The position numbers and the translations under genes were made by a program. A model generated the notes under the pieces. The model saw only the letters and a list, made by a program, of their open reading frames with translations. It was not told where the DNA came from and ran no database searches. Below, piece by piece: positions 1-64,000 of a stretch of 64,000 nt of DNA. Origin of the DNA: Macrostomum hystrix (taxonomy: Eukaryota > Animalia > Platyhelminthes); assembly GCA_950097015.1 (NCBI GenBank), contig CATNEN010000005.1, positions 2,852,001 through 2,916,000 on the forward strand, in the 5' to 3' direction. Within the stretch, counting starts at the first letter, position 1, and each line of letters starts with the position of its first letter.

Positions 1-2640
1 CGATTGATAACTGAACTTTTGATTGCTGAAGTTCGATTGATAGCTGAACTTTTGACTGCTGAAGTTTGATTGATAACTGAACTTTTGACTGCTGAAGTTC
101 GATTGATAGCTGAACTTTTGATTGCTGAAGTTCGATTGATAGCTGAACTTTTGACTGCTGAAGTTTGATTGATAACTGAACTTTTGACTGCTGAAGTTCG
201 ATTGATAGCTGAACTTTTGATTGCTGAAGTTCGATTGATAACTGAACTTTTGATTGCTGAAGTTTGATTGATAACTGAACTTTTGATTGCTGAAGTTTGA
301 TTGATAACTGAACTTTTGATTGCTGAAGTTCGATTGATAGCTGAACTTTTGACTGCTGAAGTTTGATTGATAACTGAACTTTTGACTGCTGAAGTTCGAT
401 TGATAACTGAACTTTTGATTGCTGAAGTTCGATTGATAGCTGAACTTTTGACTGCTGAAGTTTGATTGATAACTGAACTTTTGATTGCTGAAGTTCGATT
501 GATAACTGAACTTTTGATTGCTGAAGTTCGATTGATAGCTGAACTTTTGACTGCTGAAGTTCGATTGATAACTGAACTTTTGACTGCTGAAGTTTGATTG
601 ATAACTGAACTTTTGACTGCTGAAGTTTGATTGATAACTGAACTTTTGATTGCTGAAGTTCGATTGATAACTGAACTTTTGATTGCTGAAGTTCGATTGA
701 TAGCTGAACTTTTGACTGCTGAAGTTTGATTGATAACTGAACTTTTGATTGCTGAAGTTCGATTGATAGCTGAACTTTTGACTGCTGAAGTTTGATTGAT
801 AACTGAACTTTTGATTGCTGAAGTTCGATTGATAACTGAACTTTTGATTGCTGAAGTTCGATTGATAACTGAACTTTTGATTGCTGAAGTTCGATTGATA
901 ACTGAACTTTTGATTGCTGAAGTTCGATTGATAGCTGAACTTTTGACTGCTGAAGTTCGATTGATAACTGAACTTTTGATTGCTGAAGTTCGATTGATAA
1001 CTGAACTTTTGATTGCTGAAGTTCGATTGATAACTGAACTTTTGATTGCTGAAGTTCGATTGATAGCTGAACTTTTGACTGCTGAAGTTTGATTGATAAC
1101 TGAACTTTTGACTGCTGAAGTTCGATTGATAGCTGAACTTTTGATTGCTGAAGTTCGATTGATAGCTGAACTTTTGACTGCTGAAGTTTGATTGATAACT
1201 GAACTTTTGACTGCTGAAGTTCGATTGATAGCTGAACTTTTGATTGCTGAAGTTCGATTGATAACTGAACTTTTGATTGCTGAAGTTTGATTGATAACTG
1301 AACTTTTGATTGCTGAAGTTTGATTGATAACTGAACTTTTGATTGCTGAAGTTCGATTGATAGCTGAACTTTTGATTGCTGAAGTTTGAATGATAGCTGA
1401 ACTTTTGATTGCTGAAGTTCGATTGATAACTGAACTTTTGATTGCTGAAGTTCGATTGATAACTGAACTTTTGACTGCTGAAGTTATATTGATAGCTGAA
1501 CTTTTGATTGCTGAAGTTCTATTGATAGCTGAACTTTTGACTGCTGAAGTTCGATTGATAACTGAACTTTTGACTGCTGAAGTTTGATTGATAACTGAAC
1601 TTTTGACTGCTGAAGTTTGATTGATAACTGAACTTTTGACTGCTGAAGTTCGATTGATAGCTGAACTTTTGACTGCTGAAGTTTGATTGATAACTTTGAA
1701 CTTTTGATTGCTGAAGTTTGATTGATAACTGAACTTTTGACTGCTGAAGTTTGATTGATAACTGAACTTTTGACTGCTGAAGTTTGATTGATAACTGAAC
1801 TTTTGATTGCTGAAGTTTGATTGATAACTGAACTTTTGACTGCTGAAGTTTGATTGATAACTGAACTTTTGACTGCTGAAGTTTGATTGATAACTGAACT
1901 TTTGATTGCTGAAGTTCGATTGATAGCTGAACTTTTGACTGCTGAAGTTCGATTGATAACTGAACTTTTGATTGCTGAAGTTCGATTGATAGCTGAACTT
2001 TTGATTGCTGAAGTTCGATTGATAACTGAACTTTTGATTGCTGAAGTTCGATTGATAACTGAACTTTTGATTGCTGAAGTTCGATTGATAACTGAACTTT
2101 TGATTGCTGAAGTTCGATTGATAACTGAACTTTTGATTGCTGAAGTTCGATTGATAGCTGAACTTTTGACTGCTGAAGTTTGATTGATAACTGAACTTTT
2201 GATTGCTGAAGTTCGATTGATAACTGAACTTTTGATTGCTGAAGTTCGATTGATAACTGAACTTTTGATTGCTGAAGTTCGATTGATAGCTGAACTTTTG
2301 ACTGCTGAAGTTTGATTGATAACTGAACTTTTGATTGCTGAAGTTCGATTGATAGCTAAACTTTTGATTGCTGAAGTTCGATTGATAACTGGACTTTTGA
2401 CTGCTGAAGTTTGATTGATAACTGAACTTTTGATTGCTGAAGTTCGATTGATAACTGAACTTTTGATTGCTGAAGTTCGATTGATAACTGAACTTTTGAC
2501 TGCTGAAGTTCGATTGATAACTGAACTTTTGATTGCTGAAGTTCGATTGATAACTGAACTTTTGACTGCTGAAGTTCGATTGATAACTTTGAACTTTGAA
2601 CTTTTTGAACTTTAAACTTTGATTTCTGAAGTTTGATTGA
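1..2640. repeat. 33-bp tandem repeat array, truncated by the window start
   Basis: Unit GATTGATAACTGAACTTTTGATTGCTGAAGTTC with recurrent variants; a 2-nt insertion near 1695 shifts the phase. Explains the ITELLIAEVRL ORFs. Confidence 0.97.
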
Positions 2641-3930
2641 TTGCTAGGAAGTTTGACAGCTGTGATTTGATTTCTGAAGCTCGAAATCCAAATTTAGACT
2701 GCGTACAGCTTGTTCAGTCCATGGACTGTGTCCCGCCGCAGTCAGTCAGCCAAATTTTATATAACAAAGCTGGCCGTGTAATTTGTGAAAACGAGACACT
2801 GTAAATTATTTTTTTCTTTTAGAAATACGTCAATTGTAATAGTACATTACTGTTTTTATTGGATAAAATTATATTTCTGTGGGCTAAAAAGCAAAAATTG
2901 CAGAGATGAAAGCCATTTTGTATAGTCATATTATGGCCTCTTCGCGTAATTTAAATAATCGTTGCACATTATTGATCCATCCACTCTCACGCTGATCATT
3001 ATATAGTCCATTATTATCATTGGCATCATTTTTTCCATTGTATATTATATATAGTATACTTCACGCCAACACGTATAGAGATGTTTGAACTGCTAAACTA
3101 AACCGATACATGTGATACTGGATACTGGATACTGGATCCCGTTTTATATTCCATCAATGTGTATATAATGCAGCAAAAAGCCAGAGCGTGGTTTTAAACT
3201 GACGTTGATTCGTTCGATTGTACAAATGCTTTAGCGCTTTAACCAAAAGTTTTAGCATTTAATTGTTGTACTTTTTTTTAAATTAATTCATACTCGTATA
3301 TGTAGCTGGATAATAAACAGGCTCTTTATAAAATGCACTATTAATAGCTGTTAATATTATATCGAGCTACCGTTTTTCTCAATACAAGTACATTATCATC
3401 ATAAAAATTTCCTTAATTTTCTACTAATTTTATTCGTTTTTTGGTTAAATACAACGGAATTTATATGTATGCGTTTGTTTATCTCTCGATCCCTATTTTA
3501 CATACTGAGATTTGCATTTATGTATCTGATTTTAGTAGGCATCTACCCAAACTGTTAGCTCTTTAGTTGAAACTGTACTTAGATTGTACTACGCAAACAC
3601 AATTGGGATATAGCTGCAAATAAATATAACTGCGTATTCAGCTAGCTGAGTGTAATAAACGCAGCTGGGCAACTAAACTAGAAAAGATCGCTTTAAAAAA
3701 TCGTAATGCCTTTGCATATTATATATATATACTATATGCTACGAGTACCCAATATTTATTATCATTGTTCCTTCCTGAATTGTGACTTAATTTATCTATA
3801 GCAGTGTGAATCGATCATGTAGCGAGAGCAGATATTATAAGTATACTCAGCCTTGTTGTCCTTGTGAGTGAGTTATTTTATTTTATTTATTTATTTATTT
3901 CATTTATTATTTTATTATTTTCATTTTTTC

Positions 3931-4263
3931 TGTTGTGGGTTTCGTTACGATAATTCCGTAAATAGTTTTCCAGAACTTTCTACCACTTGTTATAACACTC
4001 TGTTGTTTCCAGAATCTTCTCTGCGCCTCCCCCGCGGGCTATCTATGAGAACTTTCTAGAAAGTTCTCCCACTCGCTCCCCAGGCTATAAATAGAAACCC
4101 CCGCGCGGTGCACACACTCAAGAACCTTTCCAGTATTTAATAATACTGCTGTTACAAATATACGCTTATCCAGTCGACTGCCGAGTGCTCCTTTCGGCGC
4201 TATACTTACATTTACCGACACTACAATTGGAATCTCTGTATTCGTTACTTCAAGAATACAACA
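3931..4263 (+). repeat. 5' LTR (333 bp)
   Basis: Direct repeat of 8664-8997; by eye it differs only at CTCAAGAACC versus CTCAAAAAACC. Confidence 0.96.
3967..4093 (+). promoter_or_regulatory. LTR promoter: three heat-shock elements plus TATA box
   Basis: Inverted nGAAn pentamers at 3967-3981 (tTTCc aGAAc tTTCt), 4006-4020 (tTTCc aGAAt cTTCt) and 4048-4067 (aGAAc tTTCt aGAAa gTTCt); TATAAATA at 4086-4093. Confidence 0.8.
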
Positions 4264-4362
4264 GGGATTTTCTGGCGTCGCAAGCAGGATCTTGATCAAC
4301 TTCGAGGACGTCTAATCTACAACGACTGTCACTATTGACCGAAGGATCAAGCTACTACAATC

Positions 4363-7300
4363 ATGCCCGAAACGATGCAAGACGAGGATATAATCAGCCT
4401 CCTACGGCAGCAGATGGAAGAAGAGCGCCAACAGCGGAACGCTGACCGGCAGATGATGCTCGACCTCATTCGGTCTCTAAAGCCTGCAGCGGACCAGTCC
4501 CAGGCTGCAGCTTTGCCGACGCATGTGACGACGTCGACTCCGAGTTTCTCGCCATTCGACGCCACGTCCGAGCTCTGGCCCGACTACTTGGCCAGATTCT
4601 GCACCTTCACGGGCGCGAACTCCATACCCGACGACAAGAAGGCTCAGGTGTTCCTGACGAACCAGTCTCCGTCTGTCTACAAGCTTCTCTCAAACTTGGC
4701 AGCGCAGCAGACGCCGCGGAAGGAGATCAACACGCTCACTATGGACGAGATTGAGAAGTTCATGGAAGAACAGTATGACACCAAGCGCTTCATCGTGCGG
4801 GAGCGTTTCCGGTTCTGGAGCGACATGCGGCGGAAACCGGGTGAGACGATCCAGGAACTGGCTGCGAGAATCCGCCAGGACGCAACCACCTGCGATTTCT
4901 CTTCCATCAAAGATCCACTGGACGAGGCGCTGCGCACGCGTTTCATCTGCTCAGTGAGGAACGAAGCAGTACACAAAGCTTTGTTCAAATTAAAGGTGGA
5001 AGAGCTCACGTTCGCCCGGGCTGTCGAGATCGCCATCGAGACAGAGGAAGCCGCCCGAGTCGCCAAGGAGACGGTTTACGGCGACAAATCCAGCCCCGTT
5101 AACAAGGTTAAGCAGAAGGTTCGGCGACCCGGAGCCACTTCGGCGAAATTTACGACAGATTCTACTGCTTCCAGGTCTACTACTGACTCTGCGTCTGGTT
5201 CGTGCTACCGCTGCGGAGCGAAGAACCATCGGGCAAACGATTGCCGATTCAAAGACGCGACCTGCCGGCACTGCAAAAAGGTGGGTCACCTAGAACCCGT
5301 CTGCCGTTCCAACGCCAAAGGATCTGCCCCTGCGGCGAACTTCAAGAAGCCAGTGAAACAGGTCGAGGAGCATGTGCTTGTACGTGCTGTAGCCCAAACC
5401 GAGGACGACCTGCCTAAGCTGGAAGTGTCGATCCACATCCAAGGCAAGGCTCTCGCCATCGAGGTCGACACTGCGACAAACGGCAACTTCATCACAGAGT
5501 CATTCTGGAAGAAGCTGGGGACGCCGCCGCTCGAAGTAGCGATGTCACGCTACGAGTCCGCCAGCCGACACGACTTACCTGTACTAGGTACCTTCGTCGG
5601 GAAAACGACATTGCCTGGCTCAGCTCCTGAGCACGACATCCAGTACATCGTCACACAGGTGCCCGGCTTGAATCTACTCGGCCGGACCGCCACGAAGCTG
5701 TTGGGAATCTCCGTCGACAAACTGCTCGGCGCTGCCAGCGCCATTCAAGAAGTCAACGCAGTGTTTGACCACCTGCCGCCGGACGAGGCTCTTCAAAAGG
5801 CCTGCCGAAATCTTTGCGACGAATTCCCGGACCTGTGGAAGGACGAGCTGGGTTGCCTCAAGGACTTCAAGCTCGAGTTGCAGTTTAACCCGGATGCAAA
5901 GCCGGTGTTCCGGAAGGCTAGGCCTGTCCCCTTCGCCATCCGCGAGGAGCTCGAGCGCGCCTACGACGAGGGCATCAGGAGAGGCATCTGGGAGCCTACT
6001 GACTTCAATGACTACGGGACGCCCGTGGTCCCCGTGCGAAAGCCCTCGACCGGCTCAGAGCAGCCGAAACTGCGAGTCTGCGGAGACTACTCGTGCACTA
6101 TCAACCCGCAGCTGGAAGACAACCGTCACCCGCTGCCCCTCCCAGAGGAACTGCTACAGAAGCTGGGAGGCAGCTACTGCTTCTCAAAGGTAGATCTGGC
6201 CGACGCCTACAACCAGATCGAGTTGGGACCGATGAGTCAGAGGCGCCTGGCACTGAGCACCCACCGGGGTGTGCTTCTTCAGAAGCGGCTCGCTTTCGGC
6301 CCGAAGTCTGCAGTGGGTGAGTTCCAGTTCATCATGGAAATGGTAGCCGGTGATCTGCCCGGAGTCGTTTTCTACTTGGACGACTACCTGGTCGGCGGCG
6401 CGACCGCTGATGAGCATCTCGCAAACCTACGCCGGTTTTTCCAACGCCTTTCTGACAAGGGACTTCGCTGCCGACGGGAGAAGTGCAAATTCGCCATGCC
6501 CAGCATCGAGTACCTTGGCTATGTACTGTCGAAAGAAGGCATCGCCAAGGGAACCAAGGTGGACGCTGTCCGCGAAATGCCTCCACCAAAGGACGTGTCC
6601 AGCCTCCGGTCATTCCTCGGCTCGGTCCAGTTCTACGCAAAGTTTCTGCCGCCAAGCATGGCCACGATCTCTGAGCCGCTGTACCGACTCACCAGGAAGG
6701 ACGCACCATGGACATGGGGCGACGCGGAGCAGCGGGCCTTCGAACAGATCAAGGAGGAGCTCTCGTCGGACAACGTGCTGGTCCACTACAATGCCGACCT
6801 CCCTCTCGGGCTCTCCTGCGACGCATCCAACGTCGGGATCGGCGCCGTCCTGTTCCACCGCTACCCGGATGGTAGCGAGCGGCCGATCGCCAACGCTTCA
6901 AAGTCTCTGACGGATGCTCAGCGCCGCTATCCTCAGATTCAGAAGGAAGCCCTTTCAATCATCTTCGGCCTAAAGAAGTTTTTCCAATACTTGTTCAACC
7001 GCAAGTTCATCCTGGTCACGGACCATAAGCCGTTGATTTCTCTATTCGGGCCCGAGAAGGAGACACCAGTAATGGCGGCAAACCGGCTGGCACGGTGGGC
7101 TAACCTGCTCCACAACTTCACCTACGAAGTCGAGTACCGCCAGACCAAGAGTCACGGAAACGCGGATGCCCTGAGTCGCCTGCCAATGGGAGACGACCCA
7201 GATTTCGACGGGGAGGAGAGCGCAGCCGACTTCGACACGGTCTGCGCGATCAAGGTCCTAAGCTTGCAAATCCAGCCGGCTGACGCCTCAGCCGTGGCCA

Positions 7301-8625
7301 AAGAATCATCGAGGGACCCGGTGATCTCCACCGTCATGCGCTACTGTCGAGAAGGATGGCCACCAGACAGGCGAGACGAAGACGCCGAGGTGGCCCGCTT
7401 ACGGAAGGTCAAAGATTCGCTCTCCTGCTGCAACGGATGTCTTCTGCATGGCTGTCGTCTTGTGATTCCTCGGAACCTCCGGAATGAGGTGCTGAAAATC
7501 CTCCACCTCGGACACTTTGGAATACAGAGGATGAAGCAGCTGGCTCGATCGGCAGTCTACTGGCCGAACATCGACGACGACGTCGAGCACCTGTGCCACG
7601 GCTGCCACAGCTGTGCTGAGCACCAAAATCATCCGCCAAAGGCCGCCGTTCATCCGTGGATGATGCCTGAGAAGCCTTGGAGTCGCCTACATCTGGATCA
7701 CGCAGTCAACTTCCTCGGCACCAACTGGCTAGTGCTCACGGACGCCTACTCGAAGTACCCGTGCATACACCCGACGCAATCCATGTCAACGCGGGCAACG
7801 ATCGAGCTTCTGGAAGAAGACTTTGCCCACTTCGGCTACCCTCACGCCATCGTCACTGACAATGCAGCGGCATTCATGGCTGAGGAGTTTCAAGCTTGGT
7901 GTCGCGAACACGGCATCGCGCACCTCACAGGAGCTCCGTATCATCCTGCAACAAACGGAGCGGCCGAACGACTGGTTCAGACCTTCAAGAAGGCCCTGAA
8001 GAAATCCAGCCTGCCACCTGCCAGGGCGCTACAGCAGTTCCTGATGCAGTACCGACGGACTCCTGCGGTCAACGGCTACTCTCCGAGCGAACTCCTAAAT
8101 GGCCGGCAGATCAGGACGCAGATTGATACTCTGCTGCCATCTCCAGCCCATCTCGCCCAGGATCGCCAAGTCAAGCAGGCCGAAGAGTCCAGAGCTCGGA
8201 AAAAGGTGTCTCGCGTCCGAGAAGGCTACAACGTCGGAGATCCGGTCTACGCTCGCTACTACGGACCACGCCGCGAGAAGGAAGGCCGCTGGGTTCCGGC
8301 AGTGGTCACCAAGCGGCACGGCAGCCGCAGCGTCAAAGTCAAGGTTGTCCCAAGCGGCCCGGTGTGGCGACGGCACTTCGACCAGCTTCAACCGCGACAC
8401 GTGTCCGCGGAAGACAGCGAGCCAGGATCACTGCCGACTCAACAAAACGAAACGGCCGGCCACCTGATGCTGCCGGCCACACCAGCGGTGGCACATCCAG
8501 GATCTCGACCCAGGCCTCCAGGATGGCGAGCGCCGGACCAAGTCCAACACCCGCCGCCCTACGGACCAGATAATCCACGACGGTCGGCTAGGCAGCGAAA
8601 GCCACGGCTACAAATGGACTTATAG
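4363..8625 (+). CDS. Gag-Pol polyprotein, 1420 aa (Gag with two CCHC knuckles, aspartic protease, RT, RNase H, integrase)
   Basis: CYRCGAKNHRANDC and CRHCKKVGHLEPVC knuckles; protease EVDTA; RT FSKVDLADAYNQ and YLDD; RNase H CDASNVGIGAVL; integrase HLGH..CHSC zinc finger and DDE core (HLDHA, TDNA, NGAAERLV). Confidence 0.97.
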   Translation: MPETMQDEDIISLLRQQMEEERQQRNADRQMMLDLIRSLKPAADQSQAAALPTHVTTSTPSFSPFDATSELWPDYLARFCTFTGANSIPDDKKAQVFLTNQSPSVYKLLSNLAAQQTPRKEINTLTMDEIEKFMEEQYDTKRFIVRERFRFWSDMRRKPGETIQELAARIRQDATTCDFSSIKDPLDEALRTRFICSVRNEAVHKALFKLKVEELTFARAVEIAIETEEAARVAKETVYGDKSSPVNKVKQKVRRPGATSAKFTTDSTASRSTTDSASGSCYRCGAKNHRANDCRFKDATCRHCKKVGHLEPVCRSNAKGSAPAANFKKPVKQVEEHVLVRAVAQTEDDLPKLEVSIHIQGKALAIEVDTATNGNFITESFWKKLGTPPLEVAMSRYESASRHDLPVLGTFVGKTTLPGSAPEHDIQYIVTQVPGLNLLGRTATKLLGISVDKLLGAASAIQEVNAVFDHLPPDEALQKACRNLCDEFPDLWKDELGCLKDFKLELQFNPDAKPVFRKARPVPFAIREELERAYDEGIRRGIWEPTDFNDYGTPVVPVRKPSTGSEQPKLRVCGDYSCTINPQLEDNRHPLPLPEELLQKLGGSYCFSKVDLADAYNQIELGPMSQRRLALSTHRGVLLQKRLAFGPKSAVGEFQFIMEMVAGDLPGVVFYLDDYLVGGATADEHLANLRRFFQRLSDKGLRCRREKCKFAMPSIEYLGYVLSKEGIAKGTKVDAVREMPPPKDVSSLRSFLGSVQFYAKFLPPSMATISEPLYRLTRKDAPWTWGDAEQRAFEQIKEELSSDNVLVHYNADLPLGLSCDASNVGIGAVLFHRYPDGSERPIANASKSLTDAQRRYPQIQKEALSIIFGLKKFFQYLFNRKFILVTDHKPLISLFGPEKETPVMAANRLARWANLLHNFTYEVEYRQTKSHGNADALSRLPMGDDPDFDGEESAADFDTVCAIKVLSLQIQPADASAVAKESSRDPVISTVMRYCREGWPPDRRDEDAEVARLRKVKDSLSCCNGCLLHGCRLVIPRNLRNEVLKILHLGHFGIQRMKQLARSAVYWPNIDDDVEHLCHGCHSCAEHQNHPPKAAVHPWMMPEKPWSRLHLDHAVNFLGTNWLVLTDAYSKYPCIHPTQSMSTRATIELLEEDFAHFGYPHAIVTDNAAAFMAEEFQAWCREHGIAHLTGAPYHPATNGAAERLVQTFKKALKKSSLPPARALQQFLMQYRRTPAVNGYSPSELLNGRQIRTQIDTLLPSPAHLAQDRQVKQAEESRARKKVSRVREGYNVGDPVYARYYGPRREKEGRWVPAVVTKRHGSRSVKVKVVPSGPVWRRHFDQLQPRHVSAEDSEPGSLPTQQNETAGHLMLPATPAVAHPGSRPRPPGWRAPDQVQHPPPYGPDNPRRSARQRKPRLQMDL

Positions 8626-8663
8626 ACTTTCTATCAGCTGTACTCACAGTTTTGGTGGGGAGG

Positions 8664-8997
8664 TGTTGTGGGTTTCGTTACGATAATTCCGTAAATAGTT
8701 TTCCAGAACTTTCTACCACTTGTTATAACACTCTGTTGTTTCCAGAATCTTCTCTGCGCCTCCCCCGCGGGCTATCTATGAGAACTTTCTAGAAAGTTCT
8801 CCCACTCGCTCCCCAGGCTATAAATAGAAACCCCCGCGCGGTGCACACACTCAAAAAACCTTTCCAGTATTTAATAATACTGCTGTTACAAATATACGCT
8901 TATCCAGTCGACTGCCGAGTGCTCCTTTCGGCGCTATACTTACATTTACCGACACTACAATTGGAATCTCTGTATTCGTTACTTCAAGAATACAACA
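8664..8997 (+). repeat. 3' LTR (334 bp)
   Basis: Direct repeat of 3931-4263, preceded by the PPT and followed by the TSD. Confidence 0.96.
8700..8826 (+). promoter_or_regulatory. 3' LTR copy of the HSE cluster and TATA box
   Basis: Same motifs at 8700-8714, 8739-8753 and 8781-8800; TATAAATA at 8819-8826. Confidence 0.78.
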
Positions 8998-11900
8998 TTT
9001 TCATTATGAAATATTTCATTATTTCATTTATTTACGAGCGTATTTACTTCATATATTTTTCTATTGCTAGTTGTTTTATTTTACAATCAGCGAGTAAAAA
9101 CCTATGATTAATTAGAATCACGGTGCTCACGGGATGCCAATGCCAGATACTTGGTTTGTACTGCATTATGCTTATCGAAAGCAATACCTAAATTAAAAGC
9201 AAAAGTTCATATTTTAAGCAAAATTATAAGCAAAAGATCGATATTCACTAAATCACGTTTATCACGAATGCGTTTATTCAGGGTATGCGGAATTTCAAAT
9301 TTGGCACTTGTGCCAATTTATTTAATTTTATTGTACAAATTTTAGTACAAAGAACAAATTAACAATATTGTCAATATATGATGCGCGGTTTTCAGAAGAT
9401 ATTGCAGGCCGAAAAGCAGCCCAATGATTCAGCGTAATTAGTATTGGGTACGAGCAGGTTAACTAGGACAAACTTAATACATACTTTTATATAATCATTG
9501 AATTGGCAGGACGTTGTTGTCACTGCCGCACTGGCACATCATTTGGTGACAGCTGCCGGTTTTTCATTTGCCAGCCATCCAACGCTGCCAGCCAGTGAAA
9601 AGAAAATCTTGCCCATTCCGATTACTCTCGCACACAGATAACGTCCGCACAAAGGTGTACGTCTATCATGACTGTCTTATCGCCTGGCAGTGGCTGAAGT
9701 GTAGGCCCCTACACTTTACTATACCTTGAAGCTTGGAGGTCGGCCCTTCTACTGAGTCAAGGGTAAAAGTGTAAATCGCACTATAAACCCCATCAACCTC
9801 TCTGTGGCTGCGCCCCAATCACTGTTGTCATGCCACAAAATCAAACTCAAAGATTTTGAGCAAGAGCTGAGAGGAGAGGTTAACTCACCCCCTCTGATGA
9901 CTGTGCTCTGTCATCAAAACATTTGCTTCGTTTTATCTTTAAAAATTGGTCATAGCATTTAATTTTGTTATTGGGTCTAGTAGGCCCTATGTGACTTCTT
10001 CATATGGGTGTAGCCTGTGTAGGCTTATTTCTCTAGGAGTCTAGGCTAGGCCCTACTAGGCCTATTATATTAGCTAAGCCAAGGCTAGGCCTAATAATTT
10101 TTTTATTTTTACTTAGTACCTGGGTACATAGGCCAATTACAAGGCACTATGCCCTGTCTATGTTTCTATGATGCTATTATAGTTAAAGTATGGGCCTTAG
10201 CTAGGCCTTTATTCTTTCAGTAAATAAATAAGTAGATGTATTTTTTCTTGCATGTGGTTCTAGGCCTATGATTACAATTGAACATTGAACAGAGAATAGG
10301 CCCAGGCCAGCCTATGGCAATAGCAATATATTTAGAAAAAGATATATTTCTAATTTTAATTTAGCAGTCTAACAAAGTATATAGTGCTACTTGCCTACTT
10401 ACAGTTTAAACATAATATATGTGACATCAAGAAAGATGTATAAAACTAGGGCTAGGCTTAGCTTCTAATAATGATTTATAAACTCTAAATGGTTTCTTGA
10501 AATGTAGGCCTATTATCATCTAAAAGCAATATAGGAAAAAGTTTCCAATCTGTAGAGAGCTTCTGGCAAGCTTTTTGGATTTTTCTATGGCATAGACCTA
10601 GTACAAGTTTTTCTTACTTAACTGTTACTTGAAAAGATGACTTAAGCAGCCAGCAGAAAGAGGCATGGCTAAAGTGCACCTTTTTCAATCCTTATTAATT
10701 CTAAAGCACGCGTCCATAGGTTTTCAACATTTATTCCAATAGGGTCTAAAAGCTATGCCCCAATTTTACTTTAACATTTTTGGAAACCAGGCCTAATGGA
10801 AGATAGGCCCTAGATTTATAGATAGTCCAAAAATTTGATTTTAGTTTTTCTAAATTCAAACTTTTTTGGTAAAATTATAGTTTTAAAAAAATTATTTTTA
10901 TATAAAGTAAAACAAAAACATTAGTAATAAAAAGCTTTGTAATATATAGGCAAACATCTATGATATTAGTATATATATACTTCTAGGCCCTTTATTCTTA
11001 AGGTTTCAAGCATAATTCTTTACTAGAGCTCTTAATAAACAGGTTTAAAATTATAAGCCTTTATCACTAATGGCTTAGTATTAGTGGTAAGACCTTAAAA
11101 TAGACATATTTATGCTCACTAATGTAGAGAATAAAAAGCTAATTAACTAAACCATAGCATAGAGTTTTATAGTAGTTTGTCACAAGAGAGTGAGACATTA
11201 AGGTATATCCTATCCAAAATTATTTTATCATTCTCAAATTCCCAACTAAAACAACACAAAGGTGTAATGCATAGAAAATAAATATTTTTTAATATAATAT
11301 ATTTAAAAGAGCCCACATAAAAGTAAGAAACCACCATTGCTGAAATTTTTAGATAGCAAAATCCATATGCTTTGGACTTTATATAGCAAGTGTCATGAAT
11401 TTGTCTACTTTGTCTTAGATGAGATAAAAAAGTGCTTTTGTATAACACTCTTGGATTACTCAGATTATATGTATACCTTGTCTTAATCTAGTATAAATAA
11501 TTGCATAATTAAATAATATATGGATTGCATAATTGTATAGATCAAAGTTAAGATTTGAAAGAAACAACTATTTGTAACAGGGCTTATGACTCTACTTTTC
11601 TACCTCTTAGTGGCATATTCTTCTGGCCTCTTTTGTTCCTTATTTCTCCCTCTAACTCTTTGTATTCTCCCTTATACTTTATCTTGGTGACCCTGAAAAG
11701 GGCCGTTTTAACTCCACAACTCTTACGTTGTGGGTTTCCCTTAAGATAGTGCTTTTGCACTGGCACAAGCGGTTTATCCTTCTAAGGCACTGGTCTCTTA
11801 TTCTCCTGTGTTAGCTGGGCGTTTCTCCAGGATTAGAGGTTCACAGCCTCAATCTGTCTTATTTCCACTCTGGACACTTATCTCCTTAGTATATTAAATA

Positions 11901-12303
11901 ACACAACAATTTCCTTTTCAAAGATGTTACTCAGATATTGCCTTTTGTTTGGCTCACTAGCAAGGTGTATTTTTAACAGTAAAATTTTGTCCTTTATTTA
12001 TTCTTAAATTTTGTTTTAATAAAGTATTTCCCTAAAATATATAAAATATTTAGAATATATGGCATATAGATTTTTAAGCGCAGAAATAAAATAATATTTT
12101 AAATATACTGTATATACATTTAGATACAAAAAGCTAATACAAATTTGTTTTTTGTAATGCAGTTTTTGCAATTGTAGCATTATATTTATATATATTTCAA
12201 ACGATTTTATAAATTACTTTATTCATTGCAGTAAAGTTGTAGCAAACCCTAAGCACTTGCCAAATACCAGTTTCTAAAATTCTATTGATAATTTAAATCA
12301 ACA

Positions 12304-15046
12304 ATGTCAGCCAACAGCACTGATCTAGATCAGCATGACGTGTGCGATGGTGGACCAGAAGCTAAGAAGGCTAAAATTGTTGCCACAGAACAGCACGAGT
12401 CTAAGATTGGCATAGCTGAGACAGAGTCACCTGTTGCTAATGGCAACGAAAATCACACTGCAAGCAATGGCAATGGAGTTGCAGAGACTGCCACTGCATC
12501 CATTGAGGAATCAAAGAAGAATGCCAATGAAATAGAGAAAGCGGAGGACAATAAGAGCGAGGCAAACAACGATAAAGTGTCAACAGAGGACAAAAAGAAT
12601 GGCGCCAATGCAGTCACAGTAGATACAGACGACATTGTCAGTAATGACAGTCCAAGCGATGCCAGTCCTGGCGAGGTTCTCTGGTGCGGCACCACCAAAT
12701 GGCAATTATTGCACGACAAAAAGGCAAAGCTGCCAAATCTGTATTCACCGCATCGCATGGAAAGCCTAATTGGTGTCAAGGTTAGTCGAGTATTTAGTGG
12801 CACAGCGGCTTGTCACGTTGTTTGCTTAACAGTCGACGGCCAGGCGTTCTCATTCGGTCGCAACAATATGGGCCAGTTGGGTGTCGGCGATCGGGTCACC
12901 TCCGTGCAAGCCAGACCTGTTGAGGCTCTGAAAAATATTCGCCTAGTCTCGGCCGCCTGCGGCAGGTCGCACACTATGTTTTTAACAACTCGCGGCGAGG
13001 TTTTCACCTGTGGCGATAATCGATCCGGCCAATTAGGCATAGGCTCTGTGGCTAATGGCAAAGATATCGGCGTGCCAACGCCAAAGGCTATGGTCTCTTC
13101 CGGCAAACGAATCGCCCAGGTGATTGCCGGCGGCGATTTTTCACTGTTGATTGACAGCTCGGGAATGATGCTTAGCTGCGGACATCCGGAGAACGGACAA
13201 CTGGGACACGGCTCCGACAATCAGTACTTTGAGGTGCGTTTGTTTGAATGTGCTCCAGTTACTGCTTGAGTTTAGATTTGGCGTGACTACAAGGACACTG
13301 GGGGTTATTAACCCAGCTCGGACACATTTACAGCCAGTGGCACAGCCGCAGCTATTTAGCAGCGCTTCCAAGGGCTCTGTACAGATTTTCAGTCCATGGA
13401 CTGTATAGGCCGCCCAACGCACACTGAATTTCTACCAGCTGATACTGAGTAAGATTCGAACTCCCGGTGGGAAGTTCCCATTGACCTGAGTAAGATTCGA
13501 ACCCCCGACTTCTCGGTGAGAATTTCCTATTGACCTGAGTAAGATTCGAACCCCGGACCTCTCGGTGGGACGTTCCGATTAACCTGAGTAAGATTCGAAT
13601 CCCGGACCTCTCGGTGGGACGTTCCGATTAACTTGAGTAAGATTCGAACCCCGGACCTCTCGGTGGGACGTTCCGATTGACCTAAGTAAGATTCGAACTC
13701 CCGACCTCTCGGTGAGAAGTTCGAAACTCGAAAGCTCACTGGTGATTTTTCATTTCGATAATTGGCAGGGCACAAAGCTAGTCCACAAGATGGAATCTCG
13801 CCCAGTCCCAATCTTGGCCTACGTTCGCGAAGAGGACGGTCGCGGCGGCCGACCCGGCGCCAAATCTGTTATCGAAGGCGTGCGCGTTATCTCGGCCAGC
13901 TGCGGCCCCAGTCACTGCGCCTGCGTCGACTCCGAAGGTCGCCTGTGGACCTGGGGCTTCGGCGGCTACGGCCGTCTCGGTCACAATTCCACCCGAAACG
14001 AATTGCGTCCCAGGCTAGTGAATTACTTCAGCAATACCAAGCAGCGAGTTGATCGCGTAAGCTGCGGCGGCGCATACACCATTGCCACCATAGTTCAGGC
14101 TAACTCGGCCGCGCCTCCTGTCACCTACCTGTGGGGACAGCAGAAAAGCTCCGGCGAGGCTAATATGTATCCTAAGGTATGTAGAGTATCACTTTCTGGA
14201 GCTGCTCTCGTTTGCTTTTTTCAATACATATCGGCTAGGTTTCTAACATAAAATTCTGCCTGTAAATACTTAATAATTTCTATACAAATTGGTTGCTTTT
14301 TTTCAACAGTAAAGAGAGACCACAGAAGTGTATTTCAAATACCCACTGCCAAACCGAATGACCAATGTCAATGAAAGTCCACCATATAAATCTCTTTACA
14401 ATGTCCCTTTACAACTTTGTGAGCAGAAAAATTATGACTGTATTGGTGAATTTTGCCACCACACACGCTGACGAGAATCGTTGAATATCCCGACTATGAC
14501 AATGTTTTGGGATTCTGGAAGTCGTTTCATCTGACAAAGCGGAAAATGTATGCCCGTGTTTCAATCTCAATTTTAATATAAATTTAAAGGATTATTTTAT
14601 CAACGCTTGTTATGAATTTTTCGACCCATATCGGGCAGACCGATATTGATTACAAGTGCAATTTGTAAGATCATTTATACTTCCTTTTACTAACTTTCAA
14701 CCAGCTTTTTCGATACATATCGGACTCTCTAATCTCCATCCGCCAGGTACTAATGGACCTCAGCGGCTGGTCCGTTCGCCGCATCTCAGCCGGCAATCGA
14801 AGCTGCGCCGTACTCGCGGACGCCAGCTGCATCACCTGGGGCCCGTCTCCCACGTTTGGCGAACTTGGTCACGGAGATATGGTGAAGTCTTCGGCTAGGC
14901 CGATGGTTTGCAAAGCCCTCGAACGGGTTCGCGTCACCGACGTTGCTATGGGCTACGCCCAGTGCGCCTTCCTGGTGCCGCTCAAACCGGACGGAAGCGA
15001 CGCCGAAGAGAAGCTGGCCAAATATCCCATCTGCAGGGAGAAGTAA
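12304..15046 (+). CDS. RCC2: RCC2/TD-60 (RCC1-repeat beta-propeller), about 545 aa, 3 coding exons
   Basis: Exons 12304-13233, 13769-14176 and 14747-15046, joined by phase-0 GT-AG introns. RCC1 repeats (FGRNNMGQLG, CGHPENGQLGHG) and RCC2-diagnostic WGFGGYGRLGH, MYPK..DLSGW, WGPSPTFGELG, VAMGY. A possible 5' UTR or trans-splice acceptor lies at 12230-12231. Confidence 0.92.
13300..13735 (-). mobile_element. SINE-related copy in RCC2 intron 1 with a tandemly amplified tRNA-like head
   Basis: 13300-13450 resembles the SINE body at 61130-61270 (GCACAGCCGCAGCTA, CAGTCCATGGACTG). 13445-13730 is about six copies of a roughly 48-bp unit containing GGTTCGAATC (B box) on the minus strand. Confidence 0.6.
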
Positions 15047-15120
15047 ATTTGGGATTTCAGGTGACCTCATTTTGAACTCTGACTCAAACCTTGCTTGCTT
15101 GACTCCGTTTCATTTTTCTC

Positions 15121-16100
15121 ATCGCCTATCTCACACCTTCATCTCCTATCTCACACCTTCATCTCTAATCTCACACCTTCATCTCCTATCTCACACCTTC
15201 ATCTCCTATCTCACACCTTCATCTCTAATCTCACACCTTCATCTCCTATCTTACACCTCCATCTCCTATCTCACACCTTCATCTCCTATCTCACACCTTC
15301 ATCTCCTATCTCACATCTTCATCTCCTATCTCACACCTTCTCTATCTCACACCTTTATCTCCTATCTCACACATTCATCGCATATCTGACACCTTTATCT
15401 CTAATCTCACATCTTCATCTCCTATCTGACACCTTCGAATTCTTTCTCACACCTTCTTCTTTCTCACACCTTCTCCTATCTCACACCTTCATCTCCTATC
15501 TCACACCTTCATCTCCTATCTCACACCTTCATCTCCTATCTCACATCTTCATCTCCTATCTCACACCTTCTCTATCTCACACCTTTATCTCCTATCTCAC
15601 ACATTCATCGCATATCTGACACCTTTATCTCTAATCTCACATCTTCATCTCCTATCTGACACCTTCTCCTATCTCAAACCTTCATCTCCTATCTTACACC
15701 CTCTCCTATCTCACACCTTCATCTCCTATCTTACACCTTCATCGCATATATGACACCTTCATCTCTAATCTCACACCTTCATCTCCTATCTGACACCCTC
15801 TCCTATCTCACACCTTCATCTCCTATCTTACACCTTCATCGCATATCTGACACCTTCATCTCTAATCTCACACCTTCATCTCCTATCTGACACCCTCTCC
15901 TATCTCAAACCTTCATCTCCTATCTTACACCCTCTCCTATCTCACACCTTCATCTCCTATCTTACACCTTCATCGCATATCAGACACCTTCATCTCTAAT
16001 CTCACACCTTCATCTCCTATCTGACACCCTCTCCTATCTCACACCTTCATCTCCTATCTTACACCTTTATCTCCTATCTCACACCTTTATCTGCCATCTC
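15121..16100. repeat. 20-bp pyrimidine-rich minisatellite just 3' of RCC2
   Basis: Unit TCACACCTTCATCTCCTATC with variants. Confidence 0.95.
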
Positions 16101-17196
16101 ATCACTGCATCGCATATCTCATTCCTGTATCTCTTTTCTTATCCATTCTTCTCCTAGCCCAAATCTCATACCTTTGTGTTCTATCTGACATTTTGGACAT
16201 ATTTCATCTCATTTCCTCATGCCCTATATCATTCCTTATCATTTCGCTAATCCTAAATCCCATCAGTTTAAATCTAATCGTTAGTTTTTCCCTATAAATT
16301 AAGTCTTGTACGCATCACACACACATATGTATGTGTTCCCCCGTTGCTATTCAGTCTCTCGGTGTCCTTTTTCTCGAGGAAGTAATCTTTTTTCAGAAAT
16401 GTTTTTGTAACTAAAAAATGTTGCTTGCATAATCTAAACAAGTCTTCACTTTTTTTCTTATATATTGCCTGTACTAAAGGCTAATACCTTTCAATTTATT
16501 TTTTGCTTTTGGCTCGTCACTCTCCGGCTAAAAAAGGCTATAATAATCGGAATGGCTGCCTGCTTTATTAGTCTATTTATTTAGCTATTTTCCCGGTTTT
16601 ATGTCACAAAAATCAATCTGCCGATATGTATAGAAAAACGCATACGTTTTTTATCTGTATGACTTAAATGTTTGACTTTAATCAAGTAGTATGGGGTTGT
16701 AATGATGATTAATTCTTTTTTCAAGTGCAGCCCTGATTTTTTTAAAGCATTTAAAATTATTTTTTTCTAGCCCATAAAATCTGCGTTCGCAGTCTTCAGT
16801 ACAATGCAATCGCGTTGTAAATCTATTTTTTTCTAATCTGAAACATTCTGAATTTCTCCCAATTAGCTATGTAAGTAGTATGTATAGTATCCGTTTGTAA
16901 GCGCTTTTGTAACTAAATAATAACGTGTTAGTACTAATCGCCCTTTAAATTATGTATATTTCTATTCTCGTTAATCGTTCAAATGAAGTTATTCTATTTC
17001 TACGTTTGCAACTTATTTTAGGAATCGTCTCGTTAATAATCAAGTCACACTATGAGTGTCTTCTAATGATTAACTGGTGCAGTAATTGCTCCACATTTAT
17101 TGTCCGGTGTAAACTTCGAAGAAAGTCATTTTAAAAACTAAACTACTAAAGTAGTTCATTGTAAATACAAAACTACTTAATTGGGTCATTGCAGCT

Positions 17197-17937
17197 ACAA
17201 AATACTCAAGTGGGTCATTGTACGACCTAAACTACTCAAGTGGGTCATTGTACGACCTAAACTACTCAAGTGGGTCATTGTACGACCTAAACTACTCAAG
17301 TGGGTCATTGTACGACCTAAACTACTCAAGTGGGTCATTATACGTACTAAACTACTCAAGTGGGTCATTGTGCGTACTAAACTACTCAAGTGGATCATTG
17401 TACGACCTAAACTACTTAACTGGGTCATTGTATGTACTAAACTACTCAAGTGGGTCATTGTACGTACTAAACTACTCAAGTGGGTCATTGTACGTACTAA
17501 ACTACTCAAGTGGGTCATTGTACGTACTAAACTACTCAAGTGGGTCATTGTGCGTACTAAACTACTCAAGTGGGTCATTGTGCGTACTAAACTACTCAAG
17601 TGGGTCATTGTACGACCTAAACTACTCAAGTGGGTCATTGTGCGTACTAAACTACTCAAGTGGGTCATTGTGCGTACTAAACTACTCAAGTGGGTCATTG
17701 TACGACCTAAACTACTTAACTGGGTCATTGTACGTACTAAACTACTCAAGTGGGTCATTGTACGTACTAAACTACTCAAGTGGGTCATTGTGCGTACTAA
17801 ACTACTCAAGTGGGTCATTGTACGACCTAAACTACTCAAGTGGGTCATTGTGCGTACTAAACTACTCAAGTGGGTCATTGTACGTTCTGAACTACTCAAG
17901 TGGGTCATTGTAGGTACTAAACTACTCAATTGGTCAC
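17197..17937. repeat. 30-bp tandem repeat
   Basis: Unit AAACTACTCAAGTGGGTCATTGTACG(ACCT/TACT). Confidence 0.96.
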
Positions 17938-18683
17938 TTAAGTGTAACTGTAGAATATTACTTAACAGTTTCATTGTGAATTTTTATTCGTAACTGGTTG
18001 TGAATTATCGCTTAGATTTTTTCCGTCTAATTAATATTTGTTTTAGACTCAACTTTACTGCTTCTTTAAAGTTGTAGTAACTAATAAATTATTATTTATT
18101 ATTATTATAGTTTAAAACAAAGTTTATTTTTGACTCGCTTTGTTATCAACGGAAACATATTTAATTACCATAACACTAAACATGTTTTCAATACTTGTTG
18201 ACTAGATATTATTTGTCAAGCAAGCTATACTACTATTAAAAAAAGGCAAGTTTTCTTTAAAGTAGGATCATGCGAATGTTTTAAAATTCAAATTGCTTAA
18301 CTATATATCAATCGGTAATTTAATTATGCTCCATTGTAATGCATTCAATTTTTATCTTGTCAGTTATTTATATCAAGCTGAATTGATACTAATATTTCAA
18401 GCGCTTAATGCATTTTTTTATTCATCAACTCCATGGCGAAGAATTCTTTGTAAGTAAAAATTCTTTCTTAAATAATAATTAATATGCGAAAGCGAAGCAT
18501 TGCTAGGTACTGGTATTGTGTTTATATAAAAATTCCAGTGTGCTTACTACAATGTGTACATTTGTTTTATTCTATTTACAATTCTACTTCCATCAAGAGT
18601 GAATATGGTGGAATCAAATATGAAATTGATCTAATCAAAACATGTCGATGTTGGAGTTAAGGTTCCAATCCTCTTCGCTTCCG

Positions 18684-19230
18684 TCTCTCCATCCTCTCAC
18701 TCTAGGTCTCTCCCATCCTCTCACCCTAGGTCTCTCCATCCTCTCACCCTAGGTCTCTCCATCCTCTCACCCTAGGTCTCTCCATCCTCTCACCCTAGGT
18801 CTCTCCATCCTCTCACCCTAGGTCTCTCCATCCTCTCACCCTAGGTCTCTCCATCCTCTCACCCTAGGTCTCTCCATCCTCTCACCCTAGGTCTCTCCAT
18901 CCTCTCACCCTAGGTCTCTCCATCCTCTCACCCTAGGTCTCTCCATCCTCTCACCCTAGGTCTCTCCATCCTCTCACCCTAGGTCTCTCCCATCCTCTCA
19001 CCCTAGGTCTCTCCCATCCTCTCACCCTAGGTCTCTCCCATCCTCTCACCCTAGGTCTCTCCCATCCTCTCACCCTAGGTCTCTCCCATCCTCTCACCCT
19101 AGGTCTCTCCCATCCTCTCACCCTAGGTCTCTCCCATCCTCTCACCCTAGGTCTCTCCCATCCTCTCACCCTAGGTCTCTCCCATCCTCTCACCCTAGGT
19201 CTCTCCCATCCTCTCACTCTAGGTCTCTCA
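18684..19230. repeat. 23/24-bp minisatellite
   Basis: Unit CCATCCTCTCACCCTAGGTCTCT(C); the left part is mostly 23-mers and the right part 24-mers. Confidence 0.96.
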
Positions 19231-19291
19231 GTAAGAGGATAATCACTCAGTCCAATCAATATTTCATACCATTTCATACTATACTAATATA

Positions 19292-20494
19292 TTGTGTGCA
19301 TTGTTATGCATAGCTGCTTAGACAAAATCATTACATTGGTCTTCCCGAAACCCTTTTCACTGCCCAGAAACACTCACGTGCGCAATATTTTAGAATTTAA
19401 TGTATCGTTTCAATTTACTTTGATATATTCACCAAGAGAAACTGTTGTCATGTTTACTTCGTAGAAAAAGACATTTTTAGATAACCGATCCGGTACTACA
19501 GACCGAATACAGGCCCTATCAGCCAGTCGTTCAGCATTGTTGGTGGCAGACGTCTGATTCTCACACTGAGGTCATGAGTTCGAATCCACTTTGGTAAAGC
19601 ATTAGAAAGGCAAATTTCTTGCAATGAAAATGTTTAGCAACTTAAGATTCACGCTCACACAAAGACTTAAAGCACAACTTTAATTTAAGCTTGTAAATGG
19701 ATAACCATACTAAACTGGGCTAGATACAGTCTGTTACAGAATGAGTTATAGTTTCGCAATGGATGTCTATCTAAAGCTACAGTACATGCGAGCTGCTCAG
19801 AGAGTCGTGGGTCGAGTCCGGTCAGTTTCCAGGTGCAGTCGGGGTGTCTGGCAGCTGCGCCCATCTACTTGCCGAACGGCAGATTCCGGTAGATTCGGTA
19901 GACCCTTTTGGCGACTCTCCAGACTTTCCTCCACCTGAACTTCTTCTCCAGCGTGAGGGCCTTCGCCTCCGCCATCTCCGGCTCGTCCATGTCCGCCAGC
20001 GCCTCCAGCGCCCGCAGAGTCTCCGCGTCCACCTCCGACGTCTCCTGGCTGGGTCTGGCGGCTGCCAGAGCTGCGCAGAGCAGGAGTCCGAGAGCTAGCT
20101 GCCACTTCATGATTGTGCTGCTGCTGCTGCTGCTGATGCTTGAGTGATTATGCTTGAAGCAGATTGTAGGAGCTCAGAGCTTGGCTTGGAGATCCTCTCA
20201 GGTGCCTGCTATATATGCACTTGAAAGCGACACGTTTTTCCGACTGCTCAAGCGCACTTCGGAAACTGTCTCAAAAGCATCTTTCCTGTTCAATTTGGTA
20301 TTGAAGAGGGCATTTTGAGCACTGAGCTGAAATACAAGTTGCTCAATTGCTTATAAAATGCGGCTTCAAGATCAAATGACATTGCAGTACGAGCTATTCT
20401 TATTATTCAGCACTATGGTGTGGCCAGGTAGATCTTTCCTTATAATTACGTAAGCCAGGAAACAATGGCTGACCCTTCGACCTTCTGGGTGGAC
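19292..20494 (-). repeat. Left arm of a 1.2-kb inverted duplication
   Basis: Near-identical reverse complement of 23163-24365, covering the promoter, CDS and 3' region. Confidence 0.93.
19865..20110 (-). CDS. Secreted cationic peptide precursor, copy 1 (81 aa; candidate antimicrobial peptide)
   Basis: Signal peptide MKWQLALGLLLCAALAAA, acidic pro-region, KK, then FRWRKVWRVAKRVYRIYRNLPF-GK. GC-rich, intronless, with a TATA-like TATATAG at about 20210-20217. Confidence 0.88.
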   Translation of the reverse strand: MKWQLALGLLLCAALAAARPSQETSEVDAETLRALEALADMDEPEMAEAKALTLEKKFRWRKVWRVAKRVYRIYRNLPFGK

Positions 20495-20568
20495 AAAATG
20501 ACTAGAGGCAAAGGCTTAGTATTTGTTCTTAAAGGTATATGAACTATTACTGTCAGCACTCAGCCATA

Positions 20569-21493
20569 GAAGTGATGGAATCGGATATGGAAGTGATGGA
20601 ATCGGGTATAAAAGTGATGGAATCGGATATGGACGTGATGAAATCGGATATGGAAGTGATGGAATCGGATATGGGAGTGATGGAATCGGATATGGAAGTG
20701 ATGGAATCGGATATAGAAGTGATGAAATCGGATATAGAAGTGATGGAATCGGATATGGAAGTGATGGAATCGGATATAAAAGTGATGGAATCGGATATGG
20801 AATTGATGGAATCGGATATAAAAGTGATGGAATCGGATATGGAAGTGATGAAATCGGATATGGAAGTGATGGAATCGGATATGGGAGTGATGGAATCGGA
20901 TATGGAAGTGATGGAATCGGATATGGAAGTGATGGAATCGGATATAGAAGTGATGGAATCGGATATGGAAGTGATGGAATCGGATATGGAAGTGATGAAA
21001 TCGGATATAGAAGTGATGGAATCGGATATGGAAGTGATGGAATCGGATATAAAAGTGATGGAATCGGATATGGAAGTGATGGAATCGGATATAAAAGTGA
21101 TGGAATCGGATATGGAAGTGATGGAATCGGGTATAAAAGTGATGGAATCGGATATGGAAGTGATGGAATCGGATATGGAAGTGATGGAATCGGATATAGA
21201 AGTGATGGAATCGGATATGGGAGTGATGGAATCGGATATGGAAGTGATGGAATCGGATATGGAAGTGATGGAATCGGATATAAAAGTGATGGAATCGGAT
21301 ATGGAAGTGATGGAATCGGATATGGAAGTGATGGAATCGGATATGGAAGTGATGGAATCGGATATAGAAGTGATGGAATCGGATATGGAAGTGATGGAAT
21401 CGGATATGGAAGTGATGGAATCGGGTATAGAAGTGATGGAATCGGATATGGAAGTGATGGAATCGGATATAGAAGTGATGGAATCGGATATAG
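20569..21493. repeat. 21-bp tandem repeat between the two peptide genes
   Basis: Unit GAAGTGATGGAATCGGATATG; several frames are open simply because the unit lacks stop codons. Confidence 0.96.
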
Positions 21494-21984
21494 AAATCAA
21501 AGTAACAATTCAAAAAATTGTGAATGTTATATCTCGAATCCTATGAGCAGAGAAAGTTGCGTTTAGTTGCAGTGGGCAAAGACAAATTTCAGCTTAAAGT
21601 TTTGACAGATGACATGAACTCCTGATCCTCCAAAGCATTCAAACTGCGCAATGCTTTTAATTGACGCACTTGAAAGTCGTAGAAAGTCAGATGGAACTCG
21701 GCCTTGACTGATGCTACCTCTTTCCGGGTTTTGCGTTAGGCAATGCCTAAATAGATTTATTTCTTCACTGGAAAGTGAAAATTTTCTTTTTACGATCTTA
21801 GATTATATGCCTTACTTTTATTTAATTTCTGCTGTAAACTTTCTTTACTTTTGAATTTCCTAAAAACAATCAGTCAAAAAGTCAATTTTTAGAAGTCACA
21901 TCAAATAAAACCATGTTTTCTACTATTTATCCACTCTGTCTTCTTCTCTCCCCAAATATTTTCCTTCTTAGACTCTCATATCCT

Positions 21985-23155
21985 GTCTCCCATCTTCTCA
22001 CCCCAGTCTCTCCCAGTCTCTCACTCCAGTCTATTCCATCCTCTCACTCCAGTCTATTCCATCCTCTCACTCCAGTCTCTTCCATCCTCTCACTCCACTC
22101 TCTCCCATCCTCTCACTCCAGTCTCTCCCATCCTCTCACTCCAGTCTCTCCCATCTTCTCACTCCACTCTCTTCCATCCTCTCACTCCAGTCTCTCCCAT
22201 CCTCTCACTCCAGTCTCTCCCATCCTCTCACTCCACTCTCTTCCATCCTCTCACTCCAGTCTATTCCATCCTCTCACTCCAGTCTATTCCATCCTCTCAC
22301 TCCAGTCTCTCCCATCCTCTCACTCCACTCTCTTCCATCCTCTCACTCCAGTCTCTCCCATCCTCTCACTCCACTCTCTTCCATCCTCTCACTCCAGTCT
22401 CTCCAATCCTCTCACTCCACTCTCTCCCATCCTCTCACTCCACTCTCTTCCATCCTCTCACTCCAGTCTCTCCAATCCTCTCACTCCACTCTCTTCCATC
22501 CTCTCACTCCAGTCTCTCCAATCCTCTCACTCCAGTCTCTCCCATCCTCTCACTCCACTCTCTTCCATCCTCTCACTCCATTCTCTTCCACCCTCTCACT
22601 CCAGTCTCTCCCATCCTCTCACTCCACTCTCTCCCATCCTCTCACTCCACTCTCTCCCACCCTCTCACTCCAGTCTATTCCATCCTCTCACTCCAGTCTC
22701 TTCCACTCTCTCACTCCAGTCTCTCTAATCCTCTCACTCCAGTCCCTCCCATCCTCTCACTCCACTCTCTCCCATCCTCTCACTCCACTCTCTCCCATCC
22801 TCTCACTCCACTCTCTTCCACCCTCTCACTCCACTCTCTCCCATCCTCTCACTCCACTCTCTCCCATCCTCTCACTCCACTCTCTCCCATCCTCTCACTC
22901 CACTCTCTCCCATCCTCTCACTCCACTCTCTTCCATCCTCTCACTCCACTCTCTCCCATCCTCTCACTCCACTCTCTTCCACCCTCTCACTCCACTCTCT
23001 CCCATCCTCTCACTCCACTCTCTCCCATCCTCTAACTCCACTCTCTCCTATCCTCTCACTCCATTCCATTCCATCCTCTCACCCCAGTCCCTCCCATCCT
23101 CTCACTCCACTCTCTCCCATCCTCTCACTCCAGTCTATTCCATCCTCTCACCCCT
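21985..23155. repeat. 23-bp pyrimidine-rich minisatellite
   Basis: Unit CCATCCTCTCACTCCA(G/C)TCTCT(C/T); it abuts the right arm of the inverted duplication. Confidence 0.95.
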
Positions 23156-23162
23156 ATCTCCC

Positions 23163-24365
23163 GTCCAACCAGAAGGTCGAAGGGTCAGCCATTGTTTCCT
23201 GGCTTACGTAATTATAAGGAAAGATCTACCTGGCCACACCATAGTGCTGAATAATAAGAATAGCTCGTACTGCAATGTCATTTGATCTTGAAGCCGCATT
23301 TTATAAGCAATTGAGCAACTTGTATTTCAGCTCAGTGCTCAAAATGCCCTCTTCAATACCAAATTGAACAGGAAAGATGCTTTTGAGACAGTTTCCGAAG
23401 TGCGCTTGAGCAGTCGGAAAAACGTGTCGCTTTCAAGTGCATATATAGCAGGCACCTGAGAGGATCTCCAAGCCAAGCTCTGAGCTCCTACAATCTGCTT
23501 CAAGCATAATCACTCAAGCATCAGCATCAGCAGCAGCAGCACAATCATGAAGTGGCAGCTAGCTCTCGGACTCCTGCTCTGCGCAGCTCTGGCAGCCGCC
23601 AGACCCAGCCAGGAGACGTCGGAGGTGGACGCGGAGACTCTGCGGGCGCTGGAGGCGCTGGCGGACATGGACGAGCCGGAGATGGCGGAGGCGAAGGCCC
23701 TCATGCTGGAGAAGAAGTTCAGGTGGAGGAAAGTCTGGAGAGTCGCCAAAAGGGTCTACCGAATCTACCGGAATCTGCCGTTCGGCAAGTAGATGGGCGC
23801 AGCTGCCAGACACCCCGACTGCACCTGGAAACTGACCGGACTCGACCCACGACTCTCTGAGCAGCTCGCATGTACTGTAGCTTTAGATAGACATCCATTG
23901 CGAAACTATAACTCATTCTGTAACAGACTGTATCTAGCCTAGTTTAGTATTGTTATCCATTTACAAGCTTAAATTAAAGTTGTGCTTTAAGTCTTTGTGT
24001 GAGCGTGAATCTTAAGTTGCTGAACATTTTCATTGCAAGAAATTTGCCTTTCTAATGTTTTACCAAAGTGGATTCGAACTCATGACCCCAGTGTGAGAAT
24101 CAGACGTCCGCCACCAACAATGCTGAACGACTGGCTGATAGGGCCTGTATTCGGTCTGTAGTACCGGATCGGTTTGCTAAAAAATGTCTTTTTCTACGAA
24201 GTAAACATGACAACTGTTTCTCTTGGTGAATATATCAAAGTAAATTGAAACGATACATTAAATTCTAAAATATTGCGCATGTGAGTGTTTCTGGGCAGTG
24301 AAAAGGGTTTCGGGAAGACCAATGTAATGATTTTGTCTAAGCAGCTATGCATTACAATGCACACG
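23163..24365 (+). repeat. Right arm of the 1.2-kb inverted duplication
   Basis: Reverse complement of 19292-20494. Confidence 0.93.
23547..23792 (+). CDS. Secreted cationic peptide precursor, copy 2 (81 aa; candidate antimicrobial peptide)
   Basis: Identical to copy 1 except T versus M in the pro-region (ACG/ATG). TATA-like ATATATAG at 23441-23448, ATCATGA start context, ATTAAA polyA-like signal at 23973-23978. Confidence 0.88.
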   Translation: MKWQLALGLLLCAALAAARPSQETSEVDAETLRALEALADMDEPEMAEAKALMLEKKFRWRKVWRVAKRVYRIYRNLPFGK

Positions 24366-24432
24366 ATCTATTAATAGTAGGAAATAGTTTTAAATATTGA
24401 ATTATGTTAGCGATTATCCTCTCCCTGAGAGA

Positions 24433-25200
24433 CAGGGGTGAGAGGATACTGGAGACTGGGGTGAGAGGATACTGGAGACTGGTGTGAGAGGATACTGGAG
24501 ACTGGGGTGAGAGGATACTGGAGACTGGGGTGAGAGGATACTGGAGACTGGGGTGAGAGGATACTGGAGACTGGGGTGAGAGGATACTGGAGACTGGGGT
24601 GAGAGGATACTGGAGACTGGGGTGAGAGGATACTGGAGACTGGGGTGAGAGGATACTGGAGACTGGGGTGAGTGGATACTGGAGACTGGGGTGAGTGGAT
24701 ACTGAAGACTTGGGTGAGAGGATACTGGAGACTGGGGTGAGAGGATACTGAAGACTGGGGTGAGTGGATACTGAAGACTGGGGTGAGAGGATACTGGAGA
24801 CTGGGGTGAGAGGATACTGGAGACTGGGGTGAGAGGATACTGGAGACTGGGGTGAGAGGATACTGGAGACTGGGGTGAGAGGATACTGGAGACTGGGGTG
24901 AGAGGATACTGAAGACTGGGGTGAGAGGATACTGAAGACTGGGGTGAGTGGATACTGGAGACTGGGGTGAGAGGATACTGGAGACTGGGGTGAGAGGATA
25001 CTGGAGACTGGGGTGAGAGGATACTGGAGACTGGGGTGAGAGGATACTGGAGACTGGGGTGAGAGGATACTGGAGACTGGGGTGAGAGGATACTGGAGAC
25101 TGGGGTGAGAGGATACTGGAGACTGGGGTGAGTGGATACTGAAGACTGGGGTGAGTGGATACTGAAGACTGGGGTGAGAGGATACTGAAGACTGGGGTGA
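24433..25200. repeat. 23-bp G-rich minisatellite
   Basis: Unit GGGGTGAGAGGATACTGGAGACT; its reverse complement shares ATCCTCTCACCC with the 18.7-kb array. Confidence 0.96.
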
Positions 25201-25629
25201 GGTCTACTCTCTGACCCTCTCTTTTTCTTTTTAATATTATCAATTCTATTCGCGAGCTTCTATAATCGATTCACCCATCCTCTCACCCCAACCTTTCACT
25301 CCTGTCTCTCCTATACGTTTAACCCAATAAATAGTTCGAGCTGATGCAGAATCGGACAGAGTTCAATATAAATCAATAGTAATTGAATAATTAAACGGAT
25401 GGCATACTTAGTTGCTGATTATTATTCCGAGAAACTTAGGAGAATAGACCGGAAGGAACATTATAATGCTGGGTAAAGCGCCAACACTGGAGGATAAGTG
25501 ATTGGTTTTGAAATTCCCATTGTACTGGGCTAGGTAATGTACAGCTAAGTTGAAGATTGGATACGACAATGGATTCTCTGGTATTGTAAGTCACCTAGAT
25601 CTTTTTAACAGACACGGGTTAATTATTAG

Positions 25630-27460
25630 TAGAGTGGGGAGAGAGGGTGAGAGTAGAAAGGGGGAGAGAGGGTGGGAGTAGAGAGGTGGAGAGAGGGGGA
25701 GAGAGGGTGAGAGTAGAGAGGGGAAGAGAGGGTCAGAGACTCAGAGTAGAGAGGGGGAGAGAGGGTCAGAGTAGAGAGGGGAAGAGAGGGTCAGAGAAGA
25801 GAGGGGAAGAGAGGGTCAGAGAAGAGAGGGTCAGAGTAGAGAGGGGCAGAGAGGGTCAGAGTAGAGAGGGTCAGAGAAGAGAGGGGAAGAGAGGGTCAGA
25901 GTAGAGAGGGGGAGAGAGGGTGAGAGTAGAGAGGGAGAGAGAGGGTCAGAGAAGAGAGGTGGAGAGAGGGTCAGAGAAGAGAGGGGAAGAGAGGGTCAGA
26001 GTAGAGAGGGGGAGAGAGGGTGAGAGTAGAGAGGGAGAGAGAGGGTCAGAGAAGAGAGGTGGAGAGAGGGTCAGAGTAGAGAGGGGGAAAGAGGGTCAGA
26101 GTAGAGAGGGGGAGAGAGGGTGAGAGTAGAGAGGGAGAGAGAGGGTCAGAGAAGAGAGGTGGAGAGAGGGTGAGAGTAGAGAGGGAGAGAGAGGGTCAGA
26201 GAAGAGAGGTGGAGAGAGGGTCAGAGAAGAGAGGGAAAGAGAGGGTCAGAGTAGAGAGGGGGAGAGAGGGTCAGAGTAGAGAGGGGAGGAGAGGGTCAGA
26301 GAAGAGAGGGGAAGAGAGGGTCAGAGTAGAGAGGGGGAGAGAGGGTGAGAGTAGAGAGGGAGAGAGAGGGTCAGAGAAGAGAGGTGGAGAGAGGGTCAGA
26401 GTAGAGAGGGGGAGAGAGGGTCAGAGTAGAGAGGTGGAGAGAGGGTCAGAGTAGAGAGGGGGAGAGAGGGTCAGAGTAGAGAGGGGAAGAGAGGGTCAGA
26501 GTAGAGAGGTGGAGAGAGGGTCAGAGTAGAGAGGGGGAGAGAGGGTCAGAGTAGAGAGGGGAAGAGAGGGTCAGAGTAGAGAGGGGAAGAGAGGGTCAGA
26601 GTAGAGGGGGGAGAGAGGGTCAGAGTAGAGAGGGGGAGAGAGGGTGAGAGTAGAGAGGGAGAGAGAGGGTCAGAGAAGAGAGGTGGAGAGAGGGTCAGAG
26701 TAGAGAGGGGAAGAGAGGGTCAGAGTAGAGGGGGGAGAGAGGGTCAGAGTAGAGAGGGGAAGAGAGGGTCAGAGGAGAGAGGGGGAGAGAGGGTGAGAGT
26801 AGAGAGGGAGAGAGAGGGTCAGAGTAGAGAGGGGAAGAGAGGGTCAGAGTAGAGAGGGGAAGAGAGGGTCAGAGTAGAGGGGGGAGAGAGGGTCAGAGTA
26901 GAGAGGGGAAGAGAGGGTCAGAGTAGAGGGGGGGAGAGAGGGTCAGAGTAGAGAGGGGGAGAGAGGGTGAGAGTAGAGAGGGGAAGAGAGGGTCAGAGAA
27001 GAGAGGTGGAGAGAGGGTGAGAGTAGAGAGGGGGAGAGAGGGTCAGAGTAGAGAGGGGAAGAGAGGGTCAGAGTAGAGAGGGGGAGAGAGGGTGAGAGTA
27101 GAGAGGGAGAGAGAGGGTCAGAGAAGAGAGGTGGAGAGAGGGTCAGAGTAGAGAGGGGAAGAGAGGGTCAGAGTAGAGGGGGGAGAGAGGGTCAGAGTAG
27201 AGAGGGGGAGAGAGGGTCAGCGTAGAGAGGGGAAGAGAGGGTCAGAGAAGAGAGGTGGAGAGAGGGTGAGAGTAGAGAGGGAGAGAGAGGGTCAGAGAAG
27301 AGAGGTGGAGAGAGGGTGAGAGTAGAGAGGGAGAGAGAGGGTCAGAGAAGAGAGGTGGAGAGAGGGTCAGAGAAGAGAGGTGGAGAGAGGGTCAGAGAAG
27401 AGAGGGGAAGAGAGGGTCAGAGTAGAGAGGGGGAGAGAGGGTCAGAGTAGAGGGGGGAGA
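25630..27460. repeat. Polypurine minisatellite (about 25-bp unit)
   Basis: Variants of GAGAGGGTCAGAGTAGAGAGGGG(G/A)A. Confidence 0.95.
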
Positions 27461-28124
27461 CCGGGAACAGGTGAGAGTAGATCGAGGGGGAGATGGGGAA
27501 GAGAGTGAGACTAGATGGTCAGAGATATAGATGAGGGTGAGAGTAAAGAACCATGAGATCTGGATTGAGAGAGTATTCTAAAACTGTACATGAGATTTTG
27601 CAGAAGACGGATGATGGTTGGCGAGGTAAGATAAAATAAGATAAGAGGTGATGATGCGATAAGGAAAAACCTAGAACTTTTGCAAGTATCTCCCAGAAAA
27701 AATAGGTAAACAGTAAGTAGCCTCTTTAAGCCGAAGCGTGCTGAAGATCCAGGAGCAAATATTAAGATTGAGTTTGAGACTGCGGGCCCTGGAGATGACG
27801 GATGCGACTCGGCTTGTACTCGCAGTGGCTTATAAGGCTTAAGAGAGAGTTATATGAGAACAAGTTCATGTGCTTATGTAGGAGTGGAGATTTCTGTGTA
27901 TGTGTTTTCCTTCGCATGGCTGAGCACAGATATGAGCTATGAGCTGAGCCTAGTAACATACTGAGATCACGGCACAGAAAATGGGGCGGGCTAGGACGGA
28001 GCAAATGCGTCACTGGCCTTGGCGGATGTATATTGATCATAGTGGGAATGACTGTCCGCGAGTATGAGACTTTTAGAGTGGAGAAGACAGGATGAGATTG
28101 AGAACTGGGTGGGGTAAAGAGCTA

Positions 28125-29135
28125 GGGAGATGGGATGAGGGTGAGAGTAGAGAGTAGGAGATTGGGATGAGGGTGAGAGTAGAGAGTAGGAGATTGTGAT
28201 GAGGGTGAGAGTAGAGAGGGGAGATTGGGATGAGGGTGAGAGTAGAGAGGGGAGATTGGGATGAGGGTGAGAGTAGAGAGTAGGAGATTGTGATGAGGGT
28301 GAGAGTAGAGAGGGGAGATTGGGATGAGAGTGAGAGTAGAGAGGAGGAGATTGTGATGAGGGTGAGAGTAGAGAGGGGAGATTGGGATGAGAGTGAGAGT
28401 AGAGAGGAGGAGATTGTGATGAGGGTGAGAGTGGAGAGGAGGAGATTGTGATGAGGGTGAGAGTAGAGAGGAGGAGATTGTGATGAGGGTGAGAGTAGAG
28501 AGGAGGAGATTGTGATGAGGGTGAGAGTAGAGAGGAGGAGATTGTGATGAGGGTGAGAGTAGAGAGGAGGAGATTGTGATGATGGTGAGAGTAGAGAGGA
28601 GGAGACTGTGATGAGTGTGAGAGTAGAGTAGGAGATTGTGATGAGGGTGAGAGTAGAGAGAGAGAGGCAAATTGGGATGAGGGTGAGAGTAGAGAGGAGG
28701 AGATTTGTATGAGGGTGAGAGTAGAGAGAGAGAGGCAAATTGGGATGAGGATGAGAGTAGAGAGGAGGAGATTTGTATGAGGGTGAGAGTAGAGAGAGAG
28801 AGGCAAATTGGGATGAGGATGAGAGTAGAGAGGAGGAGATTTGTATGAGGGTGAGAGTAGAGAGGAGGAGATTGTGATGAGGGTGAGAGTAGAGAGAGAG
28901 GCAAATTGTGATGAGGGTGAGAGTAGAGAGTAGGAGATTGTGATGAGGGTGAGAGTAGAGAGGGGAGATTGGGATGAGGGTGAGAGTAGAGAGGGGAGAT
29001 CGGGAAGCGGGTGAGAGTAGAGAGAGAGGCAAATTGTGATGAGGGTGAGAGTAGAGAGAGAGAGAGGCAAATTGGGATGAGGTTGAGAGTAGAGAGAGGC
29101 AAATTCGGATGAGGGTGAGAGTAGAGAGAGGAAGG
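28125..29135. repeat. Purine-rich minisatellite (about 30-bp unit)
   Basis: Variants of GAGGGTGAGAGTAGAGAGGAGGAGATTGTGAT. Confidence 0.94.
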
Positions 29136-29917
29136 TTGAGACTACAGAGCCATTAGAGCTTTGGCGAGAGAGTAGACGGTAACTGTACATGATATTCCGA
29201 AGAAGATGCTTGGATTGCTTAGTCTGTCTGGGGAACAATAAAGCATGATAACAGTGGCATTTAATCTACTCAATCACACGGACAGCACTATGACTTGTTT
29301 TTCCCACTGCGCTAGGATTGTCAGCTTGGCAGTACGACAAAAGAATTCCATAGCTGACCAAAATACTGGGGAGTTAATCCAAGTCGACTTACATCTATAG
29401 GGATTAGAGGGATCTGCGCCCGAAATCCCTAAGACGCAGCAGCAGCAGCAGCAGAAGCAGCCGCAGATAGTGCTAAGAAGCGTGCTACACAAGGAAAATG
29501 GGCAAGGTAAAAGACAAAGCGAGCTTGATGCAGACAAAAGAGAATCTAAACTTGAGCAGGGGAATGGAACAGGCGATGAAAAGAAACATTGCTTCCCTTT
29601 GCTTCTACTCTGCTAGTGCCGAACTAACTAAAAACTGTCTTCACTTCGAAAATTCTTTCTTTACCCCTCTTTTACTCGCACGCAAGCGACGTTAGTCATT
29701 GCGTTGTGCTCGAAAGCGACATAGACTAATTAGTCGATTAATGTTATGACCTTGGAAATGACCTTCAGAATTGACTTGGCTTAGTGATTCCCGATTTTTC
29801 CAATTAGCAGGCTTTCAAATTGGTTAGAAATGATTGCAGCCCAGCCTCAGGATGGACAGTGTTTATTTTCTTCTATAATAACATATAACTGTGATCCACC
29901 TGTAAGTTCTATCTACT

Positions 29918-30390
29918 TCTCCTCTCAGCTCTCCTCTCAGCTCTCCTCTCAGCTCTCCTCTCAGCTCTCCTCTCAGCTCTCCTCTCTACCTCTCTTCTCT
30001 ACCTCTCCTCTCTACCTCTCGTCTCTACCTCTCCTCTCTACTTCTCCTCTCTACCTCTCGTCTCTACCTTTTCTCTCACCACTCGACTCTACCTCTCCTC
30101 TCTACCTCTCCTCTCTACCTCTCCTCTCTACCTCTCCTCTCTACCTCTCCTCTCTACCTCTCCTCTCTACCTCTCCTCTCTACCTCTCCTCTCTACCTCT
30201 CCTCTCTACCTCTCCTCTCTACCTCTCCTCTCTACCTCTCGTCTCTACCTTTTCTCTCACCACTCGTCTCTACCTTTCCTCTCTACCTCTCGTCTCTACC
30301 TCTCCTCTCTACCTCTCCTCTCTACCTCTCGTCTCTACCTTTTCTCTCACCACTCGTCTCTACCTCTCCTCTCTACCTCTCCTCTCCTCT
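29918..30390. repeat. Pyrimidine-rich short-unit repeat
   Basis: CAGCTCTCCTCT and CTCTACCTCTC units. Confidence 0.92.
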
Positions 30391-31230
30391 TTACTTAATC
30401 TTTCTCGCCTTATCTAATCTGAACCTGATGCCCACTCTCTCTCTCTGTATCTAGTCAATTGTCAACTTTCATTTGTTTTATGTTTATTGGTATATTTGTA
30501 GTTGTTGTACAAACTCTCTACATCTTCTCATTCCCCCCATCTATATGTAGAAGCAGCGACAGCAACAACAGCAGCAGCAGCAGCAGACCCCAAGGATGAG
30601 AAAACGAGTTTATCAAGTTTTTTGTGACACCCCGAATTTGATTCTGCAGCACGCTTGGCACGTTGAGCACACCCACAAATCCTATAGGTTATATCGATCA
30701 GTCGGATCAGTTAGAAGTGGCAGCAGCGCCTGAGGCTGATCGCCTGATCTCCTGATCACAGCTCATCCCTACTGCCTACTCGTATGGCCAAACTAAACTC
30801 AAATGCTACCGACTATGCACTTCATCATTCAGCACACACCGATAGTCCTTGAGTTAACATCGTTCTCAATTAGTCGCTCGATCAAAGACTGAGAAAGACA
30901 GAGAGAAGCCAGAAAAATAGCTATCAATCTGTATCTACTCTAGACTATATACATAAGTATTATATAGTCGATATATTTTTTCCCTACTTCTTTTCTCGTC
31001 CCACCCACCAATCTCCCGCCTCAAAAGTCCCAAAGTTCTAAGTCTCTTTTCGCATCCAATAGTGAGACTGATAGGAGAGAGAGTTCAAAATCCTCACGTG
31101 GGATATTTCTACTAGTATACTAGCCCCAAAAGGCCTCCACTATAGCTGACTTCAGGGAAGATTTGCATTGATTTGACCTGCTAAAATTGTCTAATTGATC
31201 GTTAGTAGTCAGATTTTGACATATCTAGTT

Positions 31231-31330
31231 ATGTCTACATCTGACACTGCGGATACTGCTACCGGTTCTGCGTGTCATCAGGGTGGACTGGCAAATCAGG
31301 GAGAACCTACAGATGACTACGACGACTCCG
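31231..31330 (+). CDS. Possible first coding exon of an unidentified gene
   Basis: ATG...MSTSDTADTATGSACHQGGLANQGEPTDDYDDSG followed by a GTGAG donor, immediately before a satellite; no homology recognised. Confidence 0.25.
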
Positions 31331-31342
31331 GTGAGCTGCTGA

Positions 31343-31423
31343 GGAGAGTGAGAGGGAGAGTTGGAGGGAGAGTGAGAGTGAGAGTGAGAGGGAGAGTGAG
31401 AGGGAGAGTGGAAGGGAGAGTGG

Positions 31424-31474
<51 letters not shown>

Positions 31475-31475
31475 G

Positions 31476-31522
<47 letters not shown>

Positions 31523-31855
31523 GGAGAGTGAGAGTGAGAGTGGAAGGGAGAGTGAGAGGGAGAGTGAGAGGGAGAGTGAGAGGGAGAGTGAGAGTGAGAG
31601 TGAGAGGGAGAGTGAGAGGGAAAGTGGGAGTGAGAGTGAGAGGGAGAGTGAGAGGGAGAGTGAGAGGGAGAGTGTGAGGGAGAGTGGTAGGGAGACACTG
31701 AGAAGTAGGTATTGAAGGAGACACTGAGAAGTAGGTATTGAAGGAGACACTGAGAAGTAGGTATTGAAGGAGACACTGAGAAGTAGGTATTGAAGGAGAC
31801 ACTGAGAAGTAGGTATAGAAGGAGACACTAGAAGTAGGTATAGAAGGAGACACAG
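31343..31855. repeat. (GAGAGT/GAGAGG)n tract followed by a 26-bp repeat
   Basis: Hexamer tract 31343-31690, then GACACTGAGAAGTAGGTATTGAAGGA about six times to 31855. Confidence 0.93.
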
Positions 31856-32476
31856 AGATGAATAAAATCAGAAATTTATATTAAAATTCGACCAAAAGCA
31901 AAAGTGCAAATTGAATGAAATTCAAGTCGAGAAGGATTATGCAGAAAAAAAGCATTCAATTGTAGAGGGTAGACCGACCGATTGCTTCCTTCGAGAGGCT
32001 GAAAAAAATAAAAAAACTAGTAAAACAAGTATTCAGTGCCAAAGCTAGCATACTCGTATGTACGGGTACTAGCAATTTCAACAGGCAATGGACAGGAAGA
32101 CAGAATTCCTTCAAGGTGCAAGGGATTTTTTGCGGCGCGAGATTAAAGAACCTTGCACCTTACTCTCTCCTAGTTGTCTGATATTAGCATGTAGAGTCGA
32201 CTGTACATAAATGCAAAATTGAGTTCTGCTTTGAGGTGATCAGACTTAATCTGTTGGGGGTTTGTTAATTAACTTTGATTATATGACGCTGAGCTAGTGC
32301 TTATGATGTACTCCGAAAAAACTGTGTGCCTTTGTGAAGCTGTGTGTCTTAGTCGGTGTGACAAGATTTAGGGGTAGAAAAAGAGACTGCTTTGAGAGTG
32401 ACAGTAATGCATCAGGGGAGTGACAAGAAATAAAGTGAGAGAGACAATGCTATGGAAAGATAGCGAAAATAATTAG

Positions 32477-33125
32477 GAGAGAGAGTGACAAGAATCAGGA
32501 GAGAGAGTGACAAGAATCAGGAGTGAGAGTGACAAGAATTAGGAGAGTGACAAGAACTAGGAGAGAAAGAGTGACAAGAATTAGGAGAGAAAGAGTGACA
32601 AGAATTAGGACAGAAAGAGTGACAAGAATTAGGAGAGAAAGAGTGACAAGAATTAGGAGAGAAAGAGTGACAAGAATTAGGACAGAAAGAGTGACAAGAA
32701 TCAGGAGTGAGAGTGACAAGAATTAGGAGAGAGCGTGACAAGAATTAGGAGTGACAGTAAAAATAATTAGGAGAGTGACAAGAACTAGGAGAGTGACAAG
32801 AATTAGGAGAGAGAGTGACAAGAATTAGGAGAGAGAGTGACAAGAATTAGGAGTGACAGTAAAAAGAATTAGGAGAGTGACAAGAACTAGGAGAGTGACA
32901 AGAATTAGGAGAGAGAGTGACAAGAATTAGGAGAGAGAGTGACAAGAATTAGAAGAGAGAGTGACAAGAATTAGGAGAGAGAGACAAGAATTAGAAGAGA
33001 GAGTGACAAGAATTAGGAGAGAGAGTGACAAGAATTACGAGACTGGGTGACAAGAATCAGGAGAGACAGTGACAAGAATCAGGAGAGACAGTGACAAGAA
33101 TCAGGAGAGACAGTGACAAGAATTA
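32477..33125. repeat. About 22-24-bp purine-rich minisatellite
   Basis: Variants of GAGAGAGTGACAAGAATTAGGA. Confidence 0.94.
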
Positions 33126-33599
33126 GTATGGAGTGAAAATAGTTTCAATCGAGTGATAATAATTTTAGTTGAGACTCTAAGGAAGAAATCTAAAGTAATA
33201 GACGGAGGGGATGCATCTTCTATTAAAGCAGTATAATAGAAGCAAAAGAAAAGCATATTGTGCCTGGGGTATTCTAATTAACAATAGGCCAAGAGGTTTC
33301 CAGCCGTCATTTAATCTGACAGTCTTTACAAGGCGACTCATTAATATTAGTTGAGTTGCACAGGTGAGGATCGCAAATTTTGAGATCGATGGGCACAAAT
33401 GACTGGCACACACAGCCTGCACTAACAGGATCTCACTGTCCATCTTCCGTTTGTCGACACTCGTAACCTAGCAGGTCTGTAGGATTAATTTGACCGCTCA
33501 ATTTCTTTTCGAGTTTTATTTGATATTTATCTCATCTGTCTTGGTCTATTGCCAGGAAGGGAATAGAATAATAGAGATGAGCCGGTGTGAGAATGGAGA

Positions 33600-35000
33600 T
33601 GATGGGTTGAGACAGAAGTGAGATGAAGGGAAGAGACAGAAGTGAGATGAAGGGAAGAGACAGAAGTGAGACGAATGGAAGAGACAGAAGTGAGATGAAG
33701 GGAAGAGACAGAAGTGAGATGAAGGGAAGAGACAGAAGTGAGATGAAGGGAAGAGACACAAGTGAGATGAAGGGAGAGACAGAAGTGAGATGAAGGGAAG
33801 AGACAGAAGTGAGATGAAGGGAAGAGACAGAAGTAAGATGAAGGGAAGAGACAGAAGTGAGATGAAGGGAAGAGACAGAAGTGAGATGAAGGGAAGAGAC
33901 AGAAGTGAGATGAAGGGAAGAGACAGAAGTGAGATGAAGGGATGAGACAGAAGTGAGATGAAGGGATGAGACAGAGGTGAGATTAAGGGAGAGACAGAAG
34001 TAAGATGAAGGGAAGAGACAGAAGCGAGATGAGACAGAAGTGAGATGAAGGGATGAGACAGAAGTGAGATGAAGGGATGAGACAGAAGTGAGATTAAGGG
34101 AGAGACAGAAGTGAGACGAAGGGAAGAGACAGAAGCGAGATGAGACAGAAGTGAGATGAAGGGATGAGACAGAAGTGAGATGAAGGGATGAGACAGAAGT
34201 GAGATTAAGGGAGAGACAGAAGTGAGACGAAGGGAAGAGACAGAAGCGAGATGAGACAGAAGTGAGATGAAGGGATGAGACAGAAGTGAGATGAAGGGAT
34301 GAGACAGAAGTGAGATTAAGGGAGAGACAGAAGTGAGACGAAGGGAAGAGACAGAAGCGAGATGAGACAGAAGTGAGATGAAGGGATGAGACAGAAGTGA
34401 GATGAAGGGATGAGACAGAAGTGAGATGAAGGGATGAGACAGAAGTGAGATTAAGGGAGAGACAGAAGTGAGACGAAGGGAAGAGACAGAAGTGAGACGA
34501 AGGGAAGAGACAGAAGCGAGATGAGACAGAAGTGAGATGAAGGGATGAGACAGAAGTGAGATGAAGGGATGAGACATAAGTGAGATGAATGGACGAGACA
34601 GTAGCGAGATGAGACAGAAGTGAGATTAAGGGAGAGACAGAAGTGAGACGAAGGGAAGAGACAGAAGCGAGATGAGACAGAAGTGAGATGAAGGGATGAG
34701 ACAGAAGTGAGATGAAGGGATGAGACAGAAGTGAGATTAAGGGAGAGACAGAAGTGAGACGAAGGGAGAGACAGAAGTGAGAGGAAGGGAGAGACAGAAG
34801 TGAGATGAAGGGAGAGACAGAAGTGAGATGAAGGGAGAGACAGAAGTGAGATTAAGGGAAGAGACAGAAGTGAGATGAAGGGAAGAGACAGAAGTGAGAT
34901 GAAGGGAGAGACAGAAGTGAGATTAAGGGAAGAGACAGAAGTGAGATGAAGGGAAGAGACAGAAGCGAGATGAGACAGAAGTGAGATGAAGGGGTGTGAA
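33600..35000. repeat. 24-bp purine-rich minisatellite with higher-order pattern
   Basis: Variants of GAGACAGAAGTGAGATGAAGGGA(A/T). Confidence 0.95.
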
Positions 35001-35917
35001 GAAAGTGAGATGCAGGAATTTTCTAGATTTCTAGAAGGGAGATGAAGGGATTTGAAAAGGGGAGATAAATTGATCGCGCAGAAAGGGAAATGAAGCATTT
35101 AGCAGGGAAATTTTATAAGATTTCAGCATCACGCAAAAGCAAGTCATGCAAAAATTGATTGCTTCTAAAAGGATCAGCAGAGACCCTATAACAAAGACAC
35201 TTCTAGGAAAAATCTCAGAATTTACTATGAAAAAATGAGAAGAATATGATGCATGGAAGCCTTGCAGTGTGCACCGCGTTGTACTTTCACTGCGATCTAA
35301 TCTCTCTGATATTGTAAAGAACTCTTTAGCTTTAAGCACATCTGCTTTTAGTAGAAGACTTTTAGTTGCCGCTGGACAATTGTCTTATGCAAGAAAAGTC
35401 TAACTGAACGATATAATTAGCAAAATAACAGTTCCGCATTGAAGGTCTGTGAAAGGCTGCGTCCAGTTTTGAAAAAGCTATCGCCGAACACACCTCTTTG
35501 TCTTCGACATTTTTGTAGGACGAGAGAAAACTTTTTTAACGGCCTGCATGGGGGGTAGATATTTCCCACATTCCGAGAAACGGCCAGTTAGGGATCTGGG
35601 ATCTGTGGGATCCTGAAGGTCCAGTCGATGGGAAGAACAGCATTTTTTGTTAGGGTCAAAAAGTAAAATGCTTGCAAAATCTGTCATTTGGGTCTAACTG
35701 AAGTGATGTGTCCAATGGTCTATCGGCGCTTAAAGATTGGATGTACTTTTGTGAAGCAGTTAAGCTATGAAAATTGTTTCTCTTTTGTGCTGAATTGCTG
35801 ATTCTATTTTTTAGTCCTTGCGTGCGTATTTGATATGAAATTAGCGCGCAATATTAATTACGATCTAAATACTGCTTTATCATCATATGGCATCCCATGC
35901 TGACTTGGCTCGTATAT

Positions 35918-37200
35918 TTACTCTCCCTCTCTCCTCCTTAATCTACTCTCCCTCTCTACTCCTTGATCTACTCTCCCTCTCTCCTCCTTAATCTACTCTC
36001 CCTCTCTACTCCTTAATCTACTCTCCCTCTCTTCTCCTTAATCCACTCTCCCTCTCTTCTCCTTAATCCACTCTCCCTCTCTTCTCCTTAATCCACTCTC
36101 CCTCTCTTCTCCTTAATCTACTTTCCCTCTCTACTCCTTAATTTACTCTCCCTCTCTACTCCTTAATCCACTCTCCCTCTCTTCTCCTTAATCCACTTTC
36201 CCTCTATCCTCCTTAATCTACTCTCCCTCTCTTCTCCTTAATCCACTCTCCCTCTCTTCTCCTTAATCTACTCTCCCTCTCTCCTCCTTAATCTACTCTC
36301 CCTCTCTCCTCCTTAATCTACTCTCCCTCTCTCCTCCTTAATCTACTCTCCCTCTCTTCCCTAATATTTTTCCCTCTCTTCCCCCTAATCTACTCTCACT
36401 CTCTTCCTTAATCTATTCTCCTTAGGGATATGAGATAGAGATAGAGAGAGTGCGAGGGGAGAGAGTAGAGTGTGAGTTAGAATGTATTCCTTTTATTAAT
36501 GTCTAACTCTCTTCCCCCTAATCTACTCTCAATCTCTTCCCCCTAATCTACTCTCACTCTCTTCCCCCTAATCTACTCTCAATCTCTTCCCCCTAATCTA
36601 CTCTCACTCTCTTCCCCCTAATCTACTCTCACTCTCTTCCCCCTAATATACTCTCACTCTCTTCCCCCTAATATACTCTCACTCTCTTCCCCCTAATCTA
36701 CTCTCACTCTCTACCCCCTAATCTACTCTCAATCTCTTCCCCCTAATCTACTCTCACTCTCTTCCCCCTAATCTACTCTCACTCTCTTCCCCCTAATATA
36801 CTCTCACTCTCTTCCCCCTAATATACTCTCACTCTCTTCCCCCTAATCTACTCTCACTCTCTTCCCCCTAATCTACTCTCACTCTCTTCCCCCTAATATA
36901 CTCTCACTCTCTTCCCCCTAATATACTCTCACTCTCTTCCCCCTAATCTACTCTCACTCTCTTCCCCCTAATCTACTCTCAATCTCTTCCCCCTAATCTA
37001 CTCTCACTCTCTTCCCCCTAATCTACTCTCACTCTCTTCCCCCTAATCTACTCTCAATCTCTTCCCCCTAATCTACTCTCACTCTCTTCCCCCTAATCTA
37101 CTCTCACTCTCTTCCCCCTAATCTACTCTCAATCTCTTCCCCCTAATCTACTCTCACTCTCTTCCCCCTAATCTACTCTCAATCTCTTCCCCCTAATCCC
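35918..37200. repeat. Two related pyrimidine-rich arrays (about 24-25-bp units)
   Basis: CTCCTTAATCTACTCTCCCTCT variants at 35918-36420 and CCCTAATCTACTCTCACTCTCTTCC (25 bp) at 36505-37200. Confidence 0.94.
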
Positions 37201-37659
37201 CCTAGGCATCGAGTAGATATTTCGGACACAATCCTGAAGCATATTCTGCAACTAATTATTGCTTATCTTTATTGCTTTACAAGTAGAAACAGTATGTGGC
37301 CCTGGGCTTGCACACTTCTACAAACTAGCAAGTTACTGAAGAAAGTAAGTTTTGCGTTAATACGCTCGTAAGTTATAATCCGTGTTTTACAACTGTAGGA
37401 GCAAATCAAAAGGCTAGTAAATTATTTTCTTGCTTCTGTCGACAGGCAAGAGGTGCAAAAGAAGCTTGCTTTTCAAAATTGGCTAATAAGTTTAGAAATT
37501 GTAGTCGAAAACTTTTACCTTTGCTAAAAGCATTTGAACAGATAGCCGGTCAAACAATAAGAACAGACAGACAGACAGACGGACAGACAGACGGACAGAA
37601 CAGGACAGACAGACAAACAGAATACACGCAAAATTTCTTTTCTAGGCTGTCTGTAAAGG

Positions 37660-38150
37660 AGAGGAGTGTGAGGTAGGGAGAGGAGTGTGAGGTAGGGAGA
37701 GGAGTGTGAGGTAGGGAGAGGAGTGTGAGGTAGGGAGAGGAGTGTGAGGTAGGGAGAGGAGTGTGAGGTAGGGAGAGGAGTGTGAGGTAGGGAGAGGAGT
37801 GTGAAGTAGGGAGAGGAGTTTGAGGTAGGGAGAGGAGTGTAAGGTAGGGAGAGGAGTGTGAGGTAGGGAGAGGAGTGTGAGGTAGGGAGAGGAGTGTAAG
37901 GTAGGGAGAGGAGTGTAAGGTAGGGAGAGGAGTGTGAGGTAGGAGGGGAGTGTAAGGTAGGGAGAGGAGTGTAAGGTAGGGAGAGGAGTGTGAGGTAGGG
38001 AGAGGAGTGTGAGGTAGGGAGAGGAGTGTAAGGTAGGGAGAGGAGTGTGAGGTAGGGAGAGGAGTGTGAGGTAGGGAGAGGAGTGTGAGGTAGGGAGAGG
38101 AGTGTGAGGTAGGGAGAGGAGTGTGAGGTAGGGAGAGGAGAGTGTGAGGG
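37660..38150. repeat. 19-bp minisatellite
   Basis: Unit GAGAGGAGTGTGAGGTAGG. Confidence 0.95.
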
Positions 38151-38494
38151 GGGAGAGAGTAGAGTGTGAGTTAGAGTGTATTGCTCTTATTAATGTCTAA
38201 CTTCGCACTGTATTTCGTAGAGCTTTGCTTGCCTGCATAAAGTAGTTCTCCGTACACAGATGCATCACTGTTAATAGAATTTTATTTATCTATTTTACAT
38301 AGTAAAGTTAGGTGAATTCATATAGATACGATCTACGTATGCACTGTGTTATCCACACATTTAGGTCGCATCCGTTTTTAAAGAAATCAATACTAACTAG
38401 TAGTTAATTTGGTCGCAGTCGGCAACCTAGAGAGACACAGAGGGGATACAAATGACGTCTGTGTCGGATTGACAGGGGAGAGATTAGAAACGAG

Positions 38495-38795
38495 GGAGAG
38501 ATGAGACACGAGGGAGAGATGAGGCACGAGGTAGAGATGAGACACGAGGGAGAGATGAGACACGGGAGAGATGAGACACGGGAGAGATGAGACACGGGAG
38601 AGATGAGACACGGGAGAGATGAGACACGAGGGAGAGATGAGACACAAGGAAGAGATGAGACATGGGAGAGATGAGACACGGGAGAGATGAGACACGGGAG
38701 AGATGAGACACGGGAGAGATGAGACACGAGGGAGAGATGAGACACAAGGAAGAGATGAGACATGGGAGAGATGAGACACGGGAGAGATGAGACAC
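38495..38795. repeat. 16-18-bp minisatellite
   Basis: Variants of GGGAGAGATGAGACAC. Confidence 0.93.
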
Positions 38796-39489
38796 TGTCC
38801 GGACCTTGTAAGGTTTAAGGAGTTTTGCAAGCCGTATCCGTCTCGCGGGCCGGAGGGAGCCGGCGCTATAGCTCCAACCTCTAATCTAGCCATAGCCCAG
38901 CTTGACTAGCAACAAAATATTAAACTTGCCCATTTTCCACCGCTCGTAGACGCAATTTCCCCGCTTACAATTTGGCCGCGAGTCACCTGGAATGAACCAA
39001 AGAAAACTTTGCCCAATCATATTTAATTTAATCCTATAGACGAGATTCTGCTTGAAAGAATCGGATCTGGCAACACTGCTTCCGGTTTTGTTAGAGGTAA
39101 AACTCGTTTCTGCTTTGAATATTGCGCGGTGCACAATGCCTACAACTTTTGTTATTGATAAGTTTTTGTAAGTTTGTTGAGCTTCATTTTTACGGTTTTC
39201 ATGGACCTGCGTTATTCAGAATATTTTCCAGCTGATAATTCCTCTACATTTTTGTATCAATAGATGCATGATATCTAAAAACTAAAAAAAATTAGAACGG
39301 TAGATTAAAAATTGAAGCAGTAGATTAGATATCTGCAAAACAGATTAGATGTGTGTAAAGATTAGTATAAATGTCTAGAAGGTAGATTAGATCTATGAAA
39401 AAGCTGATTAGATATCCGAAAACTATATTAGACACCTGGAAGGTAGATAAGGTGTCTGGAAAGTATAAATTACGAGGTATCGTAGATAT

Positions 39490-40400
39490 CTAGAAAGTAT
39501 AGATTAGATATTTAAGAAGTAGATTAGATATTTGGAAAGTAGATTAGATGTTTGGAAAGTAGATTAGATATCTGGAATGTGGATTAGAGATCTGGAAAGT
39601 GGATTAGATATCTGGAAAGTGGATTAGATATCTGGAAAGTGGATTAGATACCTGGAAAGTGGATTAGATATCTGGAAAGTAGATTAGATGTCTAGAAAGT
39701 AGATTAGAGATCTGGAAAGTAGATTAGATATTTGGAAAGTAGATTAGATGTTTGGAAAGTAGATTCGATATTTGAAAAGTAGATTAGATCGATGGAAAGT
39801 AGATTAGATATCTCGAAAGTAGATTAGATATCTGGAAAGTAGATTAGATATCTGGAAAGTAGATTAGAGATCTGGAAAGAGGATTAGATATCTGGAAAGT
39901 GGATTAGATATCTGGAAAGTAGATTAGAGATCTGGAAAGAGGATTAGATATCTGGAAAGTAGATTAGAGATCTGGAAAGAGGATTAGATATCTGGAAAGT
40001 GGATTAGATATCTGGAAAGTGGATTAGATATCTGGAATGTGGATTAGATATCTGGAATGTGGATTAGATATCTGGAAAGTGGATTAGATATCTGGAAAGT
40101 GGATTAGATATCTGGAAAGTGGATTAGATATCTGGAAAGTGGATTAGATATCTGGAATGTGGATTAGAGATCTGGAAAGTGGATTAGATATCTGGAAAGT
40201 GGATTAGATATCTGGAAAGTGGATTAGATACCTGGAATGTGGATTAGATATCTGGAAAGTACGTAGATTAGATGTCTAGAAAGTAGATTAGATATCTGGA
40301 AAGTAGATTAGATATCTGGAAAGTGGATTAGATATCTGGAGAGTAGATTAGATGTCTAGAAAGTAGATTATATTAGTGGAAAATATATTAGATGTCTGGA
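39490..40400. repeat. 20-bp tandem repeat
   Basis: Unit (G/A)GATTAGATATCTGGAAAGT. Confidence 0.95.
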
Positions 40401-40922
40401 AAGTACACTATTGCTGGAAAATTTCCAATCAGTTCTTGACTTGACGTCTATACAATCGCTGAGAAGTGAGAACATTGCTACTATTGCTAGTCCTTGGAAG
40501 CCAAAGGCCTACTAGCCTAGAAGGCCTGCGTTTAAAATAGAAAAGAAAAAATATATTGTAAGGAAGGTTTATACAAGACTGACTTTTATAGGCTAAAATG
40601 GAGAGAAGGTAGACTGTGGGTAAGACTTGGGTTAACAGAGGAGAAAAACTAGAATGAGTACATGCTTGAGTGTGAGCTGCACTGCCTATAGACTATGAGT
40701 TTACCTTAACCACATTAATCATATATTTGCACTTTTCGTTTTTAACCGCCCAAAAATGTTTCAAAGCATGTTGAGTATGTGTGTTTCTCCTAATCTATCA
40801 TCAAGGTAAATTAAATGCTATTCTTTGCTATGTTTTTATGAGGCGGAAATGTACTTTTGTTATACTCGTATTAACTTATTATTAAACTTTTACTATAGAA
40901 ATTCAACTGCTAATCCATTGTA

Positions 40923-41600
40923 ATCTCACCCCTACTCATCTACAAATCTCACCCCTGCTCATCTACAAATCTCACCCCTGCTCATCTACAAATCTCACCC
41001 CTGCTCATCTACAAATCTCACCCCTACTCATCTACAAATCTCACCCCTACTCATCCACAAATCTCACCCCTACTCATCTACAAATCTCACCCCTACTCAT
41101 CTACAAATCTCACCCCTACTCATCTACAAATCTCACCCCTACTCATCTACAAATTTCACCCCTTCTCATCTACAAATCTCACCCCTACTCATCTACAAAT
41201 CTCACCCCTTCTCATCTACAAATCTCACCCCTACTCATCTACAAATCTCACCCCTACTCATCTACAAATCTCACCCCTACTCATCTACAAATCTCACCCC
41301 TGCTCATCTACAAATCTCACCCCTGCTCATCTACAAATCTCACCCCTACTCATCCACAAATCTCACCCCTACTCATCCACAAATCTCACCCCAACTCATC
41401 CACAAATCTCACCCCTACTAATCTACAAATCTCACCCCTACTCATCTACAAATCTCACCCCTACTCATCTACAAATTTCACCCCTTCTCATCTACAAATC
41501 TCACCCCTACTCAATCTACAAATCTCACCCCTACTCACCTAAAAATCTCACCCCTACTCATCTACAAATCTCACCCCTACTCACCTAAAAATCTCACCTC
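40923..41600. repeat. 23-bp tandem repeat
   Basis: Unit AAATCTCACCCCTACTCATCTAC. Confidence 0.95.
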
Positions 41601-41681
41601 TATTCAAACCCCTCCATAAGAACTCATGCTGTCCAACCCGCAGCTTCTGGACATCATGCAGCCATCTCGCGGTCCCTGACT

Positions 41682-41975
41682 ATGGACAGCTTCCTGCAGG
41701 ACATCAAAGCCTCGGAGCGGTTTCGCCGCCGTCGCAACGCGATGCACGACTTGGACGTCGCCGAGTTAGGTCCTGGAGCGTCGGGCACTCGGAGACGACC
41801 CGCTGCGGGTGCCGGCGCCTCAATCGATTCAGTTGAAGACGCAGACGAGTTGTCGGCAAGTTCTGGCGCTGCTGATTCGTCGAAGATTAATCGGCGACAG
41901 TCGTCGCAAGAGCACCGCGGCAGGGAGCTGTATCCTCTAGAAGATGACGAGGATATAGCTCCGGCGGCATCGTGA
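41682..41975 (+). CDS. Small protein or terminal exon with a PKI-like PKA pseudosubstrate motif
   Basis: GC-rich 97-aa ORF; DIKASERFRRRRNAMHDL aligns with PKI-alpha DFIASGRTGRRNAIHDI. The frame is open upstream, with a possible acceptor at 41642-41643. Confidence 0.65.
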   Translation: MDSFLQDIKASERFRRRRNAMHDLDVAELGPGASGTRRRPAAGAGASIDSVEDADELSASSGAADSSKINRRQSSQEHRGRELYPLEDDEDIAPAAS

Positions 41976-43894
41976 CTTCGAAAGTATCTAAAAATCGATT
42001 TTTTGTGAATCAGATATCACTAGAAAATCTCTAACTTTGAGTAGTGTATCAGTATGCCAATTTAGAAGCATGTTCTGATTTAACCTCGAAATATAAGCTG
42101 ATTCTTCAAAAGGAATTCAATGGAATCGTTCTTAAAATCTAGGTCATTCTATGGCATGTTATTATTAGTTTGTCATTGTCTCGTTTGCTCATGCAAATTG
42201 AAATCATTTAGCGCGATAACACGTCACAAGACAATTATTTTGGATGCAATTGTGTGGCAAAATGTTGATTATATATTTCTTGTCGCTTATATGCAAGAAA
42301 ATTTAATTAGGAATTGTAATGTTAGCTCGGATAAATCTTCGAAATAAAAATCCGTTGAAATAACAATGTATACTCACATTTTAGGATCACGTTATTTCCG
42401 GCTTTTCCTGTTTTGGATCTAACGTAGTTTCATATGTATACGTTAAACGCGACATAAAAAAGAGAAATATATATATATATCAATCCCTTTTGTGCTTTGT
42501 TATTACTTCAAAATTCGAAAATTCGAAACTTATTTCGAAACAATGTTTATAAGTTCTTACTAAGCTATGATTGTTTGAAGCGTGAAAATTTGAGAAATTT
42601 TAAAACACCTGATTATATTTAATTAAGCCGTCAACAACAAATCAATAATCTAAATTTGTCGCTTTTCATTGGGTTTTTATTTACAATAAATAGATGTTAT
42701 TTTCAGTTGCTTTCTGAAAAATTTATCCTATTGCACTGCTGAAAGTCAGGACCAGAAATTAATTTCCTTTGTTGCTTAGTAATCGCTAGATTTCACTTGT
42801 AATTGTTGTTATTGGGGTCTTATCGTTTCAATTAATTAACTTTCAGTTCTCATGCAATAGCGCTTAAACTTGAAATTCTACCAATTGTGCTGCAATATTC
42901 GTTTTTGCGAAATCGTTTAAAAACACACGTTTTTTGTTTTAATTGCGTTTCACTTTAAAACGCTGAAATCACTCAAATGAGTTTTTTGGCTGTTAATAAT
43001 CCCTTTCAGAAAATTCTTCTGTTGATCTACCATCGCATTATTTGCGTGAGTTAAAATAAACAGATTTCATTTTTTAGCTCTACAAATGTAATCTCTGTAA
43101 AACAAACTCACCTGCAATTCCTTCTTAATATCGATTTAAACTTTACACTTGAAACTTGCTGCGTAAATCGGAACAAGTTAAGGCGAACGTCTCAACCACA
43201 TTTTAGACACCTTTGCTAGTCGTTTGATCACCGCTCTCCCTCATCATTCCAGAGCCTCTGCGTGTGTGTGTAATTTGATCCCATTCTCAACCTCTCTCTC
43301 AATCCATTTCTCAAACTCTTAAACTTTCTGTACGGGAATTCCTTCTTATAAACTAGATCGATGACTAACTCAGCGTGGTTGAATTGGCTTTTTAACTTTA
43401 TAAAGTACATGAATACATTTTTGCATCGTTACTACTAAGTTTGCTTCATTTAGAATCTTGCAAATATACTTTTTCAGGCAGATCAGTGTAAAATACTATT
43501 TTTTCTAACTGTGCTACTTACAATCAGATCAGTAGAGTATTCTGAGCATGATCGATAAAATTTAATTTGTCGCAACTAAGATTTCGTCAGAGTTATTTCA
43601 TACAAAGTCTGCGTGCTATTATGACCCATTTCCATAGAGTCAGATAAATTTTAAACTTTAGTCAGAAAATGATACAGATTACGTACTTCGCTTCAAGGCC
43701 AAATTTCTATCCAAATATGGTCGGCCTTTTAATGTCGTTAAACAAAACTGGCAAATGCGCATCATTTTCGAACTAAATTGCGCATTTCTTAATGCTTTCT
43801 GTAAATATGGAACTAAAATAACGCTATTACATATTTTCTAGCATAAAATATGTGACCATCTTAAGAAAAGCTTTCAAATTATATACTTTTTTAT

Positions 43895-44460
43895 CACCTC
43901 AGTCTCATCTGTCACTCAATACTGACTCATCTGTCACTCTACTGTCTCATTTGTCACTCTGCCGTCTCATCTGTCACTCTACTGTCTTATCTGTCACTCT
44001 ACTGTCTCATGTGTCACTCCACTGTCTCATCTGTCACTCTACTGTCTCATCTGTCACTCTACTGTCTCATCTGTCACTCTACTGTCTCATCTGTGACTCT
44101 ACTGTCTCATCTGTGACTCTACTGTCTCATCTGTGACTCTACTGTCTCATCTGTCACTCTACTGTCTCATCTGTCACTCTACTGACTCATCTGTGACTCT
44201 ACTGTCTCATCTGTGACTCCACTGTCTCATCTGTCACTCTACTGACTCATCTGTCACTCTACTGTCTCATCTGTCACTCCACTGTCTCATCTGTCACTCT
44301 ACTGTCTTATCTGTCACTCTACTGTCTCATCTGTGACTCCACTGTCTCATCTGTGACTCCACTGTCTCATCTGTCACTCTACTGTCTCATCTGTGACTCC
44401 ACTGTCTCATCTGTCACTCTACTGTCTCATCTGTCACTCCAGTATCTCATTTGTCACCTT
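43895..44460. repeat. 20-bp tandem repeat
   Basis: Unit ACTGTCTCATCTGTCACTCT. Confidence 0.95.
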
Positions 44461-44649
44461 ACTATCAGTATTTTTTCTTCAAAGCAAGGAATGCTTATGA
44501 TGCAGAACAGTAAACTAGCGAAACACGATTAGAGTTTTCGGGTCCCACTTCTCTGTAACTTTTTTACACTTTACTCTTGCTTTATTTGAGAAAATATAGT
44601 TGTACGTCCGTTCACAGGCACTCAAACCTGTGAACGGTTCAAGTACCAC

Positions 44650-45230
44650 AATTGGCTATTCTAATGACTCATTGGCTATTCTAATGACTCATTGGCTGTT
44701 CTAATGACTCATTGGCTGTTCTAATGACCCCTTGGTTGTTCTAATGACCTCCCAATCTGTTCTAATGGCCTCATAATTTGTTCTAATGACTCATTGGCTG
44801 CAGTTATAATGACTCATTGGCTGTTCTAATGACCCCTTGGTTGTTCTAATGACCTCCCAATCTGTTCTAATGGCCTCATAATTTGTTCTAATGACTCATT
44901 GGCTGTTATAATGACTTCCTAATCTGTTCCAATGACTCCTAATATGTTCTAATGACCCATTGGCTGTTATGACTCCTTGGCTTTTCTAATGACTCCTTGG
45001 CAGTTCTAATGATTCATTGGCTGTTCTAATGGCTCATTGGCGGATTGGCTGCTCTAACGACTTCCTAATCTGTTCTAATGACCTCCTAATCTGTTCTAAT
45101 GACCTCTTAATCTGTTCTAATGACCTCCTAATCTGTTCTAATGACTCCTAATCTGTTCTAATGACTCCTAATCTGTTCTAATGTCTCCTAATCTGTTCTA
45201 ATGTCTCCTAGGCTGTTCTTATGACTCCAT
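44650..45230. repeat. Degenerate 20-21-bp repeat
   Basis: TTCTAATGAC core with TCATTGGCTG or CTCCTAATCTG variants. Confidence 0.88.
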
Positions 45231-46135
45231 TCCTGCTTTAAAAGTATGAAAGTAGCAAAATACATTTCGATTAAGCTTAGTATGAAACTTTACTAAATTA
45301 ATCGACTTTGAAGGAAGTTCCCCTTATTTTGGATAGAATGAGAATGAAGGTTTCGATACTTCACGTGTTTAGTGTTTAGTTAAGTGTGCTAATTCCTTCT
45401 ATTCAGCAACAGACCAACAATAAAATGTACAAGTTGTACATCTAGATCTATGTACATCTGGCGCAATGTACATTGCCTAAAATTTCCTGGAAATATCATA
45501 CAATGCTTCTGAATTTGGCCACGTGCCAATTAAACATAGAATTAACAGCACTAAAATTCCACTCAAGTACACATTTTAGCACTGTGATAATTAAACAAAG
45601 AATCTGAATTTCAATTGTTGTGTTTTGCATCAAATTAGACTAAAATTGTTACATTTTTCGTAGTTTTTTATTTATTTATATTTTTTCTATGAAAACGATT
45701 AGAAAGTTATATGCATGTTCATAAGGAGCTGCTTTACAATTGATGTGGACTTTTACAATAGTCAACTTATTATTTAAACTACGCAAAATATGAGAAATGG
45801 CGCAAAAAACTGAAAATCATTTAAACCAACTTCATAATACATAATACAACGTAACATAATAACTTGCAATTGTAAGATAATGACATCGTATAAAGTGGCC
45901 GCGACTATGACAAGACAATGTTTGTTGCTTAATAAAAGGAACACAAACCGCATTTTTCTGTATTTACAATCGATAATGAAGGTAAAATAAAATGATCATT
46001 CGAAAGATAATAGGTAGCTTTTTTTCGTGACATATAATTAATTGAATAGTAAATATAGTACTCGTAGTATTATAGGCTTATAAAATATTAACAACAACAG
46101 GAACTCGTCCAAGTTTAGTTTCAATCTGGTCTGGC

Positions 46136-47430
46136 TCACTGCTGCTGCTGCTGCTGGGTCTTCTTGGACACGCCGGCGCCAGGCTGTTGATGCTGCTGAT
46201 AGGTCTTGCGCTTCTGCAGCTGGCCCATTCGGCAGACCCGGTCTCGGCAGGCCTGGCACGTGGCCGAGTTGTGCTCCTTCTTCGGATGGCCGATGCGCCG
46301 GTCGACTCGCTTCTTGTGAGCCGGCATTCCGTAGTACAGGTGGCCAACCTGGTGATAGAGGTTCTCGATGACCTTCTCCACCTCCTCCTGGTACCAGATG
46401 GCGTGCTCATAGTATTTGCTGTCGCATTCCGTACACTTTTGGCCATAGAGCTTGAAATGTACGTAGCCCTGATTGGTGGCGTCATCCTTGTAGACCCAGA
46501 ACACCACCTGGCCACCCATGCTAGTCCAGGCTTTTTGGCATTTCTGCAAAGAAAATATGAAAAAAATCAAATATACTGTTAGTAGTGTCTATCGATCGAT
46601 AAGCAGATCATTCTTTACTGTTGCAGAAATGTGACAAAATAAATAATCAAATGAGAGCTTACCATGCAAATGAAGCGCACTTTGGCCTGATCCTTGAAAT
46701 AACGCCACTGATTGCGGGGAATGCCGGTGTTGTCAATATCCGGCGGATCAAACACCGGAAACAGGTGCCAACTGCCGAACGAGAAGCGACTAAAGAAGTC
46801 AACAAAGCGCTCGTGCCAGACTAGTTCCATCCTGCGAAAATATGGGGTGAAATGAAGTTAAAGACAATTAGACTATTGCAGATTGAATCAATTACTTTAA
46901 ATTGCATTTTTAGCCATATGAATTATAAAATTTTCTATACATATCGGTTCGGATTTAACTCACTGTTGACTAAGGGCCATGTCCACTGGTCGCGGGCCGG
47001 AGACGCGAAAGCCGGCCAGATCTTCGTTCAGCTGGGACAGGTCGGCCTCGGACTCGGATTCCGGCCGGGCAGAGTCGCACGGCGACGGGGCCCGGCTAGA
47101 CGAGGCCGGCATTGTCGAATTGGCGTCTGACTCTTTTTCTTCGCTCTCGTAGCCGAGATCGTGGCGACGCTGTAGAGGCTGCTGGAACTGCTGCGGCGAC
47201 AGCTGGGAAAGCGGTGCTACGGACGACATCGGCAGCGGCGGCGGCGGTACAGTCAAGGGCATCGGCGGCGACGCCAAGCTGATGTTGAGCGGCGGTGGCG
47301 GAACGCTGAAGTTCAAGCCAGGTGGACAGAATGGCGGGCAAACTTGAGGCGGCCGCATCAGCGGAGGCGGAGGCATCGAGTAGCTGTGTCCGTTGTAGTT
47401 AACCGGGTGTTGGTAGTGCATAGCAGACAT
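46136..47430 (-). CDS. zf-3CxxC domain protein (RTP-like) with Pro-rich N-terminus, about 347 aa, 3 exons
   Basis: Exons 47430-46964, 46831-46663 and 46543-46136 with GT-AG junctions in phases 2 and 0. The spliced product has AKVRFICMKCQKAWTS, FKLYGQKCTECD and EHNSATCQAC, the pattern of RTP-type 3CxxC domains. Confidence 0.82.
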
Positions 47431-47534
47431 TTTGGTCTAAGTTTTTTAGACAGTCAATGAGTGGAATATAGCTACAGAATGATTTCTCAGATTTGGAGGT
47501 TAGCGGGGTTTGGACTCGGGCCATTAGACGGGGA

Positions 47535-47546
47535 TCTGTATATATA
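47535..47546 (-). promoter_or_regulatory. Putative TATA box of the 3CxxC gene
   Basis: TATATATA on the minus strand about 110 bp upstream of the ATG, with GC-rich boxes further upstream. Confidence 0.4.
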
Positions 47547-50227
47547 GGGATCGGATCTATTTTTAGCACTGAGTCAGAAACCGAAAACAACGTAAGGAAC
47601 ACGTTGGGGAGGCCCAGATTTGCAGCAGCAAATGAGACACAACACAGTCGCCCGATGTGGGGGTGGGGGCATGGGCGAATCCGCGAGGAAAGGAAAGTTC
47701 TAGAATTTTGTCTCCTAATTTTAGCTCAAATTCGTCAGTTGCTATTTTTAGCATACGGGCTCGCCGTGGCGCCGGTCCCAAGTAGCTGTGGCAAGCCACC
47801 ACACGCGGGTTGGAGGGGGTGGGCGCCGGCTTGTTTCTCTCCTGCCCTGCCCTGCTCAGTTCATCAGGTTCACTTTGGTCACGCGGAGGATGGTGAGAAA
47901 GACATTAGAGAAGGGTGAGGGACGAGGGTAAGTCCTGCTTGGCGCGCTCGATTAGCGAAGTACGCAGCGTCATTCAAATTCACTACTGAGAGAAAAAGGA
48001 ACTTCGTTCCCAGGGATAACTGCGCTGAATTTAATATTTAGAAAAAAACCAAGGGAGTTTATTATCTTAGTTTTTCTGAATTCTGTCTACATCATTTAAA
48101 ACCAAAACTACGATTCTCTCTTTAAAACAGATAAAGTTTAACCTGTTCTGCTTAAAATCTTAGATGATATAATATATTTACAGGCGGACCAATAAATATA
48201 ATCAATAATATAAATTATTTTGAACATCTAAAATCGAACATGTAAACAAAAATATAAATAGCCTAAACTCAGATCCAATTTTCCCTCACGTATTGACTGT
48301 TGTAATTGCGTTCCGACCGGCCCTCTCCAAAGTCCAGCCGCTCGACTTCCATTGCTTTCCTAGTTTTTTTGTCAGCTGATAGTAGGGGATCAGTGTACAC
48401 ATGTAGGTACACTGCAATTTCCGATACTGTTTATAAAAATGTGAGTTCAAGAATTGTTATTGCTTTTTATTTGCCGTATTAGTATTCAAAATCTATTAAA
48501 CATCAAATATGCAGGCTTGCGTTACGGTTCCACTGATTTCGAACAGTATGATTTCATTTGCGAAACTGGTTCCTCATTAAACTGAACTTGACAAAGCGTT
48601 AACGTGTATAGTTCCATGTTGTCCACCCCTAAAAGGGGTTGGGTAAATCTTACGAAATTTGTTTCAAGGTCAATCGTAATGCGAACGTTTCTCTGCCACG
48701 TCCTCTTCTCCCTCTTACCCCCTCAAGTGACAAATGTACGTAATAGTAAGCAATCCTCGCGTACATTCTATTTTTAGAACAAGCACTGACTGCCCTCCAG
48801 ACAGATTGGAATTTGGCCTGCACATGAAAACAGAACTTGGTCTAGCTAGCGTGTTGTTCACGTTGGCACAATGCGTCATTCCTGTCCATTGATCCTGCAT
48901 TTCGTCGAGTAAGTCGACGGAAATTTCCTAGAATAACATTCGTTTTTTAAAGCAACTGCAACTATTCTACTGCCCTGAGTAGACGTTTGATTACAGAGCA
49001 ACTCGTTTGTCAATTTTTAAGTTGGCCTAGCACTTTATTGTTTCCGACATTAGAACTTAGCCAATTCTAATCAATGCTTAGCTTTCCTAATTGGCAGAAC
49101 TTTTCAGAGGAAATAAAACTCCCACATACTGCCAAATTTCTATGCGAATCTAAATTGCGAATAACAGCCTATATTACACCCGAAAAACAGAGCCTAGCAC
49201 TGCCGAAGAGACACGCAATCATGTCACACAGCTAGATTCGTCATGCAAAATAACCCGGGGTATGCAAGTGTAAACATATTTTCAAAGCATGGAAACAAGT
49301 GTATTACTGAATTTTATAGTTTATTGTTTTCCAATTCGCATGTGTGGTCGTTATGAATGATTTGGTATTATGAAAGTTGGGTTTCTAACCATGTGTTTAA
49401 TCTGAGTGGTTTATTAGAATTGTTAATCATTTAACACATCTTATTACCCTTGGCATTCTTTAGCACCGGTCATTACCAATTTACTTTATTTATGGTATTT
49501 TATTGCTATTGTACTTTAATAAAGCACAGGTAAATAACACCGTTATTACAGGGAAACAATTTTAACGCAGAACAATGAAGCTGACAGAAAAAGGCACAAC
49601 AGTCGTGAAAATGTCTAGTGTTTGCTTTACAACTCTGAGAAAAATGCCCACATTTCTACTTTAAGTAGCAGGAGCGACTTTTTGTATTCTCTTTAACCGA
49701 ATCTTTTCATACTATTAAGTATGAGAAAAAGCCCTGAAAACCAATAAACTGACAGATGACAAATAAGATTTGATTAGATGAAAACGCTTAAGACAACATA
49801 ATTACAAAACAAGTAAATTTAAATTGAGAAACAGAGCTTTTTTGTTTATCTATTTTAAATAGCAGAAGAATACTTTTTAAACACTTGTTTGTGCACTTGT
49901 CACGAAACAAAAAAGAAATATTTAAAATATAAAGAAACGGAGAACAAGTTTTTATTACAATTACAACTATGATAAGATTGGTAAGTATTGGTAAGCGAAA
50001 ATTACAAATGCAGAAGATTGTAAAGCTTTAAATAACGAAAAACCGGTTAAATGTAAAGTTCAGGGACGAGATCTGACTTCAGGTCAACTGAATGACCTAA
50101 TCAGACAAATACTTGTAATTGCCTGACCAACGGCCCAACTAGTTGGCCTTTTAGATAGACCCTATAATTGGTAAATTAAGAAACAACTTTAACTGTTCTA
50201 TCAAACATATTTTTAGGATGACTTCTC

Positions 50228-50490
50228 TAATTAGCCAATCAAATGGACCCACTAATTGGCCAATCAAATTTATCCTCTAATTGGCCAATCAAATGGACCC
50301 ACTAATTGGCCAATCAAACGGTCCCTCTAATTGGCCAATCAAATTTATCCTCTAATTGGCCAATCAAATTTATCCTCTAATTGGCCAATCAAATGGATCC
50401 TCTAATTGGCCAATCAAACGGTCCCTCTAATTGGCCAATCAAACGGTCCCTCTAATTGGCCAATCAAATGGACCCTCTAATAAGCCAATT
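50228..50490. repeat. 25-bp tandem repeat carrying palindromic ATTGGCCAAT
   Basis: Unit CTAATTGGCCAATCAAA(TGGACC/TTTATC/CGGTCC)CT; nine perfect palindromes plus two variants. Confidence 0.95.
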
Positions 50491-50589
50491 AATTTGTTTG
50501 AAAATCAGCGTGATCATTAGAAGTTGTTGCGGCCGATTAAGAAACTTGAAGAAGTCATCAATTAAATCAATCAATTAAAGACGTGTCAG

Positions 50590-53500
50590 TCAGTCCTGAA
50601 TGGTGACACAGCCGCAGTTGACGCACACACAGTACAGTCTACTATCAGAGGCCGCAGCGGCAGTGTCAAGAGAATCAACATCAACAGAGCTAGCTAGCCA
50701 AAGTTTGGTAGCGGTTCTAGCTAGCGTTCCGCGCCTAATATCGACACCGTCGGCCAGAGTGTCTCTAAACTCCCAATCGTCAATTTCGACATCCGACTCG
50801 CCAGTTCTGCCAAAGATTCGGCGCACAGAGGACGCTGTTAAAGTGCAAGTGCGACTGCAGCCGCAATGAGCGCAATTGTGCGAGTCGAGGCGCAACAGTC
50901 GGATCGCGCTGGTCAGTTGCTGGCTGATTGGCTGCCTCGGATCGATGCGCAGACAATCCACTTGGGTGCAGCCAATGAGGCGAGCACTGGCCTGCTTGCA
51001 ATAGCCACCGGCGGCTAGGAAAGCGCGGCGAACTACAGAGGAACCGTCGGCACCTTTGATGTTGGGGGAGTTGGATTTAGTACAATCGACTAGCAATCAA
51101 TTCCCCATTTAGGGGGCAGGCAGAAATTCGGGACCTATATTGATCTTCTCTAGTAATTCAATCACACCTGCCCCAATTGGGCCAGATGTGCAGCCAACAG
51201 CACAGCCGCAGTTATTGCGCCGCGCATCCGAAGGCTGCGTACGGCTGCTCAGTCCATGGAGTTGAGAATCGAACCCCCGACTTTCAAATCGTGAGTCTGA
51301 CGCTCTAACCACGAGGTTGTTAACCCACCCTAGCAACTTCTGCATTTCAATCGAATCTCCATTTGTTAATGAAATTGAATATGATATAACAAAAGTAAGG
51401 AGTTTGAAACTCAGTGGTTAGAGCGTCGAACCCACGACTTGAAGGTCGGGGGTTCGATTTCCGACTCCACTAGAACAATTTGTGTCTATTAGCAAGTGAG
51501 GTCTGGAGTGCCCAATGGGAAATAATTGAAAAAGATACTCAAATGCTTATTGTTTCAGTTCACCTGGAACGCCCTGATCGTTTTGGCACGTCCACCCAGT
51601 CCAAGGACTGTAATTTAAAAGCCAGCATAGTCACTCACCATTGTCAAGGCTCAGTAGTCGTCGAATGGTAGCCTCTCGACCTTCGTCTATTGTGCCAGCC
51701 GGTACACAGACAATTTCAATAAAATCACCGGTAGCAGATCTTAGCCTAGAATCGAGGCCGCGCAATGCAGGATCAATGCCAACTGCTAGACTTACGCGCT
51801 TATTTCTACTATCAGTAGTATTGCTGCTTGTGCTAGCAGATTTCGATACTTTGACAGGCTTATCAACTGGCAGAAACATTGCTTCAACTAGAGTGGAAGA
51901 AGCAGTTTTAGAGGCTCGATCTAGCACGGCCTGACGCACCAACAGAGGACAGAGTGCGTCCAAGGCAGCGTACACAATCTGGCCGGGTCGGAGAGGTCTG
52001 CGAGACCAGTCGCTTAATTGTTCTGATTTGTCTAGCCGACGGCCGAGTACTTTTAGTGACAATTCACTGAGACCGCGCTCAGCAACACTGAACAATGGAC
52101 CAGCATTGTCAGCCGATTGTTCCGGATGCAACAATTGCGGATAATCCATTGCTAATCTTTTTGATAGGCCGTCTAAATCGACTAGGCCGTCCGGCTGAGG
52201 CAGGCATAGCGATTGTCGACAAAATTGAACAGTCGAATACAGGCGTCGCAGATCTTCTTGAATGCCCATGCCGAATTTCGGTACGGAACGATTGGCTAGC
52301 ACGGCGTAGAGCCGGCGCCAACATAAGTCTGCGTTATCAGCTGTTGCTAATGACAACAACTGCGGCACATCGAAAAGATAGACTCGACAATTGGGCTCCA
52401 CTGCTATTTGTAATAGTTGAACATCGCATTGGGAGCTCGCATTGGTCCATTCGGCGTCCACGCCAAGACGACAGGCGGACTGTTTGTTGAATGTTGAAGC
52501 GAATGGATTCAGTTCCTCTCAGGTTCCTTCCAACCTCCAAGGCACAATGAGAATGTACACTGCCTGACTATGAGAAATTCTGGGCAGATCCTGTACACAC
52601 CCCCTGTTGTTAGGAGTCAGCGAAATGGGCAGAATTGCCGACTAGCTGGCTGCTGGTCTAGTGTCACTAAACAAAGTGCCAATGCCCGCAGCCATCCTAC
52701 AAATATTATTATATAAATAAATTTATTTGTTTGCACTCAATCTTTCAACATTTATTATCTTCTTAATGTACTTCTAAACATTCTATATCGGCTTCTCCTT
52801 CTTTCGTTATCTACTTCTCATTCATTCGTTATCTACTTCTCATTCATTCGTTATCTACTTCTCATTCTTTCCTTATCTACCTCTCATTTATTCGTTATCT
52901 ACTTCTCATTCTTTCGTTATCTACTTCTCCTTCTTTTGTTATCTACTTCTCATTGTTTCCTTATCTACCTCTCATTTATTCGTTATCTATTTCTCATTCT
53001 TTCGTTATCTACTTCTCATTCTTTCGTTATCTACTTCTCATTGTTTCCTTATCTACCTCTCATTTATTCGTCATCTACATCCTGTTCTTTCGTTATCTAC
53101 TTCTCATATCTTCCGTAGCTACTTCTTATTCTGTCCTAATCTTTCAACATTATTTTTCTACCTCACAATATTTCGTAATATTATTTTTTAGTTTCTCAGA
53201 ATTATTCATACCAATATTAAGAGTATTTTTCCCTACAAGATTCAATCACCAAATAGCCCAATATTTCTCTCCTTCCCTTTCTCCTGCTTCGATCCTCTCT
53301 CTAACCACGTCGATTGCCCTGCTATCGGTCCTCGCTATCGAACAAAGCAGAGAGGCGAAAATTCAGCCGATAAAAATCATTCGGTTTTACGTTTAGCCGG
53401 TTTAAAAATAATCTTAAAAGGACAAAAATAGCCAGCTTTAGAGCAGTCAGAAGGTTCTCAGAGCATGGGCGGCAACCAGTCCTGGCTAGCCTGCGACCGT

Positions 53501-53781
53501 ACATATCCCACTGCTAAGCCTAGCAGATTGTATCCCAACCATGACAGTCAGCAAGAGAACGAAGACACTGATGCCGGAAGATTGCCATTGGCGGTGCTGA
53601 TGTTTCTAACAGCGCTGCTAGGCGTTCTGGCTTTCACCTGTCTGGCTAATTGTCTGGCTATTGGTTGCGGTTGTTGCCAAGTTAAAAAGTCCGATTCAAT
53701 GCTAGATAGCCGACCTGAGGTGGATCAAGACGAAGAAGATGAAGACGAAGGCTCTATCGAAGTGATTTCGGATAGTCAGCA

Positions 53782-53813
<32 letters not shown>

Positions 53814-56800
53814 TAATAGAAGCTGCGGCAGTTCAATCTCCTGCTGGTTACCATGACAACGCAGGATTCAACTATTATTATTAAACTCTGGGACAGGTGA
53901 ACAAAACATACTCAACGAAATCTGATTCAGTTTGAGATAACATGTGATATGAAACTTTATCTGAACTGACTGAGAATTGACCTGAACTGATTGAGAAGTG
54001 ACATGAACTGATTGAGAATTGACCTGAACTGACGGATAATTAACCTGAACTGATTGACAATTGACCTGAACTGATTGAGAATAGACCTGAACTGATTGAC
54101 AATTGACCTGAACTGATTGAGAATTGACCTTGAACTGATTAAGAATTGACCTGAACTGATTGAAAATTGACCTGAACTGATTGAGAATTGACCTGAACTG
54201 ATTGAGAATTGAGCTGAACTGATTGAGAATTGACCTGAACTGATTGAGAAGTGACCTGAACTGATTGAGAATTGACCTGAACTGATTGAGAAGTGACATG
54301 AACTGATTGAGAATTGACCTGAACTGATTGAGAATTGATCTGAACTGATTAAGAATTGACCTGAACTGATTGAGAATTGACCTGAACTGATTGAGAATTG
54401 ACCTGAACTGATTGAGAATTGACCTGAACTGATTGAGAATTGACCTGAACTGACTAAGAATTGACCTGAACTGACTGAGAATTGACCTGAACTGATTAAG
54501 AATTGACCTGAACTGATTGAGAATTGACCTGAACTGATTGAGAATTGACCTGAACTGATTGAGAATTGACCTGAACTGATTGAGAATTGACCTGAACTGA
54601 CTAAGAATTGACCTGAACTGACTGAGAATTGACCTGAACTGATTAAGAATTGACCTGAACTGACTGAGAATTGACCTGAACTGATTAAGAATTGACCTGA
54701 ACTGATTGAGAATTGACCTGAACTGATTGAGAATTGACCTGAACTGACTAAGAATTGACCTGAACTGACTGAGAATTGACCTGAACTGATTAAGAATTGA
54801 CCTGAACTGATTGAGAATTGACCTGAACTGATTGAGAATTGACCTGAACTGATTGAGAATTGACCTGAACTGATTGAGAATTGACCTGAACTGATTGAGA
54901 ATTGACCTGAACTGATTGAGAATTGACCTGAACTGATTGAGAATTGACCTGAACTGATTGAGAATTGACATGAACTGATTGAGAATTGACCTGAACTGAT
55001 TGAGAATTGACCTGAACTGATTGAGAATTGACCTGAACTGATTGAGAATTGACCTGAACTGACTAAGAATTGACCTGAACTGACTGAGAATTGACCTGAA
55101 CTGATTAAGAATTGACCTGAACTGATTGAGAATTGACCTGAACTGACTGATAAGTGACCTGAACTGATTGAGAATTGACCTGAACTGATTGAGAATTGAC
55201 CTGAACTGATTGAGAATTGACCTGAACTGATTGAGAATTGACATGAACTGATTGAGAATTGACCTGAACTGATTGAGAATTGACCTGAACTGATTGAGAA
55301 TTGACCTGAACTGATTGAGAATTGACCTGAACTGATTGAGAATTGACATGAACTGATTGAGAATTGACCTGAACTGATTGAGAATTGACCTGAACTGATT
55401 GAGAATTGACCTGAACTGATTGAGAATTGACCTGAACTGACTAAGAATTGACCTGAACTGACTGAGAATTGACCTGAACTGATTAAGAATTGACCTGAAC
55501 TGATTGAGAATTGACCTGAACTGATTGAGAATTGACCTGAACTGATTGAGAATTGACCTGAACTGATTGAGAATTGACCTGAACTGATTGAGAATTGACC
55601 TGAACTGATTGAGAATTGACCTGAACTGATTGAGAATTGACCTGAACTGATTGAGAATTGACCTGAACTGATTGAGAATTGACCTGAACTGATTGAGAAT
55701 TGACCTGAACTGACTGATAAGTGACCTGAACTGATTGAGAATTGACCTGAACTGATTGAGAATTGACCTGAACTGACTGATAAGTGACCTGAACTGATTG
55801 AGAATTGACCTGAACTGATTGAGAATTGACCTGAACTGATTGAGAATTGACCTGAACTGATTGAGAATTGACATGAACTGATTGAGAATTGACCTGAACT
55901 GATTGAGAATTGACCTGAACTGACTGATAAGTGACCTGAACTGATTGAGAATTGACCTGAACTGATTGAGAATTGACCTGAACTGATTGAGAATTGACCT
56001 GAACTGATTGAGAATTGACATGAACTGATTGAGAATTGACCTGAACTGATTGAGAATTGACCTGAACTGATTGAGAATTGACATGAACTGATTGAGAATT
56101 GACCTGAACTGATTGAGAATTGACCTGAACTGATTGAGAATTGACCTGAACTGATTGAGAATTGACATGAACTGATTGAGAATTGACCTGAACTGATTGA
56201 GAATTGACCTGAAATGACTCAGAATTGATCTGAACTGATTGAGAATTGACCTGAACTGATTGAGAATTGACCTGAACTGATTGAGAATTGACCTGAACTG
56301 ATTGAGAATTGACCTGAACTGATTGAGAATTGACCTGAACTGATTGAGAATTGACCTGAACTGATTGAGAATTGACCTGAACTGATTGAGAATTGACCTG
56401 AACTGATTGAGAATTGACCTGAACTGATTGAGAATTGACATGAACTGATTGAGAATTGACCTGAACTGATTGAGAATTGACCTGAACTGACTGATAATTG
56501 ACCTGAACTGATTGAGAATTGACCTGAACTGATTGAGAATTGACATGAACTGATTGAGAATTGACCTGAACTGATTGAGAATTGACCTGAACTGACTGAT
56601 AATTGACCTGAACTGATTGAGAATTGACCTGAACTGACTGATAATTGACCTGAACTGATTGAGAATTGACCTGAACTGATTGAGAATTGACCTGAACTGA
56701 TTGAGAATTGACCTGAACTGATTGAGAATTGACCTGAACTGATTGAGAATTGACATGAACTGATTGAGAATTGACCTGAACTGATTGAGAATTGACCTGA

Positions 56801-59800
56801 ACTGATTGAGAATTGACCTGAACTGATTGAGAATTGACATGAACTGATTGAGAATTGACCTGAACTGATTGAGAATTGACCTGAACTGATTGAGAATTGA
56901 CATGAACTGATTGAGAATTGACCTGAACTGATTGAGAATTGACCTGAACTGATTGAGAATTGACCTGAACTGATTGAGAATTGACCTGAACTGATTGAGA
57001 ATTGACCTGAACTGATTGAGAATTGACATGAACTGATTGAGAATTGACCTGAACTGATTGAGAATTGACCTGAACTGACTGATAATTGACCTGAACTGAT
57101 TGAGAATTGACCTGAACTGACTGATAATTGACCTGAACTGATTGAGAATTGACCTGAACTGATTGAGAATTGACCTGAACTGATTGAGAATTGACCTGAA
57201 CTGATTGAGAATTGACATGAACTGATTGAGAATTGACCTGAACTGATTGAGAATTGACCTGAACTGATTGAGAATTGACCTGAACTGATTGAGAATTGAC
57301 ATGAACTGATTGAGAATTGACCTGAACTGATTGAGAATTGACATGAACTGATTGAGAATTGACCTGAACTGATTGAGAATTGACATGAACTGACTGAGAA
57401 CTAACCTGAAATGACTCAGAATTGATCTGAACTGTCTGGGCATTGACCTGAACTGATTGAGAATTGAACTGAATTGATTGAGAATTGAACTGAATTGATT
57501 GAGAATTTACCTAAAAGGATTTAGAAGTGACCTGAACAGATTGAGAGGTGAACTGAACTGATTTCAGTACCACTTAATGATTTACTGAAACTAACCTTCC
57601 GAACTGCTTAATTATAAAAATAAAATATGTTCGCTGCTGATTACTGAAAGCAACTACGAGTATTTGAATGAGGCTCGAAATTTTCTGTTGGTTATTTGTA
57701 TACGTAAAACTTCCAAGAAATAGAAAAAGTTGTATTAGCTAACCTCAATATGGCCCAGAGCTGTGACAAACTGACCAACTGATTCGATCAGAGCAATGTC
57801 TGTCAGTTTCAGCGGGAACAGCAATATTGGCCCACTGCCGGGCGACTCCGAAAACCTGCCTCTCTGGCTAGCGCTGTCACCAATGTAGTCTGCGTCTCGA
57901 TCCTGACTGCCAGTGTCTTCATCGTCAACGACGTCTTCGTGGGCAGCCGATGCTGGCAGCTGACACCAAACTGGGTAACGATCCTGTGGAGATAGATTGG
58001 AGAACTGACTAGCTAAACCTCATTTAGCTAACCTAAGTCATGTAGCTCTAACCTAAACCTCATTTAGCTAACCTAAGTCATGTAGCTCTAACCTAAACCT
58101 CATGTAGCTAACCTAAGTCATGTAGCTCTAACCTAAACCTCATGTAGCTAACCTAAGTCATGTAGCTCTAACCTAAACCTCATGTAGCTAACCTAAGTCA
58201 TGTAGCTCTAACCTAAACCTCATGTAGCTAACCTAAGTCATGTAGCTCTAACCTAAACCTCATGTAGCTAACCTAAGTCATGTAGCTCTAACCTAAACCT
58301 CATGTAGCTAACCTAAGTCATGTAGCTCTAACCTAAACCTCATTTAGCTAACCTAAGTCATGTAGCTCTAACCTAAACCTCATTTAGCTAACTTAAGTCA
58401 TGTAGCTCTAACCTAAACCTCATGTAGCTAACCTAAGTCATGTAGCTCTAACCTAAACCTCATGTATCTAACCTAAGTCATGTAGCTCTAACCTAAACCT
58501 CATTTAGCTAACCTAAGTCATGTAGTTCTAACCTAAACCTCATGTAGCTAACCTAAGTCATGTAGCTCTAACCTAAACCTCATGTAGCTAACCTAAGTCA
58601 TGTAGCTCTAACCTAAACCTCATGTAGCTAACCTAAGTCATGTAGCTCTAACCTAAACCTCATTTAGCTAACCTAAGTCATGTAGCTCTAACCTAAACCT
58701 CATTTAGCTAACCTAAGTCATGTAGCTCTAACCTAAAACTAGTAGCTCTAACCTAAAACTAGTAACCCTAACCTAAAACTAGTAGCTCCAACCTAAAAAC
58801 CTATAGCCCCAACCTAAAAACCTGTTGCTCTAATTTTGCACACTGATTATTATACTTTCTCACCTGCAACAGTTGCGGCAAGTCTTGCATATCCCAGCAA
58901 AAATCTTCAATAGCGTAGGCCAACGCCTCGTCTAAGCTGCCATGCTGCGTCAGTGTCCCGACAACTTCCTGCTGCAGCTCGCGATCTTCGATGTCAATCA
59001 GCTGTTCGAGGCGTTCCGACATTGCGGCTCGACTTAGGCAACGATGAATGAGTCGCCTGTTGGTGTGCAGAAATTGTCATCAAATCATACAATTTAATTT
59101 AAAACGGTCAGGCAAATTTAGTCAGTTTTTAGTTCGAGCTTGACAATCCGGTTGTCCCAATTGCATTATTTATAATCATAAACAATATATCAAGCTAAAT
59201 AAACTAACTTTGCGACAATCTAAAACAGATTTCCTCTACTGTAAATAATTATCGAAGTATTATACGAGCCTCGTACGATAAAAAGCATTATTATGAAAAA
59301 AAAGAAAGTAAAAATCAAGGAAAAATGAGAAACAACAATCTATTAAATCTTAAAAAATCCACATGAGAACCAACAATCTCGTCATCAGGATCAAGAATCT
59401 CATAATGAGAATGAAGAATCTCATCATGAGAATCAAGAATCTCATCATTAGAATCAAGAATCTCATCATGAGAATCAAGAATCTCATCATGAGAATCAAG
59501 AATCTCATCATGAGAATCAAGAATCTCATGATCAAGAATCGTGAGCCCCTCAACTCACTGCTGTAGCAGGAAGCGGACCTTGGCGGCAGTCTGTTTCCGG
59601 GCCCTGGCTGGGCACACAGCAGCGGCATCCAAGCCGAACTTCTTAGACAGCCGGTCCAGCAGTTTGCGCAGCTGCTGGGGAAACAGTTTGTCGGCTCGCA
59701 GATCCGGCAGTCGGCGATCGTTCAGCTCCAGCACCAGATTCCGACGCGTTTCCAGGGCGTCGTCAAGGCAACGCAGAGCGGCAATCTGGGCCTGGGGACT

Positions 59801-62039
59801 GGGATCTAGATAGGCCTCGGCAACTCCCACTTTGTCCTGACCAATCAGCGGCAGGACGAGATCCTCTGGTTTTAGCAGATCTTGCAGGTGAAGAGCCGCG
59901 GCAGACTGGTCGACATGCGACAATGGGACAATAAGTGAGGATCAGACTATCGGCTGTTGTCGATAAGGGGATAATTTGAGCAACTGTCATTCGCAGTGAT
60001 AAATTTAAGGATGTAGGATTTGTAGGAAAGAGGATAATTTGCTGATCTGCGATTCCTAGGTATTTTGATAAATTTTAGGCTTTGGGATTCGCTGGTAAGG
60101 GGATTTGAGAGTCCGAGTTTCGCAGGTAAGGTGATACATTTGAGTGGGTGGGATTCACAGGGAATGGAATATATATGAGGATCGCAGATAAGCGGATAAA
60201 TTTGAGGATCACAGATTCGCAGGAACGGGGATAAATTTGAGGATCTAGGATTAGATGGAAAGCGGATAAATTTGAGGATCTGGGATTCGCAGGAAAGGTG
60301 ATAATTTGAGGATCTAGGATTATATGGAAAGCGGATAAATTTGAGGATCTGGGATTCGTAGGAAAGGGGATAATTTGAGGATCTAGGATTAGATGGAAAG
60401 CGGATAAATTTGAGGATCTGGGATTCGTAGGAAAGGGGATAATTTGAGGATCTAGGATTAGATGGAAAGCGGATAAATTTGAGGATCTGGGATTCGTAGG
60501 AAAGGGGATAATTTGAGGATCTAGGATTAGATGGAAAGCGGATAAATTTGAGGATCTAGGATTCGTAGGTAAGGGATGCATTTTATGATTTAGGATTCGT
60601 GAGATCATTCGTTATAAATTTGAGGATTTAGAATTTCTAGACTTCGAAAAAAACTCGAAAGCTTAGAACAGTCACCTGTGCAGCCTCCTTGTACATGTGC
60701 AAATCAATCAGCTTTCTTATAATTGATAGAAACTCCAAAGCGCCCGGCCGTTCAGTGAGGTTGAAAGCGTCGGCCACCAAACCAAAGAACTGCGGCGCGC
60801 CACGATAGCCCAAACAGAACGCCAACCGTTTGACCCAATCGGGCAGTTCAACACGCTGGCGCTGACGCAATTTCCAATCGATCAGCTCGCTGACGCAGAC
60901 AAACTCCTGACTATTCGGCTGGCCAAACTGTTGCTTCCTTCTGACCTGGCCTCGTCTCTGCTGCTCAGACATCGATCCGGCATCGGCTAGTCTCCAGGCG
61001 GATGTCCACGGACAGGCTACGGAATCAAAGCAGCGGCGAAGGGCTCGGCTAAATTCTGGCAGATCGTCAGCGCGAATGGCCTGAAAGCGAATAAAATTTT
61101 AATTTTATAATATTAATAATTATTGATTACACCTGCCCCAATTTTGCAAGATGTGCAGTCGACAGCACAGCCGCAGCTAATGCGCGGCGCATCTGAAGGC
61201 TGCGTACGGCTGTTCAGTCCATGGACTGGGGGGACGCCACACCCACCTTCAGTTACCCCCAGCCAATGCTGGTACCCATTGTCTTGCTAATGGACACAAA
61301 TTGTTCCAGTCCAGTCGGGAATCGAACCCCTGACCTTTAAGTCGTGAGTTCGACGCTCTAACCACTACCTACCGAACATTTCTTATTGTCCAGTACTCCA
61401 AGTAGTCCTTGTCAATTATTTGTAAAGTTTCAATAATAATAATGTCACTAAATTTGGATTGCCGCTGATACGATGAAACCGATGCTATTTTTAGAAAATA
61501 TTGGGGATTCCCTAAAGTCACGTGACTGTCCGTGAACAATATAATTCTCGCCTCTAATGATCGATTCTAAACGAGGAATTTAGCCAGGCAAAAACTGGCG
61601 ATAAACGCGCACACACTTGTCTCTCCAATTGTCTCAGCCAGTCGTCGGCCTCCATCATTCGCCTTCGACCGTCTGGCGTCGAATTGGCATCGCGTCTGGC
61701 GGATTCTTTCAGATCAGCCAGACACATCTTGGCCTGCTCCTTGGCTAAACTTGCCGCAGCTGCGGCTCCTCTGTCACCAAGTCTCTGCTGAACAACCGCC
61801 TGGGACGTCGCCGAATTGCGCGATGGTGGCAAATTGTTGGCACTCGATTCCACCTGGGCGAAACTGCGACCAAATCCGCCTCGATACTTCGGCACATAAG
61901 CTGGCAGAAAGTTGGCTGTGCCAGCGCCGCCACCAACGACAGGGCGAGAGTTATGATTGCCAGAATCTGAATCTTGACTGTCATAACAGTCATAGACATC
62001 GTCGTCGGAATCAGAGTCATTAGTTACGTAACGATTCAT
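50590..62039 (-). CDS. EXD3: EXD3 / mut-7 / Nibbler 3'-5' exonuclease (DEDDy domain plus Mut7-C), about 982 aa, 7 exons
   Basis: Exons 62039-61617, 61080-60676, 59905-59559, 59056-58864, 57983-57744, 52479-51639 and 51089-50590; all junctions GT-AG and phase-compatible (2949 nt). ExoI LGVDAEW, ExoII GIQEDL, ExoIII DWSRRPL..Q..YAALDA; N-terminal PLIGQDK..AEAY region; Mut7-C-like NCAHCG and CVNCG. Confidence 0.88.
51161..51312 (-). mobile_element. tRNA-derived SINE with an internal deletion (EXD3 intron 6)
   Basis: Similar to both ends of 61130-61373; the head is fused directly to CAGTCCATGGA. Confidence 0.75.
51411..51496 (+). mobile_element. SINE head fragment (A and B boxes)
   Basis: AGTGGTTAGAGCGTCGAAC...GGTTCGATTTCC followed by GAACAATTTGTGTCTATTAGCAAG, matching the 61-kb copy. 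Confidence 0.75.
52790..53110. repeat. About 23-bp pyrimidine-rich repeat
   Basis: Variants of TTATCTACTTCTCATTCTTTCG. Confidence 0.9.
53465..53884 (+). CDS. Single-pass membrane protein (139 aa, or the last exon of one), nested antisense in EXD3 intron 5
   Basis: Good start context AGCATGG; NQS sequon; hydrophobic LPLAVLMFLTALLGVLAFTCL followed by a Cys cluster and KK; acidic and poly-Q tail ending YHDNAGFNYYY; ATTAAA overlaps the stop. Confidence 0.65.
53940..57560. repeat. 3.6-kb 21-bp satellite in EXD3 intron 5
   Basis: Highly homogeneous unit GAACTGATTGAGAATTGACCT. Confidence 0.98.
58010..58800. repeat. 40-bp dimeric tandem repeat in EXD3 intron 4
   Basis: Unit AACCTAAACCTCATGTAGCTAACCTAAGTCATGTAGCTCT, made of two related 20-mers. 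Confidence 0.96.
59375..59535. repeat. 21-bp repeat in EXD3 intron 3
   Basis: Unit GAGAATCAAGAATCTCATCAT. Confidence 0.92.
60180..60600. repeat. 69-bp dimeric repeat in EXD3 intron 2
   Basis: Alternating 34- and 35-bp subunits that share GGATAA(A)TTTGAGGATCT. Confidence 0.9.
61120..61373 (-). mobile_element. Apparently full-length tRNA-derived SINE (about 250 bp) in EXD3 intron 1
   Basis: Minus strand: AGTGGTTAGAGCG (A-box region), GGTTCGATTCCC (B box), a body containing CAGTCCATGGACTG, and an AT-rich tail; partial copies occur elsewhere in the window. Confidence 0.8.
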
Positions 62040-63044
62040 GATTAAATAAATAGCTAAAACTCTGGAACAGATAACAGCATAACGTTACTAAAAGTAGTGA
62101 TTATTGAGTAAAAGTAATCGGTTCAATTATCTGCTGAATACTGAGAGGAATCGGTTCAGTTATCTGTCTGAATACTGAGAGGAATCGCTTCAGTTATCTG
62201 TCTGAATACCGAGAGGAATTTATTTCTTTTTCAGTGTAACTTACTGAATAAATGTAGAAGCGGAATAAAAAATGCAAGCAACAATGAAATTAATTCAGTT
62301 AGAATAAATTATATTGCGAGATAAAAAGATTGAGGCCAGACAATAAAACAGTTTGTCCAGTCTGGAACAGAGTTCTGGAACAGAGAACAGTCTTGCAATT
62401 ATTAAACATTGTTATTGTTCTAATATTGAAATGTAGTTTAGTTAGATACTTCTTTTACAATTTTCAAGTAATTTCGAATCAAGTCTTTATATTTTTTCAA
62501 GGCTGCAACATTCTCCAAAATTTTCAGCTAAGATCTGAGTGGAAATTTTCTAGATTTTTTCCACAATTTGCAGTGGAAAATTCCTAGATTTTCAACAACA
62601 CTGAAAAGTTCCTTCACATTAACAGTAACAAGAAGGTAGCAAGATATGTAGATTACCAAATCTGTAAAAAATCGGTAATACAAAGTGATACTGTAGCAAG
62701 ATTCTAAATTTGAAAGCAGACTATACCGAATATCTAGTCTGTAACAGAGTGCATCTTGCAAATCAAGCTTGTCTTTTGGATTCTAATTTGAGGACTTTTG
62801 TCAGCATTTAAGGGGTTGAACATTTCAAAATAATTTAAACGACTTACGAGACGATCATAAGGCGCACGCTCGTAAAAGCTAAAAATATATATAGCAAGAT
62901 TAAATAATTGGGACCAGACAATCAGTATTTTTTCTGTACGGAACGGAGTGAATCTTTACGTTCTATATACATTTTTTTCCGAATTTTATTAAAAATAACA
63001 CATTTTAGATTTTTTATGTCAGGGAAGTTTTAACCGATTACACG

Positions 63045-64000
63045 GAGTAAGAATTTTTCTAGATTTCTTACAGTATCATACGTGGAAATTTGTGAAATTT
63101 ATTGCAGCACCAGCTAATGGAAATTTCCTAGATTTCTTACAGCACCAGCTAATGGAAATTTCCTAGATTTCTTACAGCATCAGCTAGTGGAACTTTCCTA
63201 GATTGCTTATAGCATCAGCTAATGGAAATTTCCTAGATTTCTTACAGCATCAGCTAGTGGAACTTTCCTAGATTGCTTATAGCATCAGCTAATGGAAATT
63301 TCCTAGATTTCTTACAGCATCAGCTAGTGGAAATTTCCTAGATTTCTCGCAGCATCAGCTAATGGAAATTTCCTAGATTTCTTACAGCATCAGCTAATGG
63401 AAATTTCCTAGATTTCTTACAGCATCAGCTAGTGGAAATTTCCTATATTTCTTACAGCACAGGCAGTAAAAGAAATCTACAATTTCAAAGGAAATGTATT
63501 CGGTTTTATAAACCAAAAGATTTCAATATGCAGTAACGTAAAGTTTAAGAATTCTGTGGATTACTGAATATTTACTGCGACGATATGAAAAAATCGAGCA
63601 GTATAAACAAAATTTCAGTAACCAAAATAATTTAGCAAGAGTTGAAAATTGAGACCAGACAATATGAAATATTATATATATTGAGTCTGGAACAGAGTGC
63701 ATCTTGCCGTTTTATATACGAGTTGAAATATTTAATCTCATTTTCTAAAACTACCAACACAATTCAGATTTTTTATGGAAAACTGGAAATATCAGTAGAA
63801 GGGAAGTTATAACTGATTGCATGCACATTCACGTGGTAAGAAATTTCCTAAATTTCTTACATCAGCTAGTGGAAATTTCCTACATTTCTTATATAGCCAG
63901 CTGGTGGCTATTTCCTAGATTTCTTACAGCATCAGGTAGTGGAAATTTCCTAGATTTCTTACAGTATCAGCTAATGGAAATTTCCTAGATTTCTTTAGAG
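63045..64000. repeat. 35-bp tandem repeat with palindromic GGAAATTTCC, in two blocks
   Basis: Unit TGGAAATTTCCTAGATTTCTTACAGCATCAGCTA(A/G) at about 63110-63450 and 63835-64000, embedded in a degenerate larger duplication. Confidence 0.93.

Follow-up and report, generated by a model that had tools for sequence, protein, structure and literature searches.

We conclude, with a probability of roughly 85%, that the long terminal repeat (LTR) examined here is a heat-shock promoter that recruits the host heat-shock factor (HSF) and belongs to a recently active Ty3/Gypsy retrotransposon of Macrostomum hystrix. The element lies in a window of 64,000 nucleotides, by which we mean the whole stretch of DNA that was analysed. 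That HSF would drive its transcription, as the original prediction proposed, is strongly though indirectly supported by the HSF genes of the host, by a promoter syntax that is also that of the host hsp70 genes, by the conservation of the heat-shock elements (HSEs) between diverged subfamilies and by an experiment done in Macrostomum lignano, and the reading of the LTR as a heat-shock promoter is drawn from these same four lines. The stretch would be the U3 promoter of the element: heat or proteotoxic stress would recruit host HSF trimers to the three HSEs, and this recruitment would start transcription in the 5' LTR and give full-length gag-pol RNA, in the way that host hsp70 genes are switched on. 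We infer HSF binding, heat induction in M. hystrix and increased transposition as parts of this scheme. This mechanism has been published before, for the congener M. lignano. New are the species and some details, namely that the LTR matches the 3-3-4 syntax of hsp70, that unit numbers turn over between subfamilies, that the primer site is complementary to tRNA-Ser, and that HSE-bearing LTRs occur in relatives from other phyla.

HSEs were scored as perfect alternating runs of GAA and TTC at 5-bp spacing with at least three units. Direct reading and this motif scan both bore out that the LTR has three perfect HSEs of 3, 3, and 4 units and that the last of them is held in a 22-bp perfect palindrome ahead of a TATA box (Table 1). 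The original prediction had placed the HSEs in the 100 bp or so before the TATA box; this layout stood but the extent had to be corrected, as 119 bp separate the start of the first HSE from the TATA box and the module spans about 120 bp. The HSE starts are 39 and 42 bp apart and the gap from the HSE3 core to the TATA box is 19 nt. All three HSEs match the nTTCnaGAAnnTTC form. In the 3' LTR the HSEs are at 8701-8713, 8740-8752, and 8782-8799 and the TATA box is at 8819-8826, and in both LTRs the three perfect HSEs, of the canonical form nGAAnnTTCnnGAAn or its complement, precede the TATA box. At least three contiguous units stand close to a TATA box and the host has HSF genes, as is expected of an hsp70-type HSF target promoter. 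When the LTR was shuffled 20,000 times with its dinucleotides preserved, the mean number of elements of at least three units was 0.003 and no shuffled LTR had two or more elements; the origin of the LTR HSEs by chance is therefore excluded. The scan of the 4.4-kb element interior gave zero perfect elements. The 59 kb outside the element had one, a perfect 3-unit HSE gGAAagTTCtaGAAt at 47693-47705 that is situated in GC-rich DNA and near which a TATA box was not obvious.

Table 1. Positions of the features of the retrotransposon (window coordinates) and of HSE-bearing LTRs of foreign relatives (coordinates of the respective loci)
Feature	Position	Strand	Remarks
5' target-site duplication TTTTC	3926..3930	+	same 5 bases directly 3' of 3' LTR
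5' LTR, 333 bp, TGTTG...CAACA	3931..4263	+	BLAST against window
HSE1, 3 perfect inverted nGAAn units tTTCcaGAActTTCt	3967..3981, core 3968-3980	.	motif scan
HSE2, 3 perfect units tTTCcaGAAtcTTCt	4006..4020, core 4007-4019	.	motif scan
HSE3, 4 perfect units, in 22-bp perfect palindrome GAGAACTTTCTAGAAAGTTCTC	4047..4068, core 4049-4066	.	motif scan
TATA box TATAAATA	4086..4093	+	17 nt after HSE3 palindrome
Hairpin-forming U5 block, GCCGA-9 nt-TCGGC	4180..4198	+	kept in diverged LTRs L053 and L057
Primer-binding site, 18 nt	4273..4290	+	complementary to host tRNA-Ser 3' end + CCA
Single gag-pol ORF, 1,420 aa	4363..8625	+	ORF and Pfam
Polypurine tract GGTGGGGAGG	8654..8663	+	adjoins 3' LTR
3' LTR, 334 bp	8664..8997	+	three HSEs and TATA box; BLAST
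3' target-site duplication TTTTC	8998..9002	+	
L090 LTR	2071-2480		HSEs of 4, 3, 3 units, then TATATATA
L163 LTR	778-1150		two HSEs and half-sites, then ATATATATATA
L160/L161, Corticium candelabrum GCA_963422355.1	1236-1474		identical 239-bp LTRs, 4-unit HSE, half-site, TATATAAA
L162	1284-1467		related element with HSE just upstream of TATA-like box

The element occupies 3931-8997 of the window and is 5,067 bp long. By BLAST against the window its two LTRs (333 versus 334 bp) are 99.4% identical and differ at two places, one being a substitution and the other a single-base indel. This LTR pair, the TTTTC duplication, the primer site, and the 1,420-aa frame confirmed the earlier call of an intact Ty3/Gypsy element. 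Direct LTRs ending in TG...CA with a short target duplication, and a tRNA primer site together with a polypurine tract, are as expected of Ty3/Gypsy (Metaviridae). The gag-pol product matched the Pfam domains RVT_1 (residues 596-721), RT_RNaseH (785-919), Integrase_H2C2 (1035-1089), and rve (1123-1195) and also RT_RNaseH_2, so that the order is reverse transcriptase (RT), RNase H, and integrase. The integrase thus lies downstream of RT as in Gypsy elements and not upstream of it as in ONSEN and other Ty1/copia elements. No Pfam protease domain gave an above-threshold match in gag-pol, and the gag part shows CCHC-type cysteines in the protein alignment. Most likely the element belongs to the Mag clade of Ty3/Gypsy, to judge from its single gag-pol frame and from the three-HSE family of M. 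lignano, which has been placed in Mag.

The primer-binding site begins ten bases past the 5' LTR and its reverse complement is ...ATCCTGCTTGCGACG+CCA. Host tRNA-Ser genes were located using a search pattern without CCA, and ARAGORN identified the host loci with the 3' end GGTTCGAATCCTGCTTGCGACG as tRNA-Ser(AGA/CGA). Three loci with one mismatch to the primer site were rejected as the source of the tRNA because ARAGORN found no tRNA in them; one of the three, L150 (G000:C1:13731050-13731380), is the primer site of a different LTR family. In that other family the primer-binding site is directly past the LTR end and more than 30 nt of it are complementary to the same tRNA-Ser, reaching through the T arm. 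At the other end of the element under study the polypurine tract precedes the 3' LTR in 12/12 copies checked, and this is also the case in foreign relatives. The U5 block is retained as CTGCCGAGTGC...TCGGCG in the diverged LTRs of L053 and L057, and TACAAATA(T/C)ACGC, which is upstream of this hairpin block, is likewise conserved across the diverged subfamily LTRs. Positions 1-2597 of the window are made up of a 33-bp satellite (78.6 copies, 94% match) that extends past the window start; some 1.3 kb further downstream, in AT-rich DNA, the retrotransposon begins.

The genome that was searched comprises 220,453,370 bases in 42 contigs; Wiberg et al. 2023 (PMC10468722) give about 220 Mb and 42 contigs for the M. 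hystrix assembly. At least 40 matches to the LTR were found at 98-100% identity. The 22-bp palindrome is present at exactly 50 genomic sites compared to 0 for the reversed-pattern control, and these 50 sites correspond to about 21 pairs that are 4.73 kb apart and about 8 unpaired LTRs. There are thus about 21 full-length copies, and the LTRs of these are identical or near-identical: the 12 LTR pairs examined have 0-2 differences each and 7 of them are identical. All 12 full-length copies examined are flanked by 5-bp duplications, each by its own, and in at least 12 copies a frame of about 1,428 codons runs without interruption; other copies are truncated or carry single stop codons. The near-identical LTR pairs, the separate duplications, and the intact frames indicate that the family transposed very recently. 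In a motif scan of family copies, which had been suggested as a check, the three HSEs and the TATA box were found in all 30 LTR copies fetched, and only in one of these did HSE3 have 3 units and not 4. The near-identity of copies inside this main subfamily is uninformative on selection and only a comparison between subfamilies is informative. The copies L015/L016 on contig C31 and L017/L027 on contig C16 are one insertion on two contigs with identical flanks GTTATGGGTAAC / GTAACTATATTG, which probably represents an uncollapsed haplotype or a duplicated region of the assembly.

At least four host loci with an HSF DNA-binding domain were found. On contig C33 there are four intronless hsp70 genes, two of which form a divergent pair, and the promoters of all four have perfect HSEs of 3, 3, and 4 units with TATAAA 14 nt past the proximal 4-unit HSE. 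The hsp70 regions are L065 (G000:C33:3869650-3871500), L066, and L067, and they comprise the divergent pair with mirror-image promoters and two further copies; a copy of the retrotransposon is situated at C33:3896578-3901643, about 25 kb from the divergent pair. The LTR and the host hsp70 promoters have in common the 3-3-4 order of units and multiple perfect sites for HSF trimers, and in both of them, as well as in classical Drosophila hsp70 promoters, the proximal HSE is 14-19 nt upstream of the TATA box. They differ in that the module of the LTR is tighter, the HSE starts in the hsp70 promoters being 66-104 bp apart compared to 39 and 42 bp in the LTR, and in that there is no sequence homology past the motif words. 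When the LTR was compared by BLAST with three regions covering all four hsp70 genes, only HSE words of 9-16 nt were common to them, and capture of the LTR promoter from hsp70 was rejected on this ground. With no BLAST similarity past these words, the LTR appears to be an imitation of the host promoter and not a captured copy of it.

The same genome contains diverged subfamilies of the element, L053 with a pol that is 95% identical and L057/L059 with a pol that is 89-91% identical, and the LTRs of these are heavily diverged. Nevertheless L053 and L057/L059 keep three perfect HSEs followed about 20 nt downstream by a TATA-type box, which in L057 is identical to TATAAATA. The numbers of units per HSE are now 4-3-3 and 5-3-3, and HSE1 and HSE2 are conserved at homologous positions in L053 and L057. 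In the pairwise comparisons with L053 and L057 the HSE cores were 83% and 93% identical, respectively, whereas the remaining U3 was only 57% and 56% identical (Fisher's test, p = 0.011 and 5e-5, respectively). In four loci of other Gypsy families in the genome (43-45% pol identity) the scan gave no perfect HSE, which rules out that Gypsy LTRs of this genome have perfect HSEs as a rule. It is extremely improbable that the motifs are non-functional, or that they are bound by some other factor that recognises TTCnnGAA-like palindromes, because chance is excluded, the cores have stayed similar where the sequence around them has diverged, the syntax of host hsp70 is identical, and mutation of the HSEs abolishes the heat response in M. 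lignano (PMC12801592). We also consider it very improbable that the HSEs were captured from a host heat-shock promoter through recombination or read-through instead of having evolved de novo. The 3-3-4 unit pattern and the TATA box that are common to the LTR and hsp70 would fit a capture, but the matching sequence is confined to the 9-16-nt words while spacers, flanks, and spacing differ, the subfamilies have other unit patterns, and foreign relatives whose U3 cannot be aligned carry HSEs as well.

In M. lignano canonical HSEs have been reported in 6 of 137 LTR-retrotransposon families (Ustyantsev et al. 2025, Mob DNA 17:3, PMC12801592), a study that was preceded by a preprint of December 2024 and in which there is no mention of M. 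hystrix. According to its reference 16, Biryukov et al. 2020, as it is cited there, the HSE motifs of M. lignano were first spotted in silico. The strongest induction after 2 h at 37 °C was that of Mlig-id115, the only Mag family among them, with 19 copies and three HSEs, which was induced more than 250-fold; the four induced families together had a log2FC of 8.0 ± 1.3 and by qPCR the induction occurred within 5-15 min (PMC12801592). A reporter in which the Mlig-id115 LTR drives mScarlet responded to heat in embryos and in adults, and when all the elements ('nTTCnaGAAnnTTCc') were mutated the heat response was abolished (PMC12801592). What was measured in that study is transcription and, as its authors say, HSF binding and transposition were not demonstrated (PMC12801592). 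Two Copia families with a single HSE were not induced (PMC12801592), which suggests that the presence of an HSE alone is no guarantee of a heat response. The element in the window and Mlig-id115 are alike in host genus, superfamily, and copy number (19 versus about 21 full-length copies here) and in an LTR with three canonical nTTCnaGAAnnTTC-type HSEs followed by a TATA box, and the single gag-pol frame of the window element is consistent with the Mag clade. The two differ in host species, M. lignano versus M. hystrix, and they were compared by published description only.

The original prediction saw in this LTR an ONSEN-like strategy in an invertebrate. The convergence stands, as it was stated explicitly by the authors of the M. 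lignano study, but the novelty that was implied does not, because the same had already been concluded for M. lignano in 2025 (PMC12801592). ONSEN (ATCOPIA78), a Ty1/copia element of Arabidopsis, also has HSEs in its LTR and its transcription depends on the host heat-shock factor; it differs in being a plant element with the copia domain order, and the window element is therefore ONSEN-like in its mode and not a member of that family. For ONSEN the binding of HSFA2 and transposition triggered by heat have been demonstrated. Helitron1_CE of Caenorhabditis elegans is likewise a transposon that carries HSEs and spreads them through the genome, but it is a rolling-circle DNA transposon and not an LTR retrotransposon. 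Steamer and the Steamer-like Mag-lineage elements of bivalves resemble the window element in their length of about 5 kb, their single gag-pol frame, and their occurrence in aquatic invertebrates, this comparison being by description and not by sequence. PMC8905726 cites work on Steamer expression under thermal stress.

Sequencing runs were searched for words of the element in the form of assembled contigs only, which have no power to show a start site or induction, and none of the runs that hold such words is on record as RNA. Four runs with one organism label (X3-X6), each with about 50 Mb of contigs and of transcriptome size, held 64-73% of the element words, and their element contigs were mostly at least 99% identical. 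In X3 and X4 there are contigs that lead from the 3' interior through one LTR to the 5' interior; this pattern fits the collapse of two identical LTRs and fits a 1-LTR circle or a tandem pair alike, and it is therefore uninformative. A DNA-like run with a different species label (X7) held element contigs that were 96.6-98.9% identical (1.1-3.4% diverged), whereas seventeen 'RNA?' runs sharing that label (X8-X24) held almost none of the element words. The contrast between X7 and X8-X24 could reflect baseline silence, a recent transfer between species, or contamination.

These runs bear on two other ways of looking at the LTR. One is that the HSEs are real but the family is silenced in M. hystrix, epigenetically or by piRNAs, with the promoter being relevant in particular cells or stages only; heat would then cause hardly any induction in the living worm and no burst of transposition. 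The near absence of element words from the seventeen runs would agree with this, as would the observations that the M. lignano reporter appeared absent from the gonads and that the two HSE-bearing Copia families of that species did not respond (PMC12801592). We nevertheless regard silencing as unlikely, because the LTRs of the roughly 21 full-length copies are identical or nearly so, which points to very recent transposition, and absence from the X8-X24 contigs is no proof that the family is silenced. The other is that the LTR is used by HSF chiefly outside stress, in an embryonic, stem-cell, or germline programme, and that the heat response is a by-product and not what selection acted on. It is known in general that HSF has developmental targets in animals, and the element words in X3-X6 could come from baseline transcripts, although these runs are not on record as RNA. 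The LTR reporter of M. lignano could be activated in embryos, but heat was required for this (PMC12801592), and the LTR has the architecture of the hsp70 genes that are inducible and intronless. A mainly non-stress use of the promoter is thus quite unlikely, and activation under stress is the reading that we retain.

The LTR family of the window is not the only carrier of strong HSEs in this genome. The 4-unit pattern GAANNTTCNNGAANNTTC has 163 genomic sites compared to 24 for the reversed control; 50 of the 163 are within the LTR family of the window element, and among the first 50 sites listed 38 are in three repeat families. One such carrier is a second Gypsy family, unrelated to the first (L153, G000:C1:11587800-11594000, element at 1042-5051), that is 4.0 kb long with a polyprotein that is 28% identical to that of the window element. 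Its two 257-bp LTRs are 99.6% identical, and in each of them a stretch of 65 bp has three perfect HSEs of 3, 4, and 3 units. The 1,151-aa ORF of this family contains RT, RNase H, and an integrase zinc finger; the domain search of this ORF gave no match to the integrase core. Another is a repeat of about 1.7 kb, present in multiple copies, that has a perfect HSE of 5 units (L154 1230-1252 and L155 983-1005, G000:C1:8279000-8281500 and C1:19420000-19422000, respectively). L154 and L155 are 98% identical, short tandem repeats lie on either side, and there is no ORF longer than about 120 aa. This repeat makes up about 15 of the first 50 listed 4-unit sites. The presence of several HSE-bearing families in M. 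hystrix parallels the several independent families of M. lignano (PMC12801592).

The pol of the element is 65-70% identical to that of elements annotated in a snail (Batillaria), in sponges (Corticium, Ephydatia), and in a tunicate (Phallusia), and it is 81% identical to that of the nearest foreign relative, L068, which is on a metagenome contig. In the foreign survey LTRs were delimited in 18 distinct clusters with 50-81% pol identity. At least one perfect HSE was present in 9 of these 18 clusters, compared to about 0.005 expected per LTR (binomial p about 1e-16), and in 7 of the 9 the HSE is directly upstream of a TATA-like box (see Table 1 for examples). Imperfect HSEs were enriched only in the same LTRs, in which 2-7 were found compared to 0.05-0.13 expected. 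The LTR pairs of L160/L161, L162, L163, and L090 are identical or near-identical. In a FastTree tree of pol the HSE-bearing LTRs are scattered through the whole sub-lineage, and the U3 regions of distant relatives appear too diverged for alignment. The scan of the L068 LTR gave no perfect HSE and, with the nearest relative lacking it, the trait is patchy among the relatives. We put forward tentatively that a heat-shock-type U3 may not be peculiar to Macrostomum but may mark the whole 'K02A2.6-like' Gypsy sub-lineage across aquatic invertebrates, as a trait either gained repeatedly or ancestral, a generalisation about which we are somewhat more doubtful than confident. All eukaryotes have HSF and its binding site, and an HSF promoter would therefore work in any new host. 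If this is true, a promoter that is independent of the host could help to explain the distribution of the sub-lineage across phyla. The near-identical element in X7 could result from a recent transfer between flatworm species and could equally result from cross-contamination in the laboratory.

The strategy of hijacking the heat-shock response, which has been shown experimentally in M. lignano, would on the evidence of these sequences extend to a second species of Macrostomum. In M. hystrix the family is of very recent origin and has multiple copies, most of them intact, and its LTR follows the syntax of the hsp70 promoter. This family together with at least two further repeat families supplies most of the strongest HSEs listed for the genome. 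If confirmed, the pattern among the relatives would link stress-inducibility to a promoter function that is independent of the host and to horizontal spread. M. hystrix, with its compact and contiguous assembly, would be a good system in which to study whether heat raises transposition and whether transposons rewire the heat-shock regulon.

Follow-up and report, generated by a model that had tools for sequence, protein, structure and literature searches.

This study concerned a 64,000-nucleotide stretch of Macrostomum hystrix DNA (the window) that holds two small, near-identical genes, for which a sequence-only reading had proposed a novel amidated antimicrobial peptide. The locus raised the question of whether these genes belong to any known family of secreted precursors, and what their product would do.

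The gene pair and its inverted duplication

Both 81-residue open reading frames appear in the ORF list where the sequence-only reading had placed them, correct to the base (Table 1). Translation of each bore out the layout that had been described: a hydrophobic 18-residue signal ending in AAA, a pro-region of 39 residues (19–57) with 11 Asp/Glu and a terminal KK, and a 22-mer with six Arg, two Lys and no acidic residues, followed by GK and the stop codon. The only difference between the proteins, at residue 53 (T53M), falls within the pro-region, which leaves copies 1 and 2 with the same mature part, as had been claimed. The description of the genes as intronless is true for the coding sequence, and the homologues in M. 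lignano are likewise annotated as having a single-exon CDS. The two genes stand head-to-head as mirror images with divergent promoters.

Table 1. Positions in the window of the features of the gene pair.
Feature	Position	Strand	Basis or remark
Copy 2 CDS, 81 aa + stop	23547..23792	+	ORF list, translation, homology, helix
Copy 2 signal	23547-23600	+	translation
Copy 2 acidic propiece, ending KK	23601-23717	+	translation
Copy 2 payload (22-mer)	23718-23783	+	translation
Copy 2 Gly-Lys	23784-23789; stop 23790-23792	+	translation
Copy 1 CDS, 81 aa + stop	19865..20110	-	ORF list, arm comparison
Copy 1 signal	20057-20110	-	translation
Copy 1 propiece, Thr53 in place of Met53	19940-20056	-	translation
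Copy 1 payload; Gly-Lys	19874-19939; 19868-19873	-	translation
Family-specific upstream element CGGAAAAACGTG, copy 2	23415..23426	+	25 nt before TATA box, 132 nt before ATG
Same upstream element, copy 1	20231..20242	-	motif search
Putative TATA box CATATATA, copy 2	23440..23447	+	mirror 20210-20217 for copy 1
Candidate polyadenylation signal ATTAAA, copy 2	23973..23978	+	read from sequence; mirror 19679-19684 for copy 1
Left arm, unique-sequence part	19294..20494	.	arm alignment
Right arm	23163..24364	.	arm alignment; both variants in DNA run X2
Spacer between divergent promoters	20569..23166	.	repeat analysis; minisatellites of 21 bp (20569-21495) and 23 bp (21986-23166)

The genes lie in the arms of an inverted duplication of about 1.2 kb, whose alignment showed 98.8% identity (15 differences in 1202 aligned positions). 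Beyond its unique-sequence part, the left arm runs on to about 18715 through a 23-bp minisatellite, with an identity of about 90%, and the right arm extends into minisatellite up to about 24930. In an independent DNA run, X2, the arm variants were present as separate contigs with depths of 81 and 86, and stretches identical between the arms had a depth of 163. Since both variants occur at about half depth where the arms differ, the duplication is genuine and not an assembly artefact. The pair is best explained as a recent head-to-head duplicate of a single member of the family described below.

The surroundings of the pair are rich in minisatellites and retrotransposons. An Rfam search of the right arm gave nothing meaningful, and ARAGORN gave no tRNA, although by eye a stretch at about 24070 (GGATTCGAACTC-like) resembled a tRNA or SINE. 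A scan of the locus for promoters and terminators of bacterial type, which is irrelevant to this host, was empty.

A Macrostomum family with a shared promoter

The window pair are members of a multigene family of secreted prepropeptides that is restricted to Macrostomum flatworms. A word-index protein search identified 12 M. lignano homologues (E=3e-31 to 7e-6), and a profile search against 1.84 billion representatives returned 13 matches. The ten that were looked up were M. lignano entries apart from a single unlabelled Logan contig. P0020, a repeat protein of 3739 aa matched by the profile, looked spurious, and we rejected it as a relative because its likeness is limited to an 8-residue 'LSDIDE'-type stretch. 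In all, 36 distinct members were collected, every one an unnamed 'hypothetical protein' (BOX15_Mlig entries in M. lignano), and clusters in that species hold intact, frameshifted and truncated copies. With homologues down to E=3e-31 and dN/dS below 1, the gene pair is far beyond chance.

The window protein carries the family signal, M[KR]WQ[LF][AV]LGLLLCAALA.., its first 16 residues (MKWQLALGLLLCAALA) matching short-type members exactly, and an acidic propiece with the L-EAL..DE core and KK end. Mean signal-peptide identity across the 36 members was 0.80. Family propieces are 34–40 aa long, acidic and Cys-free, and seven columns of the family alignment (A1) are invariant: L35, E36, L38, D42, E43, K56 and K57. 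Between the window species and M. lignano this cassette is more conserved than a housekeeping gene, the RCC2-like gene of the window, for which identity to M. lignano is only 63%.

The proposal that the peptide belongs to no named family held in Pfam, PDB sequences and the literature, but the sequence is not an orphan, as unnamed M. lignano homologues have been in GenBank since 2017. Pfam gave only sub-threshold noise for the window protein, with no match to PF03032 at E<=10, and assigned no family to 14 members scanned; matches to PF22991 'Gag1-like lock' (best E 3e-6), seen in 8/14 members and absent from the window protein, were set aside as probably compositional. A PDB sequence search with the 22-mer found nothing at E<=10, and neither the two 81-aa proteins nor ten further ORFs of the window had an exact match in a collection of 15 billion proteins. 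Full-text literature searches found no paper on this family, and its gene identifiers were likewise not found in the supplements of M. lignano papers that were searched.

The family also shares a promoter. The window and M. lignano loci together have 18 exact occurrences of the 12-nt element CGGAAA[A/C]ACGTG, and each precedes a TATA box by 25 nt and the ATG by 112–132 nt. In a third genome the element shows one mismatch and keeps its spacing to the TATA box, and the element and its spacing were found at every family gene examined in the three genomes. The only two exact matches in the window are at the gene pair, both with the 25-nt spacing; allowing one mismatch gave 4 window matches, compared with 0.18 expected by chance. 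So compact and invariant a promoter, of 12-nt element plus TATA box, offers a ready cell-type-specific reporter and a handle on the controlling transcription factor.

The sequence-only reading had called for a transcript, and the outcome was divided. Two runs of the same species, X6 and X7, behave like RNA because the intergenic flank is almost absent from them, and in these the signal/pro region of the family reached word depths of 6e4–1.4e5. The mature region of the window pair and most of its 3' UTR had zero depth there at a likeness of at least 80%. These runs were searched as assembled contigs, which drop rare variants, and the absence is thus weak evidence. It nevertheless raises the possibility that the pair are young, unexpressed copies, silent or decaying beside very abundant paralogues, as the repeat-rich setting and the frameshifted and truncated copies in M. 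lignano might suggest. We consider this quite improbable. The ORFs, promoter element, TATA box and processing sites are intact in both copies, and the arms differ at only 3 positions in the 630 nt of 5' region and CDS versus 12 in the 571 nt of 3' flank (Fisher p=0.017). In addition, a probable RNA run of another, related organism contained a 197-nt contig about 96% identical over the payload and 3' UTR.

Divergence within the family increases along the precursor: dS climbs from 0.13 in the signal to 0.33 in the propiece and 0.87 in the mature region, and nonsynonymous divergence rises likewise. The dN/dS values (Nei-Gojobori) were 0.32–0.40 in these three regions, with no sign of positive selection in any; being below 1 throughout, they do not demonstrate an arms-race signature.

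Payloads and the predicted product

Among the 36 members there are 27 distinct payloads, and these fall into several structural types. Some are Trp/Arg helices and others Arg/Val beta-strand 8-10-mers; Pro/Arg repeats, His-rich peptides and a Cys-loop peptide also occur. In size they run from predicted amides of 6–10 residues, Arg/Val or His-rich, to Trp/Arg helices of 35 residues. A C-terminal G or GK(R) is found in 21/27, with GK in the window payload. Payload charge reaches +9 to +18, and across the family it is strongly opposed to propiece charge (Spearman rho -0.87, a value that ignores the relatedness of members); the window propiece has a net charge of -8 without its KK site. Some payloads are near-uncharged, for example GFHVHFH, FIHIHF and AVYKPNYYKD, which is atypical for antimicrobial peptides. 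The proposed precursor architecture is real, and is strengthened by the family-wide promoter, signal, acidic propiece, terminal Gly or Gly-Lys and charge compensation.

The suggestion that the hydrophobic residues of the 22-mer fall on one helical face was supported by a helical hydrophobic moment of 0.58 (p=0.044 against 5000 shuffles), which reaches about 1.0 in 11-residue windows over residues 2–18. AlphaFold2 predicted a helix at residues 48–76 of the precursor, with a pLDDT of 72–81 over the payload.

We put at roughly 55%, slightly better than even, the probability that the product is an amidated, amphipathic-helical 22-mer of charge +9 with membrane-active defence or cytolytic function. 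A compact single-exon unit would be driven by the family-wide promoter (12-nt element and TATA box), and signal peptidase would cut the precursor after Ala18. The acidic propiece, itself probably helical, would neutralize the cationic payload in transit until a prohormone-convertase-type enzyme cleaved after Lys56-Lys57. A carboxypeptidase would then trim Lys81, and peptidylglycine amidating monooxygenase would convert Gly80 to a C-terminal amide, giving the 22-mer FRWRKVWRVAKRVYRIYRNLPF-amide with a charge of about +9. Residues 2–18 of this peptide would form an amphipathic helix able to bind and disrupt anionic membranes, which would make the peptide a secretion for host defence (antimicrobial) or cytolysis. 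We infer secretion, membrane activity, the biological target and every processing step, the last from the KK and GK sites.

Dibasic cleavage and Gly-directed amidation are also the classic route to a neuropeptide or hormone, in which case the precursor would enter the regulated secretory pathway and its amidated C-terminus (...YRIYRNLPF-amide, or the short RF/RL/RI-amides of paralogues) would act on a receptor. Some paralogues would end in ...VRF-amide, comparable to flatworm FMRFamide-like peptides, and a PC2 homologue is expressed in the nervous system of M. lignano (PMC4490696). In the long subfamily the last 13 residues, RVYRIYRxLP[FIL]GK, are kept between species with dN/dS below 1, as might also be expected of a peptide with a specific receptor or target. 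We nonetheless regard a neuropeptide as improbable. Dozens of paralogues share one promoter, and their payloads are unrelated in length, charge and predicted structure, with a C-terminal residue that varies (F, L, I, H, K). It is the signal and propiece that are conserved rather than the peptide, the reverse of typical neuropeptide precursors, and the KR ahead of VYRIYR, a potential internal cleavage site, is replaced in paralogues by SR, RT, RL or RR. The extreme depth in RNA-like runs also argues against this reading, and few receptor ligands have a charge of +9 to +18. The predicted C-terminus of the window peptide is LPF-amide and not the conserved RF-amide or GRPRF-amide of flatworm FMRFamide-like and NPF peptides, whose precursors are usually single-copy, unlike this family of dozens with variable C-termini.

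A non-microbicidal secretion is unlikely, although it carries some weight. The peptides might be offensive or deterrent toxins against prey or predators, seminal-fluid peptides under sexual conflict, or Arg-rich peptides forming assemblies with anionic mucus, rhabdite or adhesive material. Venom peptides, conotoxins among them, just as typically show a conserved cassette with variable payloads, and very high abundance fits gland products. The alternating Arg/hydrophobic 8-10-mers have moments of 1.3–1.4 at 180 degrees, a strong beta-strand amphipathicity and a self-assembly-prone pattern. Reproduction-related Macrostomum genes are reported to evolve fast (PMC7336406). Against this, we found no paper that ties peptides of this kind to adhesion or to seminal fluid in Macrostomum. 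From sequence, a membrane-active toxin is mechanistically inseparable from an antimicrobial peptide.

A possible genus-wide arsenal and its relation to known systems

Based on the family as a whole, we tentatively propose, at somewhat less than even odds, a genus-wide arsenal built on a locked cassette. A near-constant unit of ~130-bp promoter, signal and acidic propiece would be held across dozens of paralogues, and across species with housekeeping proteins at ~63% identity, with structurally unrelated payloads swapped and diversified behind it and copies born and lost by minisatellite-associated duplication and truncation. Such an arsenal, convergent with cathelicidins and frog skin peptides, would be the first gene-encoded antimicrobial-peptide system from free-living flatworms. 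No such family of free-living flatworms was found in the literature searched, and a review of planarian immunity mentions antimicrobial peptides for other animals only. With its size, very high abundance, taxon restriction and classical host-defence precursor design, the family would supply candidate effectors, and its members form a natural series of minimal cationic peptides. The close relative M. lignano is amenable to RNAi and to transgenesis (PMC5730564). The window pair adds a cross-species anchor, and a case of inverted-repeat duplication beside minisatellites.

Cathelicidins likewise place unrelated payload classes (helical, Pro/Arg-rich, Trp-rich, disulphide loop) behind a single conserved pro-cassette, but their cathelin domain (PF00666, about 100 aa, four Cys) is absent here, the window propiece being 39 aa and Cys-free. 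In conotoxin precursors, too, divergence at synonymous and nonsynonymous sites increases stepwise through signal, propiece and mature region; in contrast, the flatworm payloads are linear and nearly all without Cys, and dN/dS is not above 1.

Hydra arminins and periculins are likewise taxon-restricted, and they match the architecture of the Macrostomum precursors in having a signal, an N-terminal region that is anionic and an active C-terminal peptide that is cationic. The profile search of 1.84 billion representatives found no cnidarian protein, and Trp/Arg helices ending in GK are not known among arminin payloads. Among flatworms, helminth defence molecules such as Fasciola HDM-1 are also secreted, with a C-terminal amphipathic cationic helix (PMC3708846), yet they showed no similarity in either the word-index or the profile search and are without the KK/Gly-amide processing architecture. 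These molecules are parasite immunomodulators and are reported to be without antimicrobial activity.

The frog skin precursors (dermaseptin, brevinin, temporin; PF03032, FSAP_sig_propep) are similar in their conserved signal and acidic propiece, dibasic site, hypervariable cationic amphipathic and often Gly-amidated payload, and large multigene families. They differ in having no sequence homology to the flatworm proteins (no PF03032 match at E<=10, nor any among the 14 members) and in cleavage at KR rather than KK. Frog skin peptide genes carry an intron, unlike the single-exon CDS of this flatworm family. In language-model features, used only as a lead, the nearest clusters were precursors of frog dermaseptin, brevinin, temporin and bombinin, with scores of 0.77–0.79.

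The gene pair and its surroundings

Both 81-aa ORFs of the sequence-only reading were present at the exact coordinates it had claimed for them, and translation gave the precursor layout it had described, from signal peptide through acidic pro-region, Lys-Lys and 22-mer to Gly-Lys and stop. As also claimed, the mature peptide is identical in both copies, the sole difference between the products being residue 53 (Thr/Met) in the pro-region.

Coordinates of features in the window and parts of the translated precursor
Feature	Position	Strand	Details
Copy 1 ORF	19865-20110	-	81 aa
Copy 2 ORF	23547-23792	+	81 aa
Signal peptide	residues 1-18		18 residues, hydrophobic, Ala-Ala-Ala at end
Pro-region			39 residues, 11 Asp/Glu, Lys-Lys at end
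Payload			22-mer FRWRKVWRVAKRVYRIYRNLPF; 6 Arg + 2 Lys, zero acidic residues
C-terminus			Gly-Lys, then stop, directly after the 22-mer
Left arm, unique sequence	19294-20494		Inverted duplication
Right arm, unique sequence	23163-24364		Inverted duplication
Promoter 12-mer	23415-23426		GGAA core + ACGTG core; homologous sites in the family loci L001-L007
Dense minisatellites	15119-29132		Units 20-32 bp, arrays 0.5-1.8 kb each
Related 23-bp arrays	18683-19229; 21986-23166; 24429-25201		Bracket the gene pair
tRNA T-arm-like stretch	24060-24145; mirror 19512-19597		Both arms
Retrotransposon-type ORF	4363-8625	+	1420 aa
RCC1-repeat (RCC2-like) ORF	12304-13266	+	321 aa
Coiled-coil-type ORF	53868-57443	-	1191 aa

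The two genes lie head-to-head, are transcribed divergently and fall inside an inverted duplication whose arms show 15 differences in 1202 aligned positions. Beyond the arms, similarity of about 90% runs on into flanking 23-bp minisatellite, and the 2.7-kb spacer between them consists of 21-bp and 23-bp minisatellites. An independent DNA run (X2) shows the duplication to be real: where the arms differ it has two contigs, with depths of 81 and 86, versus a depth of 163 where the arms are identical. Three of the differences fall in the 630 nt of 5' region and coding sequence versus 12 in the 571 nt of 3' flank (Fisher p=0.017). This distribution, together with the intact ORFs and promoters, speaks against the pair being a silent young duplicate, a reading that we consider very unlikely.

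The minisatellite arrays around the pair are unusually dense. Both arms also contain GGATTCGAACTC, which resembles the reverse complement of a tRNA T-arm and is possibly a degenerate tRNA-derived SINE; ARAGORN and Rfam gave no tRNA or RNA-family match for this stretch.

The family genes have a common promoter with constant geometry: a 12-mer, CGGAAA[A/C]ACGTG, precedes a CATA[A/T]AT TATA box by 25 nt and the ATG by 112-132 nt. In the window and the M. lignano loci the 12-mer occurs 18 times without mismatch, always at a family gene or gene remnant, and the two such sites in the window are those of the gene pair; with up to one mismatch allowed, the window held four matches versus 0.18 expected by chance. 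In a Logan contig that comes from a third source, AGGAAAAACGTG stands at this spacing. The constancy of the 25-nt gap is striking.

A conserved cassette with variable payloads

The sequence-only reading had not recognised the peptide as one of a named family, and none was found here: Pfam gave no family for it, and its GenBank homologues are unnamed. A word-index search matched 12 Macrostomum lignano "hypothetical proteins" (E 3e-31 to 7e-6), so that relatives do exist, none of them from a described family. A profile search through all 1.84 billion representatives returned 13 proteins, and the ten looked up were M. lignano entries or one unlabelled Logan contig; no relatives outside Macrostomum were found among them. 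A 3739-aa repeat protein (P0020), also matched by the profile, looked spurious as a relative. Literature searches, including supplements, found no paper describing the family.

The RCC2-like ORF, which served solely as a yardstick of species divergence, shared only 63% identity with the closest M. lignano protein, and none of twelve window proteins was present in a 15-billion-protein collection. The window therefore derives from a Macrostomum-type species other than M. lignano, and the family is at minimum genus-wide.

The M. lignano family genes each consist of a single exon and occur in clusters. Of the copies in a 27-kb stretch (L003), three are intact, two carry frameshifts and two are cut off after ten codons by minisatellite; this stretch includes a head-to-head pair resembling that of the window. 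Five copies lie within a 20-kb stretch (L007). Because of the two copies so cut off, minisatellites may be behind the duplication of family members as well as their loss. The GenBank model behind the family protein P0001 (139 aa) spans 27 kb of L003 (NIVC01001664, 10001-37330) and is a chimeric annotation, since it fuses the first exon-like portion of one family gene with another, complete one that lies 27 kb away; the actual proteins have 88-95 aa.

The 18-residue signal has a mean identity of 80% over 36 distinct members, and the L-EAL..DE core of the propiece and the KK site are kept. These members carry 27 distinct payloads, among them Trp/Arg helices 20-37 residues long, to which the window's subfamily belongs, alternating Arg/Val peptides of 8-10 residues with a strand-type hydrophobic moment of 1.3-1.4, one Pro/Arg repeat peptide, one peptide with two Cys, and His-rich 6-7-mers. 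A terminal Gly or Gly-Lys(-Arg) is a signal for C-terminal amidation and was present in 21 of the 27; its persistence in payloads that are unrelated in other respects speaks for selection on amidation. Within the window's subfamily the C-terminal motif RVYRIYRxLP[F/I/L]GK is kept between species. Propiece and payload charge were inversely related (Spearman -0.87, n=26, the members being related and the value thus carrying no independent-sample probability), as expected for a neutralising propiece.

Among long-type members, to which the dN/dS comparison was confined, divergence climbed from signal to propiece to payload at nonsynonymous (dN 0.04, 0.13 and 0.30) and synonymous sites (dS 0.13, 0.33 and 0.87) alike, a gradient similar to that of conotoxins. 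The payload is thus the faster-evolving region; it also varies by indels of Arg-Ile/Arg-Val units. Positive selection was not demonstrated, dN/dS being 0.32-0.40 in each region.

PF22991 ("Gag1-like lock domain") weakly matched 8 of 14 scanned members (best E 3e-6), namely M. lignano short-type members such as P0006 and P0008, apparently via the acidic propiece. The similarity is probably compositional, and the window protein had no match to PF22991.

Expression, processing and likely function

Two runs sharing the species label of X2, X6 and X7, behave like RNA libraries since they almost lack the intergenic flank. The family's 5' cassette is very abundant in them, as the summed word depths for the paralogue signal/pro region ranged from 6e4 to 1.4e5. 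In M. lignano, several gene models are marked "partial" and have an in-frame 5' UTR, which we take to mean that they were built from transcripts. Expression evidence for the gene pair itself is thin. Its payload and most of its 3' UTR had zero depth in X6/X7 contigs, which is weak evidence because contigs drop rare variants, and the sole match was a 197-nt contig (23710-23876, ~96% identity, including Asn76-to-Ser) in X1, which is probably an RNA run and comes from a different organism.

By established secretory-pathway enzymology, signal peptidase would cleave after Ala18 and a convertase after Lys56-Lys57, a PC2 homologue being present in M. lignano (PMC4490696); a carboxypeptidase would then take off Lys81 and Gly80 would become the C-terminal amide, giving an amidated 22-mer with a charge of about +9. 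The proposed amphipathic helix was borne out by a helical hydrophobic moment of 0.58 (p=0.044 versus shuffles), with values of ~1.0 in 11-residue windows over residues 2-18. AlphaFold2 predicted three helices (4-18, 27-39 and 48-76); its confidence was highest over the payload (pLDDT 72-81), and the mean pLDDT was only 64.7. Such a cationic, amphipathic, amidated helix would be expected to associate with anionic membranes and disturb them. The internal Lys-Arg, a possible release site for a short VYRIYRNLPF-amide, is indeed present, but paralogues do not conserve it (SR, RT, RL, RR), so release of the full-length 22-mer seems more likely.

Neuropeptides would use the same processing route, some paralogues would end in ...RF-amide, and the C-terminal motif is conserved. 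However, the high copy number, abundance, very high charge and heterogeneous payloads, with the cassette as the conserved part, make a neuropeptide family quite unlikely. Another secreted role, as toxin, in reproduction or in assembly with anionic secretions, is inseparable from defence by sequence alone; we regard it as unlikely.

By function and architecture the closest systems appear to be frog skin peptide precursors, Hydra arminins and cathelicidins. The likeness to antimicrobial-type precursors stood. Membership of the frog or cathelicidin families was not supported, as Pfam gave no PF03032 or cathelin match; arminins were likewise set apart by the lack of relatives outside Macrostomum in the profile search. 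By protein-language-model features the nearest clusters were those of dermaseptin, brevinin, temporin and bombinin from frogs (scores 0.77-0.79), a level at which such hits are no more than leads, and no PDB relative of the 22-mer was found. The family would work like these systems but is independent and taxon-restricted.

Other features of the window

The 1420-aa ORF has reverse transcriptase, RNase H and integrase domains, sits in a G+C-rich block (55-58%) and is apparently an intact Ty3/gypsy-type LTR retrotransposon pol. The RCC2-like ORF probably represents a single exon of a longer gene, since its best M. lignano match has 542 aa. The 1191-aa ORF matched dozens of unrelated coiled-coil Pfam models and probably encodes a long repetitive coiled-coil protein.
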